Shown here: positions 1 through 57,680 of the stretch, piece after piece
How positions within the stretch are numbered: the first letter of the stretch is position 1
How the letters are laid out: every line of letters begins with the position of its first letter
Source of the DNA: Clostridiales bacterium
Lineage (GTDB): Bacteria; Bacillota; Clostridia; Christensenellales; JAISNN01
Assembly (NCBI GenBank): GCA_031273825.1
Contig: JAISRB010000055.1
Span: forward strand, 1 to 57,680
DNA: 57,680 bases
Reading direction: 5' to 3'
The notes under the pieces: generated by a model
Database searches by the model: none
Told to the model about the DNA's origin: nothing
Seen by the model: the letters and a program-made list of their open reading frames with translations, nothing else
Program-made: the position numbers and the translations under genes

Positions 1-110
1 ATTCAACCCCAACAGAAGCATACTCTTGTATCAAATTAAAACGAGCGGCTCTCCGCACCCTTGAAATTTACTCAAAATCACCACGAAACGGGCATAAAAC
101 CGCTTAAAAA

Positions 111-147
111 TGCAAAAAAGAAAGCCACCGTCTGATTAGACGATGGC
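111..147 (-). terminator. Rho-independent terminator downstream of tRNA-Ser
   Basis: Minus-strand hairpin GCCATCGTCT-AATC-AGACGGTGGC (124-147) followed by a TTTCTTTTTTG run (111-123). Confidence 0.7.
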
Positions 148-158
148 AATCCTGATTT

Positions 159-247
159 TGGCGGAGGCGGAGGGATTCGAACCCCCGTGACGTTGCCGTC
201 AAACGGTTTTCAAGACCGCCCCAGTACGACCGCTTTGGTACGCCTCC
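159..247 (-). tRNA. tRNA-Ser (anticodon UGA)
   Basis: The minus strand reads GGAGGCG...GGTCTTGAAAACC...GGGGGTTCGAATCCCTCCGCCTCCGCCA. It has a 7-bp acceptor stem, anticodon loop CT-TGA-AA, a long variable arm (GACG-GCAA-CGTC), a TTCGAAT T-loop and an encoded CCA. Length is 89 nt. Confidence 0.9.
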
Positions 248-384
248 GTATTTACATTTTCAAAAACGCCGCTCACAAGTTTTTGATACGGTTATTTTAA
301 CAGAAAAAGACGGGTATGTCAAATTTTTTCAACGTCAAAATGAAGGAAACACGGCAAATGTACAAAGTCCGCGCGCGACCGCGC

Positions 385-1713
385 TCAACCCCTTAGCAAA
401 AACAACAGCCCTAAGCCTATTCCCAAAAACGTTCCTATCGCGTAGCCGAGCGAGCCGCATATAAGGCCGGGGAGGTTTAGCGAATCTTTTTTTAACTGTT
501 TGGTTATCGCGGGGACAAACGCGGGGCCGTAAATTCCGGCGGTCAGCGTGACGAGAGCGCAATCGACGTCGGTTTTGACAAGCTTGCTTATGATTATATG
601 CAAAACGAATACTGCAACCGTTATAATAGCGTAGAGCGGCATTATTCCGGCAAAGCTACCGTTTATATGCTCGATATTCACCGACATGGCTAAGGCGAAG
701 GAAAAGACCAAAATAAAATATTGACCGACGGCTCCGCTTTTCTTTTCGGCGCAGATTTTTTTGTTGAATGAGCCGATTATTCCCAAAACCGTCACGGTTA
801 TCATGACAGACGGCACAAGAAAGTCCGTCATGCGCCCCTCCTTGGCGCCCGTCAAAAGCCATATGGCTATGCCTATCGCCGCCCCCGCCGCCGTCATGCC
901 GAGAGCTATACCAAAATTTATCAAAAGCCGTTTATTCCCGAATAGCCGGCCGCGTCCGTCAAAGCCGTCCGCCGTTCCGCCGTCCCTTACGGCTTTTGTC
1001 TCCCCACCGGTTTCACCGCCGCTTGCGGCCGTCTCCTTGCCGGTTTCACCACCGCTTGCGACCGTTTCCATGCCTATTTCATCGCCGCTTGCTTTTGTCT
1101 CCTTGCCCGAATCCCCTTTCATATATACCTCGCCGTCCTTTGCGGTTTTTAAAAACCTCTTTAGCAGCGGCCTTGCGGCTGTGAGCAAAAACAGATAAAA
1201 AACTCCTCCGATAAGCATATCCGAAATATTGGCGACGCCGATAGTCGCCGCGTCAAGCCCAAAAATATTGCCTATGGCGTTGAGATTAGGAGTGCCGCCC
1301 GTATATAGCCCCGCCGCCATTGCCGAGAGGACGCCGCCGTTTGGCAGAGTATATCCGTAGACATAAAACACAACCGCCGTAACCACCGTGACGGAAGCCG
1401 TCAAAACCGCAAACGAAACCAAAACCTTTTTTGAAAGCAGCCGCGCTCCGCGCAGATCGGAATTGAACAAAAGCAGCGGTATAGCCACGCCTATAGCGGC
1501 GTATGAGCCTATTTGTCCTACGTCCCCGTTCAAAGCGATATCCGCGCCCGCCTTGCCGGCAAGATAGACCGCCGACGCTACAAAAAGACCGGCAATATAC
1601 GCCGCGCCTATCGTTCCGACGACGCTAAGCAGCTTTGATTTTGAATACTTAACCAACAACGCCGGAATCAAAAAAATTAAAACGATCTGCAAAACCGTTA
1701 TTATACTATCCAT
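385..1713 (-). CDS. Polytopic membrane protein, DUF819/YjcL-like (name from recall only)
   Basis: 442-aa ORF that is hydrophobic throughout. Two multi-TM halves are separated by a Gly/Glu/Thr-rich repeat loop (SGGETGKETAASGGETGGET). It contains a YTGGTPNLNAIG-type motif. Confidence 0.7.
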   Translation of the reverse strand: MDSIITVLQIVLIFLIPALLVKYSKSKLLSVVGTIGAAYIAGLFVASAVYLAGKAGADIALNGDVGQIGSYAAIGVAIPLLLFNSDLRGARLLSKKVLVSFAVLTASVTVVTAVVFYVYGYTLPNGGVLSAMAAGLYTGGTPNLNAIGNIFGLDAATIGVANISDMLIGGVFYLFLLTAARPLLKRFLKTAKDGEVYMKGDSGKETKASGDEIGMETVASGGETGKETAASGGETGGETKAVRDGGTADGFDGRGRLFGNKRLLINFGIALGMTAAGAAIGIAIWLLTGAKEGRMTDFLVPSVMITVTVLGIIGSFNKKICAEKKSGAVGQYFILVFSFALAMSVNIEHINGSFAGIMPLYAIITVAVFVLHIIISKLVKTDVDCALVTLTAGIYGPAFVPAITKQLKKDSLNLPGLICGSLGYAIGTFLGIGLGLLFLLRG

Positions 1714-1810
1714 AAAATCCTATTTCCCCTTTTTGAAATACATTATATTCCCTATTTTTGTACCGTTTGTTAACTTTATAAAAAAAACCAACAAAGCAAA
1801 TTAAATCTAT

Positions 1811-2080
1811 GGCATGTTTCCCCTATCAAGGGCTACGCGTATGCGTAAGCCCTATAAAGCCGTGCTTTTTGCCCCACTTTGACTATGCGTAAGCCCTAAG
1901 CTTTACTTAGGGCAACCAAAAACCACGCTTTTTGGTTGCCCCCCTTAACGCGCAAAGCGCGCGAAAAGGGGTGAATTGCGGCAACAAGTTGCCGCAAGAG
2001 GGGAAACCCGGCGAGTGGAGCGTATGCGAAACGAGCATGTTTCCCCTATCGAGGGCTTGCGCGTATGCGTAAGCCCTATA
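1811..2080 (+). repeat. Mosaic multi-hairpin intergenic repeat, copy 1
   Basis: A chain of strong hairpins: AGGGCTTGCGC-GTAT-GCGTAAGCCCT; GCCCTAAG-CTTTA-CTTAGGGC; GGGCAACCAAAAA-N6-TTTTTGGTTGCCC; CCCCTT..CGCGC-AAA-GCGCG..AAGGGG; TTGCGGCAAC-AA-GTTGCCGCAA; AGGGGAAAC-N31-GTTTCCCCT. Homologous copies lie at 3927-4210 and, inverted, at 16381-16680. Confidence 0.85.
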
Positions 2081-2137
2081 AAAATTTGAGCGTAAAAATC
2101 AATATACTTTTTTTGTTGTTTGTTGTATAATTATATT

Positions 2138-3883
2138 ATGCCAAACGACGCGGTTACATTAAAGGTTTTGGTCGGGGAGCTTGACGGGCTTCTAAAAAAC
2201 GGCAGAGTTGAAAAAATCACGATGCCCGACAAGACCGACGTTATTTTGTCGGTGAGAAACAACGCCGAAAACTACAATCTTTTGATATCGTGCGCGCCTA
2301 ATCTGCCGCGCATTCATTTGACGCGCCAAAAAAGAGAAAACCCGACGAACGCGTTTTCGTTTTGTATGCTGCTCCGAAAGCACCTCGAGAAAAGCATTGT
2401 CGTTTCGGCAAGACTGCTAAACGGCGACAGAATAGTTGCGCTTGAATTTTTGACCAAAAACGAGCTGAAGGACGTCGGCTCAAGAACGCTGATATTTGAG
2501 CTTATGTCGCGGCATAGCAACGTCGTTTTGCTGAACGGCGACGGCAAGATTTTGGGCGCGGTAAGGCAGAGCTTTATCGACCCGAAAACCGAACGGCCGA
2601 TATTGACGGGCACGGATTACACCCCTCCCAAAAATGATAAAATAAGATATTTTGACGCGGAGGGCATAAAAAAACTGCTGACGGACGACGGCAGCGGCGG
2701 CGCGGATATAGATTTTTTGCTCTACGGAGCGGTTTGCGGCATGTCGAGAGAGACGATATCTCACCTGCTCTATTCGTGCCGGCTTGACGGCGCAAAGCTT
2801 CCGCTGTCACGCGAGGCCGCGGAGGCCCTCGCGGAGGAGGCCGCGGGGCTTAGCCGTCTCGACGAAATAAAATCGCCGCGCATAATCGAAAGAGCCGACG
2901 GCTCAAGCGATTTTTTTGCCGTCGATTATCCGTCGTACCGCGGTATAGAAGCGCGGCGGTTCAAGCTTTTGAACGACGCGGCCGACGAATATTATTCGTC
3001 TAAGGACGCGCGCGAAAAGCTGTCAAAACTGGCCAAAAGCTTGCGCGACGTCATAAAAAAGGCCGTCGATAAGACTCAAAAAAAGCTTGCAGACGACCGC
3101 GAAAACCTCCTCAAAGCCAAAAACGCCGACCAAATAAGACGCGAGGGCAACCTCATACTAAACAATATTTATCTAATCAAAAAAAACAATTCCGAGCTGA
3201 CGTGCGTCGATTATGAGACGGGCGAAACCGTCGCCGTAGCTCTCGACACGGGTCTCACTCCGTCTGAAAACGCGGCTTTGCGGTTCAAAAAATATGCCAA
3301 GCTCAAACGCACCGAGGAAAGCTCCGCAAAAAATCTCGCCCAAAATCTTGCCGCCCTCGAATATCTGAAATCAATCGTGCAAAGTATAGATCTCGCCGAC
3401 TCTATACCGCTTTTACGCGAGATAGAACGCGAGCTTGACGAGACGAATTTCGCGACAAAAAAGTCTAAAAATCCGCCCCAAAAGAGCCGCGCAAAATCTA
3501 AAAACAAGCCTAAACCCATAGAGACGCAAAGGCCTTATGAGCGCGTGGTCGACGGTTTCAAAATCTATGTCGGGCGAAACAACCTTCAAAACGAGCTTGT
3601 CACCTTTGCTATCGCAAAAAACGGCGACGTTTGGCTTCACGCAAAAAATTATCACGGCGCGCACGTCGTCATATCGACCGAGGGCCGCCCCGTTCCCGAC
3701 GGCGTTCTCCTCGCGGCGGCTAATCTTGCGGCTTACTTTTCAAAGGCGCGGACGGCCGGCAAGGCCGCCGTCGACTTTACCGAACGCCGCAACGTCAAAA
3801 AAATCCCCGGCGCGGGCCGGGGCATGGTCATATATTCCGATTTTAAAACCATCTTAGCCGAGCCTAAGGACGCCGATAACTGA
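2138..3883 (+). CDS. rqcH: NFACT-family RNA-binding protein (RqcH / fibronectin-binding protein A-like, ribosome quality control)
   Basis: The N-terminus MPNDAVTLKVLVGEL and the C-terminal NFACT-R/DUF814-type DVWLHAKNYHGAHVVI are typical. There is a coiled-coil middle region. ATG at 2138 is preferred over the TTG at 2120. Confidence 0.85.
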   Translation: MPNDAVTLKVLVGELDGLLKNGRVEKITMPDKTDVILSVRNNAENYNLLISCAPNLPRIHLTRQKRENPTNAFSFCMLLRKHLEKSIVVSARLLNGDRIVALEFLTKNELKDVGSRTLIFELMSRHSNVVLLNGDGKILGAVRQSFIDPKTERPILTGTDYTPPKNDKIRYFDAEGIKKLLTDDGSGGADIDFLLYGAVCGMSRETISHLLYSCRLDGAKLPLSREAAEALAEEAAGLSRLDEIKSPRIIERADGSSDFFAVDYPSYRGIEARRFKLLNDAADEYYSSKDAREKLSKLAKSLRDVIKKAVDKTQKKLADDRENLLKAKNADQIRREGNLILNNIYLIKKNNSELTCVDYETGETVAVALDTGLTPSENAALRFKKYAKLKRTEESSAKNLAQNLAALEYLKSIVQSIDLADSIPLLREIERELDETNFATKKSKNPPQKSRAKSKNKPKPIETQRPYERVVDGFKIYVGRNNLQNELVTFAIAKNGDVWLHAKNYHGAHVVISTEGRPVPDGVLLAAANLAAYFSKARTAGKAAVDFTERRNVKKIPGAGRGMVIYSDFKTILAEPKDADN

Positions 3884-3926
3884 CATTCCGAATATCTAAG
3901 CCGTTATTTTAGTTAGGACAACCGAA

Positions 3927-4210
3927 ATGCGAAACGAGCGCGTTCCCCCCTGCACAAGGCTTGCGCGACTGCGCGCCGCCCTAAAAAAGCCGTGCTTTTT
4001 CCCCCGCTTTGACTATGCGTAAGCCCTAAGCTTTACTTAGGGCAACCAAAAACCGCGCTTTTTGGTTGCCCACCTTGACGCGCAAAGCGCGCGTAAAGGG
4101 GTGAATTGCGGCAATCTTGTTGCCGCAAGAGGGGAAACTCGGCGAGTGTAGCGAACGCGAAACGAGCATGTTTCCCCTAAAAGGGCGGCGCGCGACTGCG
4201 CGCCGCCCTA
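3927..4210 (+). repeat. Mosaic multi-hairpin intergenic repeat, copy 2
   Basis: Collinear with copy 1 (same GGGCAACCAAAAA..., CGCGCAAAGCGCGCG, TTGCGGCAA... and AGGGGAAAC... modules). The terminal hairpin is changed to AGGGCGGCGCGC-GACT-GCGCGCCGCCCT (4182-4209). Confidence 0.85.
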
Positions 4211-4825
4211 AAACAATCCTTCTACGGCTTTTTTGACGCTCTCCGCGGTTTCTAAATAGTTTTCTAAGCTCTTTATGACGACGACGTTTTCCGAGTCCTT
4301 CAAAAGCTCGAAGGCCTCGAAATATTTGTCGCGCACTTTTTTTATATTGTCCAATTTTTCATATCTTTCGAGGCTTCCGCGTTCGCCGAGCCGCATTATC
4401 GCCTTGTCGGGCTCTATGTCGAGATATATGTTTATGTCGGGTCTTAGGACCTCCGCGCTTAGTCTGTTTGTCTCTATGACCCATTTCATATCCAAATGAA
4501 CGCCGTGATAGGCGTAGGACGAAAAGTAATATCTGTCGGATATTACGCTGATTCCGCGGTCGATAAGGCCGAGTATTCCGTCTCTGTCGTTATAGAGATG
4601 GTCTAACCTGTCCGCGGCAAAAAGCGCGGAGATAGTTCTCTCGTCGGCGGTTATGCGCCCCGTCATACATTGACGCGCCAACGCCCCGATGGGGCTGTCC
4701 GTCGGCTCTCGCGTCAGGCGGCAGCTTATGCCCTTTGACGCGAGATATTCCGCGAGAAGCTTGCTTTGCGTGCTCTTGCCGCTCCCGTCGACGCCCTCGA
4801 ATACTATAAATTTACCTTTTTTCAC
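4208..4825 (-). CDS. tmk: Thymidylate kinase
   Basis: KGKFIVFEGVDGSGKSTQ P-loop, plus LTREP and AADRLDH motifs. GTG start at 4825 is preceded by GAGGAG. The longer track ORF (to 5002) adds a non-homologous leader. Confidence 0.9.
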   Translation of the reverse strand: MKKGKFIVFEGVDGSGKSTQSKLLAEYLASKGISCRLTREPTDSPIGALARQCMTGRITADERTISALFAADRLDHLYNDRDGILGLIDRGISVISDRYYFSSYAYHGVHLDMKWVIETNRLSAEVLRPDINIYLDIEPDKAIMRLGERGSLERYEKLDNIKKVRDKYFEAFELLKDSENVVVIKSLENYLETAESVKKAVEGLF

Positions 4826-5044
4826 CGTTTGCTCCTCTCTGCCTTGCAACCTTGTAATTATATCACAAACGGCCGTCGATTTCAACTGATTTTTCCTCAT
4901 ATAAATCGTTTGACTTAAAAAAAAAAATACGCTATAATATTTATGTAAACATTGCGGTCTCCGATTTTTTTCGGAGTTTCCTAAAAAATATTTTATACTC
5001 AAGGTTTTTTGATAACCTGCGGGTGAATATAAGGAAAAATTTTT

Positions 5045-6079
5045 ATGTCTATAATGTTAAACGAACTTTTGAGTCAGCCCGAAGTATTAACGGCTTGCCT
5101 TACCCAAAACCGCAAGACGATAAAAGAAATCGCCGAAACCATAAAGCGCGAAAACGTTTCGCACATCGTGACTATGGCGCGCGGCACAAGCTACAACGCC
5201 GCCATATGCTTTAAGTACGCTATGGAGCTTATGACGGGGATTCCCGTAGTCACCTATACGCCCTCGCTGACGACGGTATACAAAGGCGGTCTAAACTACA
5301 AAAACGGCATACTCTTCGCCATTTCTCAAAGCGGAATGGGAGCGGACACCCTCGAGGTCGTCGAGTCAGCAAAGGCTAAGGGTTGCAAAATCGTCGGCAT
5401 AACCAACAACAAAGATTCGCTGCTTGCAAGCCGCAGCGATTATCACATTCACCTCGCCGCCGGCGAAGAAAAAAGCGTCGCGGCGACAAAGACCTTTGCC
5501 GCCCAGCTTTGCGCTCTTTATATGATTGTGTCGGAGGTTTCCGGCAATTCGTCTATCATAAAGGATATCGAAAAGATAGGCCCTAAGCTCGAGGAAATAA
5601 AAAAGCTCGGCGACGCTATCGACCATGCGGCAAAGGAGGTCAAGGACGCCGCTCAATTTATCATCATAAGCCGCGGCCTGACGATGGGAATAGCCGACGA
5701 GGCCGGTCTCAAAATGAAGGAATGCTGCTATAAATACACGGTGTCTTACAGCTCCTCCGAGTTTATTCACGGGCCGCTTGCGCTCGTCGACGAAAATACC
5801 CGCGTAATATTAATCGCGCCGTCCGGCGAATGTAGCAACGATTTTATCAATATCGCCACGAGGCTAAACCTTCTCGGCGCAAAGATAGTCGCCTTTTCCG
5901 ATATAAAGGACGTTCTCAATATCTCCGACCTCAAAATAAAAATGCCGCGTTGCACAAAATGGGACGCGGACTTTGCCTACGTCATGGCTGTTCAGCTTTT
6001 TGCCGAAAGCATGTCTGTGAGACTCGGATTAAACCCCGACAACCCGAGAAACCTCCAAAAGGTGACCATAACGAGATAA
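5045..6079 (+). CDS. SIS-domain sugar phosphate isomerase/aminotransferase-like protein (GlmS isomerase-half / AgaS / FrlB-like)
   Basis: Two SIS repeats: ARGTSYNAA...ISQSGMGADT, and a second half with GLKMKE...SSSEFIHGP. No glutaminase domain. Confidence 0.8.
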   Translation: MSIMLNELLSQPEVLTACLTQNRKTIKEIAETIKRENVSHIVTMARGTSYNAAICFKYAMELMTGIPVVTYTPSLTTVYKGGLNYKNGILFAISQSGMGADTLEVVESAKAKGCKIVGITNNKDSLLASRSDYHIHLAAGEEKSVAATKTFAAQLCALYMIVSEVSGNSSIIKDIEKIGPKLEEIKKLGDAIDHAAKEVKDAAQFIIISRGLTMGIADEAGLKMKECCYKYTVSYSSSEFIHGPLALVDENTRVILIAPSGECSNDFINIATRLNLLGAKIVAFSDIKDVLNISDLKIKMPRCTKWDADFAYVMAVQLFAESMSVRLGLNPDNPRNLQKVTITR

Positions 6080-6116
6080 CGCGGACTAAAAAACCGCCGA
6101 ATAAAAAAATAATGAT

Positions 6117-6144
6117 TAGGGCTTGCGCGTATGCGTAAGCCCTA
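6117..6144. repeat. Solo hairpin module of the mosaic repeat family
   Basis: TAGGGCTTGCGCGTATGCGTAAGCCCTA matches the terminal module of copy 1. It lies between the SIS gene and the AT-rich island. Confidence 0.8.
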
Positions 6145-6161
6145 TAACTTTACTTAAAAGT

Positions 6162-6767
6162 TTAACGCCTATAAAACCTTTCGTCCGTGTTGTCTATCCA
6201 TTCGCCGTCTATGAGTCTACAGCTAACAAGCCACGTGTTTTTACTGATGCGCTGCATTTCCTCGTCAACGATTTGTAGGCGACCTTCATTAACTGCCCCG
6301 ACTACCATCCCGCAAGCAATTTCCCGCTCAATATTGGGAGCGACATAAATGAATGTATCGGCTATAAATTTATATTTTTTCTTTATCCATTTACACAGCG
6401 ACATATATTGTTTATATATCGGATTATCATATGAGCTTTTGTCAATCCATATTCTGCCGTTACTTACTATATTGATTTCTCCAACCTTCGTATAAATCCG
6501 AGGGGTTGAATATTCAACAACCTGATTGTCTAAAGGCAGATAAATATCATGTTTTTCAGGTTTATAAAGTATTTTGTCTATATCCTCAATCGAAAGTCGA
6601 TATTGATTGCCAAACTCGCCGCAATCAATTTTCGTTACAGATTTATAGCAACTATGATCTATCGGTGGTCTGTCGCAATCATATATCTTTAGTCCGGACT
6701 CGATAACAAAATTCCTAAACTCGTTCATATCCTCTTGCGACTGCAAAAAATTGATTTGCTTACCCAT
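6162..6767 (-). CDS. Hypothetical protein, tandem paralog A (possible immunity-type protein)
   Basis: 201-aa ORF. It shares MGKQI-FLQSQEDM-EF, GR-WID--SYD-PIYKQ and IACG...QIVDEEM...CRLIDGE--DNTDERFYRR with the neighbouring ORF. Confidence 0.75.
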   Translation of the reverse strand: MGKQINFLQSQEDMNEFRNFVIESGLKIYDCDRPPIDHSCYKSVTKIDCGEFGNQYRLSIEDIDKILYKPEKHDIYLPLDNQVVEYSTPRIYTKVGEINIVSNGRIWIDKSSYDNPIYKQYMSLCKWIKKKYKFIADTFIYVAPNIEREIACGMVVGAVNEGRLQIVDEEMQRISKNTWLVSCRLIDGEWIDNTDERFYRR

Positions 6768-6787
6768 TTTTCCCCCGCACGGTATAC

Positions 6788-7384
6788 TTAATCCCGCCTA
6801 TAAAACCTTTCGTCCGTGTTGTCCACCAATTCGCCGTCTATGAGTCTACAATTACAGAGCCATGTCTTTCTGCAAACCGTTTTCATTTCCTCATCGACTA
6901 TTTGTATTGATCCGGAATTAACGGCGGCAATCACCCTACCGCAAGCAATATCCTCGGTCATATGGGGAGCGATATAGGCTTCGGAAATATACGTATAATT
7001 TTTCTTTATCCATCTTCGCAATTTTTCAAATTGCTTATATATCGGATAATCATACGACTCGGAGTCAATCCATAATCTTCCCCAATCCAAAATATCCGTT
7101 TCACCTTTTTTTTGATATTTTCGCGGAGCACTATACTCTATAATTTTACTAGGATTTAGAGAATAAATAGTATACTTCGCCTCATAAAGAAGTATTTCGT
7201 TCATTTTTTCTAGCGATAAATAATATGTGTCGTTAAATTTAACATCCTCTGCAAGTTTATAGCAGTCGGAACTTATCGGCGGTCTTTTTTTACAAACGCA
7301 TACATTTAATCCAATTTCGGCGATAACATCCGTAAACTCTTTCATGTCCTCTTGCGATTGTAAGAATCTTATTTGTTTTCCCAT
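6788..7384 (-). CDS. Hypothetical protein, tandem paralog B
   Basis: 198-aa ORF. By eye about half of the positions are identical to 6162..6767. It is on the same strand with a 20-nt gap. Confidence 0.75.
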   Translation of the reverse strand: MGKQIRFLQSQEDMKEFTDVIAEIGLNVCVCKKRPPISSDCYKLAEDVKFNDTYYLSLEKMNEILLYEAKYTIYSLNPSKIIEYSAPRKYQKKGETDILDWGRLWIDSESYDYPIYKQFEKLRRWIKKNYTYISEAYIAPHMTEDIACGRVIAAVNSGSIQIVDEEMKTVCRKTWLCNCRLIDGELVDNTDERFYRRD

Positions 7385-7399
7385 ATGCGCACCTATAGG

Positions 7400-7672
7400 C
7401 TAAGTCCGCCGAGCGCGGCTTGCGGACTTTGTTTTCCGACTAAGCCGTCTTTTTTTCCCGTCCGTGTCGAGCGTCTGCGCCTCGACATACTCCGTCTTAG
7501 ACGGCATTTGAGCAACCTCTATCCCCGTCAGCTCATGCTTAGTCCCGAGCGTCACGCCGACCGTCACCCCCGCCGTCAACAAAACAAAGCACGCCGCAAC
7601 GAGAATCGCCGCCAATCGATTCCCGATATAAAAATATTTGATTTTATTAAGTAGATTTTTTATGATTATCAT
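7400..7672 (-). pseudogene. Probable 5' remnant of a surface-protein gene
   Basis: A signal-anchor (LAAILVAACFVLLTAGVTVGV) is followed by the start of an Ig-like module (LTGIEVAQMPSKTEYVEAQTLDTDG). The ORF then runs into an Arg/Lys/Ser-rich tail and a stop. Confidence 0.35.
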
Positions 7673-7735
7673 ATTCTCCGCCTCATAAAATAGGAATATT
7701 CCCCTAACATTATATCACATCTCATTACATTATCG

Positions 7736-8119
7736 CTAATCTTTTTGATATAAAATATCACAATCGCCGTCTACAAAGCCGTAAGCCACTACCTCGGCTT
7801 TTTTTAGTTTTTCGGCATATTTCCCTTCCTCCAAGTAGTCGGCAATAAAGGTTTGTATCAGTTTCAAACACTCCTCCCATTCCGCGTCCAGACTAAAATA
7901 ATATTCATTGTCGTCATTACGGCTTGCATACGTTTCCGCGCCGCCCGCATTCCAATCGGCGTCGTATTCGTCATATTTATCAAACGCCGTAAGCTCCACC
8001 GAATAGTTTTCATCTCCGGCGTTCTCATATATGTTAAAGCAAAACGCCGCCGTCTCTAAATTAAACGACTCTAACACCCCGTCTAACCACTTGTCAAATC
8101 CTCTTTGTAGTTCTTTCAT
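7736..8119 (-). CDS. Small acidic protein, immunity-protein-like
   Basis: 127-aa ORF rich in Asp/Glu, lying in the gene array downstream of the toxin. No family recognised. Confidence 0.6.
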   Translation of the reverse strand: MKELQRGFDKWLDGVLESFNLETAAFCFNIYENAGDENYSVELTAFDKYDEYDADWNAGGAETYASRNDDNEYYFSLDAEWEECLKLIQTFIADYLEEGKYAEKLKKAEVVAYGFVDGDCDILYQKD

Positions 8120-8139
8120 ATTACCCTCCGTTTTTCAGC

Positions 8140-8769
8140 TTATACGGTTTCAATAAGATGAAATGAAAAACCGTGAAACTTATTTTTAGTAAAGACGTTC
8201 TTAAAGCGTTCCGATACAAAAAAGTGCCATGTCCCATTAAATGTTTCCTCGGTCGGCGCAAGTTTAAACACATCTAAACCATCAATCGCCTTTTGGTTAA
8301 GAACATATTTAAGTGGCGTTTTCATTTTTCCGCGAAAACTAACTCTTTCGTCATTGATAGAATATCGCTCATACACCGAATGCTCATAATTGAATGCATT
8401 ATCAACTAATTTCAAGACGTTGGCAATACAAAAACCCTCTAACAATTCATTTTTCGACGTATATACGTCGATAGGAATATATTGAATGTCCTCAATGCCG
8501 GCCTCGTTTAAAGCGCGAACCAACCTCCTTGAAAAAATCGGCACCATATCGGAATTTTGCAATACATCATCCGGCTCTCCGTCATCCGCCTCATCGGCGG
8601 AACGAAATATTATTTTTTTATCAATCGCTTCAAATGGTTTACCTATTGAGAATATTTTTCTCGCAAGATGCCATTTATCCCATATCCTCAATTCTACTAA
8701 GTTCGTTTCACTGCAAATTAACGGATTTCGTACCGTTTTATCACAAAAGATCGTGCGATAGTATTGCAT
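8140..8769 (-). CDS. Imm11/DUF1629-like immunity protein (recall-based)
   Basis: 209-aa ORF. The pattern PDDVLQNSDMVPIFSRRLVRALNEAGIEDIQYIPIDVY...FKL...FFVSERFKNVF resembles DUF1629 immunity proteins of polymorphic toxin loci. Confidence 0.55.
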   Translation of the reverse strand: MQYYRTIFCDKTVRNPLICSETNLVELRIWDKWHLARKIFSIGKPFEAIDKKIIFRSADEADDGEPDDVLQNSDMVPIFSRRLVRALNEAGIEDIQYIPIDVYTSKNELLEGFCIANVLKLVDNAFNYEHSVYERYSINDERVSFRGKMKTPLKYVLNQKAIDGLDVFKLAPTEETFNGTWHFFVSERFKNVFTKNKFHGFSFHLIETV

Positions 8770-8903
8770 TTTTGCACCTCTACTTATTTCAGATAACCAA
8801 CTTTGGTATAGATAGGAATTTTTATGATGTCAAAAGTATAGTTGTGAGCTTTAATTGCATGCTCTTTGTATTCGTTAAATAATTTTATGATATCCATATT
8901 CCC

Positions 8904-9497
8904 TCACTTAAACGATAGTTCTATTTCTTCGCGATTATACTCAAATACCCAATCCGAGTATTTGTTATAAATCGTACGGCGTATTGTCGTATCTAAAATA
9001 ACCACATCACAACCTCTTTCATCATAAATGTTAATTGCGCATTTTTGATTTACATCTACTAAAAACAACTGAGAATCCAGTTTCATTTCATAGGCGCGAC
9101 TCAAAAGAACTTTAAGTACATCCTCATTGTTATTTATTATATATACTCTTGCTTTTTGCATAACTTGATAGTCTTCGTCTTCGGCTTTTGACATAAACGT
9201 GTAAACGAATCGAGATTTGTTATTCTCTCCTAATAAATTTGAAATTGTTTTTATACAGCGCACTTCTGCATCCGTAATCTGAACAGCTATCAGTTTATCA
9301 GAAAAAAACATATCATTACAAAGGCTAAGAATGAAGCTCATTATATTTTTTTCTTCATATTGCCCATGTTCCGCAATCTCAAAGCGAATTGACCTGCCTA
9401 AATTATAATAATATAATGGCATTTCAATCCAAATGTCCTCGGTAAGTTGCCGATACAAGCGTTTTAAATTTTTAAAATCATCCATCACTGTCGCCAC
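8904..9497 (-). CDS. Probable cognate immunity protein (DUF3885-like, recall-based)
   Basis: 197-aa ORF whose start codon directly abuts the toxin stop (9497/9498). The C-terminal INIYDERGCDVVILD...YNKYSDWVFEYNREEI resembles DUF3885. Confidence 0.65.
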   Translation of the reverse strand: MATVMDDFKNLKRLYRQLTEDIWIEMPLYYYNLGRSIRFEIAEHGQYEEKNIMSFILSLCNDMFFSDKLIAVQITDAEVRCIKTISNLLGENNKSRFVYTFMSKAEDEDYQVMQKARVYIINNNEDVLKVLLSRAYEMKLDSQLFLVDVNQKCAINIYDERGCDVVILDTTIRRTIYNKYSDWVFEYNREEIELSFK

Positions 9498-12400
9498 CTA
9501 AAAGAGTCTTTTAATAATCTCAAACAACTTGCCTGCCTGACTGGAATGTTTATTGATAATCAGTTTTCCAGCCGCATCGGCATCGCCAAGTAATTTTAAA
9601 TACTTGCCGCCATGTTCCTCTAATATTTTTAGCGAAGAACCGCCATGCCCGGAGATATCATCTACCAAATAAACGCCATTTGGTTGCTTGTATGCTGTTA
9701 CAACTTTACCGCCCTGCGCTTTATATCTAACCGCAGCTGTAGCATCCTTTTTAATCCAACACGCCGCATTGTGAACCAACACTCCGTCATTATCACCGAC
9801 AAAGTAATTATGATTACCGTCAACCTCGAAGTTATAAACCTTAACGGGCTTTTCTAATATCTCATGCTGAATAGCTTCAACAACAACCTTTTGCCCATTA
9901 ACGTTGACGAGAATATCTCCCGCTCTTAAATCCTCGGCAGAAATCCATGCGCCGTTCGCAAAGAATTTATGTCCCGGCGTGGCAACTATCTCCTGTCCGT
10001 CGGAGGTCGTTATTTTTGTAAGCTCCGTTACTGTATTCTCAAATGTTTGGAGTACCCTTTTGTTTTCGACTTGCCCTATGGTTTCGTTATAACTCTTTAC
10101 GTAATCGCCTACCTTTATATCCTCTATCGCTTTTGTTGAACCGCTTGCTAATACTACGGCAGTACCCGCTACAAAGCAGAATTTTATCTTACTCAACGCC
10201 TTGCCCACGCCGTGGATTACCACGCCCGTGATAAAGCCGACCGTAAAGGCCTTTAATATATCCTCTATGCTGCCGCCCTCTGCCCATGTCATTGCGGCCT
10301 CCGTGCCGCCCTGCAATAAGCCCGCGCCGAGCCAGCCTATGCCCGGAATCGCGGCAAGCGCGCCCGACACCGCCGCTATACTTACGCGCACCCAATTTAT
10401 GTCTTTTATCTTTTTGCCTTGAACGACCGTCTGCATGAATATTTCCATGCCCGCACCGATAAACGCGCCCATGATATACGGCGCGGCGGCGGTTGCTATT
10501 CCGCAAGATACCACACTGAGAACGCCTATTATTATAACGCCCGTGAGGACTGCCCCGACCGCAAGAGCCGCGCCCGCAAGCCTGTCAAGCCATGTCGCTT
10601 TATCCTCTTCCTCTTGCGGAAAATCAAGCACGGACAAATTTCCGTTCTCGTCGACCCAATAATACTGATTCGGGCCGACCATTCGCTCCATTTGGTAGAA
10701 TTCCTCAACGTCAATCCCTAACAAGCTCTCGTCTTGATTGCTCAAATAATAAGCGTCAAGCGCGGAATAGCTGATATACACAAAATTCATTGTGTCCACG
10801 GTAAAGCCGTTCGCGGTTTGCTCCGCGATATACCTCTCATATTCGCCCTTAGCAATCACGGGGTCAAGTAAGGTGTTGAGCGAAGTTGCGCTAACATTGT
10901 ATGCCGCGCCTAAATCGGGGTCAAAAACATTGCGTCCGTCGTCATAGCTATACACCGCGCCGTACTCCGGATTGTATACGCTCTCGTCGGCGGCAGAAGT
11001 ATACAATACTTCCGTTCCGGTTACGCTATACACGACATATTGTCCGTCCGCGACGTAGTGACACGGACCGTAGCTTTCGGTGAAGCTCAATATGTAGCCG
11101 TAGGCTACCGTTTCTATACCTTCGTCCGATTGCTCGCCGTCCGGCTCTTGCGCGTATGCGTCTATTATATAAACTCCGTTCTCTATATCCTCTTCGGTTA
11201 TCTCGGCTTGCCGCGGGAACGCGACAAAGCCCGCGCCGAAGTATATTGTTTCGTCGCTCTCCTCCCCGCTCTCGTAAGCTTCGGCGTAGTCGGAATACCC
11301 CAAGCCCAAAACCTCCGCGCCGCCCTGCAATAGGGCTTTTGCCGGAAACACGTCGTAGCCCAAGGAATACAAATCGAGCATGATAAGCGCGTATAAAAAC
11401 GCCTCCCCGTCGGAAATGTCAAGCGCATTGTCTTGACCGCCCGCCTCACCCGACGCATTCACCGCGCTCATAAAGGTAGCTATTACTTCATCCTTTGTCG
11501 GTTTGTTTTCGATTTCGGAATTGCCAAATTCTAATCCGTTAAACAACGACGCGTCGGAATAGGTCTGCTCCGTCTGCGCGGTTGTTTCTTGTTGTCCCGC
11601 TTTGATTAAGCCTTGCCACGCTCCGAGCCTATCCCAATCGCCGAACGCGCTCAGCGCGAACAGCGCAACGACAAGCGCAAGCGCGGTGACCGTCGAAAAC
11701 GAACCGAGCTTTGCGAAACCGACCTTTTTTGCTCTCTTTGGCTTTAGCTCAAATGAAACCAAGCGCATATTCTCCGCCGTGACGGGCGGTTTGCAGGCGG
11801 TTCTATTCTTAATTTGACCGACTAAAGCCGACCCGAATAAGCCCTGTCTTTCGCGTCTTTTGGCGGCGATATATACTATAGCCAAAGCGAATACTGCAAA
11901 AAGCGTCGCGAGCAAGCCCGCTTGCGATTGACTTGACAAGCTCAAGCCGCTTTCCGCCGCGGCCGCGGTTCCGCTCCCATACGGCGACGCCGTTCCCGCC
12001 GCCGCGCTTTGCCCCTGCGCTCCGCCCGTCGCTCTCGCTGTCCAAATCGCCTCAAGCATGATTTTACCGCCAGCGTTTTCGGGAACTGTCATTGTTCCGC
12101 CCGTATAAATTTTCCCGGAAATCGACGTCGTTCTCCACACCCAGCCGACAAGCGTATACCCAGCCCTTGTCGGATTCGGCATGGCAAGCGCCGCCCCCGC
12201 GAAGCCTTGCGCAAACGTCGGGTCAAGCGTCCCGTCGACAAAATGAACGCGCGTCCGCCCTCCCGTACCGTTTTCTAAGCCGTCAAGCGAAACGTCGCCG
12301 TTCCTTATCCACAGCGCGTCTAAGCGCATAGCCGTCACGTTGGCAAGGCTTGTTATCTGTCCGTAATATACCTTGCCGACTCCCGCGCTTTCCTCTAAAT

Positions 12401-13586
12401 ACCACCCGAAAAAGGTGAAGCCCGACCGCGTCGGGAACGGCAAAAGCACCTTTTCGCCGGCGTGAGCCGTTATCGTCTGATAGAGATTGCCGTCGTAAAG
12501 AGAAATATTCGTTTCAAGATAATTCCACACGGCAACGAACGTCGGGCTTGCCGTAGTCGGTGTAAACGCGCCGCTATAGACCGCTCCGCCGTATTCCCAG
12601 CCGCCGAATGCCCAACCGTCTTTTTGCGCCGTCGGAAGCTCTATCGGCGTTCCGATTTCTACCTTTATCGACGGTATAGATCCGCCGCCGTCCGTGTCAA
12701 AATTGAGGTAGGTATATCGTTGCGTGACCTGTTGCCAAATATAGAGCGTACCGCTTCTGTCGGGCGTAAATTTGCCGTTCGTGATAAGCGTATCGTCATA
12801 AACCCAACCGTCAAAGACAAACAATTCGTTAGAAAGCGTAGGAATAGGCAATTCGATTTCTTGCCCGGCAAACGCCCGGTAGTAGGTCGTTATCGTTTCG
12901 TCCTCAAATTCCAATTCAAGATAAATATCGGCGTATCCTACGGGATTGTCGATTATCACCTCAAAAGAAAAATCGTTGCCGAGCCTGTCGACCAAAGTAA
13001 AGCTATATACTCCGCCCTCCGCAAACCAAATGTCCGCGACCTCATCGAAGGTATAGATCCGCGTATTTCCGTCCTTTGTAATCTTGACTATGCTATATGG
13101 GTCAAGCTCGTTGACCAAAGCCTTTAGAATAAAGCCGTGCGCGTAAACCGTCGCGGCGTTGCTCTTGCCGATTGTCCGCTCGGTCAATATTCCGTCGCGG
13201 AAAATTTCGAATACCGCCTCTCCCGTCATGTCTCCCGGACGGATATACACCGCCTCATATTCGCTGAATTCTCCGAAAACGTTGGTTTCTCTCACGGTAT
13301 AGATTCCCGTCGGCGCGTTGACTAACCCAAGCTGATATTCGACCGAAACGCCGTAGAGAATGTCGTACCGCGTTTCCGTTCCTTTGAGCGTCAAACTTAC
13401 GCTCTCGCTCTCAAAGCCGCCGATATGCAAAAACGCGAACTCCAACACGCCCTCCTCTATGTCGCCCGTCTCCGGCGAAACATAGCGGTATTTGCGTCCG
13501 TTCAACGACGGCAAACCGGCTTTCATATATTCCTGCTCGTCGTCGTTAAGGAAAACGATAACGTCGCGGTCAAAGCTCATCTCCAA
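9498..13586 (-). CDS. Polymorphic toxin: B-repeat region / TM cluster / Hint domain / C-terminal toxin tip. The ORF may be chimeric.
   Basis: 1362-aa ORF with four InlB-type (Listeria-Bacteroides) repeats (FDGWVYDD, FGGWEYGG, FFGWYLEE, LVGWVWRT). A pre-toxin TM cluster is followed by the Hint domain CFVAGT...GHKFF...VLVHN and an 89-aa tail. The first codon is TTG, and an ATG lies at 13580. Confidence 0.85.
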   Translation of the reverse strand: MEMSFDRDVIVFLNDDEQEYMKAGLPSLNGRKYRYVSPETGDIEEGVLEFAFLHIGGFESESVSLTLKGTETRYDILYGVSVEYQLGLVNAPTGIYTVRETNVFGEFSEYEAVYIRPGDMTGEAVFEIFRDGILTERTIGKSNAATVYAHGFILKALVNELDPYSIVKITKDGNTRIYTFDEVADIWFAEGGVYSFTLVDRLGNDFSFEVIIDNPVGYADIYLELEFEDETITTYYRAFAGQEIELPIPTLSNELFVFDGWVYDDTLITNGKFTPDRSGTLYIWQQVTQRYTYLNFDTDGGGSIPSIKVEIGTPIELPTAQKDGWAFGGWEYGGAVYSGAFTPTTASPTFVAVWNYLETNISLYDGNLYQTITAHAGEKVLLPFPTRSGFTFFGWYLEESAGVGKVYYGQITSLANVTAMRLDALWIRNGDVSLDGLENGTGGRTRVHFVDGTLDPTFAQGFAGAALAMPNPTRAGYTLVGWVWRTTSISGKIYTGGTMTVPENAGGKIMLEAIWTARATGGAQGQSAAAGTASPYGSGTAAAAESGLSLSSQSQAGLLATLFAVFALAIVYIAAKRRERQGLFGSALVGQIKNRTACKPPVTAENMRLVSFELKPKRAKKVGFAKLGSFSTVTALALVVALFALSAFGDWDRLGAWQGLIKAGQQETTAQTEQTYSDASLFNGLEFGNSEIENKPTKDEVIATFMSAVNASGEAGGQDNALDISDGEAFLYALIMLDLYSLGYDVFPAKALLQGGAEVLGLGYSDYAEAYESGEESDETIYFGAGFVAFPRQAEITEEDIENGVYIIDAYAQEPDGEQSDEGIETVAYGYILSFTESYGPCHYVADGQYVVYSVTGTEVLYTSAADESVYNPEYGAVYSYDDGRNVFDPDLGAAYNVSATSLNTLLDPVIAKGEYERYIAEQTANGFTVDTMNFVYISYSALDAYYLSNQDESLLGIDVEEFYQMERMVGPNQYYWVDENGNLSVLDFPQEEEDKATWLDRLAGAALAVGAVLTGVIIIGVLSVVSCGIATAAAPYIMGAFIGAGMEIFMQTVVQGKKIKDINWVRVSIAAVSGALAAIPGIGWLGAGLLQGGTEAAMTWAEGGSIEDILKAFTVGFITGVVIHGVGKALSKIKFCFVAGTAVVLASGSTKAIEDIKVGDYVKSYNETIGQVENKRVLQTFENTVTELTKITTSDGQEIVATPGHKFFANGAWISAEDLRAGDILVNVNGQKVVVEAIQHEILEKPVKVYNFEVDGNHNYFVGDNDGVLVHNAACWIKKDATAAVRYKAQGGKVVTAYKQPNGVYLVDDISGHGGSSLKILEEHGGKYLKLLGDADAAGKLIINKHSSQAGKLFEIIKRLF
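9501..9767 (-). other. C-terminal 89-aa toxin tip, family unassigned
   Basis: AACWIKKDATAAVRYKAQGGKVVTAYKQPNGVYLVDDISGHGGSSLKILEEHGGKYLKLLGDADAAGKLIINKHSSQAGKLFEIIKRLF lies immediately after Hint HN. Confidence 0.6.
9768..10178 (-). other. Hint (intein-like autoprocessing) domain of the toxin
   Basis: 137 aa from Cys (codon 10176-10178) of KF|CFVAGTAVV to the terminal VLVHN. Confidence 0.8.
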
Positions 13587-14004
13587 AACCGATTCTCCCT
13601 TGTCTGTTTATACTTGGTAACAGTATACCAAATCAACAATAATTTGTCAATAATTTCATTTGTGGTTTTAATATTTCAATTCAGAGTCATTCATTTGCGT
13701 AATTTGTGCCTTCATTTATGATTTATGGTAATTTTAGTTGATATTAAAAGTTTCAAAATAAGAGGTTTTTCGATTTTACGATTATACAATTTTACAAAAA
13801 CAATATAAAGCAATATGTGTAGACGCCGCTCGGAGATAGTCTGCCGCAATTTTCCCGTTTTATTATTTGACAAGGTATTATTTTAATATTGACTAACCGC
13901 AATCACCGCCCCCTAATTCCTACTAACCGCCGCCCGCCTTTCACCGGCTTTTTTGTTCCAAAAATTTTTTTTGCAACTTTTTTTAAAAACATGCCTTATT
14001 TTAT

Positions 14005-14033
14005 TTGACATTTATCCGAGCGAATAATATAAT
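14005..14033 (+). promoter_or_regulatory. Consensus sigma-A type promoter upstream of glnN
   Basis: TTGACA (14005-14010), a 17-nt spacer, then TATAAT (14028-14033). Confidence 0.6.
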
Positions 14034-14051
14034 ATTTATAAAGTAGCAAGG

Positions 14052-14089
14052 GCGCTAATGGTTTTTTTCGTTAGCGCTTTTAACTTTTT
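14052..14089 (+). terminator. Leader hairpin plus U-tract (possible attenuator) in the glnN 5' UTR
   Basis: GCGCTAA (14052-58) / TTAGCGC (14071-77) with a 12-nt loop, followed by TTTTAACTTTTT. It sits between the promoter and the ATG at 14198. Confidence 0.4.
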
Positions 14090-14197
14090 ATGAGGGCTTT
14101 CGATTTTTATCACAATCTAAGCCCGCGTAAGGTTTAAAAAAAAAGACAAATTATCTATCAAAACAACATTATCATCTAAAAGGAGAAGTATCAAATT

Positions 14198-16291
<2,094 letters not shown>

Positions 16292-16347
16292 CACTTTTTA
16301 AGGATATCTCTAATTTAGCTTTTTCCTTCTTACTTCCCTTTTTAAAA

Positions 16348-16379
16348 ACCGACGGCTTTAAACCCCGTCGGTTTTTTTT
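16348..16379 (+). terminator. Rho-independent terminator of glnN
   Basis: ACCGACGG-N8-CCGTCGGT followed by a T8 run. Confidence 0.8.
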
Positions 16380-16380
16380 A

Positions 16381-16680
16381 ATAGGGCTTACGCATTCGCG
16401 CAAGCCCTATTTAGGGGAAACATGCTCGTTTCGCATTCGCTCCACTCGCCGAGTTTCCCCTCTTGCGTCAACAAGTAGACGCAATTCACCCCTTTTCGCG
16501 CGCTTTGCGCGTTAAGGGGGACAACCAAAAAGCGCGGTTTTTGGTTGCCCTAAGTGAAGTGATAGGGCTTACGCATAGTCAAAGCGTGTCAAAAACGCGG
16601 TTTTTTTTAATAGGGCTTACGCATTCGCATAAGCCCTATACAGGGGAAACATGCTCGTTTCGCATTCGCGCAAGCCCTCT
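16381..16680 (-). repeat. Mosaic multi-hairpin intergenic repeat, copy 3 (inverted relative to copies 1 and 2)
   Basis: The reverse complement is collinear with copies 1 and 2. It carries three TAGGGCTTACGCAT-type modules and the GGGCAACCAAAAA hairpin. Confidence 0.85.
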
Positions 16681-16776
16681 TTCATGGAAAACAAATACTT
16701 CAGCAAAACAAATGCTTTTTAAGGCTTAGCGCATAGTCCCGTTATATTTTGGGATACGCCGCAATAGACTAATAGC

Positions 16777-17016
16777 ATGATTGTTTACTTAGAAAACCTT
16801 GCCGTCTTTTTGTGCGGGCTTTTTATATCGGCGGGCTTGGCGTGGGTGTTAAAAAACAAGCCGCGCTATGTCTGCGCCGCGCTTTTGAACGCCCTGCTCG
16901 GAGGTATAATCTATGTAGCCGTAATCTGCTTTTCCAAATCCGCCACGCTTTCGGTATACTCGTCGTTTTTGACGGGAACGCTCGGCGTAATAGGCTTTAT
17001 CATATCGCTTTTTTAG
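16777..17016 (+). CDS. Small membrane protein, BofA-like (pro-sigma-K processing inhibitor family; tentative)
   Basis: 79 aa with two hydrophobic helices. LNALLGGIIYV...LTGTLGVIGFI resembles the BofA pattern. Confidence 0.5.
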   Translation: MIVYLENLAVFLCGLFISAGLAWVLKNKPRYVCAALLNALLGGIIYVAVICFSKSATLSVYSSFLTGTLGVIGFIISLF

Positions 17017-17035
17017 CGGTTCTTTCATAAAGTTA

Positions 17036-17100
17036 TTGACAAAGCTTGCCCCCCGTTCATTCACATAGTTATTCATAAAGCTTGCCTTTCCGATTTTGAC
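17036..17100. repeat. Iteron-like repeat, array A (1 good and 1 degenerate unit)
   Basis: TTGACAAAGCTTGCCCCCCGTTCATTCAC (17036-17064) and TTCATAAAGCTTGCCTTTCCGATTTTGAC (17072-17100). The motif is the same as at 18400-18517. Confidence 0.7.
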
Positions 17101-17192
17101 AGCCTTTCGCCCACGTCGAACTCGTTCAGCCTCATGATTTCGTTGATTTGCTCGTCGGTCAAGCCTAAATCCTTTAGTTTTTGTCTTTGCAT
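17073..17192 (-). CDS. 39-aa ORF resembling the N-terminus of phage scaffold-type proteins (possible gene remnant)
   Basis: MQRQKLKDLGLTDEQINEIMRLNEFDVGERLSKSERQAL, preceded by AAGGAGAG. It is absent from the ORF track because it is under 60 aa. It stops inside repeat array A. Confidence 0.3.
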   Translation of the reverse strand: MQRQKLKDLGLTDEQINEIMRLNEFDVGERLSKSERQAL

Positions 17193-17376
17193 TTGTTGCT
17201 ACTCTCCTTGTTTCGGTGGGAAACACCGTCGCGCCGTATTCGCCGCGCCCGCGTATTTTTTTGCTCCTTTACGGGATTAGCTTTCGAGGTATAAAAAAAG
17301 GACTGCCCCACGAAAGGGTCGTCCTTAGATTATCTTTGTTTATTGGGTTTTGCAGTCGAGTGTAAAAAGGGGCGAT

Positions 17377-17589
17377 TTACTTCTCAAATTGCTTCTTTTC
17401 CTCGTCCGTTAATGTGCGAAAATCAACGGGACCGTGTTTTTCAGCATAGGCGGATATCTTGCGAATGCTATATTTTCGGTCAAACGCCTCGCTTTCCGGA
17501 GTTGATGGTACGACATAGCCGCCCTCTCGAGCCGCCGCGTCGTCAAGCTCGCCCATACCTTTAAAAAATGCCCTTCTTTCTTCTGTCAT
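17377..17589 (-). CDS. Hypothetical 70-aa protein
   Basis: ORF 6 nt downstream of the 256-aa gene. It is followed on the minus strand by a hairpin and a T7 run (about 17291-17326). Confidence 0.55.
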   Translation of the reverse strand: MTEERRAFFKGMGELDDAAAREGGYVVPSTPESEAFDRKYSIRKISAYAEKHGPVDFRTLTDEEKKQFEK

Positions 17590-17595
17590 GATATC

Positions 17596-18366
17596 TTATT
17601 CTCCACTGTCAATTACATAATATTTGTTTACGAGTTCGTAAAGACGATTATTTTTCACTTCCATGAGGGGCGAGCCTTTTTCATTGTATCCGAAAAATTC
17701 CGCTCCAAACTTCTTGCCATAGTATTCCATAAGATTTGTTTTAGATGCAAAATAGATATGATTATATCCTTTTTCTATGCTTTGTTTACCGGCAAAGGCG
17801 AATAAGTTTCCTCCGACGCCCTCAAGCTTTCCGTCTTGACCTCTGTTTTGTATCGCGCTTTCCGCTAAGTCAACCTTGAATGTTCTGTTCTCGGCCTCCT
17901 CGTGAAAGGTCACAAGTCCCTGTATAGATTTGTCTGTTTCAAGCCTAAGCGCGTAAATCTCATGCCCGAGCCGTTCCTCTTTGCTCCAGTCGAAACTGAC
18001 AAAGCCGGCTTTCTTGTAATTAAACTCCTTTATGTCGATTTTTTCAACCTTAGTGTCAATTTCCTTGCCGGTTTTTCTATCGATGACGCAAGCCGTCAAC
18101 TTATCAATTTCTATATTTATTATACTCTCATTTTGCGTTTTTGTCAAGTCGTTTCTATATATTTGAGCGGTTTTAGGCATTTTCGGCGTCGTTCCCCCGC
18201 CTATCTGCTCCCGATTGCTGTTGCGGTATAAATACAGCCGTTCCTCGTTTGATTGCTTTATCAACGCCCTTTGCGCCGCCTGCCACTCGACTACCTTGCG
18301 CGAGGCGGCCTCTCTGTCGGCTACCGTTAAGCTCCCCGCCTCAACGCGTTTCCACTGCCTTATCAT
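17596..18366 (-). CDS. Hypothetical protein with a GNAT-fold-like C-terminal half
   Basis: 256 aa. C-terminal IYALRLETDKSIQGLVTFH...LEGVGGNLFAFAGKQSIEKGYNHIYFASKTNLMEYYGKKFGAEF resembles acetyltransferase-fold proteins carried on mobile elements. Confidence 0.6.
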   Translation of the reverse strand: MIRQWKRVEAGSLTVADREAASRKVVEWQAAQRALIKQSNEERLYLYRNSNREQIGGGTTPKMPKTAQIYRNDLTKTQNESIINIEIDKLTACVIDRKTGKEIDTKVEKIDIKEFNYKKAGFVSFDWSKEERLGHEIYALRLETDKSIQGLVTFHEEAENRTFKVDLAESAIQNRGQDGKLEGVGGNLFAFAGKQSIEKGYNHIYFASKTNLMEYYGKKFGAEFFGYNEKGSPLMEVKNNRLYELVNKYYVIDSGE

Positions 18367-18399
18367 GCGTTCGTTGTGCCGCTGTTGTTGTATGCGCTA

Positions 18400-18517
18400 T
18401 TGACAAAGCCCGCCCTCATTCACTCATAGATATATTGACAAAGCTTGCCTCGTTCACTCATTGACAAAGCCCGCCCGTTCACTCATGAGATATTTACAAA
18501 GCCCGTCACGTTCATTC
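18400..18517. repeat. Iteron-like direct repeats, array B (4 units)
   Basis: TTGACAAAGCCCGCCCTCATTCACTCAT (18400), TTGACAAAGCTTGCCTCGTTCACTCA (18435), TTGACAAAGCCCGCCCGTTCACTCAT (18461) and TTTACAAAGCCCGTCACGTTCATTC (18493). Confidence 0.8.
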
Positions 18518-18904
18518 GGCCGACGCGCTCAAAGTCTCCTCCTCCAAAAGCCGCTCTGTCGCGGCGATTTTGTTTTTTATGCTTATATATATTTGCGAAA
18601 GCCTGAATACATAAAGCTGTTTGTCCGCATAATCGAGACCGGCATAAAACTGCTTATCCATCAGCCTGCCTATAGGGTTGATTATCACCTCGCCGCAATC
18701 CTCCAAAATATTTTTTACATCCGAATAATACCTCTCCTCCTCCTTTGTCAAAGCAAAATCATCGACGGCCTTTTTTGTCATCTTGCCCTCGCGCTCCTCT
18801 AACCTGCGCTTTTCCTTGACCTCGCTCCAATATCCGAGTTTCATTCGCTTTTTGGCCTCCGTCGCAAGCGATTGTATAGTGCTGTTCTTTGCCGTTGGTC
18901 TCAT
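18512..18904 (-). CDS. Hypothetical 130-aa protein
   Basis: ATG at 18904 is preceded by GAGGAGG. The track's longer ORF starts at a TTG that contains this RBS. Charged and helical; no family recognised. Confidence 0.6.
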   Translation of the reverse strand: MRPTAKNSTIQSLATEAKKRMKLGYWSEVKEKRRLEEREGKMTKKAVDDFALTKEEERYYSDVKNILEDCGEVIINPIGRLMDKQFYAGLDYADKQLYVFRLSQIYISIKNKIAATERLLEEETLSASAE

Positions 18905-19362
18905 GTTTTGGTCCGCCTCCTCATTTTTCCGTAATTTATCGCGCCGCAAATAAAGCTTTCTGATTTGCGGATAACGATAATACCTATATTATAATACAAA
19001 TATATCTGCACGGCAAATAATTATATTTAGATTTATATAGATTTAATAGAATTTATAAAACTTTATATGAATTTAATTAAAGTTTTTGTTATTTTTTACA
19101 AAATAAACGACAAAAAGCGACACGCTTCCTTATTTTTCCCTATATTTGTATGATATTGTCAAGCATAAAAGCGGCCTCCCGCCGCGTTTTTGCGCCGCGC
19201 AATCCGTTAGCGGATAGCCGAAACGACCGCCTTGTCGCCTCATGGCGTGTTTTTTGCATACGCCGACGCGCAACTTATATTATCGTGCAGCCACGGCGTC
19301 CCCTAAAGCCTAAGGCAAACGCATTTTTTATGCGTTCGCCACGAAACGCTAAGCGCGGTCCG

Positions 19363-20742
19363 TCACAACCCCAGCACAAGCGTCGCCATGCCGAAATAAA
19401 AGACGAGACCGACGGCGTCGAGGATTGTCGATATGAGCGGAGCGGCCATGAGGGCGGGGTCAACCTTGATTTTTTTTGCCAGCATCGGCAGCATTCCGCC
19501 GGTGATTTTTGCGGCGACGACGGTAAACACGAGGCTTATTGCGACGATAAAGGCGATTTTTACCGGGTCTTGCTCTATGTTGCGGTACTGAATAACAATT
19601 CTGACAAAGTTGAACGCGCCGAGAATGATTCCTATTGACAGCGCGACGCGCAGCTCCTTCCAGAGCACCTTGGCGTAGTCCTTTGAGCTGATTTCGCCGA
19701 GAGCCATACCGCGAATGACGAGCGTCGAGGCCTGCGAGCCGGCGTTGCCGCCCGTTCCCGTAATCATCGGCATAAACACGACAAGCGAGCCGACGACAAG
19801 CGCCTTTTCAAACGCGCCGAGAATCAACCCTATGAGCATTCCCGACGCCATAAGCACGAGCAGCCACAGCAGCCTGTTTTTTGCCAAATCCCATACGGAC
19901 GATTTTAGATAGGTCTTTTCCGAGGGGCGCAGAGCCGCCATTTTTTCAAAGTCCTCGGTGTTTTCCTCCTCTATGACGTCGACGATATCGTCGACGGTGA
20001 CTATTCCGACAAGCCGGTTTTCCTTATCCAAAATCGGCAGCGACAGTAGGCCGTATTTTCTAAAGAGCGCGCTTATCTTTTCTTGGTCGTCGTTGGTATA
20101 GGCGTATATGAGATTGGAGTCCATCAAATGCCCGATTATGTCGCCGTTATTTGCGAATAGCAGCTTGCGCAGTGAAACGACTCCCTCCAAAATTCTGTTT
20201 TCGTTGGTGACGTATATGGTATATACGGTTTCCTTGTTGAGTCCGACGCGTCTGATTTTGCTTATAGCGTCCTCAACCGTATAGTTTTGGTTGACACTGA
20301 CGTATTCTATAGTCATTATGCTGCCCGCGCTGTCAAAGGGATATTTGAGAAACATATTTATCATTTGCCGCGTTTCCGGACGGGTTTTTGACAAGACCTT
20401 TAAGACCTTGTCGACTATATATGCGGGCATTTCCTCGAGAAAGTCGACGGTGTCGTCGAGAAACAGCTCGTCTAAAACCGACGCTATTTCGGCCTCTGAA
20501 AACGACGATATCAGCTGATGCTGAATATCTCCGTCGAGATAGGCAAACACCTCCGCCGCAAGCTCCTTTGACAGAATGCGATAGATAAGCGCGCGTTCCT
20601 TTGCCTGCGATTCGGACATAAACACCGATATGTCATAGGGCAGCATATCGTTGAGCATTCCGCGGAGAGCGCGGTATTCCTTTTCGTTCAGGAGATTTCG
20701 TATTTCCTCATATTTTTCACGAATGCGAAGATCTTCGTTCAT
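19363..20742 (-). CDS. mgtE: Magnesium transporter MgtE (paralog 2)
   Basis: 459 aa with an MgtE N-domain, a CBS pair, and a TM domain containing GGNAGSQASTL and PALMAAPLISTILDA. Confidence 0.9.
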   Translation of the reverse strand: MNEDLRIREKYEEIRNLLNEKEYRALRGMLNDMLPYDISVFMSESQAKERALIYRILSKELAAEVFAYLDGDIQHQLISSFSEAEIASVLDELFLDDTVDFLEEMPAYIVDKVLKVLSKTRPETRQMINMFLKYPFDSAGSIMTIEYVSVNQNYTVEDAISKIRRVGLNKETVYTIYVTNENRILEGVVSLRKLLFANNGDIIGHLMDSNLIYAYTNDDQEKISALFRKYGLLSLPILDKENRLVGIVTVDDIVDVIEEENTEDFEKMAALRPSEKTYLKSSVWDLAKNRLLWLLVLMASGMLIGLILGAFEKALVVGSLVVFMPMITGTGGNAGSQASTLVIRGMALGEISSKDYAKVLWKELRVALSIGIILGAFNFVRIVIQYRNIEQDPVKIAFIVAISLVFTVVAAKITGGMLPMLAKKIKVDPALMAAPLISTILDAVGLVFYFGMATLVLGL

Positions 20743-20758
20743 GGCATATTCCCCCTTG

Positions 20759-22138
20759 TCAAATGTTTAATATCAGCTTGGCCATGCCAAAATAAAAGGT
20801 AAGCGACACCGCGTCTATCATTGTGGAAATCAAAGGCGCGGCCATAATCGCGGGGTCGAGCTTTAGCTTTTTGGCTATAAGCGGCAGCATACTGCCGACG
20901 ACCTTAGAAATCATAATGACAAAAAACACGCTTATCGAAACGACAGCGGCGGTGAGATAGACGTTTGCGCCGATATCCTCGCGGCTTATGAGCGCGTATT
21001 GCAGAGTAAAGCGCGCAAACATAAACGCCGCGAGTATCCCGCCCAAAAGCAGGGCTACTCTTATCTCCTTCCAAAGAATTTTTTTGAAATCCTTAGTGGT
21101 AATTTCTCCGACGGCAAGTCCTCTGACTATCAGCGTCGCCGCCTGCGAGCCGGCGTTGCCGCCCGTGTCGGTCAGCATCGGCATAAAGGTTACGAGTACG
21201 ACAAGCATAGCGTCCTCAAATATGCCGAGGAGCGTTCCGACAAAGGTGCCCGATATCATGAGAACCAACAGCCAGACTATGCGGTTTTTTGTCAGGTCAA
21301 ATATCGACGATTTGAGATAAGGCTTTTCGGACGGGCGCAATGCCGCCAGCCTCTCGAAGTCCTCGGTGTCGGCCTCTTGTATGACGTCTACGACGTCGTC
21401 GATGGTTATGATTCCGACCATTCTGTTTTCCCAATCGATGACGGGAAGCGATATAAAGTCGTATCGCTTAAATATCTCCGACACCTTTTCCTTGTCGTCG
21501 TTTGTGTGGACGGCGACGACGTTTCTGTCCATTATGTTGCCGATAATCTCGTCGTTTTCGGCGAGCAGGAGATCCTTTACCGTCACTACGCCCTCGAGGA
21601 CGCGCATATTGTCGGTGACGTAAGCCGTGTATACCGTTTCCTTGTCGATTCCTATACGGCGAATGCGCCCAATGCTCTCCTCGACGGTGTAGTTTTTGTT
21701 GAGCATGACGTATTCTATCGTCATGAGACTGCCCGCGCCGTTTTCGGGATATTGCAAAAATCTGTTGAGAATTTTTCTCTGCTCGGGGTCGGTATGCGCC
21801 AGCACCTTATCGACCACGTAGGCCGGCATTTCCTCGAGAAAGTCGACCGCGTCGTCCAAAAACAGCTCGTCGAGGACGCTCGACAGCTCCTCGTGCGTAA
21901 AGGACATCACCAGCGTCTGCTGAACGTCGGCGTCAAGGTATGCAAAAACCTCCGCGGCTAATTCCTTAGGCAGAATTCTATAGACGACCAAGCGATCCTT
22001 TGACTCCTTGCGCATGATATATTCGGCTATATCGGCGGGCTTAAGCGTCGCAAGCTCGTTTCTAAGCTTGAGATATTTTTTGTCACGCAAGGCCTCGTTG
22101 ATGCTTGCCTCGACGGCGGTTTTTTTTGATTTGTCCAT
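20759..22138 (-). CDS. mgtE: Magnesium transporter MgtE (paralog 1)
   Basis: 459 aa and collinear with 19363..20742 (GGNAGSQAATL, PAIMAAPLISTMIDA). The gap between the two genes is 16 nt. Confidence 0.9.
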   Translation of the reverse strand: MDKSKKTAVEASINEALRDKKYLKLRNELATLKPADIAEYIMRKESKDRLVVYRILPKELAAEVFAYLDADVQQTLVMSFTHEELSSVLDELFLDDAVDFLEEMPAYVVDKVLAHTDPEQRKILNRFLQYPENGAGSLMTIEYVMLNKNYTVEESIGRIRRIGIDKETVYTAYVTDNMRVLEGVVTVKDLLLAENDEIIGNIMDRNVVAVHTNDDKEKVSEIFKRYDFISLPVIDWENRMVGIITIDDVVDVIQEADTEDFERLAALRPSEKPYLKSSIFDLTKNRIVWLLVLMISGTFVGTLLGIFEDAMLVVLVTFMPMLTDTGGNAGSQAATLIVRGLAVGEITTKDFKKILWKEIRVALLLGGILAAFMFARFTLQYALISREDIGANVYLTAAVVSISVFFVIMISKVVGSMLPLIAKKLKLDPAIMAAPLISTMIDAVSLTFYFGMAKLILNI

Positions 22139-22208
22139 TTAGTACCACCCTTTTAAAACGTAATCGGAACGCGCGGCGTCTGTCTCCGCGCCGTTTTTTT
22201 GCCGGCGG

Positions 22209-22559
22209 CTAAAAGCCGATGAGACCGCCTCCCGCCAAAATATGTATGTGCAGATGAAAGACCGTCTGCCCCGCCCGCTCGCCTCTGTTGATTATTAGCC
22301 TAAAGCCGCCGTCTATGCCGAGAACGGGACTAAGCTCCTTTAGCTTCAAAAGACACAGGCCTAAGTCCTCCGCCGTCCTTTGGTCGAGAGAGGTTATGTC
22401 CTTATAGTGCTCCTTTGGTATCATGAGCAGATGAATTTTGGCTTTGGGCTGAATGTCGCGTATGATTATCATTTTGTCGTCCTCATACAGCCTTTCCGAC
22501 GGTATGAGTCCGTCTATTATTTTGCAAAAAACGCAGTTTTTGTCATGTGAATCCGTCAT
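22209..22559 (-). CDS. HIT-family (histidine triad) protein
   Basis: CVFCKI near the N-terminus and the HLHIHILAGG triad motif. Confidence 0.9.
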   Translation of the reverse strand: MTDSHDKNCVFCKIIDGLIPSERLYEDDKMIIIRDIQPKAKIHLLMIPKEHYKDITSLDQRTAEDLGLCLLKLKELSPVLGIDGGFRLIINRGERAGQTVFHLHIHILAGGGLIGF

Positions 22560-22633
22560 ATTTTTTAATCCTCCGTTTTAATGGTTTTTTTGTTTATTTT
22601 TATCGGTATCAGGCGGTTCTATACCGCCGCAAA

Positions 22634-24472
22634 TCATTGCTCCGCGCCGTCAAAAAAGGCTCTTATTTTCTCCGCGTCCTTAGCCGTGATTTTGTCGCAG
22701 GCGGCAAGCTCCGCGGCCGTCGCCGCTTTGATTTTTTCAGCGGTCTTAAAGCGTTTATAGAGGCTTGCCGCCTTGATTTTGCCTATGCCCTCTATTTTTG
22801 TCAGCCCCGACTCAAATTCGCTTGCCGCCTTTAACCTCCTAAAGTAGGTTATGGCAAAGCGGTGCGCCTCGTCTCTGAGTCTCATGAGCATATTCAGCGC
22901 GGCGTTGTTTTTGTCGAGGACTATCGGCTCATCGCGGCCGAGGGTGTATATTTCCTCGTCGCGCTTGGCAAGCGATATAAGCTCTATGCCGTCTACCCCG
23001 CTCTCGTCGAGAGCTTTTTTTGCCGCCGAAAGCTGCCCCTTGCCGCCGTCTATGACAATGAGATCGGGCTTTGCGGAAAAGCTTTCGTCGCGGCAGTCGT
23101 CCGCGCCGTCCTTGAGCTTTGCCAGCCGCCTCATAAGCGTTTCGTTCATCGACGCAAAGTCGTCCGCGCCCTCTACGGTTTTGATTTTGAAGCGTCTGTA
23201 ATGCGAATTTTTGGCTTCGCCGTCGATAAATACCACCATGCTCGAAACCTTATAGCGGCCGCTTATGTTTGAAATGTCATAGGCCTCTATGCGCTTGGGC
23301 AGACGCGCCGTTCCCAAAACCCCTTTGAGCATTTCTACCGCGCCGTATGTCATCTGCCGCTTTTTGTCGGCGCGGAGGGCGTTGACGCGGAGATGCTCGG
23401 CGGCGTTTTTTAGCGCGGTTTCGGCAAGCCGCTTGTCTACTCCGCGCTTAGGACGGGTTATTCTGACGGGCGCGCCGCGCTTGGCCGTCAAAAGCTCCTG
23501 CATTCCGTCGTTTTCGTCAAGCTCGTGAGAGACGATTATTCTTGCGGCGTTGACCGGCTGTACGGCGTAATATTGCCTCATCAGCGAGCCTAAGGCCTCC
23601 CCCTCCGACAGCGACGCGTCGGACGACATAAAGCTTTCCTCGCCGACAATCTTGCCGCCTCTGACGACAATTAGCGACACCGCGCTAAACATTCCGTTGC
23701 CGGCTGCCGCGAATATGTCGAGATTAGCGTCCTTGTTTATCAAGGCGACCTGCTTTCTTGATATTTTTTCAAGTATTTTTAGCTTGTCGCGATAATAAAT
23801 CGCCGTCTCGTAGTCCTCGTTTTCGGTGGCTATCCGCATTTTTTCGGTCAATATCTCTTGCACCCTTTTGTCGTGTCCCGACAAAAAGGCTATTACGTCC
23901 TTTATGACCGCGTCATATTCGGAGCGCGCGTCAAGACAGCAAGGCGCAAGACAGCGTTTTATGTGGTAGTTGAGGCAGGGTCGCTTGTTTTTGGCGGCTT
24001 TTTCAAAGCTTTGCTTGCAATTTCTCAAAGGAAACGCGCCCTCTATCAGCTCGGTCATGTCCTTTGCGCCGACTCCCAGCATATACGGCCCGAAATATTT
24101 CGCGCCGTCGTTTTTTATGTTGCGTGTAATCTCAAGCCGCGGATATTTTTGACCGAGGTCGATTTTTATAAACGGATAGGCCTTGTCGTCCTTTAAGAGA
24201 ATGTTATATTGCGGTCTGTGCTTTTTTATCAGGTTGCTCTCAAGCATGAGAGCCTCGACCTCGTTTGCCGTCACTATATATCTAAAGTCGCGGACGCGCC
24301 GCATCATAGCCTCGACCTTTTCGCCCTTGCCGCCCGACGCGTGAAAATATTGACGGACGCGGTTTTTGAGATAACGCGCCTTTCCGACGTAGATTATTCC
24401 GCCGTCCGCGTCGAGCATGAGATAGACGCCGGGCAGAGCCGGCAAATTTTTTAGCTTTTCGTTTAACGTCAT
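22634..24472 (-). CDS. uvrC: Excinuclease ABC subunit C
   Basis: GIY-YIG (GVYLMLDADGGIIYVGKARYLKNRVRQYF), a UVR domain, an endonuclease domain, and a C-terminal HhH (GIGKIKAASLYKRF). Confidence 0.95.
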   Translation of the reverse strand: MTLNEKLKNLPALPGVYLMLDADGGIIYVGKARYLKNRVRQYFHASGGKGEKVEAMMRRVRDFRYIVTANEVEALMLESNLIKKHRPQYNILLKDDKAYPFIKIDLGQKYPRLEITRNIKNDGAKYFGPYMLGVGAKDMTELIEGAFPLRNCKQSFEKAAKNKRPCLNYHIKRCLAPCCLDARSEYDAVIKDVIAFLSGHDKRVQEILTEKMRIATENEDYETAIYYRDKLKILEKISRKQVALINKDANLDIFAAAGNGMFSAVSLIVVRGGKIVGEESFMSSDASLSEGEALGSLMRQYYAVQPVNAARIIVSHELDENDGMQELLTAKRGAPVRITRPKRGVDKRLAETALKNAAEHLRVNALRADKKRQMTYGAVEMLKGVLGTARLPKRIEAYDISNISGRYKVSSMVVFIDGEAKNSHYRRFKIKTVEGADDFASMNETLMRRLAKLKDGADDCRDESFSAKPDLIVIDGGKGQLSAAKKALDESGVDGIELISLAKRDEEIYTLGRDEPIVLDKNNAALNMLMRLRDEAHRFAITYFRRLKAASEFESGLTKIEGIGKIKAASLYKRFKTAEKIKAATAAELAACDKITAKDAEKIRAFFDGAEQ

Positions 24473-24474
24473 CT

Positions 24475-25170
24475 TTACAGCCTTCCGTACAGACGTTTTA
24501 TCAGAGCCTTAGCCGACCTTTCGTCAAGCTCGACGGCGTTGACGGCCTCGCTTATCGTTCCGAGCATATGCGAATCGGAATCGATAAGCACGCTCCGGTT
24601 TTTGCCGTAAATCTGCCTGAACGCCCCGTCGGCCTTAGGCGAAAATTCCACGGCGTCATAGTCGTCGTCGAGGTTTCCGAGTATCGAAACCATGCCGTTT
24701 GTCTCTCTGTCTATGTGCGCGGGAACGGCGACGCCGCCGGCCTCTCTCACGGCCTTTCTCACCCGATAAGAATATATATCGGCGGAGGCAAGCAGCATTC
24801 GCTCCTCCTCGCCGACTACGTTGTCGGCGGCGTCAAAAATCAGCTGGTCTCCGAATATCGTCTTGTTGTTTTTTATATCGCCGAAGCTTATGCCGTCATA
24901 AAACCGCGTCAGCGAACCGATATCGGGAAAAAGACACAAAAAATGAATGTCCTCGGCTGTCTGCAGCTCAAACGCTGGAACGACGGTGACGTCGTATTCC
25001 TCCTGCAACGCCAAAAAACTGCCGACGTTTTTTATGGAGTTGTGATCGGCTACGGCTATGATATTCAAGCCGTTGACAGCCGCCATACCCATTATATTAT
25101 TCGGCGTCATGTCGTTGTCCGCGCAGGGCGAAAGAGCCGAATGTATGTGAAGGTCATAAAAGTACCTCAT
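24475..25170 (-). CDS. PHP-domain metal-dependent phosphoesterase
   Basis: MRYFYDLHIHSALSPCAD...AVADHNS...PAHIDR. The ATG at 25170 overlaps the upstream stop (ATGA). The track's 81-aa Arg-rich N-extension is rejected. Confidence 0.8.
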   Translation of the reverse strand: MRYFYDLHIHSALSPCADNDMTPNNIMGMAAVNGLNIIAVADHNSIKNVGSFLALQEEYDVTVVPAFELQTAEDIHFLCLFPDIGSLTRFYDGISFGDIKNNKTIFGDQLIFDAADNVVGEEERMLLASADIYSYRVRKAVREAGGVAVPAHIDRETNGMVSILGNLDDDYDAVEFSPKADGAFRQIYGKNRSVLIDSDSHMLGTISEAVNAVELDERSAKALIKRLYGRL

Positions 25171-25496
25171 TTTATTTCGTTTCCGAGAATTACCGACGCT
25201 CCGTATGCGTCGAGTTCCGTCGATATGAGGTTGATTCCCTCGGCCTTGCACCGCGCCGACAGCCCCTCGTCGGGCTTTACTCCCTCGCAAAGCACGACTG
25301 CCGGAACCTCGGCGAGAAGAGCGACGGCGGCGACGTTGACGTTTGACATGACGGTAAACCACGCCGCGCCGACGGGCGCCTTGCTTATGACAAAGCTCAA
25401 AAAATCGCCGCAATAACCCGTCGTTATTTCACGGTTTTCAGAAAAATTTATCGTTTCGGCATTCAAAATTTCGATTAGTTTTTTTACGTCCGTCAT
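25167..25496 (-). CDS. DRTGG-domain protein
   Basis: 109 aa. The pattern GYCGDFLSFVISKAP...WFTVMSNVNVAAVALL...AVVLCEG is typical of small DRTGG proteins. Confidence 0.7.
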   Translation of the reverse strand: MTDVKKLIEILNAETINFSENREITTGYCGDFLSFVISKAPVGAAWFTVMSNVNVAAVALLAEVPAVVLCEGVKPDEGLSARCKAEGINLISTELDAYGASVILGNEIK

Positions 25497-25530
25497 ATTT
25501 TTACCTCCGTGCGCCGCGTCAAGCGGACTT

Positions 25531-26772
25531 TTAGCCGTCGTTTTGATGCAAATCGGGCAGTCTGAATTTTATGCACGTAGACAGCTCCTGCCCTCTCAAA
25601 ACTACGTCCTCGCTAAAGGCCTTGCAGCTCGGCGCGCCGCATATGCCGCAGTCTAAGTGCGCCAGATGCTTATATATCTCGGATATCTGCATGAGCTTTG
25701 ACATAGCCCTCGCTCTGTCGTCGTCGAGCTTCATGACCTCGTTGACCTCATAGGCCTTTTCGTTGCAAAAGAATTCTATCGGCTTGCCCAACGCGTCCAT
25801 GTCGTTCTTTGAGATAGGCGTGTATTTTTTTAGCGCGTTGATTTTTGCCTTGGCTATATACGGGTTTTCGATATTCAAAACGCCGCCCACACAGCCGCCG
25901 CTGCAAGCGTTAAGCTCGACAAAATCCGTCTGCATCAGCTTGTCGTCCTCTATTTCCTTTAATATTTCCATGACGTTTTCGAGACCGTCGACGGCAAAAC
26001 ATATGTTTCCGAAAATCGCCGCCGCCTCGCCTCCGCTGACCGCCCACGACAGCCCCGTCAGACCGGCCTTGCTCAATTCGCGCGGCTCGGCGATTTTGGG
26101 CATTTCGTTGATGAGCTTAAAATACACCTCGCTGAACGATATGACTCCGTCGACAAACCCGGATAGGCTTAGCGAATGCACCTTTGCCGGACACGAGGTT
26201 ATATAAAACACGCCTATCTCCTCGGGCTTTAAGCCCGTATCCGCGACGGCCTTTTCTCGCGCAAGCTTGGCGGAAATTTCGGCGGGCGCAAGCAGATTGA
26301 GCATGTTGTCCTTTAGATTGTGAAACTTAAGCAAAATAAGCTCGACCACCGCCGGGCATTTTGTGCCTATTATCGGCTTTTTTACGGCCTTGCCGTCGGC
26401 GATAAGCCGTCTTGTCGCCTGACTCAAAAGCTCGCCGCCTCTGGCCGTCTCGTATATGTCGTCAAAGCCTATTCTCAAAAGCCCGTCTAATACATAGTTG
26501 ATATCGGTGAGGTTGTTAAACTGTCCATAAATCGTCGGCGGCGGCAGGGCGACCTTGTATTTAAAGGCGTGTATCATTTCAAACGGGTCATAAACGGGTT
26601 TTTTGGCATGATACGGACAACAGCGTATACATTCGCCGCAGGCTATGCAACGCTCATAAATGATTTTGGCCTTGCCCCCCCTGACCCTTATGGCCTCGGT
26701 CGGGCAACGCTTCATGCACGTTATACATCCCTTGCATTTATCCGCGTCAAGCGTAACAAATTTTCTTTCCAC
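25531..26772 (-). CDS. [FeFe]-hydrogenase-like protein (2x[4Fe-4S] ferredoxin N-terminus, H-domain-like core, C-terminal 4-Cys Fe-S domain); probably sensory
   Basis: CKGCITCMKRCP and CIACGECIRCCP, then GTKCP, TSCPAK and ACSGGCVGG (L1/L2/L3-like), and a C-terminal CGICGAPSC...C. Confidence 0.8.
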   Translation of the reverse strand: MERKFVTLDADKCKGCITCMKRCPTEAIRVRGGKAKIIYERCIACGECIRCCPYHAKKPVYDPFEMIHAFKYKVALPPPTIYGQFNNLTDINYVLDGLLRIGFDDIYETARGGELLSQATRRLIADGKAVKKPIIGTKCPAVVELILLKFHNLKDNMLNLLAPAEISAKLAREKAVADTGLKPEEIGVFYITSCPAKVHSLSLSGFVDGVISFSEVYFKLINEMPKIAEPRELSKAGLTGLSWAVSGGEAAAIFGNICFAVDGLENVMEILKEIEDDKLMQTDFVELNACSGGCVGGVLNIENPYIAKAKINALKKYTPISKNDMDALGKPIEFFCNEKAYEVNEVMKLDDDRARAMSKLMQISEIYKHLAHLDCGICGAPSCKAFSEDVVLRGQELSTCIKFRLPDLHQNDG

Positions 26773-26838
26773 CGTCTTCCCTCTTTTTTAAGTATATTAT
26801 GCTTTGACAGTTTTTTTTGCGGCGGTTTACCGCTTTTT

Positions 26839-27267
26839 TTATGTCAATCTGACCGTCATATATATGGTCGTGCCTATTCCGAGCTTTGATTCTATTCTCA
26901 TCTCGTCCGAATTTTTTTTCATGTTGGGCAGACCCATGCCCGCGCCGAAGCCCAAAGCCCTGATATCCTCGGGGGCGGTCGAATATCCCTCCTTCATGGC
27001 AAGCGCGATGTCGGCTATTCCGGGACCTCTGTCGGCGAGTATTATCTCGACGCGGTCGTGATATATCTCGACCGTCGCCTTGCCGCCGTCGGCGTGAATG
27101 ACCATGTTGATTTCACCCTCATACATAGCTATCGCGACGCGCCTGACGTCGGACGAGCCTATGCCGAGCAGCTTTAACTGCGTCTTGACCGACTCGCTTG
27201 CCGAGCCTGCCGACGCGAAGTTTTCGGAATCGACCTTGAATTCAAGTCTTATGCAATCCTGGCTCAT
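26839..27267 (-). CDS. HATPase_c anti-sigma-factor-like Ser/Thr kinase (RsbW/SpoIIAB-like)
   Basis: 142 aa with EGEINMVIHA, DRGPGI and GFGAGMGLPNM (N, G1 and G2 boxes). It has a 4-nt overlap with the upstream gene. Confidence 0.8.
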   Translation of the reverse strand: MSQDCIRLEFKVDSENFASAGSASESVKTQLKLLGIGSSDVRRVAIAMYEGEINMVIHADGGKATVEIYHDRVEIILADRGPGIADIALAMKEGYSTAPEDIRALGFGAGMGLPNMKKNSDEMRIESKLGIGTTIYMTVRLT

Positions 27268-27617
27268 ACGCAGTGTTCGCCTCCGCTGAGTCCCGCCTTA
27301 TAGAGCAGACCGCAAGCTATGTACATTCTGTGCGGCGAACACAAAATGACTATTCCCTTTTCTCTGGCAAGGTCGAGTATGACCGAATCGGGTTTTTTGT
27401 CTCTGACGAGAAGTATGCACCTTATGTCCATCATCTCGGCGGTTCTGACGACCTGCGGGTTGCAAAGCCCCGTGATAAGCACGGCCTGATCCTTTACGTA
27501 TGCCAAAACGTCGCTCATCATGTCGGCCGCGCAGGCCGAATAGACCTCTTCGTCGATTTTGTCCTTACAGACAGGCACCTCCGCCTTTAAAAGTTCCGCG
27601 ATTTCTCTGATTTTCAC
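27264..27617 (-). CDS. DRTGG-domain protein
   Basis: 117 aa with MMSDVLAYVKDQAVLITGLCNPQVVRTAEMMDIRCILLVRDKKP. Confidence 0.7.
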   Translation of the reverse strand: MKIREIAELLKAEVPVCKDKIDEEVYSACAADMMSDVLAYVKDQAVLITGLCNPQVVRTAEMMDIRCILLVRDKKPDSVILDLAREKGIVILCSPHRMYIACGLLYKAGLSGGEHCV

Positions 27618-27661
27618 GATAAAAAACTCCTTATACTTTTTTATATATTCCCTTTGTTATC

Positions 27662-29095
27662 TTAAGACTGCCTTGAAGCCTCCGATATTTTGCGTTTTGC
27701 CAGAGCGACGGCCTCTCTAAAGGCTTCCGACAGGCTCGGGTGCGGAAACGGCGTTTTTAGTATGTCGTCGGCGGTCGCCCCCATGGCTATCAGCGCGGCC
27801 GCCGCGCCTATAATCTCAGACGAGCCTTCGGCAAAAATATGAACGCCGACGAGGCGGTATAGATTCGCCCTTTCGGGCATATATTCCACACCCGCGGACG
27901 CCTTTTTTCCGTCGTCTATTTTTGCGAATATCACCTTAAAAAAGCCCGTATCGGAGTCACAGGCCACGGCCTTGCCGTTTGCGCCCATGAGCGACTTTGC
28001 CGCGGCAAATTCCGCTCCGACCGCCGCGCAAGCCTCTTGCGTCATGCCGGCGCAAGAGATTTCGGGCGACAGATAGACGCAGGACGGAACGACGGAACCG
28101 CGCGCCGACGCGCCGCTCAAAATGTGCGACACCGCCGCCTCCGCGTCGGACATAGCCTTGTGGGCGAGCCTGACGTTTCCCCTCACCGCGTCGCCTACGG
28201 CGTAAACGCCCTTGGCGTCGGTCTCAAAATTTTCGTCGGTATATATTCCTCCGCCGTCATAGCGGACTCCGGCAAGGCTAAGCCCCATGCCGTCGACGTT
28301 AGGCCGCCTGCCCGACGCGTCTACGACCATATCTCCGGATATTTCCTCCGCGCGTCCCTCCCTCTCGAGGACGACGCAAAAGCCGCCGCCGCGCTCGGCT
28401 ACGCTCCTTACCGTCGCGCCGCAATACAGCCTTATTCCGGATTTTTTTAAGAATAGCGCAACCTGCGCCGATATGTCCTTGTCGCACGAAACAAGCGGCC
28501 TTTCCTCCATCATTACGACCGAGACGCCCCGCCCGATTTGGCGGTAAAGCCACGCGAATTCAAGCCCCGCCGCGCCGCCGCCGACGACTATTATTTCGTC
28601 CGCCGCGCTAAAGCGGCGCGTCAGCTTGTCCGACGAATATGCCGCCTCTATGCCGTCGATATTATATAACGCGTGCTTGCTCCCCGACGCTATTATGATA
28701 TTGTCTGCAAAATATTTTTTGCCGCCGCATTCCACGCCGTTTTTGCCCGTTAGGCTTGCGCGTCCTTTGACGATAGTAATCTTGCTCGACGTCAGATATT
28801 TGACAAGACTCTCTCTTATTTTGTCTACGGCGGCGTTTTTTTTCGCGTCGGCCGCGCCGACGTCAAACGCCGCCGCGGACGCGCCCGTGATATACTCCGC
28901 GCGCTTTAAATGCGCGTAGGTTTTGGCCATGTCCAAAAGAGCCTTGGTCGGAATACAGCCGGCGTTTAGACACGTTCCGCCGACCTCGTTTTCCTCGAAC
29001 ATTACGACGCGCATTCCGCGCTTTGCCGCCTTTAACGCCGCCGTATATCCTCCCGGTCCCGCGCCGACGACGGCCAGGTCAAAACCTTCTTCCAT
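27662..29095 (-). CDS. lpd: Dihydrolipoyl dehydrogenase (E3 / L-protein)
   Basis: DLAVVGAGPGGY FAD motif and the redox disulfide GGTCLNAGCIPTK. ATG at 29095 is preceded by AGGGAGGG. Confidence 0.9.
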   Translation of the reverse strand: MEEGFDLAVVGAGPGGYTAALKAAKRGMRVVMFEENEVGGTCLNAGCIPTKALLDMAKTYAHLKRAEYITGASAAAFDVGAADAKKNAAVDKIRESLVKYLTSSKITIVKGRASLTGKNGVECGGKKYFADNIIIASGSKHALYNIDGIEAAYSSDKLTRRFSAADEIIVVGGGAAGLEFAWLYRQIGRGVSVVMMEERPLVSCDKDISAQVALFLKKSGIRLYCGATVRSVAERGGGFCVVLEREGRAEEISGDMVVDASGRRPNVDGMGLSLAGVRYDGGGIYTDENFETDAKGVYAVGDAVRGNVRLAHKAMSDAEAAVSHILSGASARGSVVPSCVYLSPEISCAGMTQEACAAVGAEFAAAKSLMGANGKAVACDSDTGFFKVIFAKIDDGKKASAGVEYMPERANLYRLVGVHIFAEGSSEIIGAAAALIAMGATADDILKTPFPHPSLSEAFREAVALAKRKISEASRQS

Positions 29096-29121
29096 TAAAC
29101 ACCGCCCTCCCTTTAAAAAAC

Positions 29122-30081
29122 TCAACTAAGCAACAGCCTTGCCGCGCCCGCCTCGAACGCGCCGCCGTCTCTTGATATCGCCTCTATACCGCTTTTGTCC
29201 TTGCCGATAAACAGTCCTTCGACGGACTCCATATCGGGCAGGCTCATCGAATCGGTAAAAATTCTGATAAAGCTCACCGCGCCGTTTTGCCGCTTAAAAT
29301 ATATGTCCGCAAGACCTATTCCGTCTATCGCGCCGCTCGCGTGCTCACAGTCTCTTAGCTCGTCGCCGAATAAAAACCGCTTGTCGGAAAAGAAACGCGT
29401 CAGCCGCTCTATCTCGCCGAAGTCTATCTCTCCGTCGTCTATGAGGGCGGCGTTTTGGCCGAAATAGCTCTCCGCGGCGACCCGCGCCGAACGCATTATG
29501 CTTTCTCTGTTTATTTCCGGGGCTATTTCGGAGAGGTTGAGAACCCTCGACTGAACCGACGATACGCCCTTGCTTGAAAGCTTTTGTTTGGGTATGCTCA
29601 GATATTTTCCCATTTTGGCGATATCGGTGTTTATCAATATCGTGCCGTGATGACAATAGCGGTTTCCGACGCTCAAAAACGCGTTGCCCGAAAACTTTCT
29701 GCCGTCTACGGTTATGTCGTTTCTTCCGCTTTTTTTTGCGGGAACGCCGATATCCGTCAACGCCTTTAGGATTATGTCGTAGCCCGTCTCCTTATCAAAG
29801 CGTTTGGCGTTCATAATAAAGCTAAAATTGAGATTGTTATCGTCGTGATAAACCGCCCCGCCGCCCGACAGCCGACGCGCTATTTTTATGCCGTCCTCCA
29901 TGACGGCTTGCATGTCTACCTGATCGTAGGCGTATTGATTGCGCCCTATGACTATGGTGTCTCTGTTAGCCCAAAAATAAATTATAAATTCGTCGTCGCC
30001 GACGCGATCTAAAAAATATTTTTCCAAAGCGAGGTTTTTATGTGGGTCAATTTCTTCCGTTTGATAAAATCTAAGCTTCAT
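29122..30081 (-). CDS. lplA: Lipoate-protein ligase A
   Basis: RNQYAYDQV and RRLSGGGAVYHDDNNLNFSF motifs. ATG at 30081 is preceded by GGAGGA. Confidence 0.9.
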   Translation of the reverse strand: MKLRFYQTEEIDPHKNLALEKYFLDRVGDDEFIIYFWANRDTIVIGRNQYAYDQVDMQAVMEDGIKIARRLSGGGAVYHDDNNLNFSFIMNAKRFDKETGYDIILKALTDIGVPAKKSGRNDITVDGRKFSGNAFLSVGNRYCHHGTILINTDIAKMGKYLSIPKQKLSSKGVSSVQSRVLNLSEIAPEINRESIMRSARVAAESYFGQNAALIDDGEIDFGEIERLTRFFSDKRFLFGDELRDCEHASGAIDGIGLADIYFKRQNGAVSFIRIFTDSMSLPDMESVEGLFIGKDKSGIEAISRDGGAFEAGAARLLLS

Positions 30082-30205
30082 TTGTCCTCCGCACAATAAT
30101 CATAACAAAAACAAAGAAAAAAAGCAAGTAAATATTGCCGGAATTACCCGGCAATCACAGGACGCAACTCAATTGTAAGGATAGAAGCCCGCAAAACACC
30201 GATGA

Positions 30206-30943
30206 TTATGAATTAGCGGTCAATGTCAACAGCTGATTTACCGCGTTTATTTTTACGTCGGCACACGCGCGGAAATATTTGTATACGACCTGCAACGCCT
30301 CCGTCAACGCGCGGTCTGAAAGCCCGTTCGGGGAAGCGTCGGAATTTTTTGTCAATTCCTTTATAAGAAAAAAGCACTCGCCGCCTACGGAGAGAGAGTC
30401 CGGCGAAGCGCATTTGAGACAGACGCCGCCGCCGAGTCCGATATCAAAGTATCCGGAATGCGCGGGCGCGCCGCAATTCATACATTCGTCAAGGTTTAGG
30501 GCGTATCCCGACAGCTTGGACGCCGCGACTATAAATTTGACGAGAGGAAAAAGCGGCGAAGCCTTGCCGTAGGCGATATTTTTTAGCGCGTCGAGGGCGT
30601 GATATATATAGTCGGAGATATCGGCGTTTTCGACGGTCGACTTGTCGAGAATTTCGACGGCGGACAGCGCGGAATACAGCCTTATAAGGTCGCTCCTAAC
30701 CTCAAAAAAGCCGTCGGTCAGGGCGCAGTTTGTGACGGTATAGTACCCGTTTCTTTCCGATAAAATGTATTCGCCGAAGCACAAAAGAGAAGCGGCAAAC
30801 CGCAGCTTTGATTTTTCGGATTTAGCTCCTTTTATCGCCGCCGTGATTTTGCCCTTCTCTACCGTGCATAGGGTGAGCAATGTCTTGCCGTCTTTATAGT
30901 CGACGGCTTTAACACAAAGCGCGTTCAACTTAATTCCGTCCAT
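30206..30943 (-). CDS. recO: DNA repair protein RecO
   Basis: 245 aa with an OB-fold N-terminus and a zinc motif CMNCGAP...CLKC. Confidence 0.85.
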   Translation of the reverse strand: MDGIKLNALCVKAVDYKDGKTLLTLCTVEKGKITAAIKGAKSEKSKLRFAASLLCFGEYILSERNGYYTVTNCALTDGFFEVRSDLIRLYSALSAVEILDKSTVENADISDYIYHALDALKNIAYGKASPLFPLVKFIVAASKLSGYALNLDECMNCGAPAHSGYFDIGLGGGVCLKCASPDSLSVGGECFFLIKELTKNSDASPNGLSDRALTEALQVVYKYFRACADVKINAVNQLLTLTANS

Positions 30944-31148
30944 ATTTTGCGCTCCGTTATTTTGGTTTTACTAAAAAAATTGCCGGGACTTTTTTTTGAG
31001 GCGCGGTCCTTATCGTCCGTCATATAATACGCGTAATACGCGCCCTTGACCGTCGGTTTTTGCGTTAAAAATCCGCTATCCGAACCGTAAAGCTTTACCT
31101 AAACGCACGCGCGCCGCTATCAAGCTTTTCGCGCTATTCGTGAAACGG

Positions 31149-31241
31149 TCACTTTTTATCTCTGACCGCCCTATAGAGTCTGTAGACGCGCGGGTCGCCG
31201 CTGCGTTCAAACAATTGCCACAATCTTTTTTCGTTATCCAT
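31149..31241 (-). CDS. yqzL: YqzL-family small protein (30 aa)
   Basis: MDNEKRLWQLFERSGDPRVYRLYRAVRDKK, preceded by AGGTGGG. It sits immediately upstream of recO, as in Bacillus. It is below the ORF-track size cut-off. Confidence 0.6.
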   Translation of the reverse strand: MDNEKRLWQLFERSGDPRVYRLYRAVRDKK

Positions 31242-31433
31242 TTACCCACCTATAGGAACCCTCTCGTCGTCTCTTTGTTTTCGGATTCCTAATAAGCGGA
31301 AGCTTCAAACGCAGTTTCGATTTGCCGGCTCGATAATAGAATGTATCGGATAAAAAAAAATATACGCGTATTGATAAAAAATTCAATAATAACTAATAGC
31401 GCGTTTTTGCCGCCCTCTCTATATGACGCCGTC

Positions 31434-31462
31434 ATTATAACACAAAATTTACTTATTGGCAA
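31434..31462 (-). promoter_or_regulatory. Sigma-A type promoter (extended -10) upstream of yqzL-recO
   Basis: The minus strand reads TTGCCA, a 17-nt spacer, then TGTTATAAT. Confidence 0.55.
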
Positions 31463-31548
31463 GTTGTTTTTATCGGTTTGCTACTGACAGCCGGTTATTT
31501 TGGGTGTATAATATATTTAAAGTATAATAACCGCAACAAGTGGTAAAA

Positions 31549-33144
31549 TCAAAAAAGCTTTTCCTCGATAAGCCTTTTGAGCGGCTCTATTCCCTCTCCG
31601 GTTTTGGCCGAAATAGACGCGGCGTCGGTCAGCCTTGGCTTTTGCGGTTCGTCCGCGCCGGCGCAAATCAGATCGGCTTTGTTATATACGGTTATTATCG
31701 GCTTTTCTCCCGCGCCGAGTGAATCAAGAACGCTCAAAACCGCGTCGTACTGCCTCGGCATATCCGCGCTCGACAAATCGACGACGTGGAGGAGCAGGTC
31801 GGCGTATTTGACCTCCTCGAGGGTTGAGCGGAAGGCGTCGATAAGCTCGTGAGGAAGTCTGTCGATAAAGCCGACGGTGTCGGTCAAAAGATATTCCTTT
31901 TTTATATCCGCCCAAATTTTTCTGGTTACGGGGTCAAGCGTGGCAAAGAGCTTGTTTTCGGCGGCGACTCCCGCCTTTGACAGCGCGTTCATCAGCGTGC
32001 TTTTTCCCGCGTTGGTATATCCGACTATGGCGACGGTCTTTATTTGACTGCCGATTCGGTTTTCGCGCCTCAAATCGCGCTGTTTTTTTAAGAGGTCTAT
32101 TTTTTGGCTAAGCTCGAATATCGCGCGCTTGATATGCCGTCTGTCGGTCTCCAATTTTGTCTCGCCGGAGCCTTTGGTAGCCGTGCCCGCGCCGCCGCCT
32201 ATTCTCGACAGCACCCGTCCGCGCCCCAAAAGCTTGGGCAGCGTATATTTTAGCTTGGCAAGCTCGACCTGCAGCTTGCCCTCGTTGGTGACGGCGTGAA
32301 ACGCGAATATTTCAAGAATAAGCAGAGCGCGGTCGATCACCTTTATGCCTAAGGCGTCCTCGATATTTTTTAATTGCAAGCCGCTTAAAGCGTTGTCAAA
32401 TATTACTATATCGGCCTTATTTTGATTTATCGCAAGCCCTATTTCGTCAAGCTTGCCTTTTCCGACGCAATAATTTTTGTCGGTTTCCGCCTTGACCTGA
32501 ATTATTTCTCCGGCGGTTACAAGCCCCGCGGTTTCGGCGAGGCCTCTCAATTCGTCGATATAGACCCGCGCGTTTTTTTCGGCGACGCAGACAAGCAAGG
32601 CTCTCTCCGCGTCCTTGACGGTCTTTAACGGCTCGTTTTTTTTGAATACCTTTTCGGCTTGCTCGATTTTTTCAAAGACGGAGGCGGAATCCATATCGGA
32701 ATAATTTTTATACCTTACGATTTCCGCGCCGCCGTTTTGCCTTATAAACGCCGCCGTAATGTCGCGCGCGACTCCGCCCTCCGCGTTGACCGCCGCAAGC
32801 ATGTCGAGGCGCGAATGATGAAGCGCGGCCATGTCCTGCGCGGACAATTCCGACGAGCCGTTCAAATGAGTGTGAAAGCACCTGACCCCCGTCAGCTTTT
32901 CTTGCGAACGCCTGAGGTTGATTTCGACGGCGGCGACCGTCGCCGCGTCGCCTATTCCGAGTGACAAAACGCGGCCGCCGCGCGATATGCAGACGCAAAT
33001 TTCTCTGTTGATTTTGTGAGAAATTTCGACGATAGTTCCGAGTACTCCGTAATCTATCGCCGACCGCCTTTCATAATCGCCTATAAGCGACTCTAATCTC
33101 TCTATTACGCTTTTTTTTATGCCGTTTGTGTTGCCGTATATCAT
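31549..33144 (-). CDS. hflX: GTPase HflX with an N-terminal JAB/MPN-like extension
   Basis: The G-domain has VAIVGYTNAGKSTLMNALS, TDTVGFI and NKAD, and the HflX N-domain starts near ERALLVCV. The extra ~175 aa contain HTHLNGSSELSAQD. Confidence 0.9.
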   Translation of the reverse strand: MIYGNTNGIKKSVIERLESLIGDYERRSAIDYGVLGTIVEISHKINREICVCISRGGRVLSLGIGDAATVAAVEINLRRSQEKLTGVRCFHTHLNGSSELSAQDMAALHHSRLDMLAAVNAEGGVARDITAAFIRQNGGAEIVRYKNYSDMDSASVFEKIEQAEKVFKKNEPLKTVKDAERALLVCVAEKNARVYIDELRGLAETAGLVTAGEIIQVKAETDKNYCVGKGKLDEIGLAINQNKADIVIFDNALSGLQLKNIEDALGIKVIDRALLILEIFAFHAVTNEGKLQVELAKLKYTLPKLLGRGRVLSRIGGGAGTATKGSGETKLETDRRHIKRAIFELSQKIDLLKKQRDLRRENRIGSQIKTVAIVGYTNAGKSTLMNALSKAGVAAENKLFATLDPVTRKIWADIKKEYLLTDTVGFIDRLPHELIDAFRSTLEEVKYADLLLHVVDLSSADMPRQYDAVLSVLDSLGAGEKPIITVYNKADLICAGADEPQKPRLTDAASISAKTGEGIEPLKRLIEEKLF

Positions 33145-33215
33145 TGTCTATCTCCGTTTCGGGCTTAATTCGCGGGGTTTTCCTCCCGCGCAACAAAATA
33201 TGCCTTTTGCCTCGT

Positions 33216-33539
33216 CTATTTTTCCTTGACCGGTCTTGCCGTCAGCTCTATAATCAACGGCGTATTATCGTCGTCGGCGGCCTTGTTTCTCTTGATTTCT
33301 CCGCACCTCTCGCAGCGGAATATTATGACGTAGCCCTTGCTGTTTTTTATCGCGGAAACGGGGCGCATGATTCCTCCGCACACGTTTTCTCTGTCGCCCG
33401 GGCGGTTGTCGACGTGGAGCGAGCAAAGACAAGCGTCGCAGTGGTTTCTCGACGAATAGCCCAATTTTTCGACGGCCTTGCCGCAGGCCGCGCACACGAA
33501 CGCGCAATCATTTTTTTTGAAATATGCCATGTCATACAT
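33216..33539 (-). CDS. RNHCP-domain protein
   Basis: The RNHCDACLCSLH motif plus CAACG and CERCG zinc-ribbon pairs. The start is uncertain: TTG at 33566, or ATG at 33539 or 33530. Confidence 0.7.
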   Translation of the reverse strand: MYDMAYFKKNDCAFVCAACGKAVEKLGYSSRNHCDACLCSLHVDNRPGDRENVCGGIMRPVSAIKNSKGYVIIFRCERCGEIKRNKAADDDNTPLIIELTARPVKEK

Positions 33540-33684
33540 TTTATCACATATTGATTGATTTGACAAATTTTTTTATATGCATTATAGTATTATATAGAAC
33601 TTGCGCATTCGCATAAGCCCTGTGTCGGGGAAACGCATTCGCGCGATTAATACGCTAAACCACAATATAACGGAGATATTTTTT

Positions 33685-35136
33685 ATGAATGAAAAAATTC
33701 CTCTCTCCGAAAAGCTGATATACGGAGCCGCAGACCTATTCGGCGGCGGACACAACACGATTTTGTCCGTCATATTGCTCTATTTCTTTACCAACGCAAT
33801 CGGCTTAAAAGCCGCGCTCGCGGGAACCGTCGTCCTCCTCTCAAAGCTTTGGGACGCGGTTATCGACCCGTTTCTCGGCGCGGTCTCCGACAACACGCGT
33901 TCCAAATTCGGGCGGCGCAAGCCCTATATCTTAGCCGGGGCCATACTGATAATTCCGGCCTACGCGCTGCTTTTCGCGCCGGTTCAGGCTCTCTCCCCCG
34001 ACAGCCTAAAGACGGCCTACGCGATATTTGCCTACCTCTTTTATTGCACGGTCGCGTCGCTGTCTCAGGTGCCTTTTATGTCGATGAGCTCCGACATTTC
34101 GCCCGACTTCGATCAGCGCAATTCGGCAAATCTCATAAAGCTTATCTTTGACATGGCGTCCGCGGGCGTTTGCTACCTCGTTCCGACAATGCTTATAGAC
34201 GCGCTCGCAGACGGCAAAATCTCCTTTAACGTCTTTTATCTGTCGATAGTTTTCGGCTTCGGAACAGTCTTTTCGATTCCTCTTATCGCCGCGGCCTTTA
34301 AGCTAAAGGAGCGCGTAGCCCTCCCCGCCGAGCGGTCAAAATTTAACATAAAAGAGTGGCTTTCGGCCTTTAAAATCAAGTCGTACCGATATCACATTTT
34401 TATGTATATCACGGCGTTTCTATGCGTCGATATCGTCTCCGCACTTGCCTTATATTATGTCAATGACGTACTGCGCGGCGTGACGGTGTTCGGGCGGCCG
34501 ATAGGCTCGGTTTTTGTCATCGCGCCCATGATGGTTTCGGCCGCGCTCGTCGTGCCGGTTTGCTACAAGCTCATGCGCAAAAGGAGCAAGCAGTTTGCCT
34601 ACCGCGTCGGCCTGCCGCTCTACGCCCTCGGCATAGTTCTTTTGGCGGGATTCAAAACGTCGTGGAGCGGAGCTTTGGTTCCGTTATTTGCCTGTCTTGC
34701 GGGGCTTGGACTCGGCGGCGCGCAAATGATGCCGTGGCTGATTTTTCCCGACACGGTGGATATCGCGGAATTGAAGCTCGGCTACCGCCCGACGGGCGCG
34801 TTTTCGGGAGCTATGACCTTTGCGAGAACCCTTTCGACGGCGGCGGCCATTCAGATAGTCGGGTTTGTACTCGAGCTTTCTCACTATCAAGAGTCTACCG
34901 GCCTGTCGTCCGTGTCTCAGCCGCCCGAGGCTCTCGCCGCCATACGCGTTATGCTCGGCGCGTCGGCGGTCGTCCTCTTGTCGCTTGCCTTTGTCTCGTC
35001 CGTCAAATATAAGGTGACGGACAAAAAGCTTTTGCGCGTCGGATACTTTTCGGAAATCAGGCGAAAGGGCTTAGAGCAGACCCTAACCGCCGCAGAAAAG
35101 AAAGAAATGCAAGCCCTGTTAGAAGAGCTTGCCTAA
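33685..35136 (+). CDS. MFS/GPH-family glycoside-pentoside-hexuronide:cation symporter-like transporter
   Basis: About 12 TM segments, with LIYGAADLFGGG and DPFLGAVSDNTRSKFGRRKPY motifs. ATG at 33685 follows GGAG. Confidence 0.8.
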   Translation: MNEKIPLSEKLIYGAADLFGGGHNTILSVILLYFFTNAIGLKAALAGTVVLLSKLWDAVIDPFLGAVSDNTRSKFGRRKPYILAGAILIIPAYALLFAPVQALSPDSLKTAYAIFAYLFYCTVASLSQVPFMSMSSDISPDFDQRNSANLIKLIFDMASAGVCYLVPTMLIDALADGKISFNVFYLSIVFGFGTVFSIPLIAAAFKLKERVALPAERSKFNIKEWLSAFKIKSYRYHIFMYITAFLCVDIVSALALYYVNDVLRGVTVFGRPIGSVFVIAPMMVSAALVVPVCYKLMRKRSKQFAYRVGLPLYALGIVLLAGFKTSWSGALVPLFACLAGLGLGGAQMMPWLIFPDTVDIAELKLGYRPTGAFSGAMTFARTLSTAAAIQIVGFVLELSHYQESTGLSSVSQPPEALAAIRVMLGASAVVLLSLAFVSSVKYKVTDKKLLRVGYFSEIRRKGLEQTLTAAEKKEMQALLEELA

Positions 35137-35200
35137 AAAAGCCAAAAAAAATACCGTATACAAAAAAATATTATCTATTTTTAAGGAGCTATTTTTTACT

Positions 35201-36211
35201 ATGTTGTTAAAAGCTGAAAACGGTTACAATACCTTTTATAAGGACAAAAACGCTGATTTTAAGATATTGCTGATGACAGATCTGCATATCGGTTGCGGAA
35301 TTATCTCAAAATACTCCGACAAGAAGGCCGAGGCCGCCATGCTTGCGACGGCGAAAAAGGCCGACGCCGATCTGATTATTTTAAACGGCGACCTGACATA
35401 TCCTATCGCCTTTCTCTCGGGTTCGACAAACAACAAAAAGCAGGCCGAACGCGTTTCGTCCATAATGGACAAAATCGGAAAGCCGTGGGCGTTGGTATTC
35501 GGCAATCACGACGAGGAAAAGCATTCGCAATACGACAAGCATACGCTCGCCGAAATATATATGAAAAACAAAAATTGCCTCTTTCAAAAAGGCCCCGACG
35601 ATATCGACGGCGTCGGCAATTATATAATAAACATAAAAAACGCCGACGGCAAGTTTAATACGGCTCTGGTCATGCTTGACAGCAACCAATATCTAAAACG
35701 CGGCTATCTCTCGGGCTTTGACCACGTTCACGACAACCAAATAGAATGGTACAAAGACCAAATCAAAAAGCTGTCCGTGGAAAACGGGCGGCTCGTTCCC
35801 TCTCTCATGTTTTTTCACATTCCCGTCAAGGAATTTGCCGACGCGTGGCGCAAGCTATATTTAGGAGAAGTCGGAACAGACGAAAACGGCGACAAGGAAA
35901 TAATCTATCACTTCGGCTTTGTCAACGAAAAGGACAATTATTTCGGTCACCCCGTCGAGTTAAAGACGCATTTGTTTGACGACGTGCTGGCTCTCGGCAG
36001 TACCAAGGGCATATTTATGGGACACGACCACCTCAACACCCTTTCGCTGACCTATAAGGGCGTGCGGCTGACCTACCCTATGAGCATAGACTACATAGCC
36101 TATATCGGAATAGCCAAGAAAAAAACCCAGCGCGGCGGCACGCTCATAACCATTGACGATTCGGGAAAATTTGAAATTAAGCACCTGCCGCTTTGGGAGC
36201 GCGATATATGA
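35201..36211 (+). CDS. Calcineurin-like metallophosphoesterase
   Basis: LLMTDLHIG, NGDLTY, FGNHDEE and GHDHLN motifs. ATG at 35201 follows AAGGAG. Confidence 0.8.
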   Translation: MLLKAENGYNTFYKDKNADFKILLMTDLHIGCGIISKYSDKKAEAAMLATAKKADADLIILNGDLTYPIAFLSGSTNNKKQAERVSSIMDKIGKPWALVFGNHDEEKHSQYDKHTLAEIYMKNKNCLFQKGPDDIDGVGNYIINIKNADGKFNTALVMLDSNQYLKRGYLSGFDHVHDNQIEWYKDQIKKLSVENGRLVPSLMFFHIPVKEFADAWRKLYLGEVGTDENGDKEIIYHFGFVNEKDNYFGHPVELKTHLFDDVLALGSTKGIFMGHDHLNTLSLTYKGVRLTYPMSIDYIAYIGIAKKKTQRGGTLITIDDSGKFEIKHLPLWERDI

Positions 36212-36441
36212 GACCAAAAAACAGCTACCGCTACTTTGCCAACGTCGACTGTCAATTTTATCCGACCTGCCACGGCGGAATCGACAAAAACTGCATGTTT
36301 TGTTACTGCCCACTCTACCGTCTCGATTGCAAGGGCAATTTTAAGATATTAGAAAACGGCCTGAAGGACTGCGGCGGCTGCCTCGTTCCGCATATGCCCG
36401 AGGGGTATGACTACATCATGAGTTTTTTGATGAAAAAATAA
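36208..36441 (+). CDS. Cysteine-rich small domain protein
   Basis: VDCQFYPTCHGGIDKNCMFCYCPLYRLDCKGNF. The ATG overlaps the upstream stop (ATGA). Confidence 0.7.
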   Translation: MRPKNSYRYFANVDCQFYPTCHGGIDKNCMFCYCPLYRLDCKGNFKILENGLKDCGGCLVPHMPEGYDYIMSFLMKK

Positions 36442-36550
36442 ATTGCGCCGCGCTTTTTTTGCGCGTATGCGTAAGCCGTTAAAATTCATATGCAGTTCAT
36501 ATATTTTTAATAAGCTATTCTTTGCTTTTTTTATTAGGAGGATATCATCT

Positions 36551-37231
36551 ATGTTAAAACAAAATCGTATTTTTTCTTTGGGCTTCCGCATCGCCGCATT
36601 CGCCTTATGTCTTGCGGGAATGATTACGGGTTGCTTTCACGACGGAAAATTTTCATCGTCAATGCTGCTCTATTATACCTTTCAAAGCAATATCCTCGTC
36701 TTTATATACTTCGGCGCGGTGATATTCAAAACCATATCGGATATCGCAAAAAACGGAAAAACCGGCAATTCAAGCTTTCCGAGAATATCGGCGGCGGTCA
36801 TGATAGCAATCAGCGTTACTATGCTCGTATATTGGGCGTTGCTCGCTCCGTCATATTTCACCATGAGCAGCGCGGACGCGGCGGCTTTCCCTCTGTTCGG
36901 ATTTTCAAATCTTCAATTACATTTGATTACTCCGCTTTTGATGATAGCCGACTATATATTCTTTACCGCGCGCGGCAAGCTAAAAAAGCAAGACCCGTGG
37001 CTCTTTACTCTCATTCCTATAGCCTATCTCATTCAGGCTACAATAATGGGCTTTTCGGGCGTGGTATACCGCACCGGCCCTGACGGAGAGATAACGCGTT
37101 TCCCTTATTTCTTTATCGACTACGACCAATCGGGTTGGATGGTCGCGGTGTACGTCGTCGCAATCGCCGCGTTTTTTGTGGGAATCGCATATTTTATTTT
37201 GCATTTAGACCGCAAGCGCACTAAGAAATAG
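36551..37231 (+). CDS. Pr6Pr-family-like membrane protein
   Basis: 6 TM segments and an YYTFQSNILVF motif. ATG at 36551 follows AGGAGG. Confidence 0.7.
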   Translation: MLKQNRIFSLGFRIAAFALCLAGMITGCFHDGKFSSSMLLYYTFQSNILVFIYFGAVIFKTISDIAKNGKTGNSSFPRISAAVMIAISVTMLVYWALLAPSYFTMSSADAAAFPLFGFSNLQLHLITPLLMIADYIFFTARGKLKKQDPWLFTLIPIAYLIQATIMGFSGVVYRTGPDGEITRFPYFFIDYDQSGWMVAVYVVAIAAFFVGIAYFILHLDRKRTKK

Positions 37232-37255
37232 CGATCGGTGGTCAATGCTCACCGA

Positions 37256-39529
37256 CTAATCAATAATCACATTCGTAAACCACCGTATGTCCGCCGTCGA
37301 CACCTCCGCCTGCACTACCGTTCCGCCTATAACGCAATAACCCAAATTGGCATAGCCCTTTTTGGACGCAATCGGCTCGTAGTCAGGCGGGCATTCGGCA
37401 TAGACAAGTATCGAACGGTTTCCCGGCATAGAAATAATGCCTATGAGGTTTTGCGGCCCGGCGGTTTCGTCATAAGAGAAAAGAATGACCTGCCCCCAAT
37501 TGTCGGACGTTGTATTCTTAGAAAGCATACCAACCGTCGTCGATATGCCGCCGTTCGCCGGCAAGCGATAGACGGGAACGACCTTTCCGTCGCCGTCAAC
37601 CTTGTATCCGTAAACCGACAAGCCCTCGGGCGTCGGCACGGGAACGTAGCCCTCGGGCGCGGTTTCATAAATCCAAGAGATTGAAAATACGCTGTCAAAA
37701 ATCGTATTCGCCGCGTTGTCATAATTGAAGCCTATAACGCCGTCCGTTTCCAAGCCGCCGACCGTACAGACCTTTATATCAGACAGCTCGCCCATTCCGT
37801 TTAAGACATAGCCGGTCTTTGCGCCGGTGAGACGGCTATTAGGGGCGTAAACCGCGGTTTGGCTTCCGTCGTCGCTTTCTATATAGCCGTACCGCACAAA
37901 ATACTTTTCCGCATTCAACGCGTCGGCGTCAATGTCAACGTGTATTTCAAACCTTTGTCCGTCTTTTTCAATATATTGACTACTGTTTCCTCCCCCGACA
38001 ACGTATTGCCTCTCGTCGTTCTCAACGATAGTTGTTGTCCCGCCGCTCAATTGCCATCTTGCAAAAAACCTGCGCATTTTTCCGTCATCGTCAAAGATAT
38101 ACACATACACCGAATTTATAGACGGCGGCGTATCGCCGCCCGGCTCTTGAACGACGTTGTCGGTCAGCCACGAAGGACGGCTCTCGTAGAGAGAAAAAAA
38201 CAATTTATGCATATCGGAATATATCGGCTTGACTATCTCGGTTCCCGTTCCCGGAACGTTTCTGCCCGCCGCGTCGACAAAATAGTTTTCAAATTTTCCC
38301 GTATAAATCATGCCGTAAGGGTTTTTATAAAGATCCTTACCGGCCGGTTGACCGTTGATAAAGCCATAAACGCTATAAAAAGTATCGCTCATCAATCGTC
38401 CGACGTCGGAGAAAAGATCTTTTAGCTTGTCAAAGAAAGAAAGCTCGGAATATGAATCGTAGGAGGTATCGGAATATTCCACATATTCCGCATATTCGGC
38501 GGCGGTCATAGTTGTTGTTGTGACAACGGTTGCCGCGCCGTCCGTATTCGCGCTCGCGGCTTGTCCTTCTCCGTTTGCAATCTTATACAGCTTTGACCAA
38601 AAGTCAGACGAAACCGTCGGATCGGAGCTATGGCTTACATTCAAAGCGTCTCCTAAGCAGTACAAATATCTTCTATATCCGCAATAGCGCAGATATTCGT
38701 TTTCGGAGGTAATCAAAAGATAGCACGCCGTGAGATCGGCCTCGTTTTCCCGTACAATACCCTTGACGTGGGCAAGCTCGTGCGCCATAAGAACGGGCAA
38801 ATATGTAGGATTGTCAAGGTTATACGGGGCTATATTTGCCTCGCTTGTTATAGCCGCCGCGACGCCGGCGGTTCCCACCCACGACATAAACCAATCGTTG
38901 ACCATGCACTTTACAGGCGGCGTATAGGCAAAGAAATAGTTTTCGTCTAATCTCTTATATTCCTCCTTCAAAAGGCCGTTTATTTCGTCAAAGGTATACG
39001 GCTCTATGAGGTTGCCGCCGTCGTCATACAGCTTGTCGCGCAATACCTTAAAATCATACAAAAAGCTTTCGCCGACCCTTTCGACGGCCTCCGCGCCGTA
39101 GCGTTCGTCAAAATCGCCGTAAATCGGGAGCGCGATCGGAGCGCGGAAATATCCCATTCCTCCCGTAAAGAGAGCCAAATCGGCAACGGTGACAAACGTC
39201 ACCGCCGTCACCAAAAAGCCTCTCAAAACCCGTCTGTATTTTTTCTTTTTTAGCCCGACTACTCCGGCTACGGGCAGTATTATAGCCGCGGCTACGGCGG
39301 CTACGACTCCCCACTCAAATATTGAGAAAGGCAAAAGCTCGGTGAGCGAGCCGACGGCATAAACGTAATGCCGCGTAATGTTCATGGTAATCCATTCGAC
39401 GGCTGCGACGCTCTGTCTTATGACAAAGATAAACGCCATAAAAGCAAGCAGACAACCGAGGGCTACCGTCAAGCCCTTTAGCCCCGGGGTCTTTTTTGAT
39501 TCGGCGTTTTTTTGCGCGGTTTTTTTCAT
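37256..39529 (-). CDS. DUF3810-like membrane zinc-metallopeptidase-motif protein with a long C-terminal extension
   Basis: N-terminal TM helices and MAHELAHVKGIVRENEADL (HExxH). About 400 further aa have no recognised family. Confidence 0.7.
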   Translation of the reverse strand: MKKTAQKNAESKKTPGLKGLTVALGCLLAFMAFIFVIRQSVAAVEWITMNITRHYVYAVGSLTELLPFSIFEWGVVAAVAAAIILPVAGVVGLKKKKYRRVLRGFLVTAVTFVTVADLALFTGGMGYFRAPIALPIYGDFDERYGAEAVERVGESFLYDFKVLRDKLYDDGGNLIEPYTFDEINGLLKEEYKRLDENYFFAYTPPVKCMVNDWFMSWVGTAGVAAAITSEANIAPYNLDNPTYLPVLMAHELAHVKGIVRENEADLTACYLLITSENEYLRYCGYRRYLYCLGDALNVSHSSDPTVSSDFWSKLYKIANGEGQAASANTDGAATVVTTTTMTAAEYAEYVEYSDTSYDSYSELSFFDKLKDLFSDVGRLMSDTFYSVYGFINGQPAGKDLYKNPYGMIYTGKFENYFVDAAGRNVPGTGTEIVKPIYSDMHKLFFSLYESRPSWLTDNVVQEPGGDTPPSINSVYVYIFDDDGKMRRFFARWQLSGGTTTIVENDERQYVVGGGNSSQYIEKDGQRFEIHVDIDADALNAEKYFVRYGYIESDDGSQTAVYAPNSRLTGAKTGYVLNGMGELSDIKVCTVGGLETDGVIGFNYDNAANTIFDSVFSISWIYETAPEGYVPVPTPEGLSVYGYKVDGDGKVVPVYRLPANGGISTTVGMLSKNTTSDNWGQVILFSYDETAGPQNLIGIISMPGNRSILVYAECPPDYEPIASKKGYANLGYCVIGGTVVQAEVSTADIRWFTNVIID

Positions 39530-39713
39530 AATTTTAAGCTCCGTGTTTTATAGCGTGTTGACGCTAACCCGCAACGCGCCGTAGTCTTATTTTATTATAT
39601 TATAACACAAAAAAACGCCTAAAGCAATACCCTCGGCGTTTTTAATGTTTTGTGTATATATACAGCTACGCGCGAACCCGGCGTTTTCGGGCGATCCCTA
39701 CGATTCCGTTATA

Positions 39714-40904
39714 TTATACGGCGTTTACGGTGACGTTGATTTTTATATCTATCATATCGAGGTAGTTTTCACCGGCTTGAGCCGTCCATTTTTTTCCGAA
39801 CCGCTGATAAAAATTGTCGTTCAAAAAGAGTACGTCGGTTTTGTTTTCCTTGCATTTTTGCAGGGTTTTGTATACGCCGTTTTTTATCTTGTCGGCGACC
39901 GTCCGCCGCTCGTTGTCGGTCAGAGCCACCCTTTGGGTTTGATTTTGGGCGGCCGGCCGCCCGTCGTCGCGGGTTATCTCGCACACCGTCAACAAAACCT
40001 TGATTTCTGCGGTAAACGACGGTCCGTTAAGGTCGTATTTGGTTTTTAGTCTCTTGCGGTCGGTCTCAAAGGTGACGTTTTTGCCGTCGTCAAATTCCGC
40101 GGTAAAAACGCCCCTCGTGTTATTCCTCTCAAGAAAATTCAGATAGAGCGTTTCGTCCCTATCGAGCAAAAAAGCATACGCGCCGTCCTTAAAAACCGCC
40201 GTCTCGGTTATTCCGTAATATTGATTTTTTTGTTCTCCTCCGCTCTTTTCGCCGCTCCCGCTTTCGCCGCCGCCGTCTTGCGCTATGCCTCCGCTTTTTT
40301 CGCCGTCGATTTTGTCTAGGACGGGAACAAACGAGGCGCGGCTTCTCGAATAGTAATCGGCGTTGAAATCCTTTATCGTCTTTACCGAATACGACTTTGA
40401 CTGCTTGTCGGACAGCATGTCGTGCAAAAGCATCATGCCGCTTTGATTTATCGGGGAATTTATATCCATCGCGTCCTTGGCCTTTTCTTTGGTAAAGAGC
40501 ATCATCGAATTGCTTGCTATATCCGACTTGTTTATGAGAAAATCAAGCGCGTCGGCGACGCCGTTTTTTGCCGTTTCGCCGCCTATTATGACGACGTAGC
40601 ACAGAGCAAACGACAGAGTTTTTCCCGTCTTGACGTTGAGAGCCGCCACGGCCTTATCGACGCTTTTGCCCTTTGCGCCGACGGTCAGAGCTTGACCGTT
40701 GCCCGGCGACGAATCGGAAACACGCTTGGCCATAAAGGTCTGCGCCGTCAATTCGTATTCGTCTCCCTCTCTGTCTATCCCGAGACCGACGACTAAGGCC
40801 CGCTTGTTCAGACCGACGTTTTTTATATTCGCGCTCAATAAGACGAATACCGAAAGCGTCAAAAACAATATCAAAACCTTCTTTTTTCCCTTAATATTGC
40901 GCAT
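39714..40904 (-). CDS. Ger(x)C-family spore germination protein
   Basis: 396 aa with ALVVGLGIDREGDEYELTAQ. It is in the third position of a GerA-type operon. Confidence 0.8.
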   Translation of the reverse strand: MRNIKGKKKVLILFLTLSVFVLLSANIKNVGLNKRALVVGLGIDREGDEYELTAQTFMAKRVSDSSPGNGQALTVGAKGKSVDKAVAALNVKTGKTLSFALCYVVIIGGETAKNGVADALDFLINKSDIASNSMMLFTKEKAKDAMDINSPINQSGMMLLHDMLSDKQSKSYSVKTIKDFNADYYSRSRASFVPVLDKIDGEKSGGIAQDGGGESGSGEKSGGEQKNQYYGITETAVFKDGAYAFLLDRDETLYLNFLERNNTRGVFTAEFDDGKNVTFETDRKRLKTKYDLNGPSFTAEIKVLLTVCEITRDDGRPAAQNQTQRVALTDNERRTVADKIKNGVYKTLQKCKENKTDVLFLNDNFYQRFGKKWTAQAGENYLDMIDIKINVTVNAV

Positions 40905-41032
40905 TTCTTTTGCCTCTCTTTTTGCGTTTTTAGGTCGTTTTTTTATGCCTATATAGCGCGTCTGTCATATCGCTTTGCGCGGCTCTATATCGCGCTGTTT
41001 ATAACTTTTTCCGCGCTTCTACAACGCGCCTT

Positions 41033-42103
41033 TTATAATCTTTTCCGCGCCTCCAAGGCGCGTCTTACCGACCGTTTTTGCAAGGTATGGCAGACTATTA
41101 TGACGATCGGCGCGAGCGTACCGACAGCAAGCACAAAATATCTGATTGCCCCGGTCGACAGGTCAAAGAGCTTACTTACGTTCTTTAAGCCAAAAATATA
41201 CAAAAGAACCGTAAAGACGTTGACCGCCGCCGTGCCTATCCGTCTGTCCTTCAAAAAATATGACGCGCTTTCCGTCGCCGCCAAAAGCGTCAGCGCGAGA
41301 TTTATCACCGCCATGATAAACCACACGGTCAAGGACAGCGCGTCGGTTCTGCCGACCAAAATATTGCCTATATTAAAGGTTCCGAGCGCGACCAGGAGGT
41401 TGTCGGTCTTTGCCGCGCCCGACTTGAATACGGCGTTCAAAAACGCGTAGTGGGCTATCACCGTCACGGCGGTCAGGGCTATCATGAGCGGCATAGTCTT
41501 GCTCTTTTTTTTGCCGTCGGTTATAGTAAAAACTATCAGCGGCAAAAAGTCGCCCGTCCACATATAATATTTATCAAGCGCGGAAAAAAACGATTTTCCG
41601 TCCGTCGCAAAAAACGGAAGATTATACATAAAATTTACGTCCGACTCGACGGTGACAAGGTTTATCGCAAGACAGACGACGACGGCTACGACAAAGATTT
41701 CGCCCATTTTTGCCAAAACGCCGCCGCCCTTGACGGCTATATAGCTTGTAAGCGCGCCGATAGCCGCATAGACAAAAACGACGTGACCGTCCTTAAAAAG
41801 ATTAGAGCTTATGCAATAAGAAACCTCGCCCGACATTACGGCGAATTTCAGCGCGAACAGGGCAAAAAGCGCGAGCATTATCCCCGCCCGCAGGTTGTGC
41901 GGAAGCTTTTCTATGACGCGGTTTTTGGCTATATAATAAATCAAAAAGAGGCATAAAAAATCAAATAAAAGATAGACGGCTACGGCAAAAATATTGTCGT
42001 TTGCGACAATTTCCGTAAGGTAAGCCGGCAAAAACGCAAGCTTAAAGACGACGCCGGCAAAAAATATCAATATGGCAAATTGCCTCTTATAAATTCCGTT
42101 CAT
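41033..42103 (-). CDS. Spore germination protein, GerAB-type permease
   Basis: 356 aa with about 10 TM segments. ATG at 42103 follows GGGAGAG. The track's N-extension is rejected. Confidence 0.8.
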   Translation of the reverse strand: MNGIYKRQFAILIFFAGVVFKLAFLPAYLTEIVANDNIFAVAVYLLFDFLCLFLIYYIAKNRVIEKLPHNLRAGIMLALFALFALKFAVMSGEVSYCISSNLFKDGHVVFVYAAIGALTSYIAVKGGGVLAKMGEIFVVAVVVCLAINLVTVESDVNFMYNLPFFATDGKSFFSALDKYYMWTGDFLPLIVFTITDGKKKSKTMPLMIALTAVTVIAHYAFLNAVFKSGAAKTDNLLVALGTFNIGNILVGRTDALSLTVWFIMAVINLALTLLAATESASYFLKDRRIGTAAVNVFTVLLYIFGLKNVSKLFDLSTGAIRYFVLAVGTLAPIVIIVCHTLQKRSVRRALEARKRL

Positions 42104-42165
42104 TGTTCTCTCCCGCCGTTTTTGTTTTTGACATTTTATTTGCGGCAACCAAAAGCCGCGCCGCC

Positions 42166-43653
42166 CTATTTCATTCTTATATCGTTTTGATGCGGTATAG
42201 ACTCGGGCCGTTTTTTGAGATTGAGGAGGCTCTGCTTGTCTATCGAATCCTTTATGTCCTCTCTTATATAGGGCGCGAACGGAGCGAGATACGGCGCGCC
42301 GTAGCTGTCGTAGGTCAGCATATAGGCGGTCATTGCAAGCGCGCAAAGTATCAGCCCGAAAAACCCGAAAAGCGACGATGCCAGCACCAACGCCAGACGA
42401 AATATGCTAAACGAGCTTATCTCGTCGGGTATGCAATATATTCCGATATTAGACATAGCCGCAATCAAAACCGTAGGCGAGCTTATAAGCCCGGCCTTGA
42501 CGGCGGTGTCGCCCAAAATTATCGCGCCGATAAGAGACAGCGACATGCCTATATAGCGCGGCATTCTGACGCTTGCCTCGTTGAGAATTTCAAAAATAAG
42601 CAGGACGAATATCATTTCTATCTCGACGGTAAACGGCAGCTCGTTGACCGAATTTATCACCGATATCAAAAAATTCATAGGCAGCAGCTGATAGTGCCGC
42701 GTCAAAACCGCTACATAAAAGCCCGGCAAAAGCAAGGCAAGTATTTCGCCTATAATTCTTATCATTCTGATAAAAAACGAACGCGCGTCGTTTTTGTAGT
42801 AGTCCGCGCTGTCCTGCAAGTCCTCAATCAAAATAAAGGGTATAGTAAGGACTATAGGCGAGCCGTCGGAGACTACCGCCACGCGCCCTTCGAGCAGCTT
42901 TGCCGTCACTATGTCGGGCTTTTCACTGACTCCGATTTGCTTTAACATGCTATACTTGCGTTCCTTCAGAAATTCCGCCAAATATGACGAGTCTATAACG
43001 CCGTCGACGTCGATTTCTTTGAGCCTTTTTCTGACCTTTTCGACGATATTCGGGTCGGCTATGCTCGATATATAGACGAGTGAAACGCCCGTAGAGGTAT
43101 ACCTCCCCACCTTGATTGTCTCGACGACAAAATCGCGGCTTCTTAGCCGCTTTCTAAGGAGGGCGGTGTTGATTTTCATGTCCTCGGTAAAGCCCTCTCT
43201 CGGCCCTTTTAAAACCGTAGACGTGGGCGGCTCGCTTATGGCTCTCGACGGATTGCTCCTGATAGAAAACAGATAATATTCGCCCGCCCCCCCGATAAAA
43301 AGCGCGACGTCTCCGTCGGCGATTTTTTTGACCAGCTTTTCAAAATCAGTCTCGGTCGCCGTCTCGTCGGCCGCGCTTATATGCGCCTTTAATACGTCAA
43401 AATACGAAGTCACGGCTTCGCCCGTTTTGCCTTGACCTTGTCCGTCGGCGTTGTTGTCCGCGCCGCCCTGCAGACGGCTTTTTATCAACGCGTCGATGAC
43501 GTTTCTTTCGACGCTCAGCTTGTCTATAAGCCCGTCTATATAGCAAATACACACGGGCTTGCCGCCCGCGTAAAATTCCTTAAAATTCAAATCGTCCGTC
43601 CGATGAAAGGCTTCCTCTAACCTCGCCCTTAACCCGTCTATCTCTATAATCAT
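42166..43653 (-). CDS. Spore germination protein, GerAA-type
   Basis: 495 aa with the typical soluble N-domain and a C-terminal TM region (PTVLIAAMSNIG...). Confidence 0.85.
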   Translation of the reverse strand: MIIEIDGLRARLEEAFHRTDDLNFKEFYAGGKPVCICYIDGLIDKLSVERNVIDALIKSRLQGGADNNADGQGQGKTGEAVTSYFDVLKAHISAADETATETDFEKLVKKIADGDVALFIGGAGEYYLFSIRSNPSRAISEPPTSTVLKGPREGFTEDMKINTALLRKRLRSRDFVVETIKVGRYTSTGVSLVYISSIADPNIVEKVRKRLKEIDVDGVIDSSYLAEFLKERKYSMLKQIGVSEKPDIVTAKLLEGRVAVVSDGSPIVLTIPFILIEDLQDSADYYKNDARSFFIRMIRIIGEILALLLPGFYVAVLTRHYQLLPMNFLISVINSVNELPFTVEIEMIFVLLIFEILNEASVRMPRYIGMSLSLIGAIILGDTAVKAGLISSPTVLIAAMSNIGIYCIPDEISSFSIFRLALVLASSLFGFFGLILCALAMTAYMLTYDSYGAPYLAPFAPYIREDIKDSIDKQSLLNLKKRPESIPHQNDIRMK

Positions 43654-43821
43654 ATGACCGCGCCTTTTTATCAGTTTTATTGTCCGTCTCGCCTAAAGAC
43701 GGGTCAAACGCATTTTCATGCGCTCGCCCCGACCTAAATAGGGCTTTAAGCGCGACCGAATATGCGTAAGCGATAATAGTATGAGAAAGCCTTTAAAATT
43801 TTATGCGCCTTAAAGAGTATT

Positions 43822-43847
43822 AAAAAAGCGCGGGTGGCAGCCCGCGC
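43822..43847 (-). terminator. Rho-independent terminator of dnaA
   Basis: Minus strand GCGCGGG-CTGCCA-CCCGCGC followed by TTTTTTAA. A/T runs flank it on both sides, so it may act in both directions. Confidence 0.75.
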
Positions 43848-43875
43848 TTCGCGCTTTTTTGCGTTTTTTTGATTT

Positions 43876-45279
43876 TTATCGTTTTACCTCGTTTATGTAG
43901 GTCTGAACGTCTATGACCTTGGCCTTTATCTTTGCGTCGGTCTTGATTTTTTCGGCGATTTTGTCGCGGGCGTGTATGACCGTCGTGTGGTCGCGTCCCC
44001 CGAATAGCTGTCCTATCGAGACGAGGGGCAGAGACAGCATTTCGGTTATGAGATATATGGCTATCTGCCGCGGCTCGACGACCTCCTTATTTTTCTTTTT
44101 GCCGGTTATGTCGCTTTTTGTTATGTTGTAGCGGCTGCAGCAGGCGTCGATAATGTCGTATGCCGTCAGGCTCTCTTTTTTTACGTCGACGTAGTCCTTT
44201 AAGGCCTCGCCGGCAAGCGTCAGGCTGTTTGCCGGTCTGCCTACGAGCGTCGAATAAAAGACGACGCGCGACAGCAGCCCCTCCATTTCTCTTATGTTGC
44301 TGTCGACCTTTTCGGCGATAAAGTTTATGACGACGGGGTCTACGTTATATTTTTCCTGCAGGGCTTTTTTCTTTAATATCGCCACTCTCGTCTCGAGGTC
44401 GGGCGGCTGGATGTCGGCGATAAGCCCCGACAAAAACCGCGAACGCAGGCGTTCCTCAAGGTGAGAAATCTCCTTTGGCGGCTTGTCCGAGGTCATAATT
44501 ATCTGCTTGCCGTTTTGGTAGAGGTCGTTAAAGGTGTGGAATACCGCGTCCTGCGTTCCCGCCTTTCCCGACAAAAACTGAATGTCGTCCATCATCAGCA
44601 CGTCCGCGCTCCTATATTTTTCGCGGAATTCGCGGCTGTCCTTGTTGTTCCTTATGGAATCTATAAGCTCGTTGGTAAACTTCTCGGTCGGAACGCAGGT
44701 TATCTTTAGCGACGGATTTTTTTCGCGCAGATAGTTTCCGATGGCGTGCATTATGTGCGTCTTGCCGAGTCCCACGCCTCCGTATATAAACAGCGGATTA
44801 TATTTCTTTCCCGGATCTTCGGCGACCGCCCTTGCGGCGGCGGCGACGTATCTGTTTGATTCGGCGACTACAAAATTGTCAAAGGTATATTTAGGCACAA
44901 AAAACGTGCCGTTCTCCTCTTTTTTTTCGACGGCGGCGGCTATCAGCTCGGCTTCGCCCGAGTGCGCCTTATCGATATAACGCTCCTTTTCGTCGTCAAC
45001 GATGATTTCGACGTCGGAAACGCAAAAATCAGCGTCGGCCTTTAAATCTGAATTATAAATTACGCTTTCGCCCGCCTTGATTAGCGCGGAGCGTATGTCG
45101 CCGATATAATTTTTGTTTATCAGCACCTGCGAGGATTTTGACGGCGTAATCAAAATGAGCTTGTCGTCGGCGACGCATAGCGGAATTAACGTTTTTATCC
45201 AAACGTCATAACTGACCTGCGACATAGAGGCCGACATCGTTTCGAGAGCCCGTGACCATAATTCATCAATTTTTAACAT
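43876..45279 (-). CDS. dnaA: Chromosomal replication initiator DnaA
   Basis: 467 aa with Walker A GGVGLGKTH, DDIQFL, sensor motifs, and the domain IV HTH (GGRDHTTVIHA). Confidence 0.95.
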   Translation of the reverse strand: MLKIDELWSRALETMSASMSQVSYDVWIKTLIPLCVADDKLILITPSKSSQVLINKNYIGDIRSALIKAGESVIYNSDLKADADFCVSDVEIIVDDEKERYIDKAHSGEAELIAAAVEKKEENGTFFVPKYTFDNFVVAESNRYVAAAARAVAEDPGKKYNPLFIYGGVGLGKTHIMHAIGNYLREKNPSLKITCVPTEKFTNELIDSIRNNKDSREFREKYRSADVLMMDDIQFLSGKAGTQDAVFHTFNDLYQNGKQIIMTSDKPPKEISHLEERLRSRFLSGLIADIQPPDLETRVAILKKKALQEKYNVDPVVINFIAEKVDSNIREMEGLLSRVVFYSTLVGRPANSLTLAGEALKDYVDVKKESLTAYDIIDACCSRYNITKSDITGKKKNKEVVEPRQIAIYLITEMLSLPLVSIGQLFGGRDHTTVIHARDKIAEKIKTDAKIKAKVIDVQTYINEVKR

Positions 45280-45436
45280 AGCTAAATAATTATACTATTT
45301 ACTTCGATTTTTTTCAAGGAATAACGACAAAAAATTTAAAAAAATTTAAAAAATTTAAGGTTAGCCGCATAAAAATTGTGACGGGGCGCGACGTCGGACA
45401 CAAGCCGGCCGCCCCGAATCAAAACCGGTAACGGCG

Positions 45437-45904
45437 TTATTTGACGCTTTTTCTCCTCTCTCTAAAAAAGGCTTGGAGCAGCCCGAGACACTCCCCGCTA
45501 AGCAAACCCTCAAAACACCGCGTCTTGTGATTGTAGCCTCCGCCCTCCAATATTTCGCGGCTCGACGCCTTGTCGTCGGCTACGGCGTAATATAAATTTC
45601 TTATTCTCGACTGAACAATCGCGCCCGCGCACATAGGGCAAGGCTCAAGCGTCACATAGAGGTCGCAACCGTCAAGCCGCCAATCGCCGAGAATTTTTTC
45701 GGCTTTTTTTATGGCGGCGGTTTCGGCGTGGCAGAGCACGCTGCGGTTTTTTTCTATGGAGTTGTGCGCGGAGGCGATTATTTCGCCGTTTTTTACTATG
45801 ACCGCGCCTACCGGCACCTCGCCTGCTTTATAGGCCTTTTTTGCCTCGGCGAGGGCTTTTCTCATAAAATATTCTCCGTTGTCAAAATTATCCGAAGCGT
45901 CCAC
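45437..45904 (-). CDS. tadA: tRNA-specific adenosine deaminase
   Basis: HAETAAI and PCPMCAGA zinc motifs. Confidence 0.9.
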   Translation of the reverse strand: MDASDNFDNGEYFMRKALAEAKKAYKAGEVPVGAVIVKNGEIIASAHNSIEKNRSVLCHAETAAIKKAEKILGDWRLDGCDLYVTLEPCPMCAGAIVQSRIRNLYYAVADDKASSREILEGGGYNHKTRCFEGLLSGECLGLLQAFFRERRKSVK

Positions 45905-46793
45905 GTCGTCCTCCTCTCAAAATGTAGTCAGTGACCTCTGTCACGCCTGAGTTTCTCTGCCAAATAGCGTCAAAATCGCCGTTCAGCTCCGCGTAGGTCT
46001 TGTTTTCCGCGCCGACCTCAAAGGTCAGGCTCAAACGGTCGTAGGTCATGGTAAACCAATCCTTATAGCCGCCCGCGCTCCCCGCGCTCCAAGAAAGCCG
46101 ATAGCCCGTGACCTTAGAATACAGCTCCGCGCCCGCGGGGCAAGGCGTGTTGTTTTTGTAGCCGTAATAGATTACCTCGCCCTTGCAGTGATAGCACAGC
46201 GCGATATCAAAGCCGAGCTTAGCCGTGAAATCGGTGAGGGCGCGTGTTTCCGTCTGACTTTCCGGATATTCGCCGATATAGTTTGACGGAGACGGAACCG
46301 TGACGTTTTGAGTCCCCGTTCCCCAATCGGCGTCAAAGTTTACGTTGAGGTCTACGGCGTTGATATTCGCCTTCCAGAGGCTAAAGTCCGGGCCGCCGTT
46401 TATCCTTAACAGTCTTTGCTTTATCGCGTCCTTCTCGCCTGCAATAAGGCTTTGAATAAAGCCGCCGTCAATCAAAAAGTCGAGCGCGTCAAGCCCGAAT
46501 ACGCACAGCGCGACGCCGTCGACGTTGACCAGCGGAACAAAATATATCGCGCTTTTGCCGTCGTATTCCTCCGCCATTTTGACTGCAAGCGGCGCGGTTA
46601 TATATTCGCGCGCGTGAATCGCCCCGAATATCAAGGCCTTGCCGTAAGCTTCGTCTCCCTTTTTTATATAGGGAATCGCGCACCCGAGCGCGGTTTTGCC
46701 TATACAGCCCGTCTCAAATCCGCGCTTTTTGAATTCCCCGACCGCCCGATAAACGCCGTTTATTACGTCCTTTGGGTTTATAATGCCGCTCAT
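45888..46793 (-). CDS. M14-family metallocarboxypeptidase (gamma-D-glutamyl-diamino acid peptidase-like)
   Basis: FGAIHAREYIT (HxxE) and the general length and pattern of the family. It overlaps the tadA start by 17 nt. Confidence 0.75.
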   Translation of the reverse strand: MSGIINPKDVINGVYRAVGEFKKRGFETGCIGKTALGCAIPYIKKGDEAYGKALIFGAIHAREYITAPLAVKMAEEYDGKSAIYFVPLVNVDGVALCVFGLDALDFLIDGGFIQSLIAGEKDAIKQRLLRINGGPDFSLWKANINAVDLNVNFDADWGTGTQNVTVPSPSNYIGEYPESQTETRALTDFTAKLGFDIALCYHCKGEVIYYGYKNNTPCPAGAELYSKVTGYRLSWSAGSAGGYKDWFTMTYDRLSLTFEVGAENKTYAELNGDFDAIWQRNSGVTEVTDYILRGGRRGRFG

Positions 46794-46828
46794 AATAAAA
46801 ACTCCTTTTTATCATTATATGAGTTTTA

Positions 46829-47024
46829 GCGAGCAGCGGTCAGTGAGCCGTGGTCAGTGAGCCGTGGTCAGTGGTCGTCAGTGAGCGGTCGTCAGTGAGC
46901 GGTGGTCAGTGAGCGGTGAGCAGTGAGCGGCGGTCAGTGAGCCGTGGTCAGTGGTCAGTGAGCGGTGGTCAGTGAGCCGTGGTCAGTGAGCAGTGAGCAG
47001 TGAGCGGCGGCGGTAGTTAGTGAA
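46829..47024. repeat. Imperfect 14-nt minisatellite (GGTGGTCAGTGAGC)n
   Basis: About a dozen CAGTGAGC cores at 9-14 nt spacing. Stop codons occur in every frame. It lies between divergent genes. Confidence 0.85.
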
Positions 47025-47052
47025 TTGCGCGGTTTGCCGTCACACACCCGTT

Positions 47053-47081
47053 GTAGGGGCGGACGCCCCCGGCCGCCCGCA
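47053..47081 (+). repeat. GC-rich REP-like palindromic element
   Basis: GTAGGGGCGGACGCCCCCGGCCGCCCGCA (stem GGGCGG/CCGCCC). Copies also occur at 51482-51508 and, inverted, at 51600-51628. Confidence 0.8.
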
Positions 47082-47263
47082 AAGCAACGCTTGCTTATAT
47101 ATTATACAACGCCGCATTTTTTTAGTCAAGGGGTTATAAGCAACAAGCCTATATTCACCGCCGCTGACCGCTACCTATTCACTATTCGCCGCCCCGAAAT
47201 AATTTGCTTTTTTTGCCGCGATGTAGTATGATATTGTCATCAACAAAAAAGGGCTTTCTTTTG

Positions 47264-48040
47264 ATGCTAAAGGTATGTCCGTTAGGGAGCGGAAGCAAAG
47301 GAAACTGCGTATATTTGCAGTCTGATAAGGCCAAAATTTTGATAGACGCGGGGCTTTCCTTCGCCGAAATCAAAAGACGGCTGAGCGATATCGACGTGAG
47401 GCTTTATGAGCTTGACGGCGTCATCATAACGCACGAGCACAACGACCATATAACGGGGCTTAGCGGCTTTCGCGGCAGCGGCATTCCGATTTTTGTCCAT
47501 ACCTTTGCCGCGCCGATAATAGGCGGCAAATTTCAAGGACTCGAGCTAAAAAAAATCTCGGAGCAAGCCTTTGACTTTGCCGACCTCAGCATAACGCCCT
47601 TCAAAATTCCCCACGACGCGGTCTACCCCTTGGGCTACAGAATATCGTCAAAGAACAAAACTCTGAGCGTCGCCACAGACGTGGGCTTTGCCGCCGACAA
47701 CATAATCGAGGCCATGAAAGACAGTGATTGCATCGTCGTCGAGGCCAACCACGACGAAAGCTTGCTGATAAACGGCGGCTATCCCAAACGGCTAAAGGAG
47801 CGCATTCTCGGCGGCCGCGGCCACCTCAGCAACGCAAGCTCCGCCGAGCTTTTGTCAAAAATAATCACGCGCCGCACGTCAAATCTCCTCCTCGCCCACC
47901 TCAGCGAGGAAAACAATCTTCCCGAGCTTGCCTTTGAAACCGTCGCAAAAAAGCTCGCCGAAAACGGCTTTTATGAGCGCGGAGACTTCAAAATCGGCGT
48001 TCTGAAACAGAACGAAAGAGGAAGTTTTTTTGACGTTTGA
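47264..48040 (+). CDS. MBL-fold metallo-hydrolase (YycJ/WalJ-like)
   Basis: LGSGSKGN and HEHNDHITG motifs. ATG at 47264. Confidence 0.85.
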   Translation: MLKVCPLGSGSKGNCVYLQSDKAKILIDAGLSFAEIKRRLSDIDVRLYELDGVIITHEHNDHITGLSGFRGSGIPIFVHTFAAPIIGGKFQGLELKKISEQAFDFADLSITPFKIPHDAVYPLGYRISSKNKTLSVATDVGFAADNIIEAMKDSDCIVVEANHDESLLINGGYPKRLKERILGGRGHLSNASSAELLSKIITRRTSNLLLAHLSEENNLPELAFETVAKKLAENGFYERGDFKIGVLKQNERGSFFDV

Positions 48041-48063
48041 GCTTATTCTTTAAAAAAAAATAA

Positions 48064-48107
48064 GGGAGAAGGCCTTCTTGCCGAAAGCCTTCCCCCTTGT
48101 TTTTTTT
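48064..48107. terminator. Bidirectional terminator between convergent genes
   Basis: GGGAGAAGGC-N13-GCCTTCCCCC, flanked by an A9 run upstream and a T-rich run downstream. Confidence 0.7.
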
Positions 48108-48127
48108 GTTTTGTTTGCCGGGTTTTA

Positions 48128-51100
48128 CTACGCCAGGTGATCCCTATAATGGTCCGCTCCCCATTCCAAAAACGCTTCTACGGCGTTATCATAAGTATGA
48201 TAAGGATCGGTCCCGTCCCATACGTTTACGTCGATCTGCGTCCAACCGGCTACAACGCCGGACGTTGCCTGCCAATCGGTGCTTCTATAGTCTATATAAG
48301 CGTTCTTTATCCAGCTAAAATAATTTTCGGTGTCCATGATCATATCGTTCATAACGAGCAGACGCTGCGTCAGGAAGTTTATCATATAGGCGTAATGATT
48401 GACAAACGTCAATTTATTTCCCTCGGTAAGCTCATCTAAATTAAGCCCCGTCAGCGTGTTAAACCACAACGTCTCGTTGGCAAGCGCGGCATCCATTATG
48501 TGCGCCTGATATTCTTGCAAAAAGACTATGTGCTCCTCGAACACGTCGTGTAACAGGTTCTCCCATCTCGCCTTCATAAGGGTGCGGAAATCCTCAAACT
48601 CGAGCATCTTTGCAAACCAGTTTCTCGTCGATATCCACGTATACGAGGCGTTGTCCGGGCTCTCGCTAGGGTTGACGACCGAGTTATAGCTCCAGAGTCC
48701 CGGATTTGTCGAACCCTTATATTCGGCGACAAACATATCGAAAGGACCGCCTACCGACCAGTCGATATCCCAGACCGGCCCCATTTTTAGCTTTCCGTCC
48801 GCGCTCTTGCTCATAAACACGCTCTTGCCGTAAACGTCGCAATTCATAAGCCACTCTTGAATGAGATAGTAGTCTATAAACGAATCCATATCGACAAGCT
48901 CGTTAAGCTTAGCCCAGACCTCCGGATCATAAGGGTGGCGCATGAGATAGTCTATATACTGAACGTAAGAATATATATACTTAAACTGCGTCTCCGTCAG
49001 GCCGTGCTCGTCAATGCTCGGGTATGCCACCTTGGCGACGACGTAGCCGTTCATGGTGCTAAGCGTAAACGTCGCGTCGTAGGTTGCCGCGTTGTAGTAG
49101 TTAAAATAGAACGCTCCGGTAGAAGGATTTTGCGCGAACGGATCGGCCGCCGTCGCGTCAAGCTCGACGAGGAAGGCAAAGTCGCTCCGGTCCGCCGGGT
49201 CAAACGTCGGCTCGTACATCGAGCCGCCCTCGGCTATCTCGTCCTCGTCCATCTCTATTCCCAGTCTCTGCTCCTGAATCTGATCCGTCAGCATATATAT
49301 GCCCTGATAAACACCGTTGATAAACACCTCGACGTGGTAGCCTATTCTGCCCGTGCTTTGCGTCTCGAGCTTTTCGGCAAGGCTAAGCGCGGCGTAGTCT
49401 CTGACGACCGCCGCGTCGAGCGCGGACGCCAAAAGCACCCAGCTCTTAAAGGCCTCGCTGCCAAAGAAGGAGGTCTTGGTGTCAAACTTGATGCGATAAG
49501 GCTTTTTTGCCCTGCTTGCGGTGGTGTTGCCTCTTACTCTTATGCCTCCGACCTTTCCGTCAAAATAGACGTATTCGTCCTCGACAAATTTGAAGCTCGA
49601 AAGCGTATAGTCGTCGTTGTCCGCGTCGCTTGTCTTAGGCGGAATCGGAACGTTTCCGTCGGTGGTTATATAGATTATCGGAAGTATTCCCGCCGTTATC
49701 GAATAAGGCGGCGTGTCAAATATCTCCGTCCATGCTCCGTCTGCGAGGCTTCTCGGGCGGTATTTGCCTACGTCCGCAGACGACCAGTCGATAAATTCCG
49801 CGTCTACGGCGTTGTCGTCGGTGTCGGCGAAGTCTATGCGCCTCAAGGCCTTTTGCTTTGACTGACCGGAAGGCGCGGCCGCGCCCTCAAAGGCGTCTAT
49901 GCTGTCGTTTTTGCCCGTGCCCTTGGCGGCGAGCATATCTATATAGCCGTAGGCCTTTGCGCCCTCTCCGTCGATATTAAAAGGATTCTCGACGGTCAAA
50001 ACCTCGGTGTTAGTCATCAAAACGACCTTGACCGACTTGTTTTGTAGGGTTATGCCGCTCCAGTTGAGGTCGGCCTCGGTTATTCTCAAATTTGCCGGGT
50101 CGGCCATGCCGGTGTTGGCGTAATCGGTCAGTCTTATAAGGAAGGAGGTCCTCGCCGGAATACTCCCGAAAAGCTCGATCATCTGCCACTCGGTTCCGCT
50201 GCTTGCCGCCTGCACAGACCAGCCGGCTATCGAGACGGCTACGTCGTTAGGGTTATAAAGCTCGATAAAGGAGTGTGAGCCCATAGCGTCCGTCTTGTCG
50301 GCCACGCCGTATATCTGATTGATTATAATCATGTCTTGCGCCGAATATTTTGCGTTCAGCGTGACGTTGTGAGACGGCATCGCCGTTCCGAATTGATAAG
50401 GAACCGTGTCCGGACCGTCGGCCTCGTACCAATATTCAAACACGTGTCTATAAGAATAAGGAATATAAGAGATCGACGTCGTCGCCGCTCCGACGGCGTA
50501 GCTGTTTTGGGCGACTATCTCGCCCTCGCTCGCGTATTTGAGGTAATAGTCAAATTTTGCGTATACGTTGACGGCCTTAGTCAGACGCGCCGAAACGTAT
50601 TCCGTGCCGTAAAACGGTACTGTCCAAACGTCCTCGTCATAATACCACCCGACAAACTCGCCGGAGTCCGCGGTTGCTTGCAAATTTGGCAGCGGAATTG
50701 TCTCTCTGCCGGAGGTCATATAGGTTGATACAAGCTTGTTTTCGGCGTAAAATCTGACGGGATATTGGTCAAACGCGCCCCATTTGGCTCTAAGTATGAG
50801 ATTTCTCGCCGGCATAACGTCGGTATAAGGTTGGGTCTCGTCGGTCTCATACCAATAATAAAACGCCAAATCGTCACGGGCAGGCGGAGACCACGGCGTG
50901 ATTGCAGCGCCCGAGACATAGGCGACCTTGTGCGTTCCCGAGCCGTATTCATAGGTCAGGTTGTAGTTAAACTTAGCGTAAACCCTTAGGTCGGAGGTCA
51001 ACGCCGACGTCTTATAAACGCTCGCGTCAAACGGAGTGCTTATGTTGCCGTTGATATACCAGCCGATAAAATTGCCGTATACCGCTCCGGGCGTAGTCGG

Positions 51101-51280
51101 CAATTTTATTTCCTCATTGCCCGCGGTCTCGACTGTGTCGTAGACCTCGTTTTCGACGATAAACTCGATTTTGTAAACCGTCGGCTTCTTTTTAGTCCAC
51201 GTCCAATCGCAACCCGCCGCTGCAAGCGCAAAGCAGGTCAGCAACACGGCCGCCAAAACTAATTTTGTTACCTTTTTCAT
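48128..51280 (-). CDS. Secreted (probable lipo-)protein: B-repeats, lamin-tail domain and CotH-family domain
   Basis: Signal peptide MKKVTKLVLAAVLLTCFALAAAGC. InlB-type repeats (FIGWYING, FYYWYETD, FVGWYYDE). LTD (SFIELYNPNDVAVSIAGWSV). CotH-like (YHVEVFINGVYQGIYML, GPVWDIDWSVGG). Confidence 0.85.
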   Translation of the reverse strand: MKKVTKLVLAAVLLTCFALAAAGCDWTWTKKKPTVYKIEFIVENEVYDTVETAGNEEIKLPTTPGAVYGNFIGWYINGNISTPFDASVYKTSALTSDLRVYAKFNYNLTYEYGSGTHKVAYVSGAAITPWSPPARDDLAFYYWYETDETQPYTDVMPARNLILRAKWGAFDQYPVRFYAENKLVSTYMTSGRETIPLPNLQATADSGEFVGWYYDEDVWTVPFYGTEYVSARLTKAVNVYAKFDYYLKYASEGEIVAQNSYAVGAATTSISYIPYSYRHVFEYWYEADGPDTVPYQFGTAMPSHNVTLNAKYSAQDMIIINQIYGVADKTDAMGSHSFIELYNPNDVAVSIAGWSVQAASSGTEWQMIELFGSIPARTSFLIRLTDYANTGMADPANLRITEADLNWSGITLQNKSVKVVLMTNTEVLTVENPFNIDGEGAKAYGYIDMLAAKGTGKNDSIDAFEGAAAPSGQSKQKALRRIDFADTDDNAVDAEFIDWSSADVGKYRPRSLADGAWTEIFDTPPYSITAGILPIIYITTDGNVPIPPKTSDADNDDYTLSSFKFVEDEYVYFDGKVGGIRVRGNTTASRAKKPYRIKFDTKTSFFGSEAFKSWVLLASALDAAVVRDYAALSLAEKLETQSTGRIGYHVEVFINGVYQGIYMLTDQIQEQRLGIEMDEDEIAEGGSMYEPTFDPADRSDFAFLVELDATAADPFAQNPSTGAFYFNYYNAATYDATFTLSTMNGYVVAKVAYPSIDEHGLTETQFKYIYSYVQYIDYLMRHPYDPEVWAKLNELVDMDSFIDYYLIQEWLMNCDVYGKSVFMSKSADGKLKMGPVWDIDWSVGGPFDMFVAEYKGSTNPGLWSYNSVVNPSESPDNASYTWISTRNWFAKMLEFEDFRTLMKARWENLLHDVFEEHIVFLQEYQAHIMDAALANETLWFNTLTGLNLDELTEGNKLTFVNHYAYMINFLTQRLLVMNDMIMDTENYFSWIKNAYIDYRSTDWQATSGVVAGWTQIDVNVWDGTDPYHTYDNAVEAFLEWGADHYRDHLA

Positions 51281-51481
51281 TTAGTCTCTCCTTTTTCGAT
51301 TCTATTTTTTTTGATTTGACTTTACCTCGTTTGTTTTTTCATAAGTTTTTTTGGGGGTGTTTTTTCGTTTGTTTGTTTGAGGATTTTTCGTTTGTTTGCT
51401 TAATATTTCGTTTGTTTTCCGATTACCTCTTTTGTTTTGCCGTTTTCTGTCTATATAGCTATCTGATATATCGTACTTGTT

Positions 51482-51508
51482 GTAGGGGCGGACGCCCTCG
51501 GCCGCCCG
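51482..51508 (+). repeat. REP-like palindromic element
   Basis: GTAGGGGCGGACGCCCTCGGCCGCCCG. Confidence 0.8.
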
Positions 51509-51599
51509 TCGTTCCCCGAATTTGTGTATGCCGTATTGTTTATGTACGTTGTCGTTGTTTTACGTGCGTCACGGATTGTTTATGTGCATTGCCGCTGTC

Positions 51600-51628
51600 T
51601 GCGGGCGGCCGGGGGCGTCCGCCCCTAC
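51600..51628 (-). repeat. REP-like palindromic element (inverted copy)
   Basis: The reverse complement, GTAGGGGCGGACGCCCCCGGCCGCCCGCA, is identical to the 47053-47081 core. Confidence 0.8.
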
Positions 51629-51670
51629 GATTCCGTTGTGTTTTATGTTGTGTGCGATATCGTTGCATTC

Positions 51671-54313
51671 TTAGGCGTTTTTGCTTTTTGTTATATTTGA
51701 CTTATGAACGACGGGCATTACGGCGGCATGGAACGCAGTCTCGCCGACGTTGTCAACCCACATTACGGGCAGGACGTTAAACCAATTTCCGTTGATGAGG
51801 TTTGGTTGAGTGATGAGTACGTCGTTGCTAGCCTTACCCTTTTGGAGCAGTGTCTCGCCGCTGAGAAGTGCAATCAAGCTTGCCGGGTTACTGTAGCTAA
51901 ATTGCGGCGTGCGCTGCGCCTGATTTATGCGCAAACGATTTGAATGCGACGAAAAATCGCTGTTGTATTGGGTATCTATATAGGTCATCAAGGTATTTAT
52001 ATCGTCGGTGTTTGCCCACGGTGCTATGACGTTGCCGCCATTTCTGTGATATACCTTGCTGTTATTGATGATGTTATCAAAGCCGTCCTCGCCGTCCTCG
52101 GAATCGGCCATCAGCACCACCGCTCCCGCCTTGTCGGTCACCGCGTCGCCGTAGGTCAGAGACCCGAGCGGTTTGGTCGAGGCGTTATAAGGAACGTAGT
52201 CAAAGAGCGATCTGCCGCCGGCCTCATGCTTGACGCTGTCGATAAAGTTATACAATGCCTGCAGGCTCGAGCCGTTGGTGTAAACCCTTTGTATGTCAAA
52301 GACTATCAGCTCTCTCGGGTGATCATACATAAACTGCAATGCGTCTCTCAGATAAGACTCAAAGGTGCTTGAGATAAGCCCGTGCTCGGTATACCATACT
52401 CCGTTTGAATGAACCAGCCGCACGTCATAGAGCCTTACGCCGTTTTTGGCTAAGTCGGACGCGCCGAGGCTTTGAGCTTTTGAAAGCCTCGCCGTAACAC
52501 TTTTTACCGTGCCTTCAAATGCCCCGAAACTACTCCCGTATTGAAGAAAATTCGGGTCAACCGGATTCCACTGATTGCCGCTCGCAATATTATGAGTAAA
52601 CGCGTCGTGCGCTCCCAGCATGGCTATATCGACTACCCTGATATTTTTGTTGAATATGCTGTTTGCCATAATATTAGAGTAGTAGTCCGTGTCCGTCGCA
52701 GTAAAGCCCGTCTCCGTCACCCACCTTGCGTAGAGCGTCTTTTGCGACGCCGTTCCTGTCGGAGTCCACGGGAAAAGAATCGGATAAGCATCGGAGGTTG
52801 ACTCGACCCACCCCAAAAACAGGCTTGAGGTCTTTGTCGGGTGCGTCGGCAGCGAGGCCGACTGCCCCGCGTAGACGGTTTGGTTAGGAATATCGCCCGC
52901 GCCGCCGTTTTTGTCAAATATGACGGTATAATAGAACGTCCACTTGGCGTAGAGCGTTATGTCGCCCGTAGGAGTATAAGGAAAGGTCACCTCGGAGCCG
53001 CTATAGCTTGACGACTCATACCACCCGTCAAAGCGGTAGCTTGCCAAAACCGGGTTGTCGGGCTTAGCTATCGACGAGCCGGCTCTGACATTTTGAGAGG
53101 CGACTCCCGACCCTCCCGTCGAGTCAAAGGTGACGGTATAAAGCTCCGTCCACTTGGCGTAGAGGGTTATGCTTCCCGTCGGGGTGTATGGCGAGTTTAT
53201 CTTTGAGCCGCCGCCGTCTTGACCGGTAAACCACCCGTCAAAGGCGTAGCCGGTTCTCACCGGCGTCGGCAGCTCTATGCTGCCGCCGGCTCTGACCGAT
53301 TGAGAGGATATCGGCGACCCGTTCATAAAATCAAGGGCGACGATATAGAGCGGAGCCGTCCGTTTGGCATAAAAAACCGCGTCGCCCCACGCTATATAAA
53401 AGTCGAGACCGTAGGCCGGAACGCCCTCAAAGCTTTGAGACGAAAACCACCCCTCAAAATCGGAATTGCCCGACAAAACGTTCGACAGCAATATCGACGT
53501 TCCGACGGTCGTAGCAATCGAGTCGACGGCAACGTCGCCGTCTTTAAAGGTTATAGTACACCGTTGATACCATTTTGCATATAGCGTTATGTCGTTTGCC
53601 GCCGTGTAATTCCACAAGGCCTTGTTGGCAAAGCCCGCGTCGGTATACCAGCCGTCAAATATGTAGCCGTCCTTTTGAAGCTTCGGCAACATAAACGCAG
53701 ACTCGGCGGAAACATTCATATAAAAGGTTCCGTCGAGGGGGTCGACAAAGGTGACCGTGCTTTTTTGGGCAAGCTTGGCATAAAGCCTGATATCCTTTGA
53801 CGGCTTATAAGGCAACCTTACGGCTAAGCCTAAGCAAGCCGGGTCGGTAAACCACCCCTCGATAATAGAGTCGCCGCTGACGAGGGGCAAATCGGCAGAT
53901 TCGCCTATAGGTACGACTATTGTTGCAGTCAAAGCCCCGCCTATATAAAGACCGACCGCGTATGAATTGACAAATTTGGCATAAAGCGTGACGCTCTTAT
54001 CGGGTATAAAAAACCAATCCTCGGCCGTTCCGCTAAGGTCGGGGGCGGCAAACCACCCCTCAAATATGTAGCCCGGTCTATAAATCGTAGGCAACAAGAT
54101 TGACGTTCCCGCGCCGACGCTGACCGGCTCGACGGGCGAGCCGCCGTTGCTGTCAAACGAGACGGTATAAACCTCCGCCGCATAAGAAACGCCGCCGCCG
54201 AACGGGCTTTTTTCCCCGACAAAATAAGCGCCTGCCGCCATTAACGACAAGAACGCCGCCGCCAATATGAGCGCGACTTTTCTTTTATCGGCAAATTTCA
54301 CTTTTTCTCTCAT
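51671..54313 (-). CDS. Surface protein: signal-anchor, about 7 B-repeats, PI-PLC X-domain-like C-terminus
   Basis: 880 aa. Repeats of the type VTFDSNGGS...GY.FDGWF...YTPT..ITLYAKW. C-terminal DIAMLGAHDAFTH, VRLYDVRL and WYTEHGLIS. Confidence 0.85.
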   Translation of the reverse strand: MREKVKFADKRKVALILAAAFLSLMAAGAYFVGEKSPFGGGVSYAAEVYTVSFDSNGGSPVEPVSVGAGTSILLPTIYRPGYIFEGWFAAPDLSGTAEDWFFIPDKSVTLYAKFVNSYAVGLYIGGALTATIVVPIGESADLPLVSGDSIIEGWFTDPACLGLAVRLPYKPSKDIRLYAKLAQKSTVTFVDPLDGTFYMNVSAESAFMLPKLQKDGYIFDGWYTDAGFANKALWNYTAANDITLYAKWYQRCTITFKDGDVAVDSIATTVGTSILLSNVLSGNSDFEGWFSSQSFEGVPAYGLDFYIAWGDAVFYAKRTAPLYIVALDFMNGSPISSQSVRAGGSIELPTPVRTGYAFDGWFTGQDGGGSKINSPYTPTGSITLYAKWTELYTVTFDSTGGSGVASQNVRAGSSIAKPDNPVLASYRFDGWYESSSYSGSEVTFPYTPTGDITLYAKWTFYYTVIFDKNGGAGDIPNQTVYAGQSASLPTHPTKTSSLFLGWVESTSDAYPILFPWTPTGTASQKTLYARWVTETGFTATDTDYYSNIMANSIFNKNIRVVDIAMLGAHDAFTHNIASGNQWNPVDPNFLQYGSSFGAFEGTVKSVTARLSKAQSLGASDLAKNGVRLYDVRLVHSNGVWYTEHGLISSTFESYLRDALQFMYDHPRELIVFDIQRVYTNGSSLQALYNFIDSVKHEAGGRSLFDYVPYNASTKPLGSLTYGDAVTDKAGAVVLMADSEDGEDGFDNIINNSKVYHRNGGNVIAPWANTDDINTLMTYIDTQYNSDFSSHSNRLRINQAQRTPQFSYSNPASLIALLSGETLLQKGKASNDVLITQPNLINGNWFNVLPVMWVDNVGETAFHAAVMPVVHKSNITKSKNA

Positions 54314-54337
54314 ACGGTCTATTACCCCATCGTTTAT

Positions 54338-54366
54338 ATTATATCACCAAAATCGACGCTTGTCAA
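54338..54366 (-). promoter_or_regulatory. Consensus sigma-A promoter for 51671..54313
   Basis: The minus strand reads TTGACA, a 17-nt spacer, then TATAAT. The -10 ends about 25 nt upstream of the ATG. Confidence 0.6.
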
Positions 54367-54424
54367 TACACAACTTTACAAAACCCGTGACAAAACTAAA
54401 AGCCGATTGCGTTTTTTGACGTTT

Positions 54425-57400
54425 TTACGCGTTGTTGCTTTTCTTTAAATTTGATTTGTGAATGACGGGCATGACGCCGGCGTGGAAAGCCGCCCCGCCC
54501 ACCGCGTCAACCCACATCACCGGCAGAACGTTAAACCATGTTCCGTTGGTCAGGTTAGCTTGATTTAACAGCGCGTTGTTGGTATCCGTACCCATCTCGA
54601 GCAACGAATAGCTACTGCCGAAAACACCGCCCATTACGTCCGTCCAGCTAATTTGCGGAGTACGCTGCGCCTGATTTATGCGGAAAAGATTTGAATACGA
54701 CGCAAAATTGTTGTTGACCGTGTTGTATTCGGTGTTTATAGCATTGACCAACGTATTCATATTGTCGGTGTTAGCCCAAGCGGCTCTGACGCCGGCGTTT
54801 CTGTCATAGGCCTTCAAATTGCTGTAGCCGGCGATTAGCAGCACCGCTCCCGCCTTGTCGGTCACCGCGTCGCCGTAGGTCAGAGACCCGAGCGGCTTTG
54901 ACGAGACGTTATACGGAATGTAGTCAAAGAGCGTTCTGCCGTTGTACGAGACTCCGGAGATAAAGCTATATAGCGCGCTGAGATTTGAGCCGTTGGTATA
55001 GATTCTCTGTATGTCGAGCACTATCAGCTCTCTCGGGTAGTTAGACATAAACTGCAATACGCCTTTGAGATAAGACTCAAAGGTATCAGAGATAAGCCCG
55101 TGCTCGGTATACCACGTTCCGTTCGTATAAACCAGCCGCACGTCAAAGAGTCTGACGCCGTTTCCGGCTAAGTCATACGCGCCGAGGCTTTGAGCCTTTG
55201 AATACGTCGTCGTCTGTGACTTTACCGTGCCCTCAAACCATTTAAAAAAGATATTATTTTTATTATCGAGATAATTCGGATCAACAGGATTCCACGGGCT
55301 GTCCTTTGAAATGCTGTGAGTAAACGCGTCGTGCGCTCCGAGCATAGCTATATCGACGACGCGGACGTTTTTGCTGAACACGCTGTTGGCCATCGCGTTA
55401 GCGTAATAAGTCGTACTCTTAAACTCGGTCTCCGTCGCCCACCTCGCATAAAGCGTCTTTTGCGACGCCGTACCCGTAGGAACCCACGGGAAAAGCTCCG
55501 GATAATCGGCGGAGGACGTCAACCCCCACCCTAAAAAGACGCTTGACGTCTTTGTCGGGTGCGTCGGCAACGAGGCCGACTGCCCCTCATAGACGATTTG
55601 GTCGGGAATATTGCCCGTCCCGCCGTTTTTGTCAAATATGACGGTATAATAGAACGTCCACTTGGCGTAGAGCGTTATGTCGCGCGTAGGAGTATAAGGA
55701 AAGGTCACCGCCGAACCGCTATATGCCGACGACTCGTACCACCCGTCAAAGCGGCGGTTTGCCCAACTCGGGTCGCCGGGCTTAGCTATCGACGAGCCGG
55801 CTCTGACGTTTTGAGAGGCGACTCCCGACCCTCCCGTCGAGTCAAAGGTGACGGTATAAAGCTCCGTCCACTTGGCGTAGAGGGTTAGGCTTCCCGTCGG
55901 TTGATAAGGCGAGGTCACCGCCGTCCCCGTGTAGTTTGACGACGTAAACCACCCGTCAAAGGCGTAGCCGGTTCTCACCGTCGGCGGCAGTTCTATGCTC
56001 CTGTCGGCTCTCACCGTTTGAGAGCCGACGGCCGAGCCGCCCATAGAATCAAAGGCGACGGTGTAGAGAACCATCCATTTGGCGTATAGCGTTATGCTCG
56101 CCGTCGGCGTATAAGGCGAGGTCAACGCCGTGCCGGTAAGAGCCGTCGACGTAAACCAACCGTCAAATTCATTGTTAGCCTTTGACGGAGTTATCAAAGT
56201 TATCGACGCGCCCGCCCTCACCGTTTGGGAGCTTACCGACGAGCCGCCGTTTGAATTGAACGTCACCGTGTAGAGAACCGTCCATTTGGCGTATAGCGTT
56301 ATGCTCGCCGTCGGGGTGTAGGTCGTAGGCAATACCGTTCCCGTGCCGCTCGACGAGGTCACCCAGCCGTCAAAGGCATAGCCGCTCCTTGTCGTTGTCG
56401 GCAGAGTTATCGACGAGCCGGCTCTCACCGTTTGTGAGCTTACCGACGAGCCGCCCATAGCGTTAAAGGCGACGGTATAGAGAGCCGTCCATTTGGCGTA
56501 AAGCGTAATATTGCCCGTCGGGGTGTAAGGCGAGGTCAAAGCCGAGCTGGTAAGAGCCGACGAGGTAAACCAGCCGTCAAAGTCATAGCCGCTCTTTGTC
56601 GTTGTCGGCAGAGTTATCGACGAGCCGGCTCTCACCGTTTGTGAGCTTGCCGACGAGCCGCCGTTTGAATCAAAAGTGACGGTGCTTTTCCATGCGGCGT
56701 ATAGCGTGATATTGCCCGTCGGCGTATAAGGCGAGGTCAACGCCGTGCCCGCAAAAGCCGACGAGGTAAACCAACCGTCAAAGGTATAGGTTCCTCTCGT
56801 CGGGGTCGATAGAGTCACCGACGCACCCTCCCTCACCGTCTGCGGGCTTACGGACGAGCCGCCGTTTGAATTGAACGTCACGGTATTTTTCCACGCGGCG
56901 TAAAGCGTAATATTGCCCGTCGGCGTATAAGGCGAGGTCAAAGCCGTGCCGTCAAAAGCCGACGACGCAAACCAGCCGTCAAAGGTATAGCCGCTCCTTG
57001 TCGGGGTCGGCAGAGTTATCGACGAGCCTGCTCTCACCGTTTGGGAGCTTACCGACGAGCCGCCGTTTGAATTGAAAGTCACGGTATTTTTCCATGCGGC
57101 GTAAAGCGTTATGTTGCCAGTCGGGGTGTAAGGAGAGGTCAAAGCCGTGCCGTCAAAAGCCGACGAGGTAAACCAACCGTCAAAGTCATAGCCGCTCCTT
57201 GTCGGGGTCGGCAGAGTTATCGACGCGCCCTCTCTCACCGTTTGGGAGTTTATAGACGAGCCGCCGTTTGAATTGAAAGTCACCGTGTTTTTCCACGCGG
57301 CGTAAAGCGTTATGTTGCCCGTCGGCGTGTAAGGCGAGGTCAACGCCGTGCCGTCAAAAGCCGACGACGCAAACCAGCCGTCAAAGGTATAGCCGCTTCT

Positions 57401-57680: not shown

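Follow-up and report, generated by a model that had tools for sequence, protein, structure and literature searches.

Probable exchange of a Hint-tip-immunity cassette in a 5′-truncated polymorphic toxin gene of a Clostridiales bacterium

The window analysed here, a 57,680-nucleotide contig of a metagenome-assembled genome (MAG), harbors a toxin locus in which base composition breaks sharply inside a single open reading frame (ORF). The flanking genes were verified as a SIS gene and the gene of a type III glutamine synthetase (glnN). The question raised by the locus is whether the break marks the point at which, as an earlier note on this DNA had proposed, a cassette of Hint domain, toxin and immunity gene is recombined onto a constant N-terminal part. 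Swapping of toxin tips with their immunity genes is already known as a way for bacteria to change their weapons, and the established picture of such diversification is unchanged by the present data. It is very likely that the locus belongs to an uncharacterised family of giant polymorphic toxins of Christensenellaceae-like gut Clostridia, in which Hint, tip and immunity gene are exchanged as a cassette. All the features described below lie on the minus strand.

The toxin gene (9498..13586), identified by ORF calling and homologue alignment, is a 5′-truncated polymorphic toxin gene of 1362 codons, and its product ends, as had been read from the ORF, in a Hint domain (PF07591) and an 89-aa tip (aa 1274-1362). 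The region at aa ∼235-520 (12027..12884) consists of InlB B-repeats (Listeria-Bacteroides repeat; PF09479, E 1e-13), with repeated GW motifs that are invariant in alignment A1. A hydropathy scan predicted two membrane helices at aa ∼556-574 and ∼622-640 flanking a basic loop (11667..11921), and hydropathy together with alignment revealed a glycine-rich multi-helix hydrophobic cluster at aa ∼1003-1130 (10197..10580), directly 5′ of the Hint. The latter (9768..10178) was recognised with Pfam and NCBIfam as a PT-HINT or A-type bacterial intein-like domain, extending from its Cys1 at codon 1137 (10178) through TPGH to the VHN end at codon 1273 (9768). PF07591 matched aa 1147-1274 with an E value of 4e-28 and 98.8 bits (gathering cut-off 27.7), and the NCBIfam models intein_Nterm and intein_Cterm both scored above cut-off. 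The catalytic blocks C1137, T1203-P-G-H1206 and H1272-N1273 are present, the C, TxxH and HN residues being near-invariant across alignment A1. The terminal Asn is followed by Ala-Ala-Cys (VHN-A-A-C); family-wide, the first post-Asn residue is usually not Cys, Ser or Thr, and a conserved Cys is found 1-3 residues past that position, which is Ala in the window Hint. As there is no +1 nucleophile, no splicing is expected, only cleavage.

An exact-sequence look-up of the 1362-aa protein matched no contig, a metagenome scan with the constant part gave no close relative (only L021, at 60%), and full-gene relatives in the genome scan had 57% amino acid identity or less. Twenty complete homologues of 1863-2037 aa share the order signal peptide, ∼570-aa N-domain, InlB B-repeats, two membrane helices, ∼370-aa acidic domain, four-helix hydrophobic cluster, PT-HINT domain and a variable tip of ∼90-130 aa. 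The full-length genes are followed by an array of immunity genes and then by two further genes for giant surface proteins. Across 21 homologues, identity is 36-58% over the body and Hint, with the Hint conserved as well as the body, and only 10-20% over the tips, which fall into at least seven classes (AHH, two GIY-YIG-like classes, PF15545, HNH-like and others) behind a common VHNxxC junction. The family thus shows the shared body with unrelated C-terminal toxin domains that characterizes polymorphic toxins. At some of the homologous loci (L011 and L015), integrase or resolvase genes are found nearby.

Downstream of the toxin gene, six same-strand ORFs of at least 90 aa are present and not five, as counted before. 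The first (8904..9497) encodes a DUF3885 protein (PF13021, E 1.4e-17) and had been described as abutting the toxin stop codon (9497/9498). The two genes are indeed tightly coupled, the ribosome-binding site (RBS) AGGTGG overlapping the toxin stop, but the start is probably ATG 9485, so the coding regions do not literally abut. A DUF3885 gene follows the same tip clade in all five loci that carry it (the window, L018, L020, L023 and L025), whereas the sister tip clade has a different neighbour gene. A downstream gene that co-varies with the tip is what is expected of an immunity gene, and DUF3885 is likely to be the immunity protein of this tip. No PDB relative of DUF3885 was detected, and the literature searched did not tie the domain to toxin immunity. 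The second gene (8140..8769) encodes an orphan immunity protein of the Imm11 family, scoring 46.5 bits against PF07791 (E 3.6e-12, cut-off 22.1) within a toxin locus and sharing 33-42% amino acid identity with Imm11 genes in the arrays of L001, L002, L012 and L015. The third (7736..8119) codes for a 127-aa acidic protein that had no Pfam match; alignment showed it to be conserved at the end of relatives' immunity arrays, with 39-49% amino acid identity to its counterparts in the same four loci, and it is fused to Imm11 in L015/L016. Judged from these comparisons, only the first downstream ORF is a candidate for cognate immunity, the Imm11 and 127-aa genes being conserved array-end genes. The next ORF (7400..7672) is a stump of the conserved 957-aa gene which follows the immunity array in relatives and encodes a membrane-anchored Ig-repeat protein; ∼54 homologous codons remain (7457-7618), with a host-like GC3 of 0.60, and the rest of that gene and the next gene, of 1072 aa, are absent from the window. 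In their place stand two AT-rich tandem paralogous ORFs of 201 and 198 aa (6162..7384), 52% identical by mutual alignment. Each had no homologue besides the other among 5.8e9 proteins, and no match was found in Pfam or in any related locus, DNA level included. These two unrelated ORFans are a replacement for the lost 957-aa and 1072-aa genes.

The tip itself (9501..9767) represents an undescribed family of all-beta C-terminal domains with the motifs GHGGSxxK, DxD and KH and with invariant D/H/K/D/G/K residues, among them positions D40, H44, K50, D65 and K76 of alignment A2. Forty-three relatives were found among 1.8e9 representatives, and wherever the carrier was scanned it was of the RHS, PT-TG or PT-HINT type, a recurrence that lends indirect support to a toxic role. 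Searches at relaxed thresholds against Pfam, NCBIfam and PDB sequences, with the single sequence and with a profile, gave no match. The AF2 model had a pLDDT of 84, and Foldseek against the PDB returned no fold match (best E 0.027, TM 0.37). The N-terminal half of the tip matched P0040, P0050 and P0051, all of them repeat proteins, in hits that are probably spurious. With neither fold nor sequence match, its activity is a guess; the tip is probably a small all-beta enzyme, a toxin of the nuclease or RNase type.

The "constant N-terminal part" of the earlier note, 95-98% identical over 10915-10198 to gene 1 of L019, a related 6.4-kb metagenome contig, is itself incomplete. Residue 1 of the window protein aligns to residue 608-631 of the ∼2000-aa homologues; about 607 residues, signal peptide included, are absent relative to the ∼20 full-length proteins, and no homology to them was found elsewhere in the window. 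Hence, the window copy carries no N-terminal secretion or trafficking determinant of the kind found in polymorphic toxin systems. The comparison indicates two further events in this copy, namely, the loss of codons 1 to ∼607 with the signal peptide and the loss of most of the downstream 957-aa and 1072-aa genes. On the strength of both losses, the window copy is on balance likelier to be an export-impaired remnant with still-useful immunity genes than a fully working weapon. That the truncated gene is nonetheless a fully functional toxin, with its own promoter, inserted through its internal helices (TM2 as signal anchor) and still displaying and releasing Hint and tip, is a possibility to be taken seriously, if the less favored one. 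The 1362-codon ORF is intact, and it is preceded by an RBS (AGGGAGA, 13594-13600) 7 nt 5′ of the TTG start (13586) and by a putative promoter-like site, TTGACA-17-(TG)TATACT (13622..13650), a consensus match only, with 11 of 12 positions and an extended -10 (TGnTATACT). The truncated gene may therefore still be expressed, which weakens the remnant reading, but such promoter-like sites are no commoner here than in shuffled sequence. The non-coding DNA upstream (13587-14197) showed no homology to upstream regions of relatives. Across 244 codons of the body compared between the window and L019, 28 differences are synonymous and 13 non-synonymous, a purifying pattern. Short leader+Hint+tip ORFs, each with a start and a hydrophobic leader of its own, are also encoded at L019 and many other loci, so the N-terminal two thirds may be dispensable. 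Against this, neither signal peptide nor N-domain is missing from any of the 20 complete homologues, a protein without a signal peptide cannot bring its 550-aa InlB-repeat part to the surface, and both conserved giant downstream genes are gone as well.

Whichever state the gene is in, its composition changes where the Hint begins. GC content was 0.50-0.58 over 10.2-12.6 kb vs 0.31-0.44 over 8.0-10.2 kb, and the maximum-likelihood change point for all bases was at 10197. For GC3, which drops from 0.62 to 0.40, the change point fell 3′ of codon 1131 (10193); its LLR was 19.1, and none of 5000 permutations exceeded 11.8 (p<=2e-4). By segment, GC3 in the window was 0.65 before the Hint, 0.42 in the Hint and 0.38 in the tip. 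The switch foreseen at the first Hint codon (10178) is thus found within 20 nucleotides of it, in a profile that is not flat, and the 5′ part of the toxin ORF and the SIS and glnN genes are GC-richer as described (GC3 of flanking host genes 0.56-0.67; SIS 0.62, glnN 0.65). The DNA from 6.16 to 10.19 kb, by eye AT-rich, is so overall but not uniformly, GC rising to 0.46-0.47 at 7.2-7.8 kb and GC3 to its host-like value in ORF 7400-7672; a distal change point lies at ∼6345, inside the last ORF. Since ORF 7400-7672 is what remains of a conserved downstream gene, the AT-rich tract has a composite make-up and does not represent a single cassette. The GC3 drop coincides with the end of the Hint in seven of the eight further family loci analysed; the remaining one, L005, lies in a low-GC genome and shows no GC3 contrast. 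In every related locus, irrespective of host GC, the tips and immunity genes have a high AT content (GC3 0.21-0.35); as a trait general to the family, it may be due in part to mutational bias instead of foreign origin.

The decisive comparison for exchange is with the single contig L019, which comes from another sample than the window and whose gene 1 is itself a truncated copy. Nucleotide identity between the window and gene 1 is 95-98% at 10915-10198, which takes in the hydrophobic cluster (10197..10580) as the last GC-rich "constant" segment, 88% at 10197-10138 and 53-67% beyond. The recombination junction at the first Hint codons can thus be placed at 10138..10197, where identity steps from 0.95 through 0.88 to 0.67 and where the compositional change point (10193-10197) also falls. 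L019 also carries two orphan cassettes whose start coincides exactly with the first codon of the Hint. They are 83-100% identical to the window Hint over 10167-9808 and diverge again at 9795-9760 into other tips and other immunity genes. At the protein level, the window Hint shares 92.7% and 90.5% identity with the Hints of the orphans and 66% with that of L019 gene 1, and the window tip is unrelated to the L019 tips. GC3 in L019 is 0.60 before the Hint, 0.43-0.46 in the Hint and 0.27-0.30 in the tip, with the step at the same place as in the window. The comparison set beforehand, in which relatives should keep the DNA 5′ of 10178 and have the 3′ part replaced, accordingly has the predicted outcome in L019. 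In the window, Hint, tip and DUF3885 gene together make up a module of higher AT content, whose joint with the GC-rich body lies at the first codons of the Hint. Exchange of Hint, toxin and immunity gene as a cassette is upheld by the L019 mosaic, but of the small ORFs only the first belongs to the cassette as candidate cognate immunity gene; inclusion of the Hint likewise holds for the window/L019 lineage and is specific to it, given the drop at the Hint end elsewhere.

That metagenome assembly or binning produced the 5′ truncation or the 10.2-kb junction as an artefact is improbable. Repeats such as the Hint sequences are where mis-joins classically arise, Hints at 90% identity in this lineage (L019) could mislead an assembler, and in a MAG contig the 5′ truncation could be an assembly join. 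Yet the window contains one Hint only, its reading frame is unbroken across 10.2 kb, the same GC3 step is found at the same place in L019 from a separate sample, and the 13.6-kb end lies in an ordinary AT-rich intergenic region with a promoter-like site and an RBS. Still harder to sustain is an origin of the GC drop in place, through relaxed selection on codon usage or a mutational bias towards AT, acting on a rapidly evolving 3′ end with its immunity genes. The uniformly low GC3 of tips and immunity genes and the conservation of the Hint protein sequence would suit it, but it is contradicted by the mosaic, in which the body resembles gene 1 of L019 and the Hint resembles the orphans, and it fails to explain the break at the Hint end in the seven other loci. 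An Rfam scan of 5.9-14.3 kb gave no match, and the only repeat that a search of the locus turned up was the tandem duplication of the ORFans, with none flanking the locus. Insertion of the whole AT-rich block between SIS and glnN as a mobile genomic island by a site-specific recombinase, suggested by the recombinase genes near L011 and L015, is hardly credible and was rejected, as 5.9-14.3 kb contains no integrase or transposase, in line with the earlier reading, no tRNA-like target and no flanking direct repeat, and the supposed island includes the GC-rich body and the host-like stump.

Cassette exchange therefore remains the preferred explanation. The presence in L019 of another Hint and tip on the same body, together with Hint-led orphans bearing a window-type Hint, identifies the Hint as the repeated homology arm, which in the window/L019 lineage serves homologous exchange of Hint-tip-immunity cassettes (C-terminal displacement). 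At a second junction, VHN|xxC, tips are swapped behind a given Hint. After export, the Hint is predicted to cleave itself, with Cys1137 as the N-terminal nucleophile, and C-terminal cleavage through cyclisation of Asn1273 would free the 89-aa tip; the released tip may then poison target cells, while DUF3885 would neutralise it in the producer. A broader joint reading is speculative and rather unlikely to hold in full: that the ∼2000-aa InlB-repeat/multi-helix/Hint proteins and the two giant surface proteins form an undescribed contact-dependent delivery apparatus of Christensenellaceae-like gut Clostridia; that the Hint-led orphan cassettes (basic leader, membrane helix, Hint and tip) are expressed autonomous membrane-anchored pro-toxins and not silent spares; and that the tip is a new all-beta toxin fold with DUF3885 as dedicated antidote.

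Christensenellaceae-like bacteria are an abundant but poorly studied group of the gut. The locus offers a clean, base-level case of cassette exchange in a Gram-positive-type gut anaerobe, in which the Hint doubles as a recombination arm. It also assigns a likely role in immunity to DUF3885, defines a new family of small toxin domains and draws attention to giant surface toxins of these bacteria, an uncharacterised family whose three-gene context is conserved.

Recombination led by a Hint has previously been noted mainly for Neisseria MafB. Class 1 MafB loci contain alternative downstream cassettes, each of which opens with a BIL domain, has its own start codon and precedes an immunity gene (Jamet et al. 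2015, PMC4287609). L019 shows this type of BIL-led cassette pattern, and the window junction implies it. However, the window carrier, which bears InlB repeats and membrane helices in its interior, is unrelated, and its host is a Clostridium of the Gram-positive type; the recombinant joint at the Hint start is documented here, and the window copy is 5′-truncated. No DUF1020 match was found in the window protein or the full-length homologues; membership was rejected, and the likeness is one of cassette organisation only. In Rhs systems, a GC-richer core is joined to compositionally distinct tips and immunity genes by C-terminal displacement (Jackson et al. 2009, PMC2935791; Poole et al. 2011, PMC3150448), orphan tips keep a piece of the core as recombination arm, and used immunity genes pile up downstream (PMC2935791; PMC3150448). 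Core, arm and downstream build-up have their equivalents here. The window lacks YD/RHS repeats, the PxxxxDPxGL aspartyl-protease junction and a T6SS context, the homology arm and the releasing protease being the Hint; Rhs membership was rejected, with no RHS_repeat or RHS Pfam match in the 1362-aa protein at E<=0.1. Membership of the T7SS LXG/WXG toxins was likewise rejected, as neither the window protein nor the full-length P0003 and P0015 had an LXG or WXG100 match in Pfam or NCBIfam.

In CdiA-CT/CdiI systems, as here, a large surface protein bears a swappable C-terminal toxin with the immunity gene directly downstream, and orphan CT/I pairs retain a short conserved pre-toxin stretch. The window differs in lacking two-partner secretion, FHA repeats and VENN, in its cell-envelope type and in the predicted autoproteolysis by the Hint. 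True mobile inteins share the fold and the catalytic blocks (Cys1, TxxH and terminal His-Asn); the window Hint has neither +1 nucleophile nor homing endonuclease and is not placed in a conserved housekeeping protein, and on the VHN-A-A-C sequence this membership was rejected. The closest general frame is that of the PT-HINT toxins, for which the excerpts of Zhang et al. (2012, PMC3482391) drawn on here describe a Hint that directly precedes the toxin domain and is predicted to be the peptidase that releases it, a model of toxin-immunity cassette recombination, and Imm11 among the immunity genes. The window agrees with these excerpts in a Hint adjoining the toxin tip, in Sec-type export of the homologues and in toxin-immunity pairs with Imm11; it differs in a carrier architecture absent from the delivery types that they describe and in an 89-aa tip that matches no Pfam toxin family.

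The minus-strand ORF at 9498–13586 encodes a 1362-aa protein, which the earlier note had described as ending in a Hint domain plus an 89-aa tip. Domain searches confirmed this: Pfam placed PT-HINT at aa 1147–1274 (E 4e-28), and the NCBIfam intein N- and C-terminal models exceeded their own cut-offs on the protein. The Hint runs from its first residue, Cys1137, at 10178 (-) to the terminal His-Asn, whose codons finish at 9768 (-), and the tip occupies 9501–9767 (-). Sliding-window GC was not flat across the locus (0.50–0.58 at 10.2–12.6 kb vs. 0.31–0.44 at 8.0–10.2 kb), and the sharp switch claimed near the first Hint codon was recovered by a two-segment likelihood scan, which located the break at 10197 when all bases were used and after codon 1131 (10193) when third codon positions were used, where GC3 falls from 0.62 to 0.40 (LLR 19.1 vs. 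a permutation maximum of 11.8; n = 5000 permutations). The flanking core genes are GC-richer, as had been noted: the window's host genes have a GC3 of 0.56–0.67, and the SIS and type III glutamine synthetase identities were verified. GC3 of the pre-Hint, Hint, and tip portions of the window toxin is 0.65, 0.42, and 0.38, the fall lying at the Hint start. The comparison covered eight further family loci with DNA; in seven (L001, L002, L003, L011, L012, L015, and L017), GC3 of the Hint matches that of the body N-terminal of it and the fall lies at the Hint end (0.58, 0.55, and 0.24 in L001; 0.53, 0.52, and 0.29 in L012), and in the eighth, L005 from a low-GC genome, the contrast is absent.

A second protein search, with Hint plus tip as the query, found short proteins with Hints 90–92% identical to that of the window. 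Their source is a 6.4-kb JGI contig, L019, which encodes in order a DMP19-like protein, a 549-aa 5'-truncated toxin copy, a 243-aa unknown protein, a 253-aa leader–Hint–tip ORF, a 180-aa protein, a 241-aa leader–Hint–tip ORF, and two small ORFs. The window DNA is 95–98% identical to the L019 toxin copy (gene 1 of the DNA comparison) over 10915–10198, bar one short variable patch, vs. 88% at 10197–10138 and 53–67% across the remaining Hint and tip. Both leader–Hint–tip ORFs, termed orphans here, align to the window solely from 10181/10177, the first Hint codon; their DNA identity is 83–100% over 10167–9808, and similarity is gone at 9795–9760. At the protein level, the window Hint shares 92.7% and 90.5% identity with the two orphan Hints but only 66% with the Hint on L019's near-identical body. 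The GC3 tiers of L019 (0.60, 0.43–0.46, and 0.27–0.30) match the pattern of the window. The first ∼25 Hint residues (CFVAGTAVVxASGxTKAIEDIxVGD) are common to all copies and offer a crossover site. In this comparison with one short metagenome contig, the break in composition marks a recombination joint, and there are two junctions, at the Hint start and the Hint end, not one. The earlier proposal that a Hint–toxin cassette is exchanged by recombination is upheld, L019 showing both the conservation 5' of 10178 and the replacement 3' of it that the proposal had called for.

In the alignment of toxin-family proteins, the body, helix cluster, and Hint are all conserved, the identity of Hints to that of the window being mostly 0.51–0.74 (0.42 in one relative, P0021), and past a near-invariant VHNxxC the sequences are unrelated (10–20% identity). 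Tip classes include AHH nucleases (PF14412), PF15545, two GIY-YIG-like classes, HNH-like sequences, and others, and loci with enough flank carry small-gene arrays 3' of the toxin, including Imm11, Imm40, and LRR proteins. A conserved body, unrelated tips, and downstream small-gene arrays together form the defining pattern of polymorphic toxin systems given in PMC3482391. The near-invariant Cys lies 1–3 residues past the Hint terminal Asn (VHNAAC, VHNSAC, VHNKC, or VHNGC; 9759–9767 in the window) and not at +1, the position needed for splicing; a disulphide, a delayed nucleophile, or a component of every tip are its candidate roles. Homologous toxin loci occupy differing genomic neighborhoods (flanks of L011 and L015/L016), some with a tyrosine integrase, serine recombinase, WYL regulator, or SLFN-like helicase, so transfer of the complete operon from genome to genome may occur as well.

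When 5.8 billion proteins were searched, the hits were the window protein itself (NCBI label: MAG, Clostridiales bacterium, 'InlB B-repeat-containing protein') and ∼25 relatives at 36–61% identity. The relatives come from MAGs of Christensenellaceae/Christensenella and of other Clostridia and from the isolate Anaerocaecibacter muris. The complete relatives are all 1863–2037 aa long, and window residue 1 aligns with their residue 608–631. Their first ∼600 residues comprise a signal peptide and a conserved domain that Pfam does not match, and no counterpart of this region was found anywhere in the window. From residue 608 onward the family is collinear: the InlB B-repeats come first, then a pair of predicted membrane helices flanking a basic loop, an acidic domain (∼370 aa), a glycine-rich cluster made up of about four hydrophobic helices, and finally the Hint and tip. 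The window toxin is 5'-truncated and its signal peptide is gone. On this MAG contig, homology to the relatives ends at the toxin start codon, a TTG with AGGGAGA 7 nt 5' of it, and the AT-rich intergenic region upstream contains TTGACA-17-TGnTATACT (11/12 matches). No close full-length relative was found in the collections searched, and the searches turned up no description of the carrier family. InlB B-repeats also occur outside the toxin locus in three other large surface-type proteins at 48128–57640 (-), the one at 48128–51280 (-) having CotH kinase and lamin-tail domains beside them.

The orphan Hint–tip ORFs (3039–3800 and 4336–5061 in L019; 207–929 in a further locus, L018) each begin at a start codon of their own, which overlaps the end of the preceding gene, and encode a short basic leader and one hydrophobic helix immediately before the Hint. 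This layout imitates the helix-then-Hint order of the full-length proteins and suggests that the orphans may be expressed membrane-anchored pro-toxins, not silent spares. One of these orphans, P0081, has Ser, not Cys, at Hint position 1. Hundreds of short Hint–tip proteins (200–390 aa; P0080–P0197) occur in gut and metagenome data. Among the top 120, the Hint is complete in 113, the medians are 87 aa before the Hint and 91 aa for the tip, and a hydrophobic stretch precedes the Hint in 73 of 107. Some short proteins open with the end of an RHS core. The kept constant-region lengths form a continuum, with the window gene at the extreme (1136 aa).

The 6.16–10.19 kb tract, previously read as AT-rich with five small same-strand ORFs downstream of the toxin, is AT-rich overall but interrupted at 7.2–7.8 kb, and the ORFs of at least 90 aa number six. 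The first, described as abutting the toxin stop, most likely starts at ATG 9485, and it is the AGGTGG ahead of that start that overlaps the stop. Imm11 (8140–8769, -) and a 127-aa ORF (7736–8119, -) have 33–49% identical counterparts at the distal array ends of L001, L002, L012, and L015/16. The fusion of the two homologues in one 354-aa protein (L015 10836–11900/L016 7294–8358) suggests that they act together. The next gene in L002, L003, L012, L015/16, and L021 encodes a membrane-anchored ∼957-aa protein with Big_3 and InlB-type repeats, followed by a ∼1072-aa secreted protein in L002, L003, L015/16, and L021, where the DNA reaches far enough. In the window, the 90-aa ORF at 7400–7672 (-; GC3 0.60, host-like) is an N-terminal stump of this Ig-repeat gene, matching solely residues 13–66 of the 957-aa protein (7457–7618); the window contains neither the remainder of that gene nor the 1072-aa gene. 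The site of the missing giant genes is occupied by two tandem paralogues at 6162–6767 and 6788–7384 (-), of 201 and 198 aa, 52% identical (repeat period ∼625 nt; GC3 0.37–0.39); they are each other's only homologues among 5.8 billion proteins, and neither Pfam nor any related locus gave a match. The tract is therefore composite, comprising an exchanged Hint–tip–DUF3885 module, older array genes, a native-gene stump, and an unrelated AT-rich insertion or replacement. Separately, a perfect consensus promoter (TTGACA-17-TATAAT, 12/12) directly followed by a terminator-like hairpin with a 14-bp stem, at 14005–14081 (+), ∼120 nt 5' of glnN, looks like a transcription-attenuation leader; it matched no Rfam family.

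Searched exhaustively with HMMER, 1.84 billion representatives yielded 43 tip relatives. The match is C-terminal except in three repeat proteins, whose hits look spurious, covering only the first half of the tip, and were rejected. Pfam scans of ten longer hits showed RHS repeats, PT-TG, or PT-HINT ahead of the tip in eight; many remaining hits are short ORFs barely longer than the domain. The alignment of tip relatives has invariant Asp, His, Lys, Asp, Gly, and Lys in the motifs GHGGSxxK, DxD, and KH. AlphaFold modeled a six-stranded all-beta domain (pLDDT 84, pTM 0.74) with no significant fold match in the PDB (best E 0.027, TM 0.37). The tip also had no sequence or profile match in the PDB and no family hit in Pfam or NCBIfam, and the searches gave no description of its family. 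The ORF 3' of the toxin encodes a DUF3885 protein (E 1.4e-17), and a DUF3885 gene follows the KHSS-type tip subclade of the window in all five loci examined (window, L018, L020, L023, and L025); in one member of the sister clade (L024), the next gene encodes a different 145-aa protein. This linkage points to DUF3885 as the probable cognate immunity protein, an assignment for which the searches gave no earlier description; just two papers in the library searched mention DUF3885, neither with a title on toxin immunity.

Given what is established for Hint and bacterial intein-like domains and for polymorphic toxins (PMC3482391, PMC4287609), full-length proteins would be Sec-exported and anchored in the membrane through their own helices. 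The Hint, immediately past the last helix, would cleave at its ends via a Cys1 thioester and Asn cyclisation, and the tip would be released since the +1 residue is unable to complete splicing. DUF3885 would block the tip in the producer, and new Hint–tip–immunity modules would enter by homologous recombination between the resident Hint and Hint-led orphan cassettes. The window copy, which has neither signal peptide nor operon partners, is somewhat more probably than otherwise an export-impaired remnant with immunity genes that are still useful. A shortened toxin that is still active is a tentative alternative, consistent with the intact ORF, the good promoter-like site and ribosome-binding site, the 28 synonymous vs. 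13 non-synonymous codon differences from L019, and the many short leader–Hint–tip ORFs; the lost export signal speaks for the remnant. A true intein was rejected because the post-Asn +1 residue is unfit for splicing, and an Rhs, LXG, or MafB protein was rejected on Pfam/NCBIfam scans.

The principle underlying this toxin diversification is textbook; the carrier, the tip, and the putative role of DUF3885 are, as far as the searches go, the new elements. The closest organizational precedent is Neisseria class 1 MafB, in which each alternative mafB-CT cassette opens with an A-type BIL domain and brings its own start codon (PMC4287609). The compositional contrast between core and tip and the accumulation of orphans are like those of Rhs C-terminal displacement (PMC2935791).

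Follow-up and report, generated by a model that had tools for sequence, protein, structure and literature searches.

The window, which is the whole 57,680-nucleotide stretch of Clostridiales bacterium DNA analyzed here, carries a polymorphic toxin gene on the minus strand (9498..13586) that is listed with a TTG start and encodes 1362 amino acids; the database representative of the protein, P0002, has 1360. All features described below lie on the same strand. Pfam detected three stretches of Flg_new (Listeria-Bacteroides) repeats in the N-terminal half of the protein, and the best-scoring repeat covers amino acids 370–418 (12333..12479; PF09479, E 1e-13). Two TM-like hydrophobic segments are present at amino acids 553–577 and 624–651 (11634..11930; Kyte-Doolittle, window 19), and a glycine-rich hydrophobic region with three to four TM-like segments (amino acids 1000–1128; 10203..10589) sits directly N-terminal of a PT-HINT pre-toxin autoproteolytic domain (amino acids 1147–1273; 9768..10148), which was recognized by both Pfam and NCBIfam. 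The PF07591 match spans amino acids 1147–1274 and profile positions 4–137 of 137 (E 4e-28); because it reaches the end of the profile, the HINT domain is placed as ending at ...LVHN, with the asparagine at amino acid 1273. N- and C-terminal intein splicing motifs were matched in the same region (NCBIfam), and a cysteine is found no more than three residues after the VHN, as it is in the homologs. A search of the 1362-amino-acid carrier for an N-terminal signal peptide or a known trafficking domain (e.g., LXG, WXG, or PAAR) recognized none.

The 89 amino acids that follow (AACWIKK...KRLF, amino acids 1274–1362; 9501..9767) form a basic C-terminal tip with a pI of 9.55. An earlier note on this DNA had delimited the tip at these positions, after the terminal HN of the HINT domain, and had assigned it to the canonical toxin slot; both its extent and its place directly behind PT-HINT are borne out by the domain boundaries. 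The homolog P0003 and P0010, an RHS protein, both keep the glycine-rich region together with the HINT domain and the tip.

The next gene encodes a protein of the DUF3885 family (PF13021), to which Pfam assigns no function. The open reading frame 8904..9497 matched the Pfam profile over positions 5–189 of 189 (E 1.4e-17; 64.9 bits versus a cut-off of 23), and an HMM of 57 homologs gave the protein a score of 112 bits. The earlier note had made the same assignment from two short motifs, and these (YDERGCDV and W.FEYNR) turned out to form the family's invariant core: Y154, D155, R157, G158, D160, W179, Y183, and R185 are all present in the window protein. The earlier description of a translationally abutting 197-amino-acid protein was right about the tight coupling of the two genes, but probably not about the start codon. 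GTG 9497 is only the earliest start codon that a mechanical listing of open reading frames allows, whereas the database gene call begins at ATG 9485 and gives a putative immunity gene of 193 amino acids (8904..9485; pI 4.9, no signal peptide). An AGGTGG Shine-Dalgarno motif, read from the sequence (9494..9499), overlaps the TAG stop of the toxin gene (9498–9500), and ATG 9485 follows it after 8 nt. ATG 9485 is thus the likelier start, and the GTG abutting the toxin stop probably belongs to the ribosome-binding site and does not initiate translation. With this start the two genes are 12 nt apart and the ribosome-binding site lies over the stop, so the coupling is still tight. A word-index search with the DUF3885 protein returned only the protein itself, a single-sequence structure model reached a pLDDT of 38.9, too low for use, and in the literature searched DUF3885 turned up as an annotation only, in two S. 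aureus papers.

Beyond the DUF3885 gene lie a 37-amino-acid open reading frame of uncertain status (8784..8897) and an orphan immunity gene of the Imm11 family (PF07791; 8140..8769, 209 amino acids; E 3.6e-12, 46.5 bits versus a cut-off of 22.1). These are followed by a gene for a very acidic protein that belongs to no family (7736..8119; 127 amino acids, pI 4.05), whose position suggests another orphan immunity gene, and by two tandem paralogs, also without a family, of 201 and 198 amino acids that are 52% identical and close the low-GC immunity array (6162..7384). GC content changes from 0.52–0.59 to 0.43–0.46 at the start of the HINT domain and to 0.32–0.39 over the tip and immunity array. 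This drop from HINT onward suggests that the C-terminal part of the toxin was swapped in as a module.

The tip itself gave no Pfam family (a 15-bit noise match only) and no NCBIfam match, and no HMM for the named toxin domains in these two databases (HNH/AHH, deaminases, ARTs, BECR RNases, and Ntox families) matched it. Two weak matches were discarded: a PADLOC match to PRTase_III-A (E 0.0099, 13 bits) was taken as noise, and an SH3 identity, raised by a phmmer match to Lyn SH3 in PDB (E 0.08), was not reproduced by the family profile. With only the tip as query, a word-index search gave no homologs, and exhaustive HMMER was needed to reveal them. Among 1.84 billion cluster representatives, 43 matched at E ≤ 1e-3, and a profile search added another 109 from many phyla; lineages in the family include Bacillota, Pseudomonadota, Myxococcota, and Bacteroidota-like groups, among others. 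The domain ends no more than five residues from the protein C terminus in 33 of 34 homologs. The number of homologs and their C-terminal position in almost all cases indicate that the tip is a genuine domain and not a chance tail.

Thirty-five family members were scanned singly against Pfam (E ≤ 0.01), which returned carrier and pre-toxin domains, one weak Peptidase_M60_C match, and no named toxin family; NCBIfam (E ≤ 10) likewise matched no toxin model in the family. The latter result also disposes of the NCBIfam "SAR2788 family putative toxin," which is annotated beside DUF3885 in S. aureus. The earlier claim that the tip falls outside every named toxin family therefore holds for the window copy and for all 35 homologs, and the confident profile match to a described toxin family that would have spoken against it was looked for and not found. 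What changes is the scope: judged by these searches, the tip is not unique but is part of a sizeable cross-phylum family, and it is a member of a widespread, uncatalogued family of C-terminal domains of predicted interbacterial toxins. Pfam identified PT-HINT in nine of the 35 carriers, RHS repeats in four, and PT-TG in one; an Asticcacaulis plasmid encodes a further RHS carrier, and TPS- or DUF6443-type neighbors were also seen at homologous loci.

DUF3885 lies immediately downstream of the tip in six of the 14 distinct tip loci examined, the window included. Downstream of the closest homolog, P0003, the DUF3885 gene overlaps the toxin gene by 4 nt (L096), and it directly follows the genes for the 2042-amino-acid RHS and HINT protein P0010 (L097/L098) and for homologs in Brevibacillus gelatini (L001) and Paenibacillus lacisoli (L017). 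The remaining counted locus has DUF3885 beside a weak tip-like domain (L036). These five further independent loci agree with the toxin-immunity pair that the earlier note had envisaged, and it is very likely that the DUF3885 neighbor protects the producer as an antidote to the tip. Other tip lineages have two other recurrent downstream families, "FHHTG" proteins (three loci) and HEAT/LRV-like proteins (two loci), and in each locus examined a small signal-less gene comes next, either adjacent or with a 4-nt overlap. By these gene neighborhoods, the tip family has at least three putative immunity families, and DUF3885 is only one of them. Viewed from the other side, the association is rare: in 80 genomic DUF3885 loci, collected using the DUF3885 alignment, the tip was found upstream in one (two counting the weak case), so most DUF3885 genes are orphans or have another role.

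That most DUF3885 genes stand alone would be expected if the tip were not a toxin but a C-terminal module for binding or structure, with no enzymatic activity, and DUF3885 an unrelated neighbor. We regard this explanation as very unlikely. The tip is located directly behind a pre-toxin HINT domain and also occurs on RHS and PT-TG carriers, the closely spaced or overlapping small genes that follow it belong to recurrent families, and in the window it lies within a low-GC swapped module with an orphan immunity array. Conservation within the domain also argues against a structural module, with eleven polar or glycine positions kept across phyla. Across 95 tip domains, D37, K47, D64, and G67 (tip numbering) are invariant, and D62 and K73 (93/95), H41 and G79 (92/95), S44 (88/95), and H74 (86/95) are nearly so. 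The window copy retains all of the family-conserved residues (D37, H41, G42, S44, K47, D62, D64, G67, K73, H74, and G79), and the median pI of the family is 9.4.

AlphaFold predicted the tip with good confidence (pLDDT 86.5, pTM 0.77) as a short helix and six strands. Foldseek searches of PDB and BFVD with this model gave no significant match; in PDB nothing reached E ≤ 0.001, the best TM-score was 0.39, and the matches were only generic small beta-barrel binders with non-significant scores, the one feature of the fold search that would suit a binding module. The fold part of the earlier proposal, that the pair could represent something new, is consistent with this result for the tip. A Pol-beta nucleotidyltransferase identity (GS...DxD) was rejected, as the model has two strands between the motifs and not a helix and a strand. 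An hmmsearch of PDB sequences with the family profile returned irrelevant proteins at best (E 0.16).

The conserved acidic residues could belong to a metal-dependent DNase in which D62-x-D64, together with D37, binds Mg2+ and H41 or H74 serves as general base. D37 and D64 are invariant and D62 nearly so, histidine and lysine are conserved too, the domain is basic, and PT1 and PT7, which are short toxin domains of novel topology, proved to be Mg-dependent DNases (Nachmias et al., bioRxiv 10.1101/2021.10.19.465003). However, neither Pfam nor Foldseek showed any likeness to known DNase folds (HNH, PD-(D/E)xK, Ntox15, and others), and the PDB sequences in which the family profile found nothing would hold PT1 and PT7 if these have been deposited. 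We consider a DNase of this kind unlikely.

The RNase domain of colicin E3 consists of a short N-terminal helix and a six-strand meander, and the layout of the tip model fits this description; the predicted order of secondary structure elements is compatible with the ColE3 rRNase fold. CdiA-CT of Enterobacter cloacae is structurally similar to the colicin E3 rRNase domain. The tip could therefore be a very distant form of the 16S rRNA-cleaving fold of colicin E3 and cloacin DF13 (Tox-ColE3, PF09000; PDB: 1E44), with Lys47 where the catalytic glutamate would be. By eye, the pattern W-x-x-D-x2-3-HG-...-[K/E]-V-[FY]-...-D-x-x-x-G-N-x-[IL] can be laid over colicin E3 (YEWDSQHGELEGY...FDPKTGNQL) and a Bacillus homolog (MEWDHTHNDIEVYDSKGKHLGSMDPLTGDMI), and both groups are small, basic, mostly beta domains of about 60–90 residues in which a D-x(2-3)-HG motif precedes a charged residue and, farther on, a D...G-N hairpin. 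Tox-ColE3 is listed as all-beta, linked to carriers of the HINT and RHS types, and paired with unrelated immunity families (Zhang et al., 2012, PMC3482391); the tip shares these carriers and likewise has unrelated putative immunity families in different lineages. Profile comparisons did not bear out the resemblance. A 28-sequence tip profile aligned to colicin E3 with hhalign at P 0.21, and a 95-sequence profile aligned to five ColE3-family sequences taken from plasmids at P 0.25, or worse, in local, global, and low-MAC modes and in a register that differs from the by-eye one. None of seven tip family members matched PF09000 at E ≤ 10, whereas colicin E3 itself scored 1.5e-34, and the 50 best PDB matches from Foldseek included no colicin E3 entry (TM-scores ≤ 0.39). 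The universally conserved histidine of the fold (H72 of Zhang et al., PMC3482391) has no conserved counterpart in the tip family, which differs from ColE3 in the lysine for the catalytic glutamate, in the lack of the second conserved histidine, and in an extra conserved KH motif. Membership of the ColE3 fold appears improbable on this evidence, more so than the metal-dependent DNase.

We consider it probable that the locus is a polymorphic toxin-immunity cassette in which a basic tip enzyme, probably a nuclease, is released by HINT, acts in the cytoplasm, and is blocked by DUF3885. The Flg_new repeats and hydrophobic segments would constitute the carrier, and the glycine-rich region, PT-HINT, and the 89-amino-acid tip its C-terminal module. 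As in other HINT-type polymorphic toxins, from which tip toxicity, HINT cleavage, a cytoplasmic target, and nuclease chemistry are extrapolated, HINT would cut after its terminal HN and free the tip as a small, basic (pI about 9.5), all-beta enzyme. Under a simple meander topology, the conserved loops (D37-x3-HGGS-x2-K47, D62-x-D64-x2-G67, and K73-H74) would all come to lie at one end of the sheet. Once free, the tip would attack a rival cell from within its cytoplasm; a nuclease is the most probable activity, and an RNase with His/Lys acid-base chemistry is favored over a DxD metal-dependent DNase. Neither sequence nor fold led to a catalytic family, so the nuclease chemistry is proposed by analogy. 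Translated together with the toxin, the DUF3885 protein, which is acidic and has no signal peptide, would bind the tip and so protect the producer. A more far-reaching version, to which we give slightly less than even weight, is that the tip represents an undescribed enzymatic toxin superfamily with the signature D-x3-HGGS-x2-K ... D-x-D-x2-G ... KH and a fold absent from PDB, that DUF3885 is its dedicated immunity protein, and that the many orphan DUF3885 genes, which are common in Bacillales, are acquired defenses against this toxin.

The cassette proposed here resembles the PT-HINT and RHS polymorphic toxins described by Zhang, Aravind, and colleagues (2012, PMC3482391) in its large repeat carrier, pre-toxin HINT domain, variable C-terminal domain shared among carriers, tightly linked immunity gene, downstream orphan immunity array, and composition break at the swapped module. 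It differs in that the tip matches no Pfam Tox- or Ntox family and the window carrier has no recognizable signal peptide or LXG, WXG, or PAAR domain. Neither the conserved tip motif nor DUF3885 as an immunity family appears in the main text of that study. The tip is also like PT1–PT9, of which the solved PT1 and PT7 structures have a novel topology (bioRxiv 10.1101/2021.10.19.465003), and Tox1–24 of W10XG/PT-TG proteins (PMC13483458), which are C-terminal domains of fewer than 100 amino acids that belong to no family, have conserved catalytic-type residues, and are paired with a cytosolic acidic immunity protein. No sequence in the PT1–9 preprint supplement matched the tip, and none of the six sequences of Tox1–24 that are printed in PMC13483458, translated by eye, resembles it.

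Polymorphic toxins with immunity proteins are a well-known type of system, so the finding adds to what is known and does not overturn it. DUF3885 now has a genomic partner, the tip family, that recurs beside it and hints at a role in immunity; should the pair work as proposed, this role would fall to a family present in very many Bacillales genomes. The catalog of interbacterial weapons would grow by a toxin domain of about 85 residues shared across phyla, whose fold is predicted with confidence and has no solved match and whose few conserved catalytic-type residues are open to direct mutation. The tip would also be a further case of a single toxin family countered by unrelated immunity families, at least three here, and as such useful for studying how toxin inhibition evolves.

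The tip, the last 89 residues of a 1362-aa protein, and the adjacent DUF3885 gene form a real, intact polymorphic toxin-immunity cassette in which toxicity is predicted. The carrier ORF occupies 9498..13586 of the window on the minus strand in the ORF list. Pfam profiles placed Flg_new (Listeria-Bacteroides) repeats in its N-terminal half and a full-length PT-HINT autoproteolytic pre-toxin domain at residues 1147-1274 (E = 4e-28), and the NCBIfam models for intein N- and C-terminal splicing concurred with the PT-HINT call. The HINT domain terminates in LVHN and is followed by the tip (residues 1274-1362; 9501-9767). No signal peptide and no LXG, WXG or PAAR domain was found in the carrier despite its Flg_new surface repeats, and TM-like hydrophobic segments lie at residues 553-577, 624-651, 1000-1043, 1068-1088 and 1110-1128. 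Upstream of the ORF, just 7 codons precede a stop (9498-13607). Three more large Flg_new-repeat surface proteins, one with CotH and lamin-tail domains, are encoded at 48128-57640; these proteins and a GerA germination protein (42166-43653) identify the host as a spore-forming member of the Bacillota.

Unassigned tips are common among polymorphic toxins. The earlier note could place no catalytic motif of this tip in a named toxin family, and its observation is correct as written: neither hmmscan searches of the Pfam, NCBIfam and PADLOC models nor a phmmer search of all PDB sequences gave a credible match. A fast word-index search with the tip returned zero homologues; exhaustive HMMER searching of 1.84 billion representatives recovered 43 proteins at E <= 1e-3 (best non-self matches, 2.5e-15 and 5.2e-14), and a profile from 28 trimmed tip domains recovered 109 additional clusters. 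The named sources of these clusters include Brevibacillus, Serratia, Cystobacter, Streptomyces, Sinosporangium, Bacteriovoracia, Dependentiae, Alphaproteobacteria and Kapabacteria, and their annotations are hypothetical or refer to the carrier alone. The domain ends within 5 residues of the C terminus in 33 of 34 homologues, preceded among family members by PT-HINT, RHS repeats or PT-TG. In the 35 family members scanned, the tip lies outside all Pfam matches, and no member matched the NCBIfam toxin models. The tip family is uncurated and cross-phylum.

Conservation was counted over 95 non-redundant tip domains, in tip numbering. D37, K47, D64 and G67 are present in all 95, D62 and K73 in 93, H41 and G79 in 92, S44 in 88 and H74 in 86; all are retained in the window's tip, which belongs to a minority "KHSS" branch (10/95 domains) with HINT linkage visible for most members. 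AlphaFold2, using a 28-sequence alignment, produced a confident model (pLDDT 86.5, pTM 0.77) with six strands after a short N-terminal helix. The conserved residues are modeled in the beta1-beta2, beta3-beta4 and beta5-beta6 connections, which a simple meander would place at one end of the sheet; therefore, they likely form one clustered site. Foldseek searches with the model yielded no PDB or BFVD match at E <= 0.001, and the PDB matches above that limit (E 0.034 at best, TM 0.36) are generic small barrels. An hmmsearch of PDB sequences with the tip-family profile was empty; the predicted fold has no counterpart in the PDB.

By eye, the tip motifs are like those of colicin E3, the 16S rRNA-cleaving domain (D-x2-HG...E...D...GN), but hhalign of the tip profile against colicin E3 and its relatives (the confirmed E3 sequence plus four others) gave P of 0.21-0.25, PF09000 matches none of 7 tip-family members scanned at E <= 10, and a colicin E3 entry was absent among the Foldseek matches listed. 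A relationship to colicin E3 is a lead, not a classification. The conserved residues include two His, two Lys and three Asp, a set compatible with an RNase using His/Lys acid-base catalysis or with a DNase using an Asp-bound metal; an RNase is tentatively favored, at low confidence. Separately, Bacillus plasmid pMK-07 (L090:1400-1630) carries an orphan piece of a colicin E3-like rRNase domain (MEWDHTHNDIEVYDSKGKHLGSMDPLTGDMIKGP...) that lacks annotation and overlaps a hypothetical gene annotated in the opposite direction.

The ORF next to the tip (8904..9497, minus strand) is a clear member of DUF3885 (PF13021; Pfam E = 1.4e-17), as the earlier note had proposed from motifs that prove to form the invariant core when 57 sequences are aligned. 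Its description of the gene as translationally abutting holds for the coupling and not for the start: the GTG abutting the toxin TAG stop is simply the earliest start codon that a mechanical ORF list allows, and the gene as called in the public database starts at ATG 9485 (193 aa). An AGGTGG at 9494-9499 overlaps the toxin stop, 8 nt ahead of this ATG, so the genes, 12 nt apart, are coupled via a stop-overlapping ribosome-binding site. Two homologous loci have a 4-nt overlap between the tip and DUF3885 genes. With a pI of 9.55 the tip is a basic domain, and its family has a median of 9.4; the DUF3885 protein encoded in the window is acidic, at pI 4.9, and lacks both a signal peptide and a TM segment. 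These properties suggest that a tip freed by HINT would act on a cytoplasmic target, probably nucleic acid, and that DUF3885 would inhibit it by charge complementarity. What the sequence data themselves demonstrate is the architecture, the tip family, its pairing with DUF3885 and the break in composition.

The same pairing was observed in other genomes. DUF3885 lies directly downstream of the closest tip homologue (P0003; L096) and of a 2042-aa RHS+HINT protein (P0010; L097/L098). Brevibacillus gelatini (L001) carries it immediately after an orphan tip, and Paenibacillus lacisoli (L017) immediately after a gene encoding HINT and the tip. Viridibacillus sp. (L036) is a weaker case, with DUF3885 beyond a short, divergent tip-like C terminus (E 1e-3 against the tip HMM). 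DUF3885 is very likely the immunity partner of the tip family in Bacillota. The Viridibacillus protein upstream of DUF3885 (L036:2280-2936; terminus ...KDTANHGGRKWKL...SLDEKGNIIAD) has no family match, and its C terminus resembles a shortened tip variant without the KH segment.

Other tips have other neighbors. A 170-200-aa FHHTG-motif family, unannotated and with zero Pfam matches, is immediately downstream in L003-L005, L006 and L009, and these partners recur in lineages without DUF3885. Proteins with HEAT/LRV-like repeats, each about 137 aa long, follow tips at L007:3353-3772 and L101:2710-3120 (Asticcacaulis); both are alphaproteobacterial, share 39% identity and represent a third unrelated predicted immunity type. 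The remaining tip loci have two singletons downstream. In the reverse direction, GTDB species genomes supplied 80 DUF3885 loci, only 1 of which had a clear tip upstream, so most DUF3885 genes are stand-alone, which is typical of orphan immunity genes, and another cellular role is possible. Across these loci (L010-L089), almost every Bacillales DUF3885 gene is solitary and lacks an upstream toxin; in Bacillus cereus group genomes, the gene before DUF3885 encodes a conserved protein of 367 aa that has a beta-lactamase-like domain.

The window protein shares residues 1032-1362 with P0003 and 1076-1356 with P0010, which indicates that the glycine-rich hydrophobic stretch, HINT and tip move as one. 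GC content is 0.52-0.59 over the carrier, 0.43-0.46 from the HINT start (about 10148) and 0.32-0.39 over the tip and genes as far as about 6100; this sharp break (6100-10150) would fit horizontal exchange of HINT, tip and immunity genes as one module. DUF3885 is followed by an Imm11 gene and by genes for a very acidic protein of 127 aa and two 200-aa paralogues, a typical orphan immunity gene array by predicted function. The tandem paralogues at the low-GC array end (6162-6767 and 6788-7384; 201 and 198 aa, 52% identical) have no family match and are probably orphan immunity genes against some toxin. A 90-aa ORF at 7400-7672, with one TM segment and local GC up to 0.51, may be a surface-protein fragment caught within the array.

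Polymorphic toxins as a system type were defined by Zhang et al. 2012 (PMC3482391), the main text of which contains neither the tip motif nor DUF3885. In the searchable literature, DUF3885 appears solely as an annotation label in two S. aureus papers. In one Staphylococcus aureus genomic island table (PMC9520408), a frameshifted DUF3885 gene immediately precedes the entry for a "SAR2788 family putative toxin", and the SAR2788 family could be a second group of toxins with DUF3885 as partner. Recent screens described short novel toxin domains of the same kind, PT1-9 (bioRxiv 10.1101/2021.10.19.465003) and Tox1-24 (PMC13483458), and the tip family has no match to these where sequences are printed. 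The kind of system is well known; the new part is the tip domain family and the proposed role of DUF3885, and the functional assignment of DUF3885, together with a compact conserved site, makes the cassette readily testable.

What the first reader, a model, noticed from the sequence alone, without database searches (positions are those of the whole stretch)
46829..47024. About 196-bp imperfect 14-nt minisatellite between divergent genes
About a dozen CAGTGAGC cores are embedded in GGTGGTCAGTGAGC-like units, with variants GGTCGTCAGTGAGC, GGTGAGCAGTGAGC and a truncated GGTCAGT. The array lies 35 nt upstream of the M14 peptidase start and about 240 nt upstream of the MBL gene. The unit length is not a multiple of 3 and stops occur in all frames, so it is non-coding. 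Slippage here would change promoter geometry, allowing phase or rheostat variation. Alternatively, the repeats could be a binding array.
Basis: seen in the sequence. Interest (0 to 1): 0.5.

Follow-up and report, generated by a model that had tools for sequence, protein, structure and literature searches.

The report
Dispersed heptamer repeat array beside hairpin
The "14-nt minisatellite" is real, but it is one copy of a genome-wide family of 7-base tandem arrays, most of them attached to a small GC-rich hairpin; this is a known, still unexplained class of bacterial repeat, not a switch built for these two genes.

Summary
Window 46828-47018 holds 26 tandem heptads, mostly AGTGAGC alternating with SGTGGTC, which gives the 14-nt look. 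It has stops in all six frames. It lies 35 nt from the M14 peptidase start and about 250 nt from the MBL start.

It is not a private feature of this gene pair. The genome (1.74 Mb draft) carries at least 19 arrays of the same RGYGRNN heptad type. Eleven of them are followed, in one fixed orientation, by a GTAG + GC-palindrome hairpin that has 27 copies; here it is at 47053-47078. A short inverted heptad arm lies at 47158-47193.

Two same-genus relatives keep the divergent M14/MBL pair but have no array. Such arrays are sporadic in the order (11 of 401 genomes) and occur across many phyla. In this order, heptamer arrays are strongly enriched around PF05635 (23S-rRNA IVS protein) genes. Earlier agents of this scan reported that link on other DNA, and I confirmed it here. 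This genome shows no PF05635 gene.

No RAYT, omega repressor or HutP gene was found.

Verdict: a new member of the known heptanucleotide repeat class (STRR / LSSR-like). A regulatory rheostat like hmw1A is possible but unsupported.

The parts
46828..47018 (+). Heptad array. 26 units of type RGYGRNN, mainly AGTGAGC alternating with SGTGGTC. G 45%, C 18% on the + strand.
47008..47052 (+). Array-to-hairpin spacer. Its first 16-17 nt (GGCGGTAGTTAGTGAA) recur at the same place in other copies (contigs C55, C74, C77, C96).
47053..47078 (+). GTAG + GC-rich palindrome hairpin (REP-like). It is one of 27 copies in the genome. The family module ends right after it.
47079..47157 (.). Locus-specific DNA that is unique in the genome. 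On the - strand it holds a strong sigma-70-like site, TTGACT-17-TATAAT (47129..47101), pointing towards the M14 gene.
47158..47193 (-). Short inverted heptad arm of about 5 heptads, 77% complementary to the array end 46985-47010.
46814..46843 (-). Weaker promoter-like site, CTGACC-18-TATAAT. Its -35 hexamer is the first heptad pair of the array.
45888..46793 (-). M14 zinc carboxypeptidase gene (PF00246), the left flank.
47264..48040 (+). Metallo-beta-lactamase-fold gene (PF12706), the right flank. The ATG at 47264 is taken as the start.
51482..51628 (.). Two more copies of the same GTAG hairpin in this window (51482-51507 on +, 51603-51628 on -). They form an inverted, REPIN-like pair without heptad arrays.

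Best explanation
The array is a long simple-sequence repeat with a 7-nt unit. It is one copy of a lineage-specific, dispersed mosaic repeat family built as heptad array, then a short conserved spacer, then a GTAG/GC hairpin. This family colonised intergenic DNA of this genome, including the M14/MBL spacer. The array most likely grew from the heptad-like 5' arm of the hairpin module by slipped-strand mispairing and multi-unit duplication (inferred). The G-rich strand folds back on itself, which would favour slippage (fold shown, consequence inferred). It has no dedicated function at this locus. Its effect is incidental: it adds about 190 bp between the unique promoter-like site at 47129..47101 and the M14 ribosome-binding site. 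It is therefore probably transcribed as a C-rich, unstructured leader, or else it sits just upstream of a weak proximal promoter. The wider origin of such arrays may be the arms of hairpin cassettes that carry a PF05635 gene in relatives (association shown in the order, descent inferred).
For: The genome has 19 arrays of at least 35 nt of the same RGYGRNN type, and 11 are followed within 120 nt on the same strand by the GTAG hairpin. Of the 27 hairpin copies, 16 are preceded by heptads. An unbiased TRF run shows that almost all long period-7 arrays in the genome are of this type. The conserved module ends just after the hairpin and merges into heptads on its 5' side. The arrays lie both upstream of starts and directly after stops. 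Same-genus G001 and G002 keep the divergent M14/MBL pair with 340-350-nt spacers but have no array or hairpin. Arrays occur in only 11 of 401 genomes of the order but in more than 120 contigs across many phyla, including the same heptads AGTGAGC and AGTGGTC. Higher-order periods of 35, 38 and 49 nt occur inside the array. The + strand folds at -33.2 kcal/mol as DNA (z -7.5) and -60.5 kcal/mol as RNA (z -5.8), while the - strand does not fold. Period-7 arrays sit at contig ends more often than expected, 4 of 38 against 2.3% (p 0.01). The class is described in the literature: heptanucleotide LSSRs, TAACTGA repeats (PMC4679880) and GGGNATC arrays (PMC4692102).
Against: No reads or near strains could be examined, so slippage and length polymorphism remain inferred. 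No transposase or other mobilising gene was found, so how the family spreads is unknown. The invariant G at heptad positions 3 and 5, seen across arrays and genera, could reflect selection for binding a protein or RNA rather than shared descent. My order-wide pattern imposed that core, so its conservation there is partly circular. A heptad SSR in a 5' leader is a proven rheostat in H. influenzae hmw1A (PMC12721329).
Confidence: 0.55

Rival explanations
1. The array and its short inverted partner are the decayed, gene-less arms of a mobile hairpin cassette. In full form this type of cassette brackets a PF05635 (23S-rRNA intervening-sequence / Avd-like four-helix-bundle) gene. That protein, supplied in trans or now lost, propagates or maintains the heptad arms.
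For: In this order, 16 of 32 PF05635 loci have a period-7 array within 350 nt, 10 have arrays on both sides and 7 have exactly inverted units. Array density is 1.65 per kb next to the gene, 0.19 per kb in the rest of the same loci and 0.022 per kb genome-wide in G000. Same-genus G004 has such a cassette. G084 and G219, which carry RGYGRNN-type arrays, have them around PF05635 genes. G000 has inverted array-plus-hairpin pairs on contigs C14 and C55, and the window has a long and a short inverted arm.
Against: No PF05635 gene was found in G000, G003 or G082. No GTAG hairpin lies at any PF05635 cassette examined. Most G000 arrays are single-armed. The 563-nt loop on C14 has no credible ORF. The right arm here is only 36 nt.
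Confidence: 0.3
2. The array is a leader-length rheostat for the M14 peptidase. It is transcribed in the 5' UTR, pairs with the G-rich short arm, is processed by RNase III, and expression scales with heptad number, as for the (ATCTTTC)n repeat of H. influenzae hmw1A.
For: A strong promoter-like site at 47129..47101 points through the array to the M14 start. A minus-strand RNA of 46794-47203 folds with a long stem between the short G-rich arm and the array end, in both the MFE and the centroid structure (z -2.3). PMC12721329 gives the precedent.
Against: The G-rich arm lies upstream of that promoter, so it would not be part of that transcript. The leader from the promoter alone is not structured (z -1.2). 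The same arrays sit after stop codons and next to housekeeping genes elsewhere. Congeners lack the array. No polymorphism or expression data exist.
Confidence: 0.12
3. The heptads are a periodic binding platform for an oligomeric DNA- or RNA-binding protein. Candidates are an omega-type ribbon-helix-helix repressor or centromere binder, a HutP/TRAP-type ring protein, a nucleoid protein, or Rho loading on the C-rich leader.
For: G is invariant at heptad positions 3 and 5. Other arrays of the family contain AGTGATT, which is the reverse complement of the omega heptad WATCACW (own knowledge). G003 arrays read UAG-N4 like HutP sites (own knowledge). Rho is encoded in the genome, and the minus-strand RNA is C-rich and unstructured.
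Against: No PF07764 match was found in G000 or G003. HutP was found only in G082. The window heptads are AGTGAGC and GGTGGTC, not WGTGATW or UAG-N4. The arrays occur in both orientations relative to genes.
Confidence: 0.08
4. The array, or at least its length, is an assembly artefact of a metagenome-assembled genome.
For: The genome is a 132-contig draft, and arrays are over-represented at contig ends.
Against: The same architecture recurs at 19 or more loci with unique flanks, and the array sits inside a 57.7-kb contig. Related arrays occur in independent genomes.
Confidence: 0.03

Closest known systems
Heptanucleotide long simple-sequence repeats (Mrazek et al. 2007, as summarised in PMC4679880) and cyanobacterial STRR repeats (Mazel et al. 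1990, own knowledge)
   Same: Both are tandem 7-nt units dispersed at many intergenic loci. Their phylogenetic distribution is sporadic, slippage is the proposed origin and no function has been shown.
   Different: The host is an uncultured small-genome bacterium from a gut or digester type of lineage. The heptads are AGTGAGC/GGTGGTC. Most copies are coupled to a GTAG hairpin, which is not described for STRR.
TAACTGA direct repeats of Beggiatoaceae, cyanobacteria and Bacteroidetes (MacGregor 2015, PMC4679880)
   Same: These are intergenic heptamer arrays, often a few nucleotides upstream of a start codon. Close relatives with the same gene neighbours lack them, and contigs often break in them. 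The reverse strand of the present units (TCACTGA) differs by one base from TAACTGA.
   Different: The arrays here are longer and imperfect, with mixed heptads in one array. They occur in every gene context, not mainly before start codons.
GGGNATC G-rich heptamer arrays of Xanthomonas and Nostoc (Rehm et al. 2015, PMC4692102)
   Same: The arrays are G-rich on one strand. The G-rich strand is antisense just upstream of an ORF, as here for the M14 gene, or sense just after a stop. Unit number is variable.
   Different: There are no G-tracts of three or more, so a classical G-quadruplex is unlikely. There is no preference for four units.
REP / REPIN / BIME elements with RAYT transposases (PMC3116915)
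   Same: The hairpin has GTAG next to a GC-rich imperfect palindrome, tens of extragenic copies and inverted doublets. Like BIMEs, it is combined in a mosaic with other short motifs.
   Different: No Y1 transposase (PF01797) was found in G000, or in G002 and G016, which carry related hairpins. REPs are not known to carry heptad arrays.
H. influenzae hmw1A (ATCTTTC)n 5'-UTR repeat (PMC12721329, PMC8262952)
   Same: [quoted passage not shown]
   Different: hmw is a single contingency locus for an adhesin with proven length polymorphism. The present array belongs to a dispersed family, and its polymorphism, TSS and RNase III dependence are unknown.
ORF-bearing 23S rRNA intervening sequences / PF05635 hairpin cassettes
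   Same: They have inverted arms made of heptamer arrays. This was confirmed in this order.
   Different: The window has no PF05635 gene and no rRNA context. Its core is a GTAG hairpin plus unique DNA.

Membership tests
Heptanucleotide LSSR / STRR-like dispersed arrays | Tandem direct repeats of a 7-nt unit, far longer than chance would give | tested here: met
   26 heptads. CAGTGAGC occurs 12 times against 0.5 expected.
Heptanucleotide LSSR / STRR-like dispersed arrays | Many dispersed, mainly intergenic loci in one genome | tested here: met
   19 arrays of at least 35 nt. TRF gives the same picture.
Heptanucleotide LSSR / STRR-like dispersed arrays | Sporadic, lineage-specific distribution, with the array absent from orthologous spacers of relatives | tested here: met
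   Arrays occur in 11 of 401 genomes of the order. They are absent from the M14/MBL spacer of G001 and G002.
Heptanucleotide LSSR / STRR-like dispersed arrays | Unit-number variation in 7-nt steps between strains or reads | not testable with these tools
No near-identical contigs were available.
REP/REPIN-RAYT | GTAG-type tetranucleotide next to a GC-rich imperfect palindrome, with many extragenic copies | tested here: met
   27 copies. The hairpin folds at -11.3 kcal/mol.
REP/REPIN-RAYT | Inverted doublets (REPINs) | tested here: met
   Inverted pairs occur on C30 (51482/51603), C55, C90, C113 and C14.
REP/REPIN-RAYT | A cognate RAYT (Y1 transposase, PF01797) in the genome | tested here: not met
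   None was found in G000 (89% complete), G002, G003 or G016.
Phase-variable promoter or leader SSR (contingency locus) | Unit changes alter -35/-10 spacing, the reading frame or a defined leader structure | tested here: inconclusive
   The array is not between a -35 and a -10 site. It may lie in a leader from the site at 47129..47101. A long-range stem forms only if transcription starts further upstream.
Phase-variable promoter or leader SSR (contingency locus) | Length polymorphism within populations | not testable with these tools
PF05635 (IVS-protein) heptamer-armed hairpin cassette | Two inverted heptamer arrays forming a hairpin shell | tested here: inconclusive
   A long arm at 46828-47018 faces a 36-nt inverted arm at 47158-47193, with 26 nt at 77% complementarity.
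PF05635 (IVS-protein) heptamer-armed hairpin cassette | A PF05635 gene between the arms | tested here: not met
   There is no ORF between the arms, and no PF05635 match anywhere in G000.
Omega-repressor heptad operator or centromere (inc18 plasmids) | WATCACW heptads together with an omega-family RHH protein | tested here: not met
   The window heptads are AGTGAGC and GGTGGTC. PF07764 was not found in G000 or G003.
HutP-type UAG-N4 RNA site | UAG triplets at 7-nt spacing together with a HutP gene | tested here: not met
   The array has CAG and CGG at that position, not UAG. PF09021 was not found in G000.

The most novel reading that the evidence does not exclude
Heptad arrays of this kind, here and in the many phyla where they occur, are the cis-acting arms of small mobile hairpin cassettes. 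A PF05635 four-helix-bundle (Avd-like, '23S rRNA IVS') protein propagates or maintains them. The window copy is a gene-less derivative whose core has been replaced by a GTAG hairpin. If so, the long-unexplained STRR-type heptamer repeats would gain a partner protein.
Probability: 0.2. Interest if true: 0.65.

Novelty: new member of a known kind. Interest (0 to 1): 0.3.

Why it matters
For the two flanking genes it matters little. The array is most likely a passenger that lengthens a leader or an upstream region. Its value is as one more well-delimited example of dispersed heptanucleotide arrays in a lineage where they had not been described. It has two useful extras. First, it is coupled in a fixed orientation to a REP-like GTAG hairpin in genomes that show no RAYT. 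Second, this bacterial order confirms that heptamer arrays cluster around PF05635 genes. Either link could lead to the mechanism that makes and spreads these repeats, which is still unknown. In practice, such arrays break short-read assemblies and would make good strain-typing markers.

Tried and rejected
- Rfam scan of 46500-47500 at E up to 1 gave no match.
- RAYT/Y1 transposase (PF01797) was absent from G000, G002, G003 and G016.
- Omega repressor (PF07764) was absent from G000 and G003.
- HutP (PF09021) was found only in G082.
- A link to the replication origin was rejected. dnaA lies 1.6 kb away, but the window has no GC-skew switch and no DnaA-box cluster.
- Strain-level alleles could not be obtained. 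Exact-protein look-ups for M14 and MBL found nothing.
- PF05635 was not found in G000, and the loop of the C14 inverted pair has no credible ORF.
- No GTAG hairpin lies next to any PF05635 cassette.
- I tried to name the taxon through loci of named genomes, but kinship is not reported for those.
- The 'control' column of the pattern searches is uninformative, because the pattern reads the same backwards. The 390 genomes without any match serve as the control instead.

Full report
OBSERVATION

The repeat is there. Tandem Repeats Finder reports 46838-47007 with period 14, 12.9 copies and 77% matches. It also reports overlapping higher-order periods of 21, 35, 38 and 49 nt. CAGTGAGC occurs 12 times in the 57.7-kb window, all between 46841 and 47005, against 0.5 expected from shuffles. 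GGTCAGTGAGC with at most one mismatch occurs 9 times against 0.26 expected.

Read in register, the array is 7-periodic. It has 26 heptads from 46828 to 47018. Twelve are AGTGAGC, and these alternate with CGTGGTC, GGTGGTC, AGTGGTC or GGCGGTC. One 3-nt and one 7-nt irregular piece interrupt the series.

The + strand is 45% G and 18% C, and all six frames carry 3-6 stops.

The flanking genes are an M14 carboxypeptidase (45888-46793, minus strand) and a metallo-beta-lactamase-fold protein. The best start for the latter is the ATG at 47264.

WHAT SURROUNDS IT

About 45 nt after the last heptad lies a hairpin: GTAG followed by a GC-rich imperfect palindrome, at 47053-47078. The next 79 nt (47079-47157) are unique in the genome. 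On the minus strand they hold a strong sigma-70-like site, TTGACT-17-TATAAT at 47129..47101, pointing towards the M14 gene. Then comes a short inverted run of about five heptads (47158-47193), which is 77% complementary to the end of the array.

A weaker promoter-like site (46843..46814) takes its -35 hexamer from the first heptad pair. Slippage inside a tandem array does not move the junction with unique DNA. It therefore could not change the -35/-10 spacing of that site (inference).

IT IS A FAMILY, NOT A PRIVATE FEATURE

- The window's own genome is a 1.74-Mb, 132-contig draft, 89% complete. It contains 27 copies of the GTAG hairpin.
- It contains 19 arrays of at least 35 nt of the heptad type RGYGRNN.
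- Eleven of the 19 arrays are followed within 120 nt, on the same strand, by the hairpin. Three more end at contig ends and cannot be judged.
- Sixteen of the 27 hairpins are preceded by heptads.
- An unbiased TRF run on the whole genome shows that nearly all long period-7 arrays are of this type. Examples are AGTGGTC, TGAACAG, CAGTGGT and ACTAACC. The window copy (172 nt by TRF) is among the longest.
- Aligning nine copies shows a conserved module that ends right after the hairpin. On its 5' side it dissolves into heptads. The spacer's first 16-17 nt recur at the same position in other copies.
- Hairpins also occur without arrays, for example as inverted REPIN-like pairs. One such pair is in this window at 51482-51507 and 51603-51628.
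- Arrays also occur without hairpins.
- The arrays are found upstream of starts, directly after stops, and between tandem, convergent and divergent genes. There is no fixed relation to promoters.

RELATIVES

Two same-genus genomes (G001, G002) keep the divergent M14/MBL pair with spacers of about 340-350 nt. Their spacers contain no heptad array and no GTAG hairpin. The insertion or expansion is therefore specific to this lineage.

A six-heptad RGYGRNN pattern matches 11 of 401 genomes and 8 of 173 genera of the order, each with its own heptads: GGTGAAA, AGTGGTT, AGCGATT and others. The other 390 genomes give zero matches.

Related GTAG hairpins with other loops are abundant in G002 and G016, but they are not attached to arrays there.

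The hits came from Planctomycetes, Acidobacteria, Cyanobacteria, Bacteroidota, Chloroflexota, Clostridia and others. They included arrays of the very heptads seen here, AGTGAGC and AGTGGTC.

COMPARISON WITH THE LITERATURE

This is the class that the literature calls heptanucleotide long simple-sequence repeats. Its best-known examples are the cyanobacterial STRR repeats. MacGregor (PMC4679880) summarises three points:
- Heptanucleotide repeats are the most abundant long-SSR class.
- Polymerase slippage is the proposed cause.
- Close relatives with the same gene neighbours often lack the arrays, and contigs tend to end in them.

Rehm et al. (PMC4692102) describe G-rich heptamer arrays placed antisense just upstream of ORFs or sense just after stops. 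That matches the placement here. No function has been shown for any of these repeats.

MECHANISM CANDIDATES TESTED

- No RAYT (PF01797) was found in G000, G002, G003 or G016. The hairpin is therefore REP-like in form only.
- Some family arrays contain AGTGATT, the reverse complement of the omega-repressor heptad (own knowledge). No PF07764 match exists in G000 or G003.
- HutP, which binds UAG-N4 repeats (own knowledge), is present only in G082.
- Rfam gives no match.
- dnaA lies 1.6 kb away, but there is no skew switch or DnaA-box cluster.
- The G-rich strand folds strongly on itself: -33.2 kcal/mol as DNA (z -7.5) and -60.5 kcal/mol as RNA (z -5.8). The C-rich strand does not fold. This asymmetry would favour slipped structures on one strand (inference).
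- The leader transcribed from 47129..47101 is not significantly structured (z -1.2).
- A longer minus-strand RNA that includes the short arm forms a long stem between that arm and the array end (z -2.3). This resembles the hmw1A 5'-UTR hairpin of H. influenzae, where a 7-nt SSR acts as an RNase III-dependent rheostat (PMC12721329). The short arm, however, lies upstream of the only good promoter-like site.

LEAD FROM EARLIER WORK OF THIS SCAN

Heptamer arrays have been noted before on other DNA, in 479 notes from at least 439 genomes. One note concerns the same genome. Several follow-ups proposed that such arrays are the arms of hairpin cassettes carrying a PF05635 (23S-rRNA IVS / Avd-like) gene. 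I tested this in the present order.

- PF05635 occurs in 29 of 151 genomes, including same-genus G002 and G004.
- Of 32 PF05635 loci, 16 have a period-7 array within 350 nt, 10 have arrays on both sides, and 7 have exactly inverted units.
- Array density is 1.65 per kb next to the gene. It is 0.19 per kb in the rest of the same loci and 0.022 per kb across G000.

The association holds in this order. Several results argue against applying it to this window:
- G000 itself shows no PF05635 gene.
- No GTAG hairpin lies at those cassettes.
- Most G000 arrays are single-armed.
- G000 does have inverted array-plus-hairpin pairs on contigs C14 and C55, but without a credible ORF between the arms.

VERDICT

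The array is best read as a slippage-born heptanucleotide satellite. It belongs to a dispersed mosaic repeat (array plus GTAG hairpin) that has colonised this genome's intergenic DNA. Any effect on M14 or MBL expression is incidental (confidence about 0.55).

Descent from PF05635-type cassettes is plausible (about 0.3) and does not exclude the main reading. An hmw-like rheostat (about 0.12) and a protein-binding platform (about 0.08) remain possible.

Indirect signs of instability are the internal block duplications and the excess of arrays at contig ends (4 of 38 against 2.3% expected, p 0.01).

Its proteins, such as CotH and the Listeria-Bacteroides repeat, point to an uncultured gut- or digester-type Clostridia-like lineage. 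So do the habitats of distant M14 relatives: human gut and other metagenomes. This placement is an inference.

Noticed in passing
window 51482-51507 (+) and 51603-51628 (-): Two more copies of the GTAG/GC hairpin form an inverted, REPIN-like pair upstream of the CotH-domain gene (48128-51280, minus strand). T-rich 20-23-nt tandem repeats lie next to them at 51358-51417.
   Followed up: partly
window 55787-57679: A tandem repeat of 201-nt period (8-9 copies, about 80% matches) runs to the window end. It is probably a coding repeat of a surface protein, and an earlier scan note describes 198-nt B-repeats here.
   Followed up: no
window 43876-45279 (-): This is a DnaA-family gene (PF00308, PF08299, PF11638). 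The window has no DnaA-box cluster and no GC-skew switch, so the gene is either a paralogue or the origin is not adjacent.
   Followed up: partly
window 6000-10500: A low-GC stretch (0.39-0.40 against 0.50) with strongly negative GC skew (-0.21 to -0.24). It may be a foreign island.
   Followed up: no
window 18399-18514: A 58-nt tandem duplication, itself two 26-nt units that each start with ATTGACAAAGCCCGCC. An AT-rich 10-20-nt repeat follows at 19019-19075.
   Followed up: no
L269 (G084:C2:168735-172043), L271 and L272 (G219), L284 (G004): PF05635 genes are bracketed by inverted heptamer arrays, for example (AAAGGTG)6 ... gene ... (CACCTTT)5. In G004, nested long inverted repeats form a hairpin shell around the gene.
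   Followed up: yes
L273 (G000:C14:21800-24000) 651-768 and 1332-1475: A large inverted pair of array + spacer + GTAG hairpin (61-nt arms, 89% complementary) encloses 563 nt. That stretch holds two further hairpin copies and no credible ORF.
   Followed up: partly
G000:C15:4765-4970: Three head-to-tail copies of a 64-nt unit each end in the GTAG hairpin, with no heptads. The hairpin therefore also multiplies in tandem.
   Followed up: no
L012 (G002:C29) 2560-2720: The orthologous M14/MBL spacer of a congener carries its own long inverted repeat (TAGTCCTATAACCTAT ... ATAGGTTATAGGACTA). This suggests the spacer is repeatedly colonised by different small repeats.
   Followed up: no
G000:C66:22804-23853: Two heptad arrays each sit right after the stop codon of small paralogous genes. 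The C-terminal peptide sequence of these genes (DNDFFD-type) looks PIN-domain-like, but this was judged by eye only.
   Followed up: no
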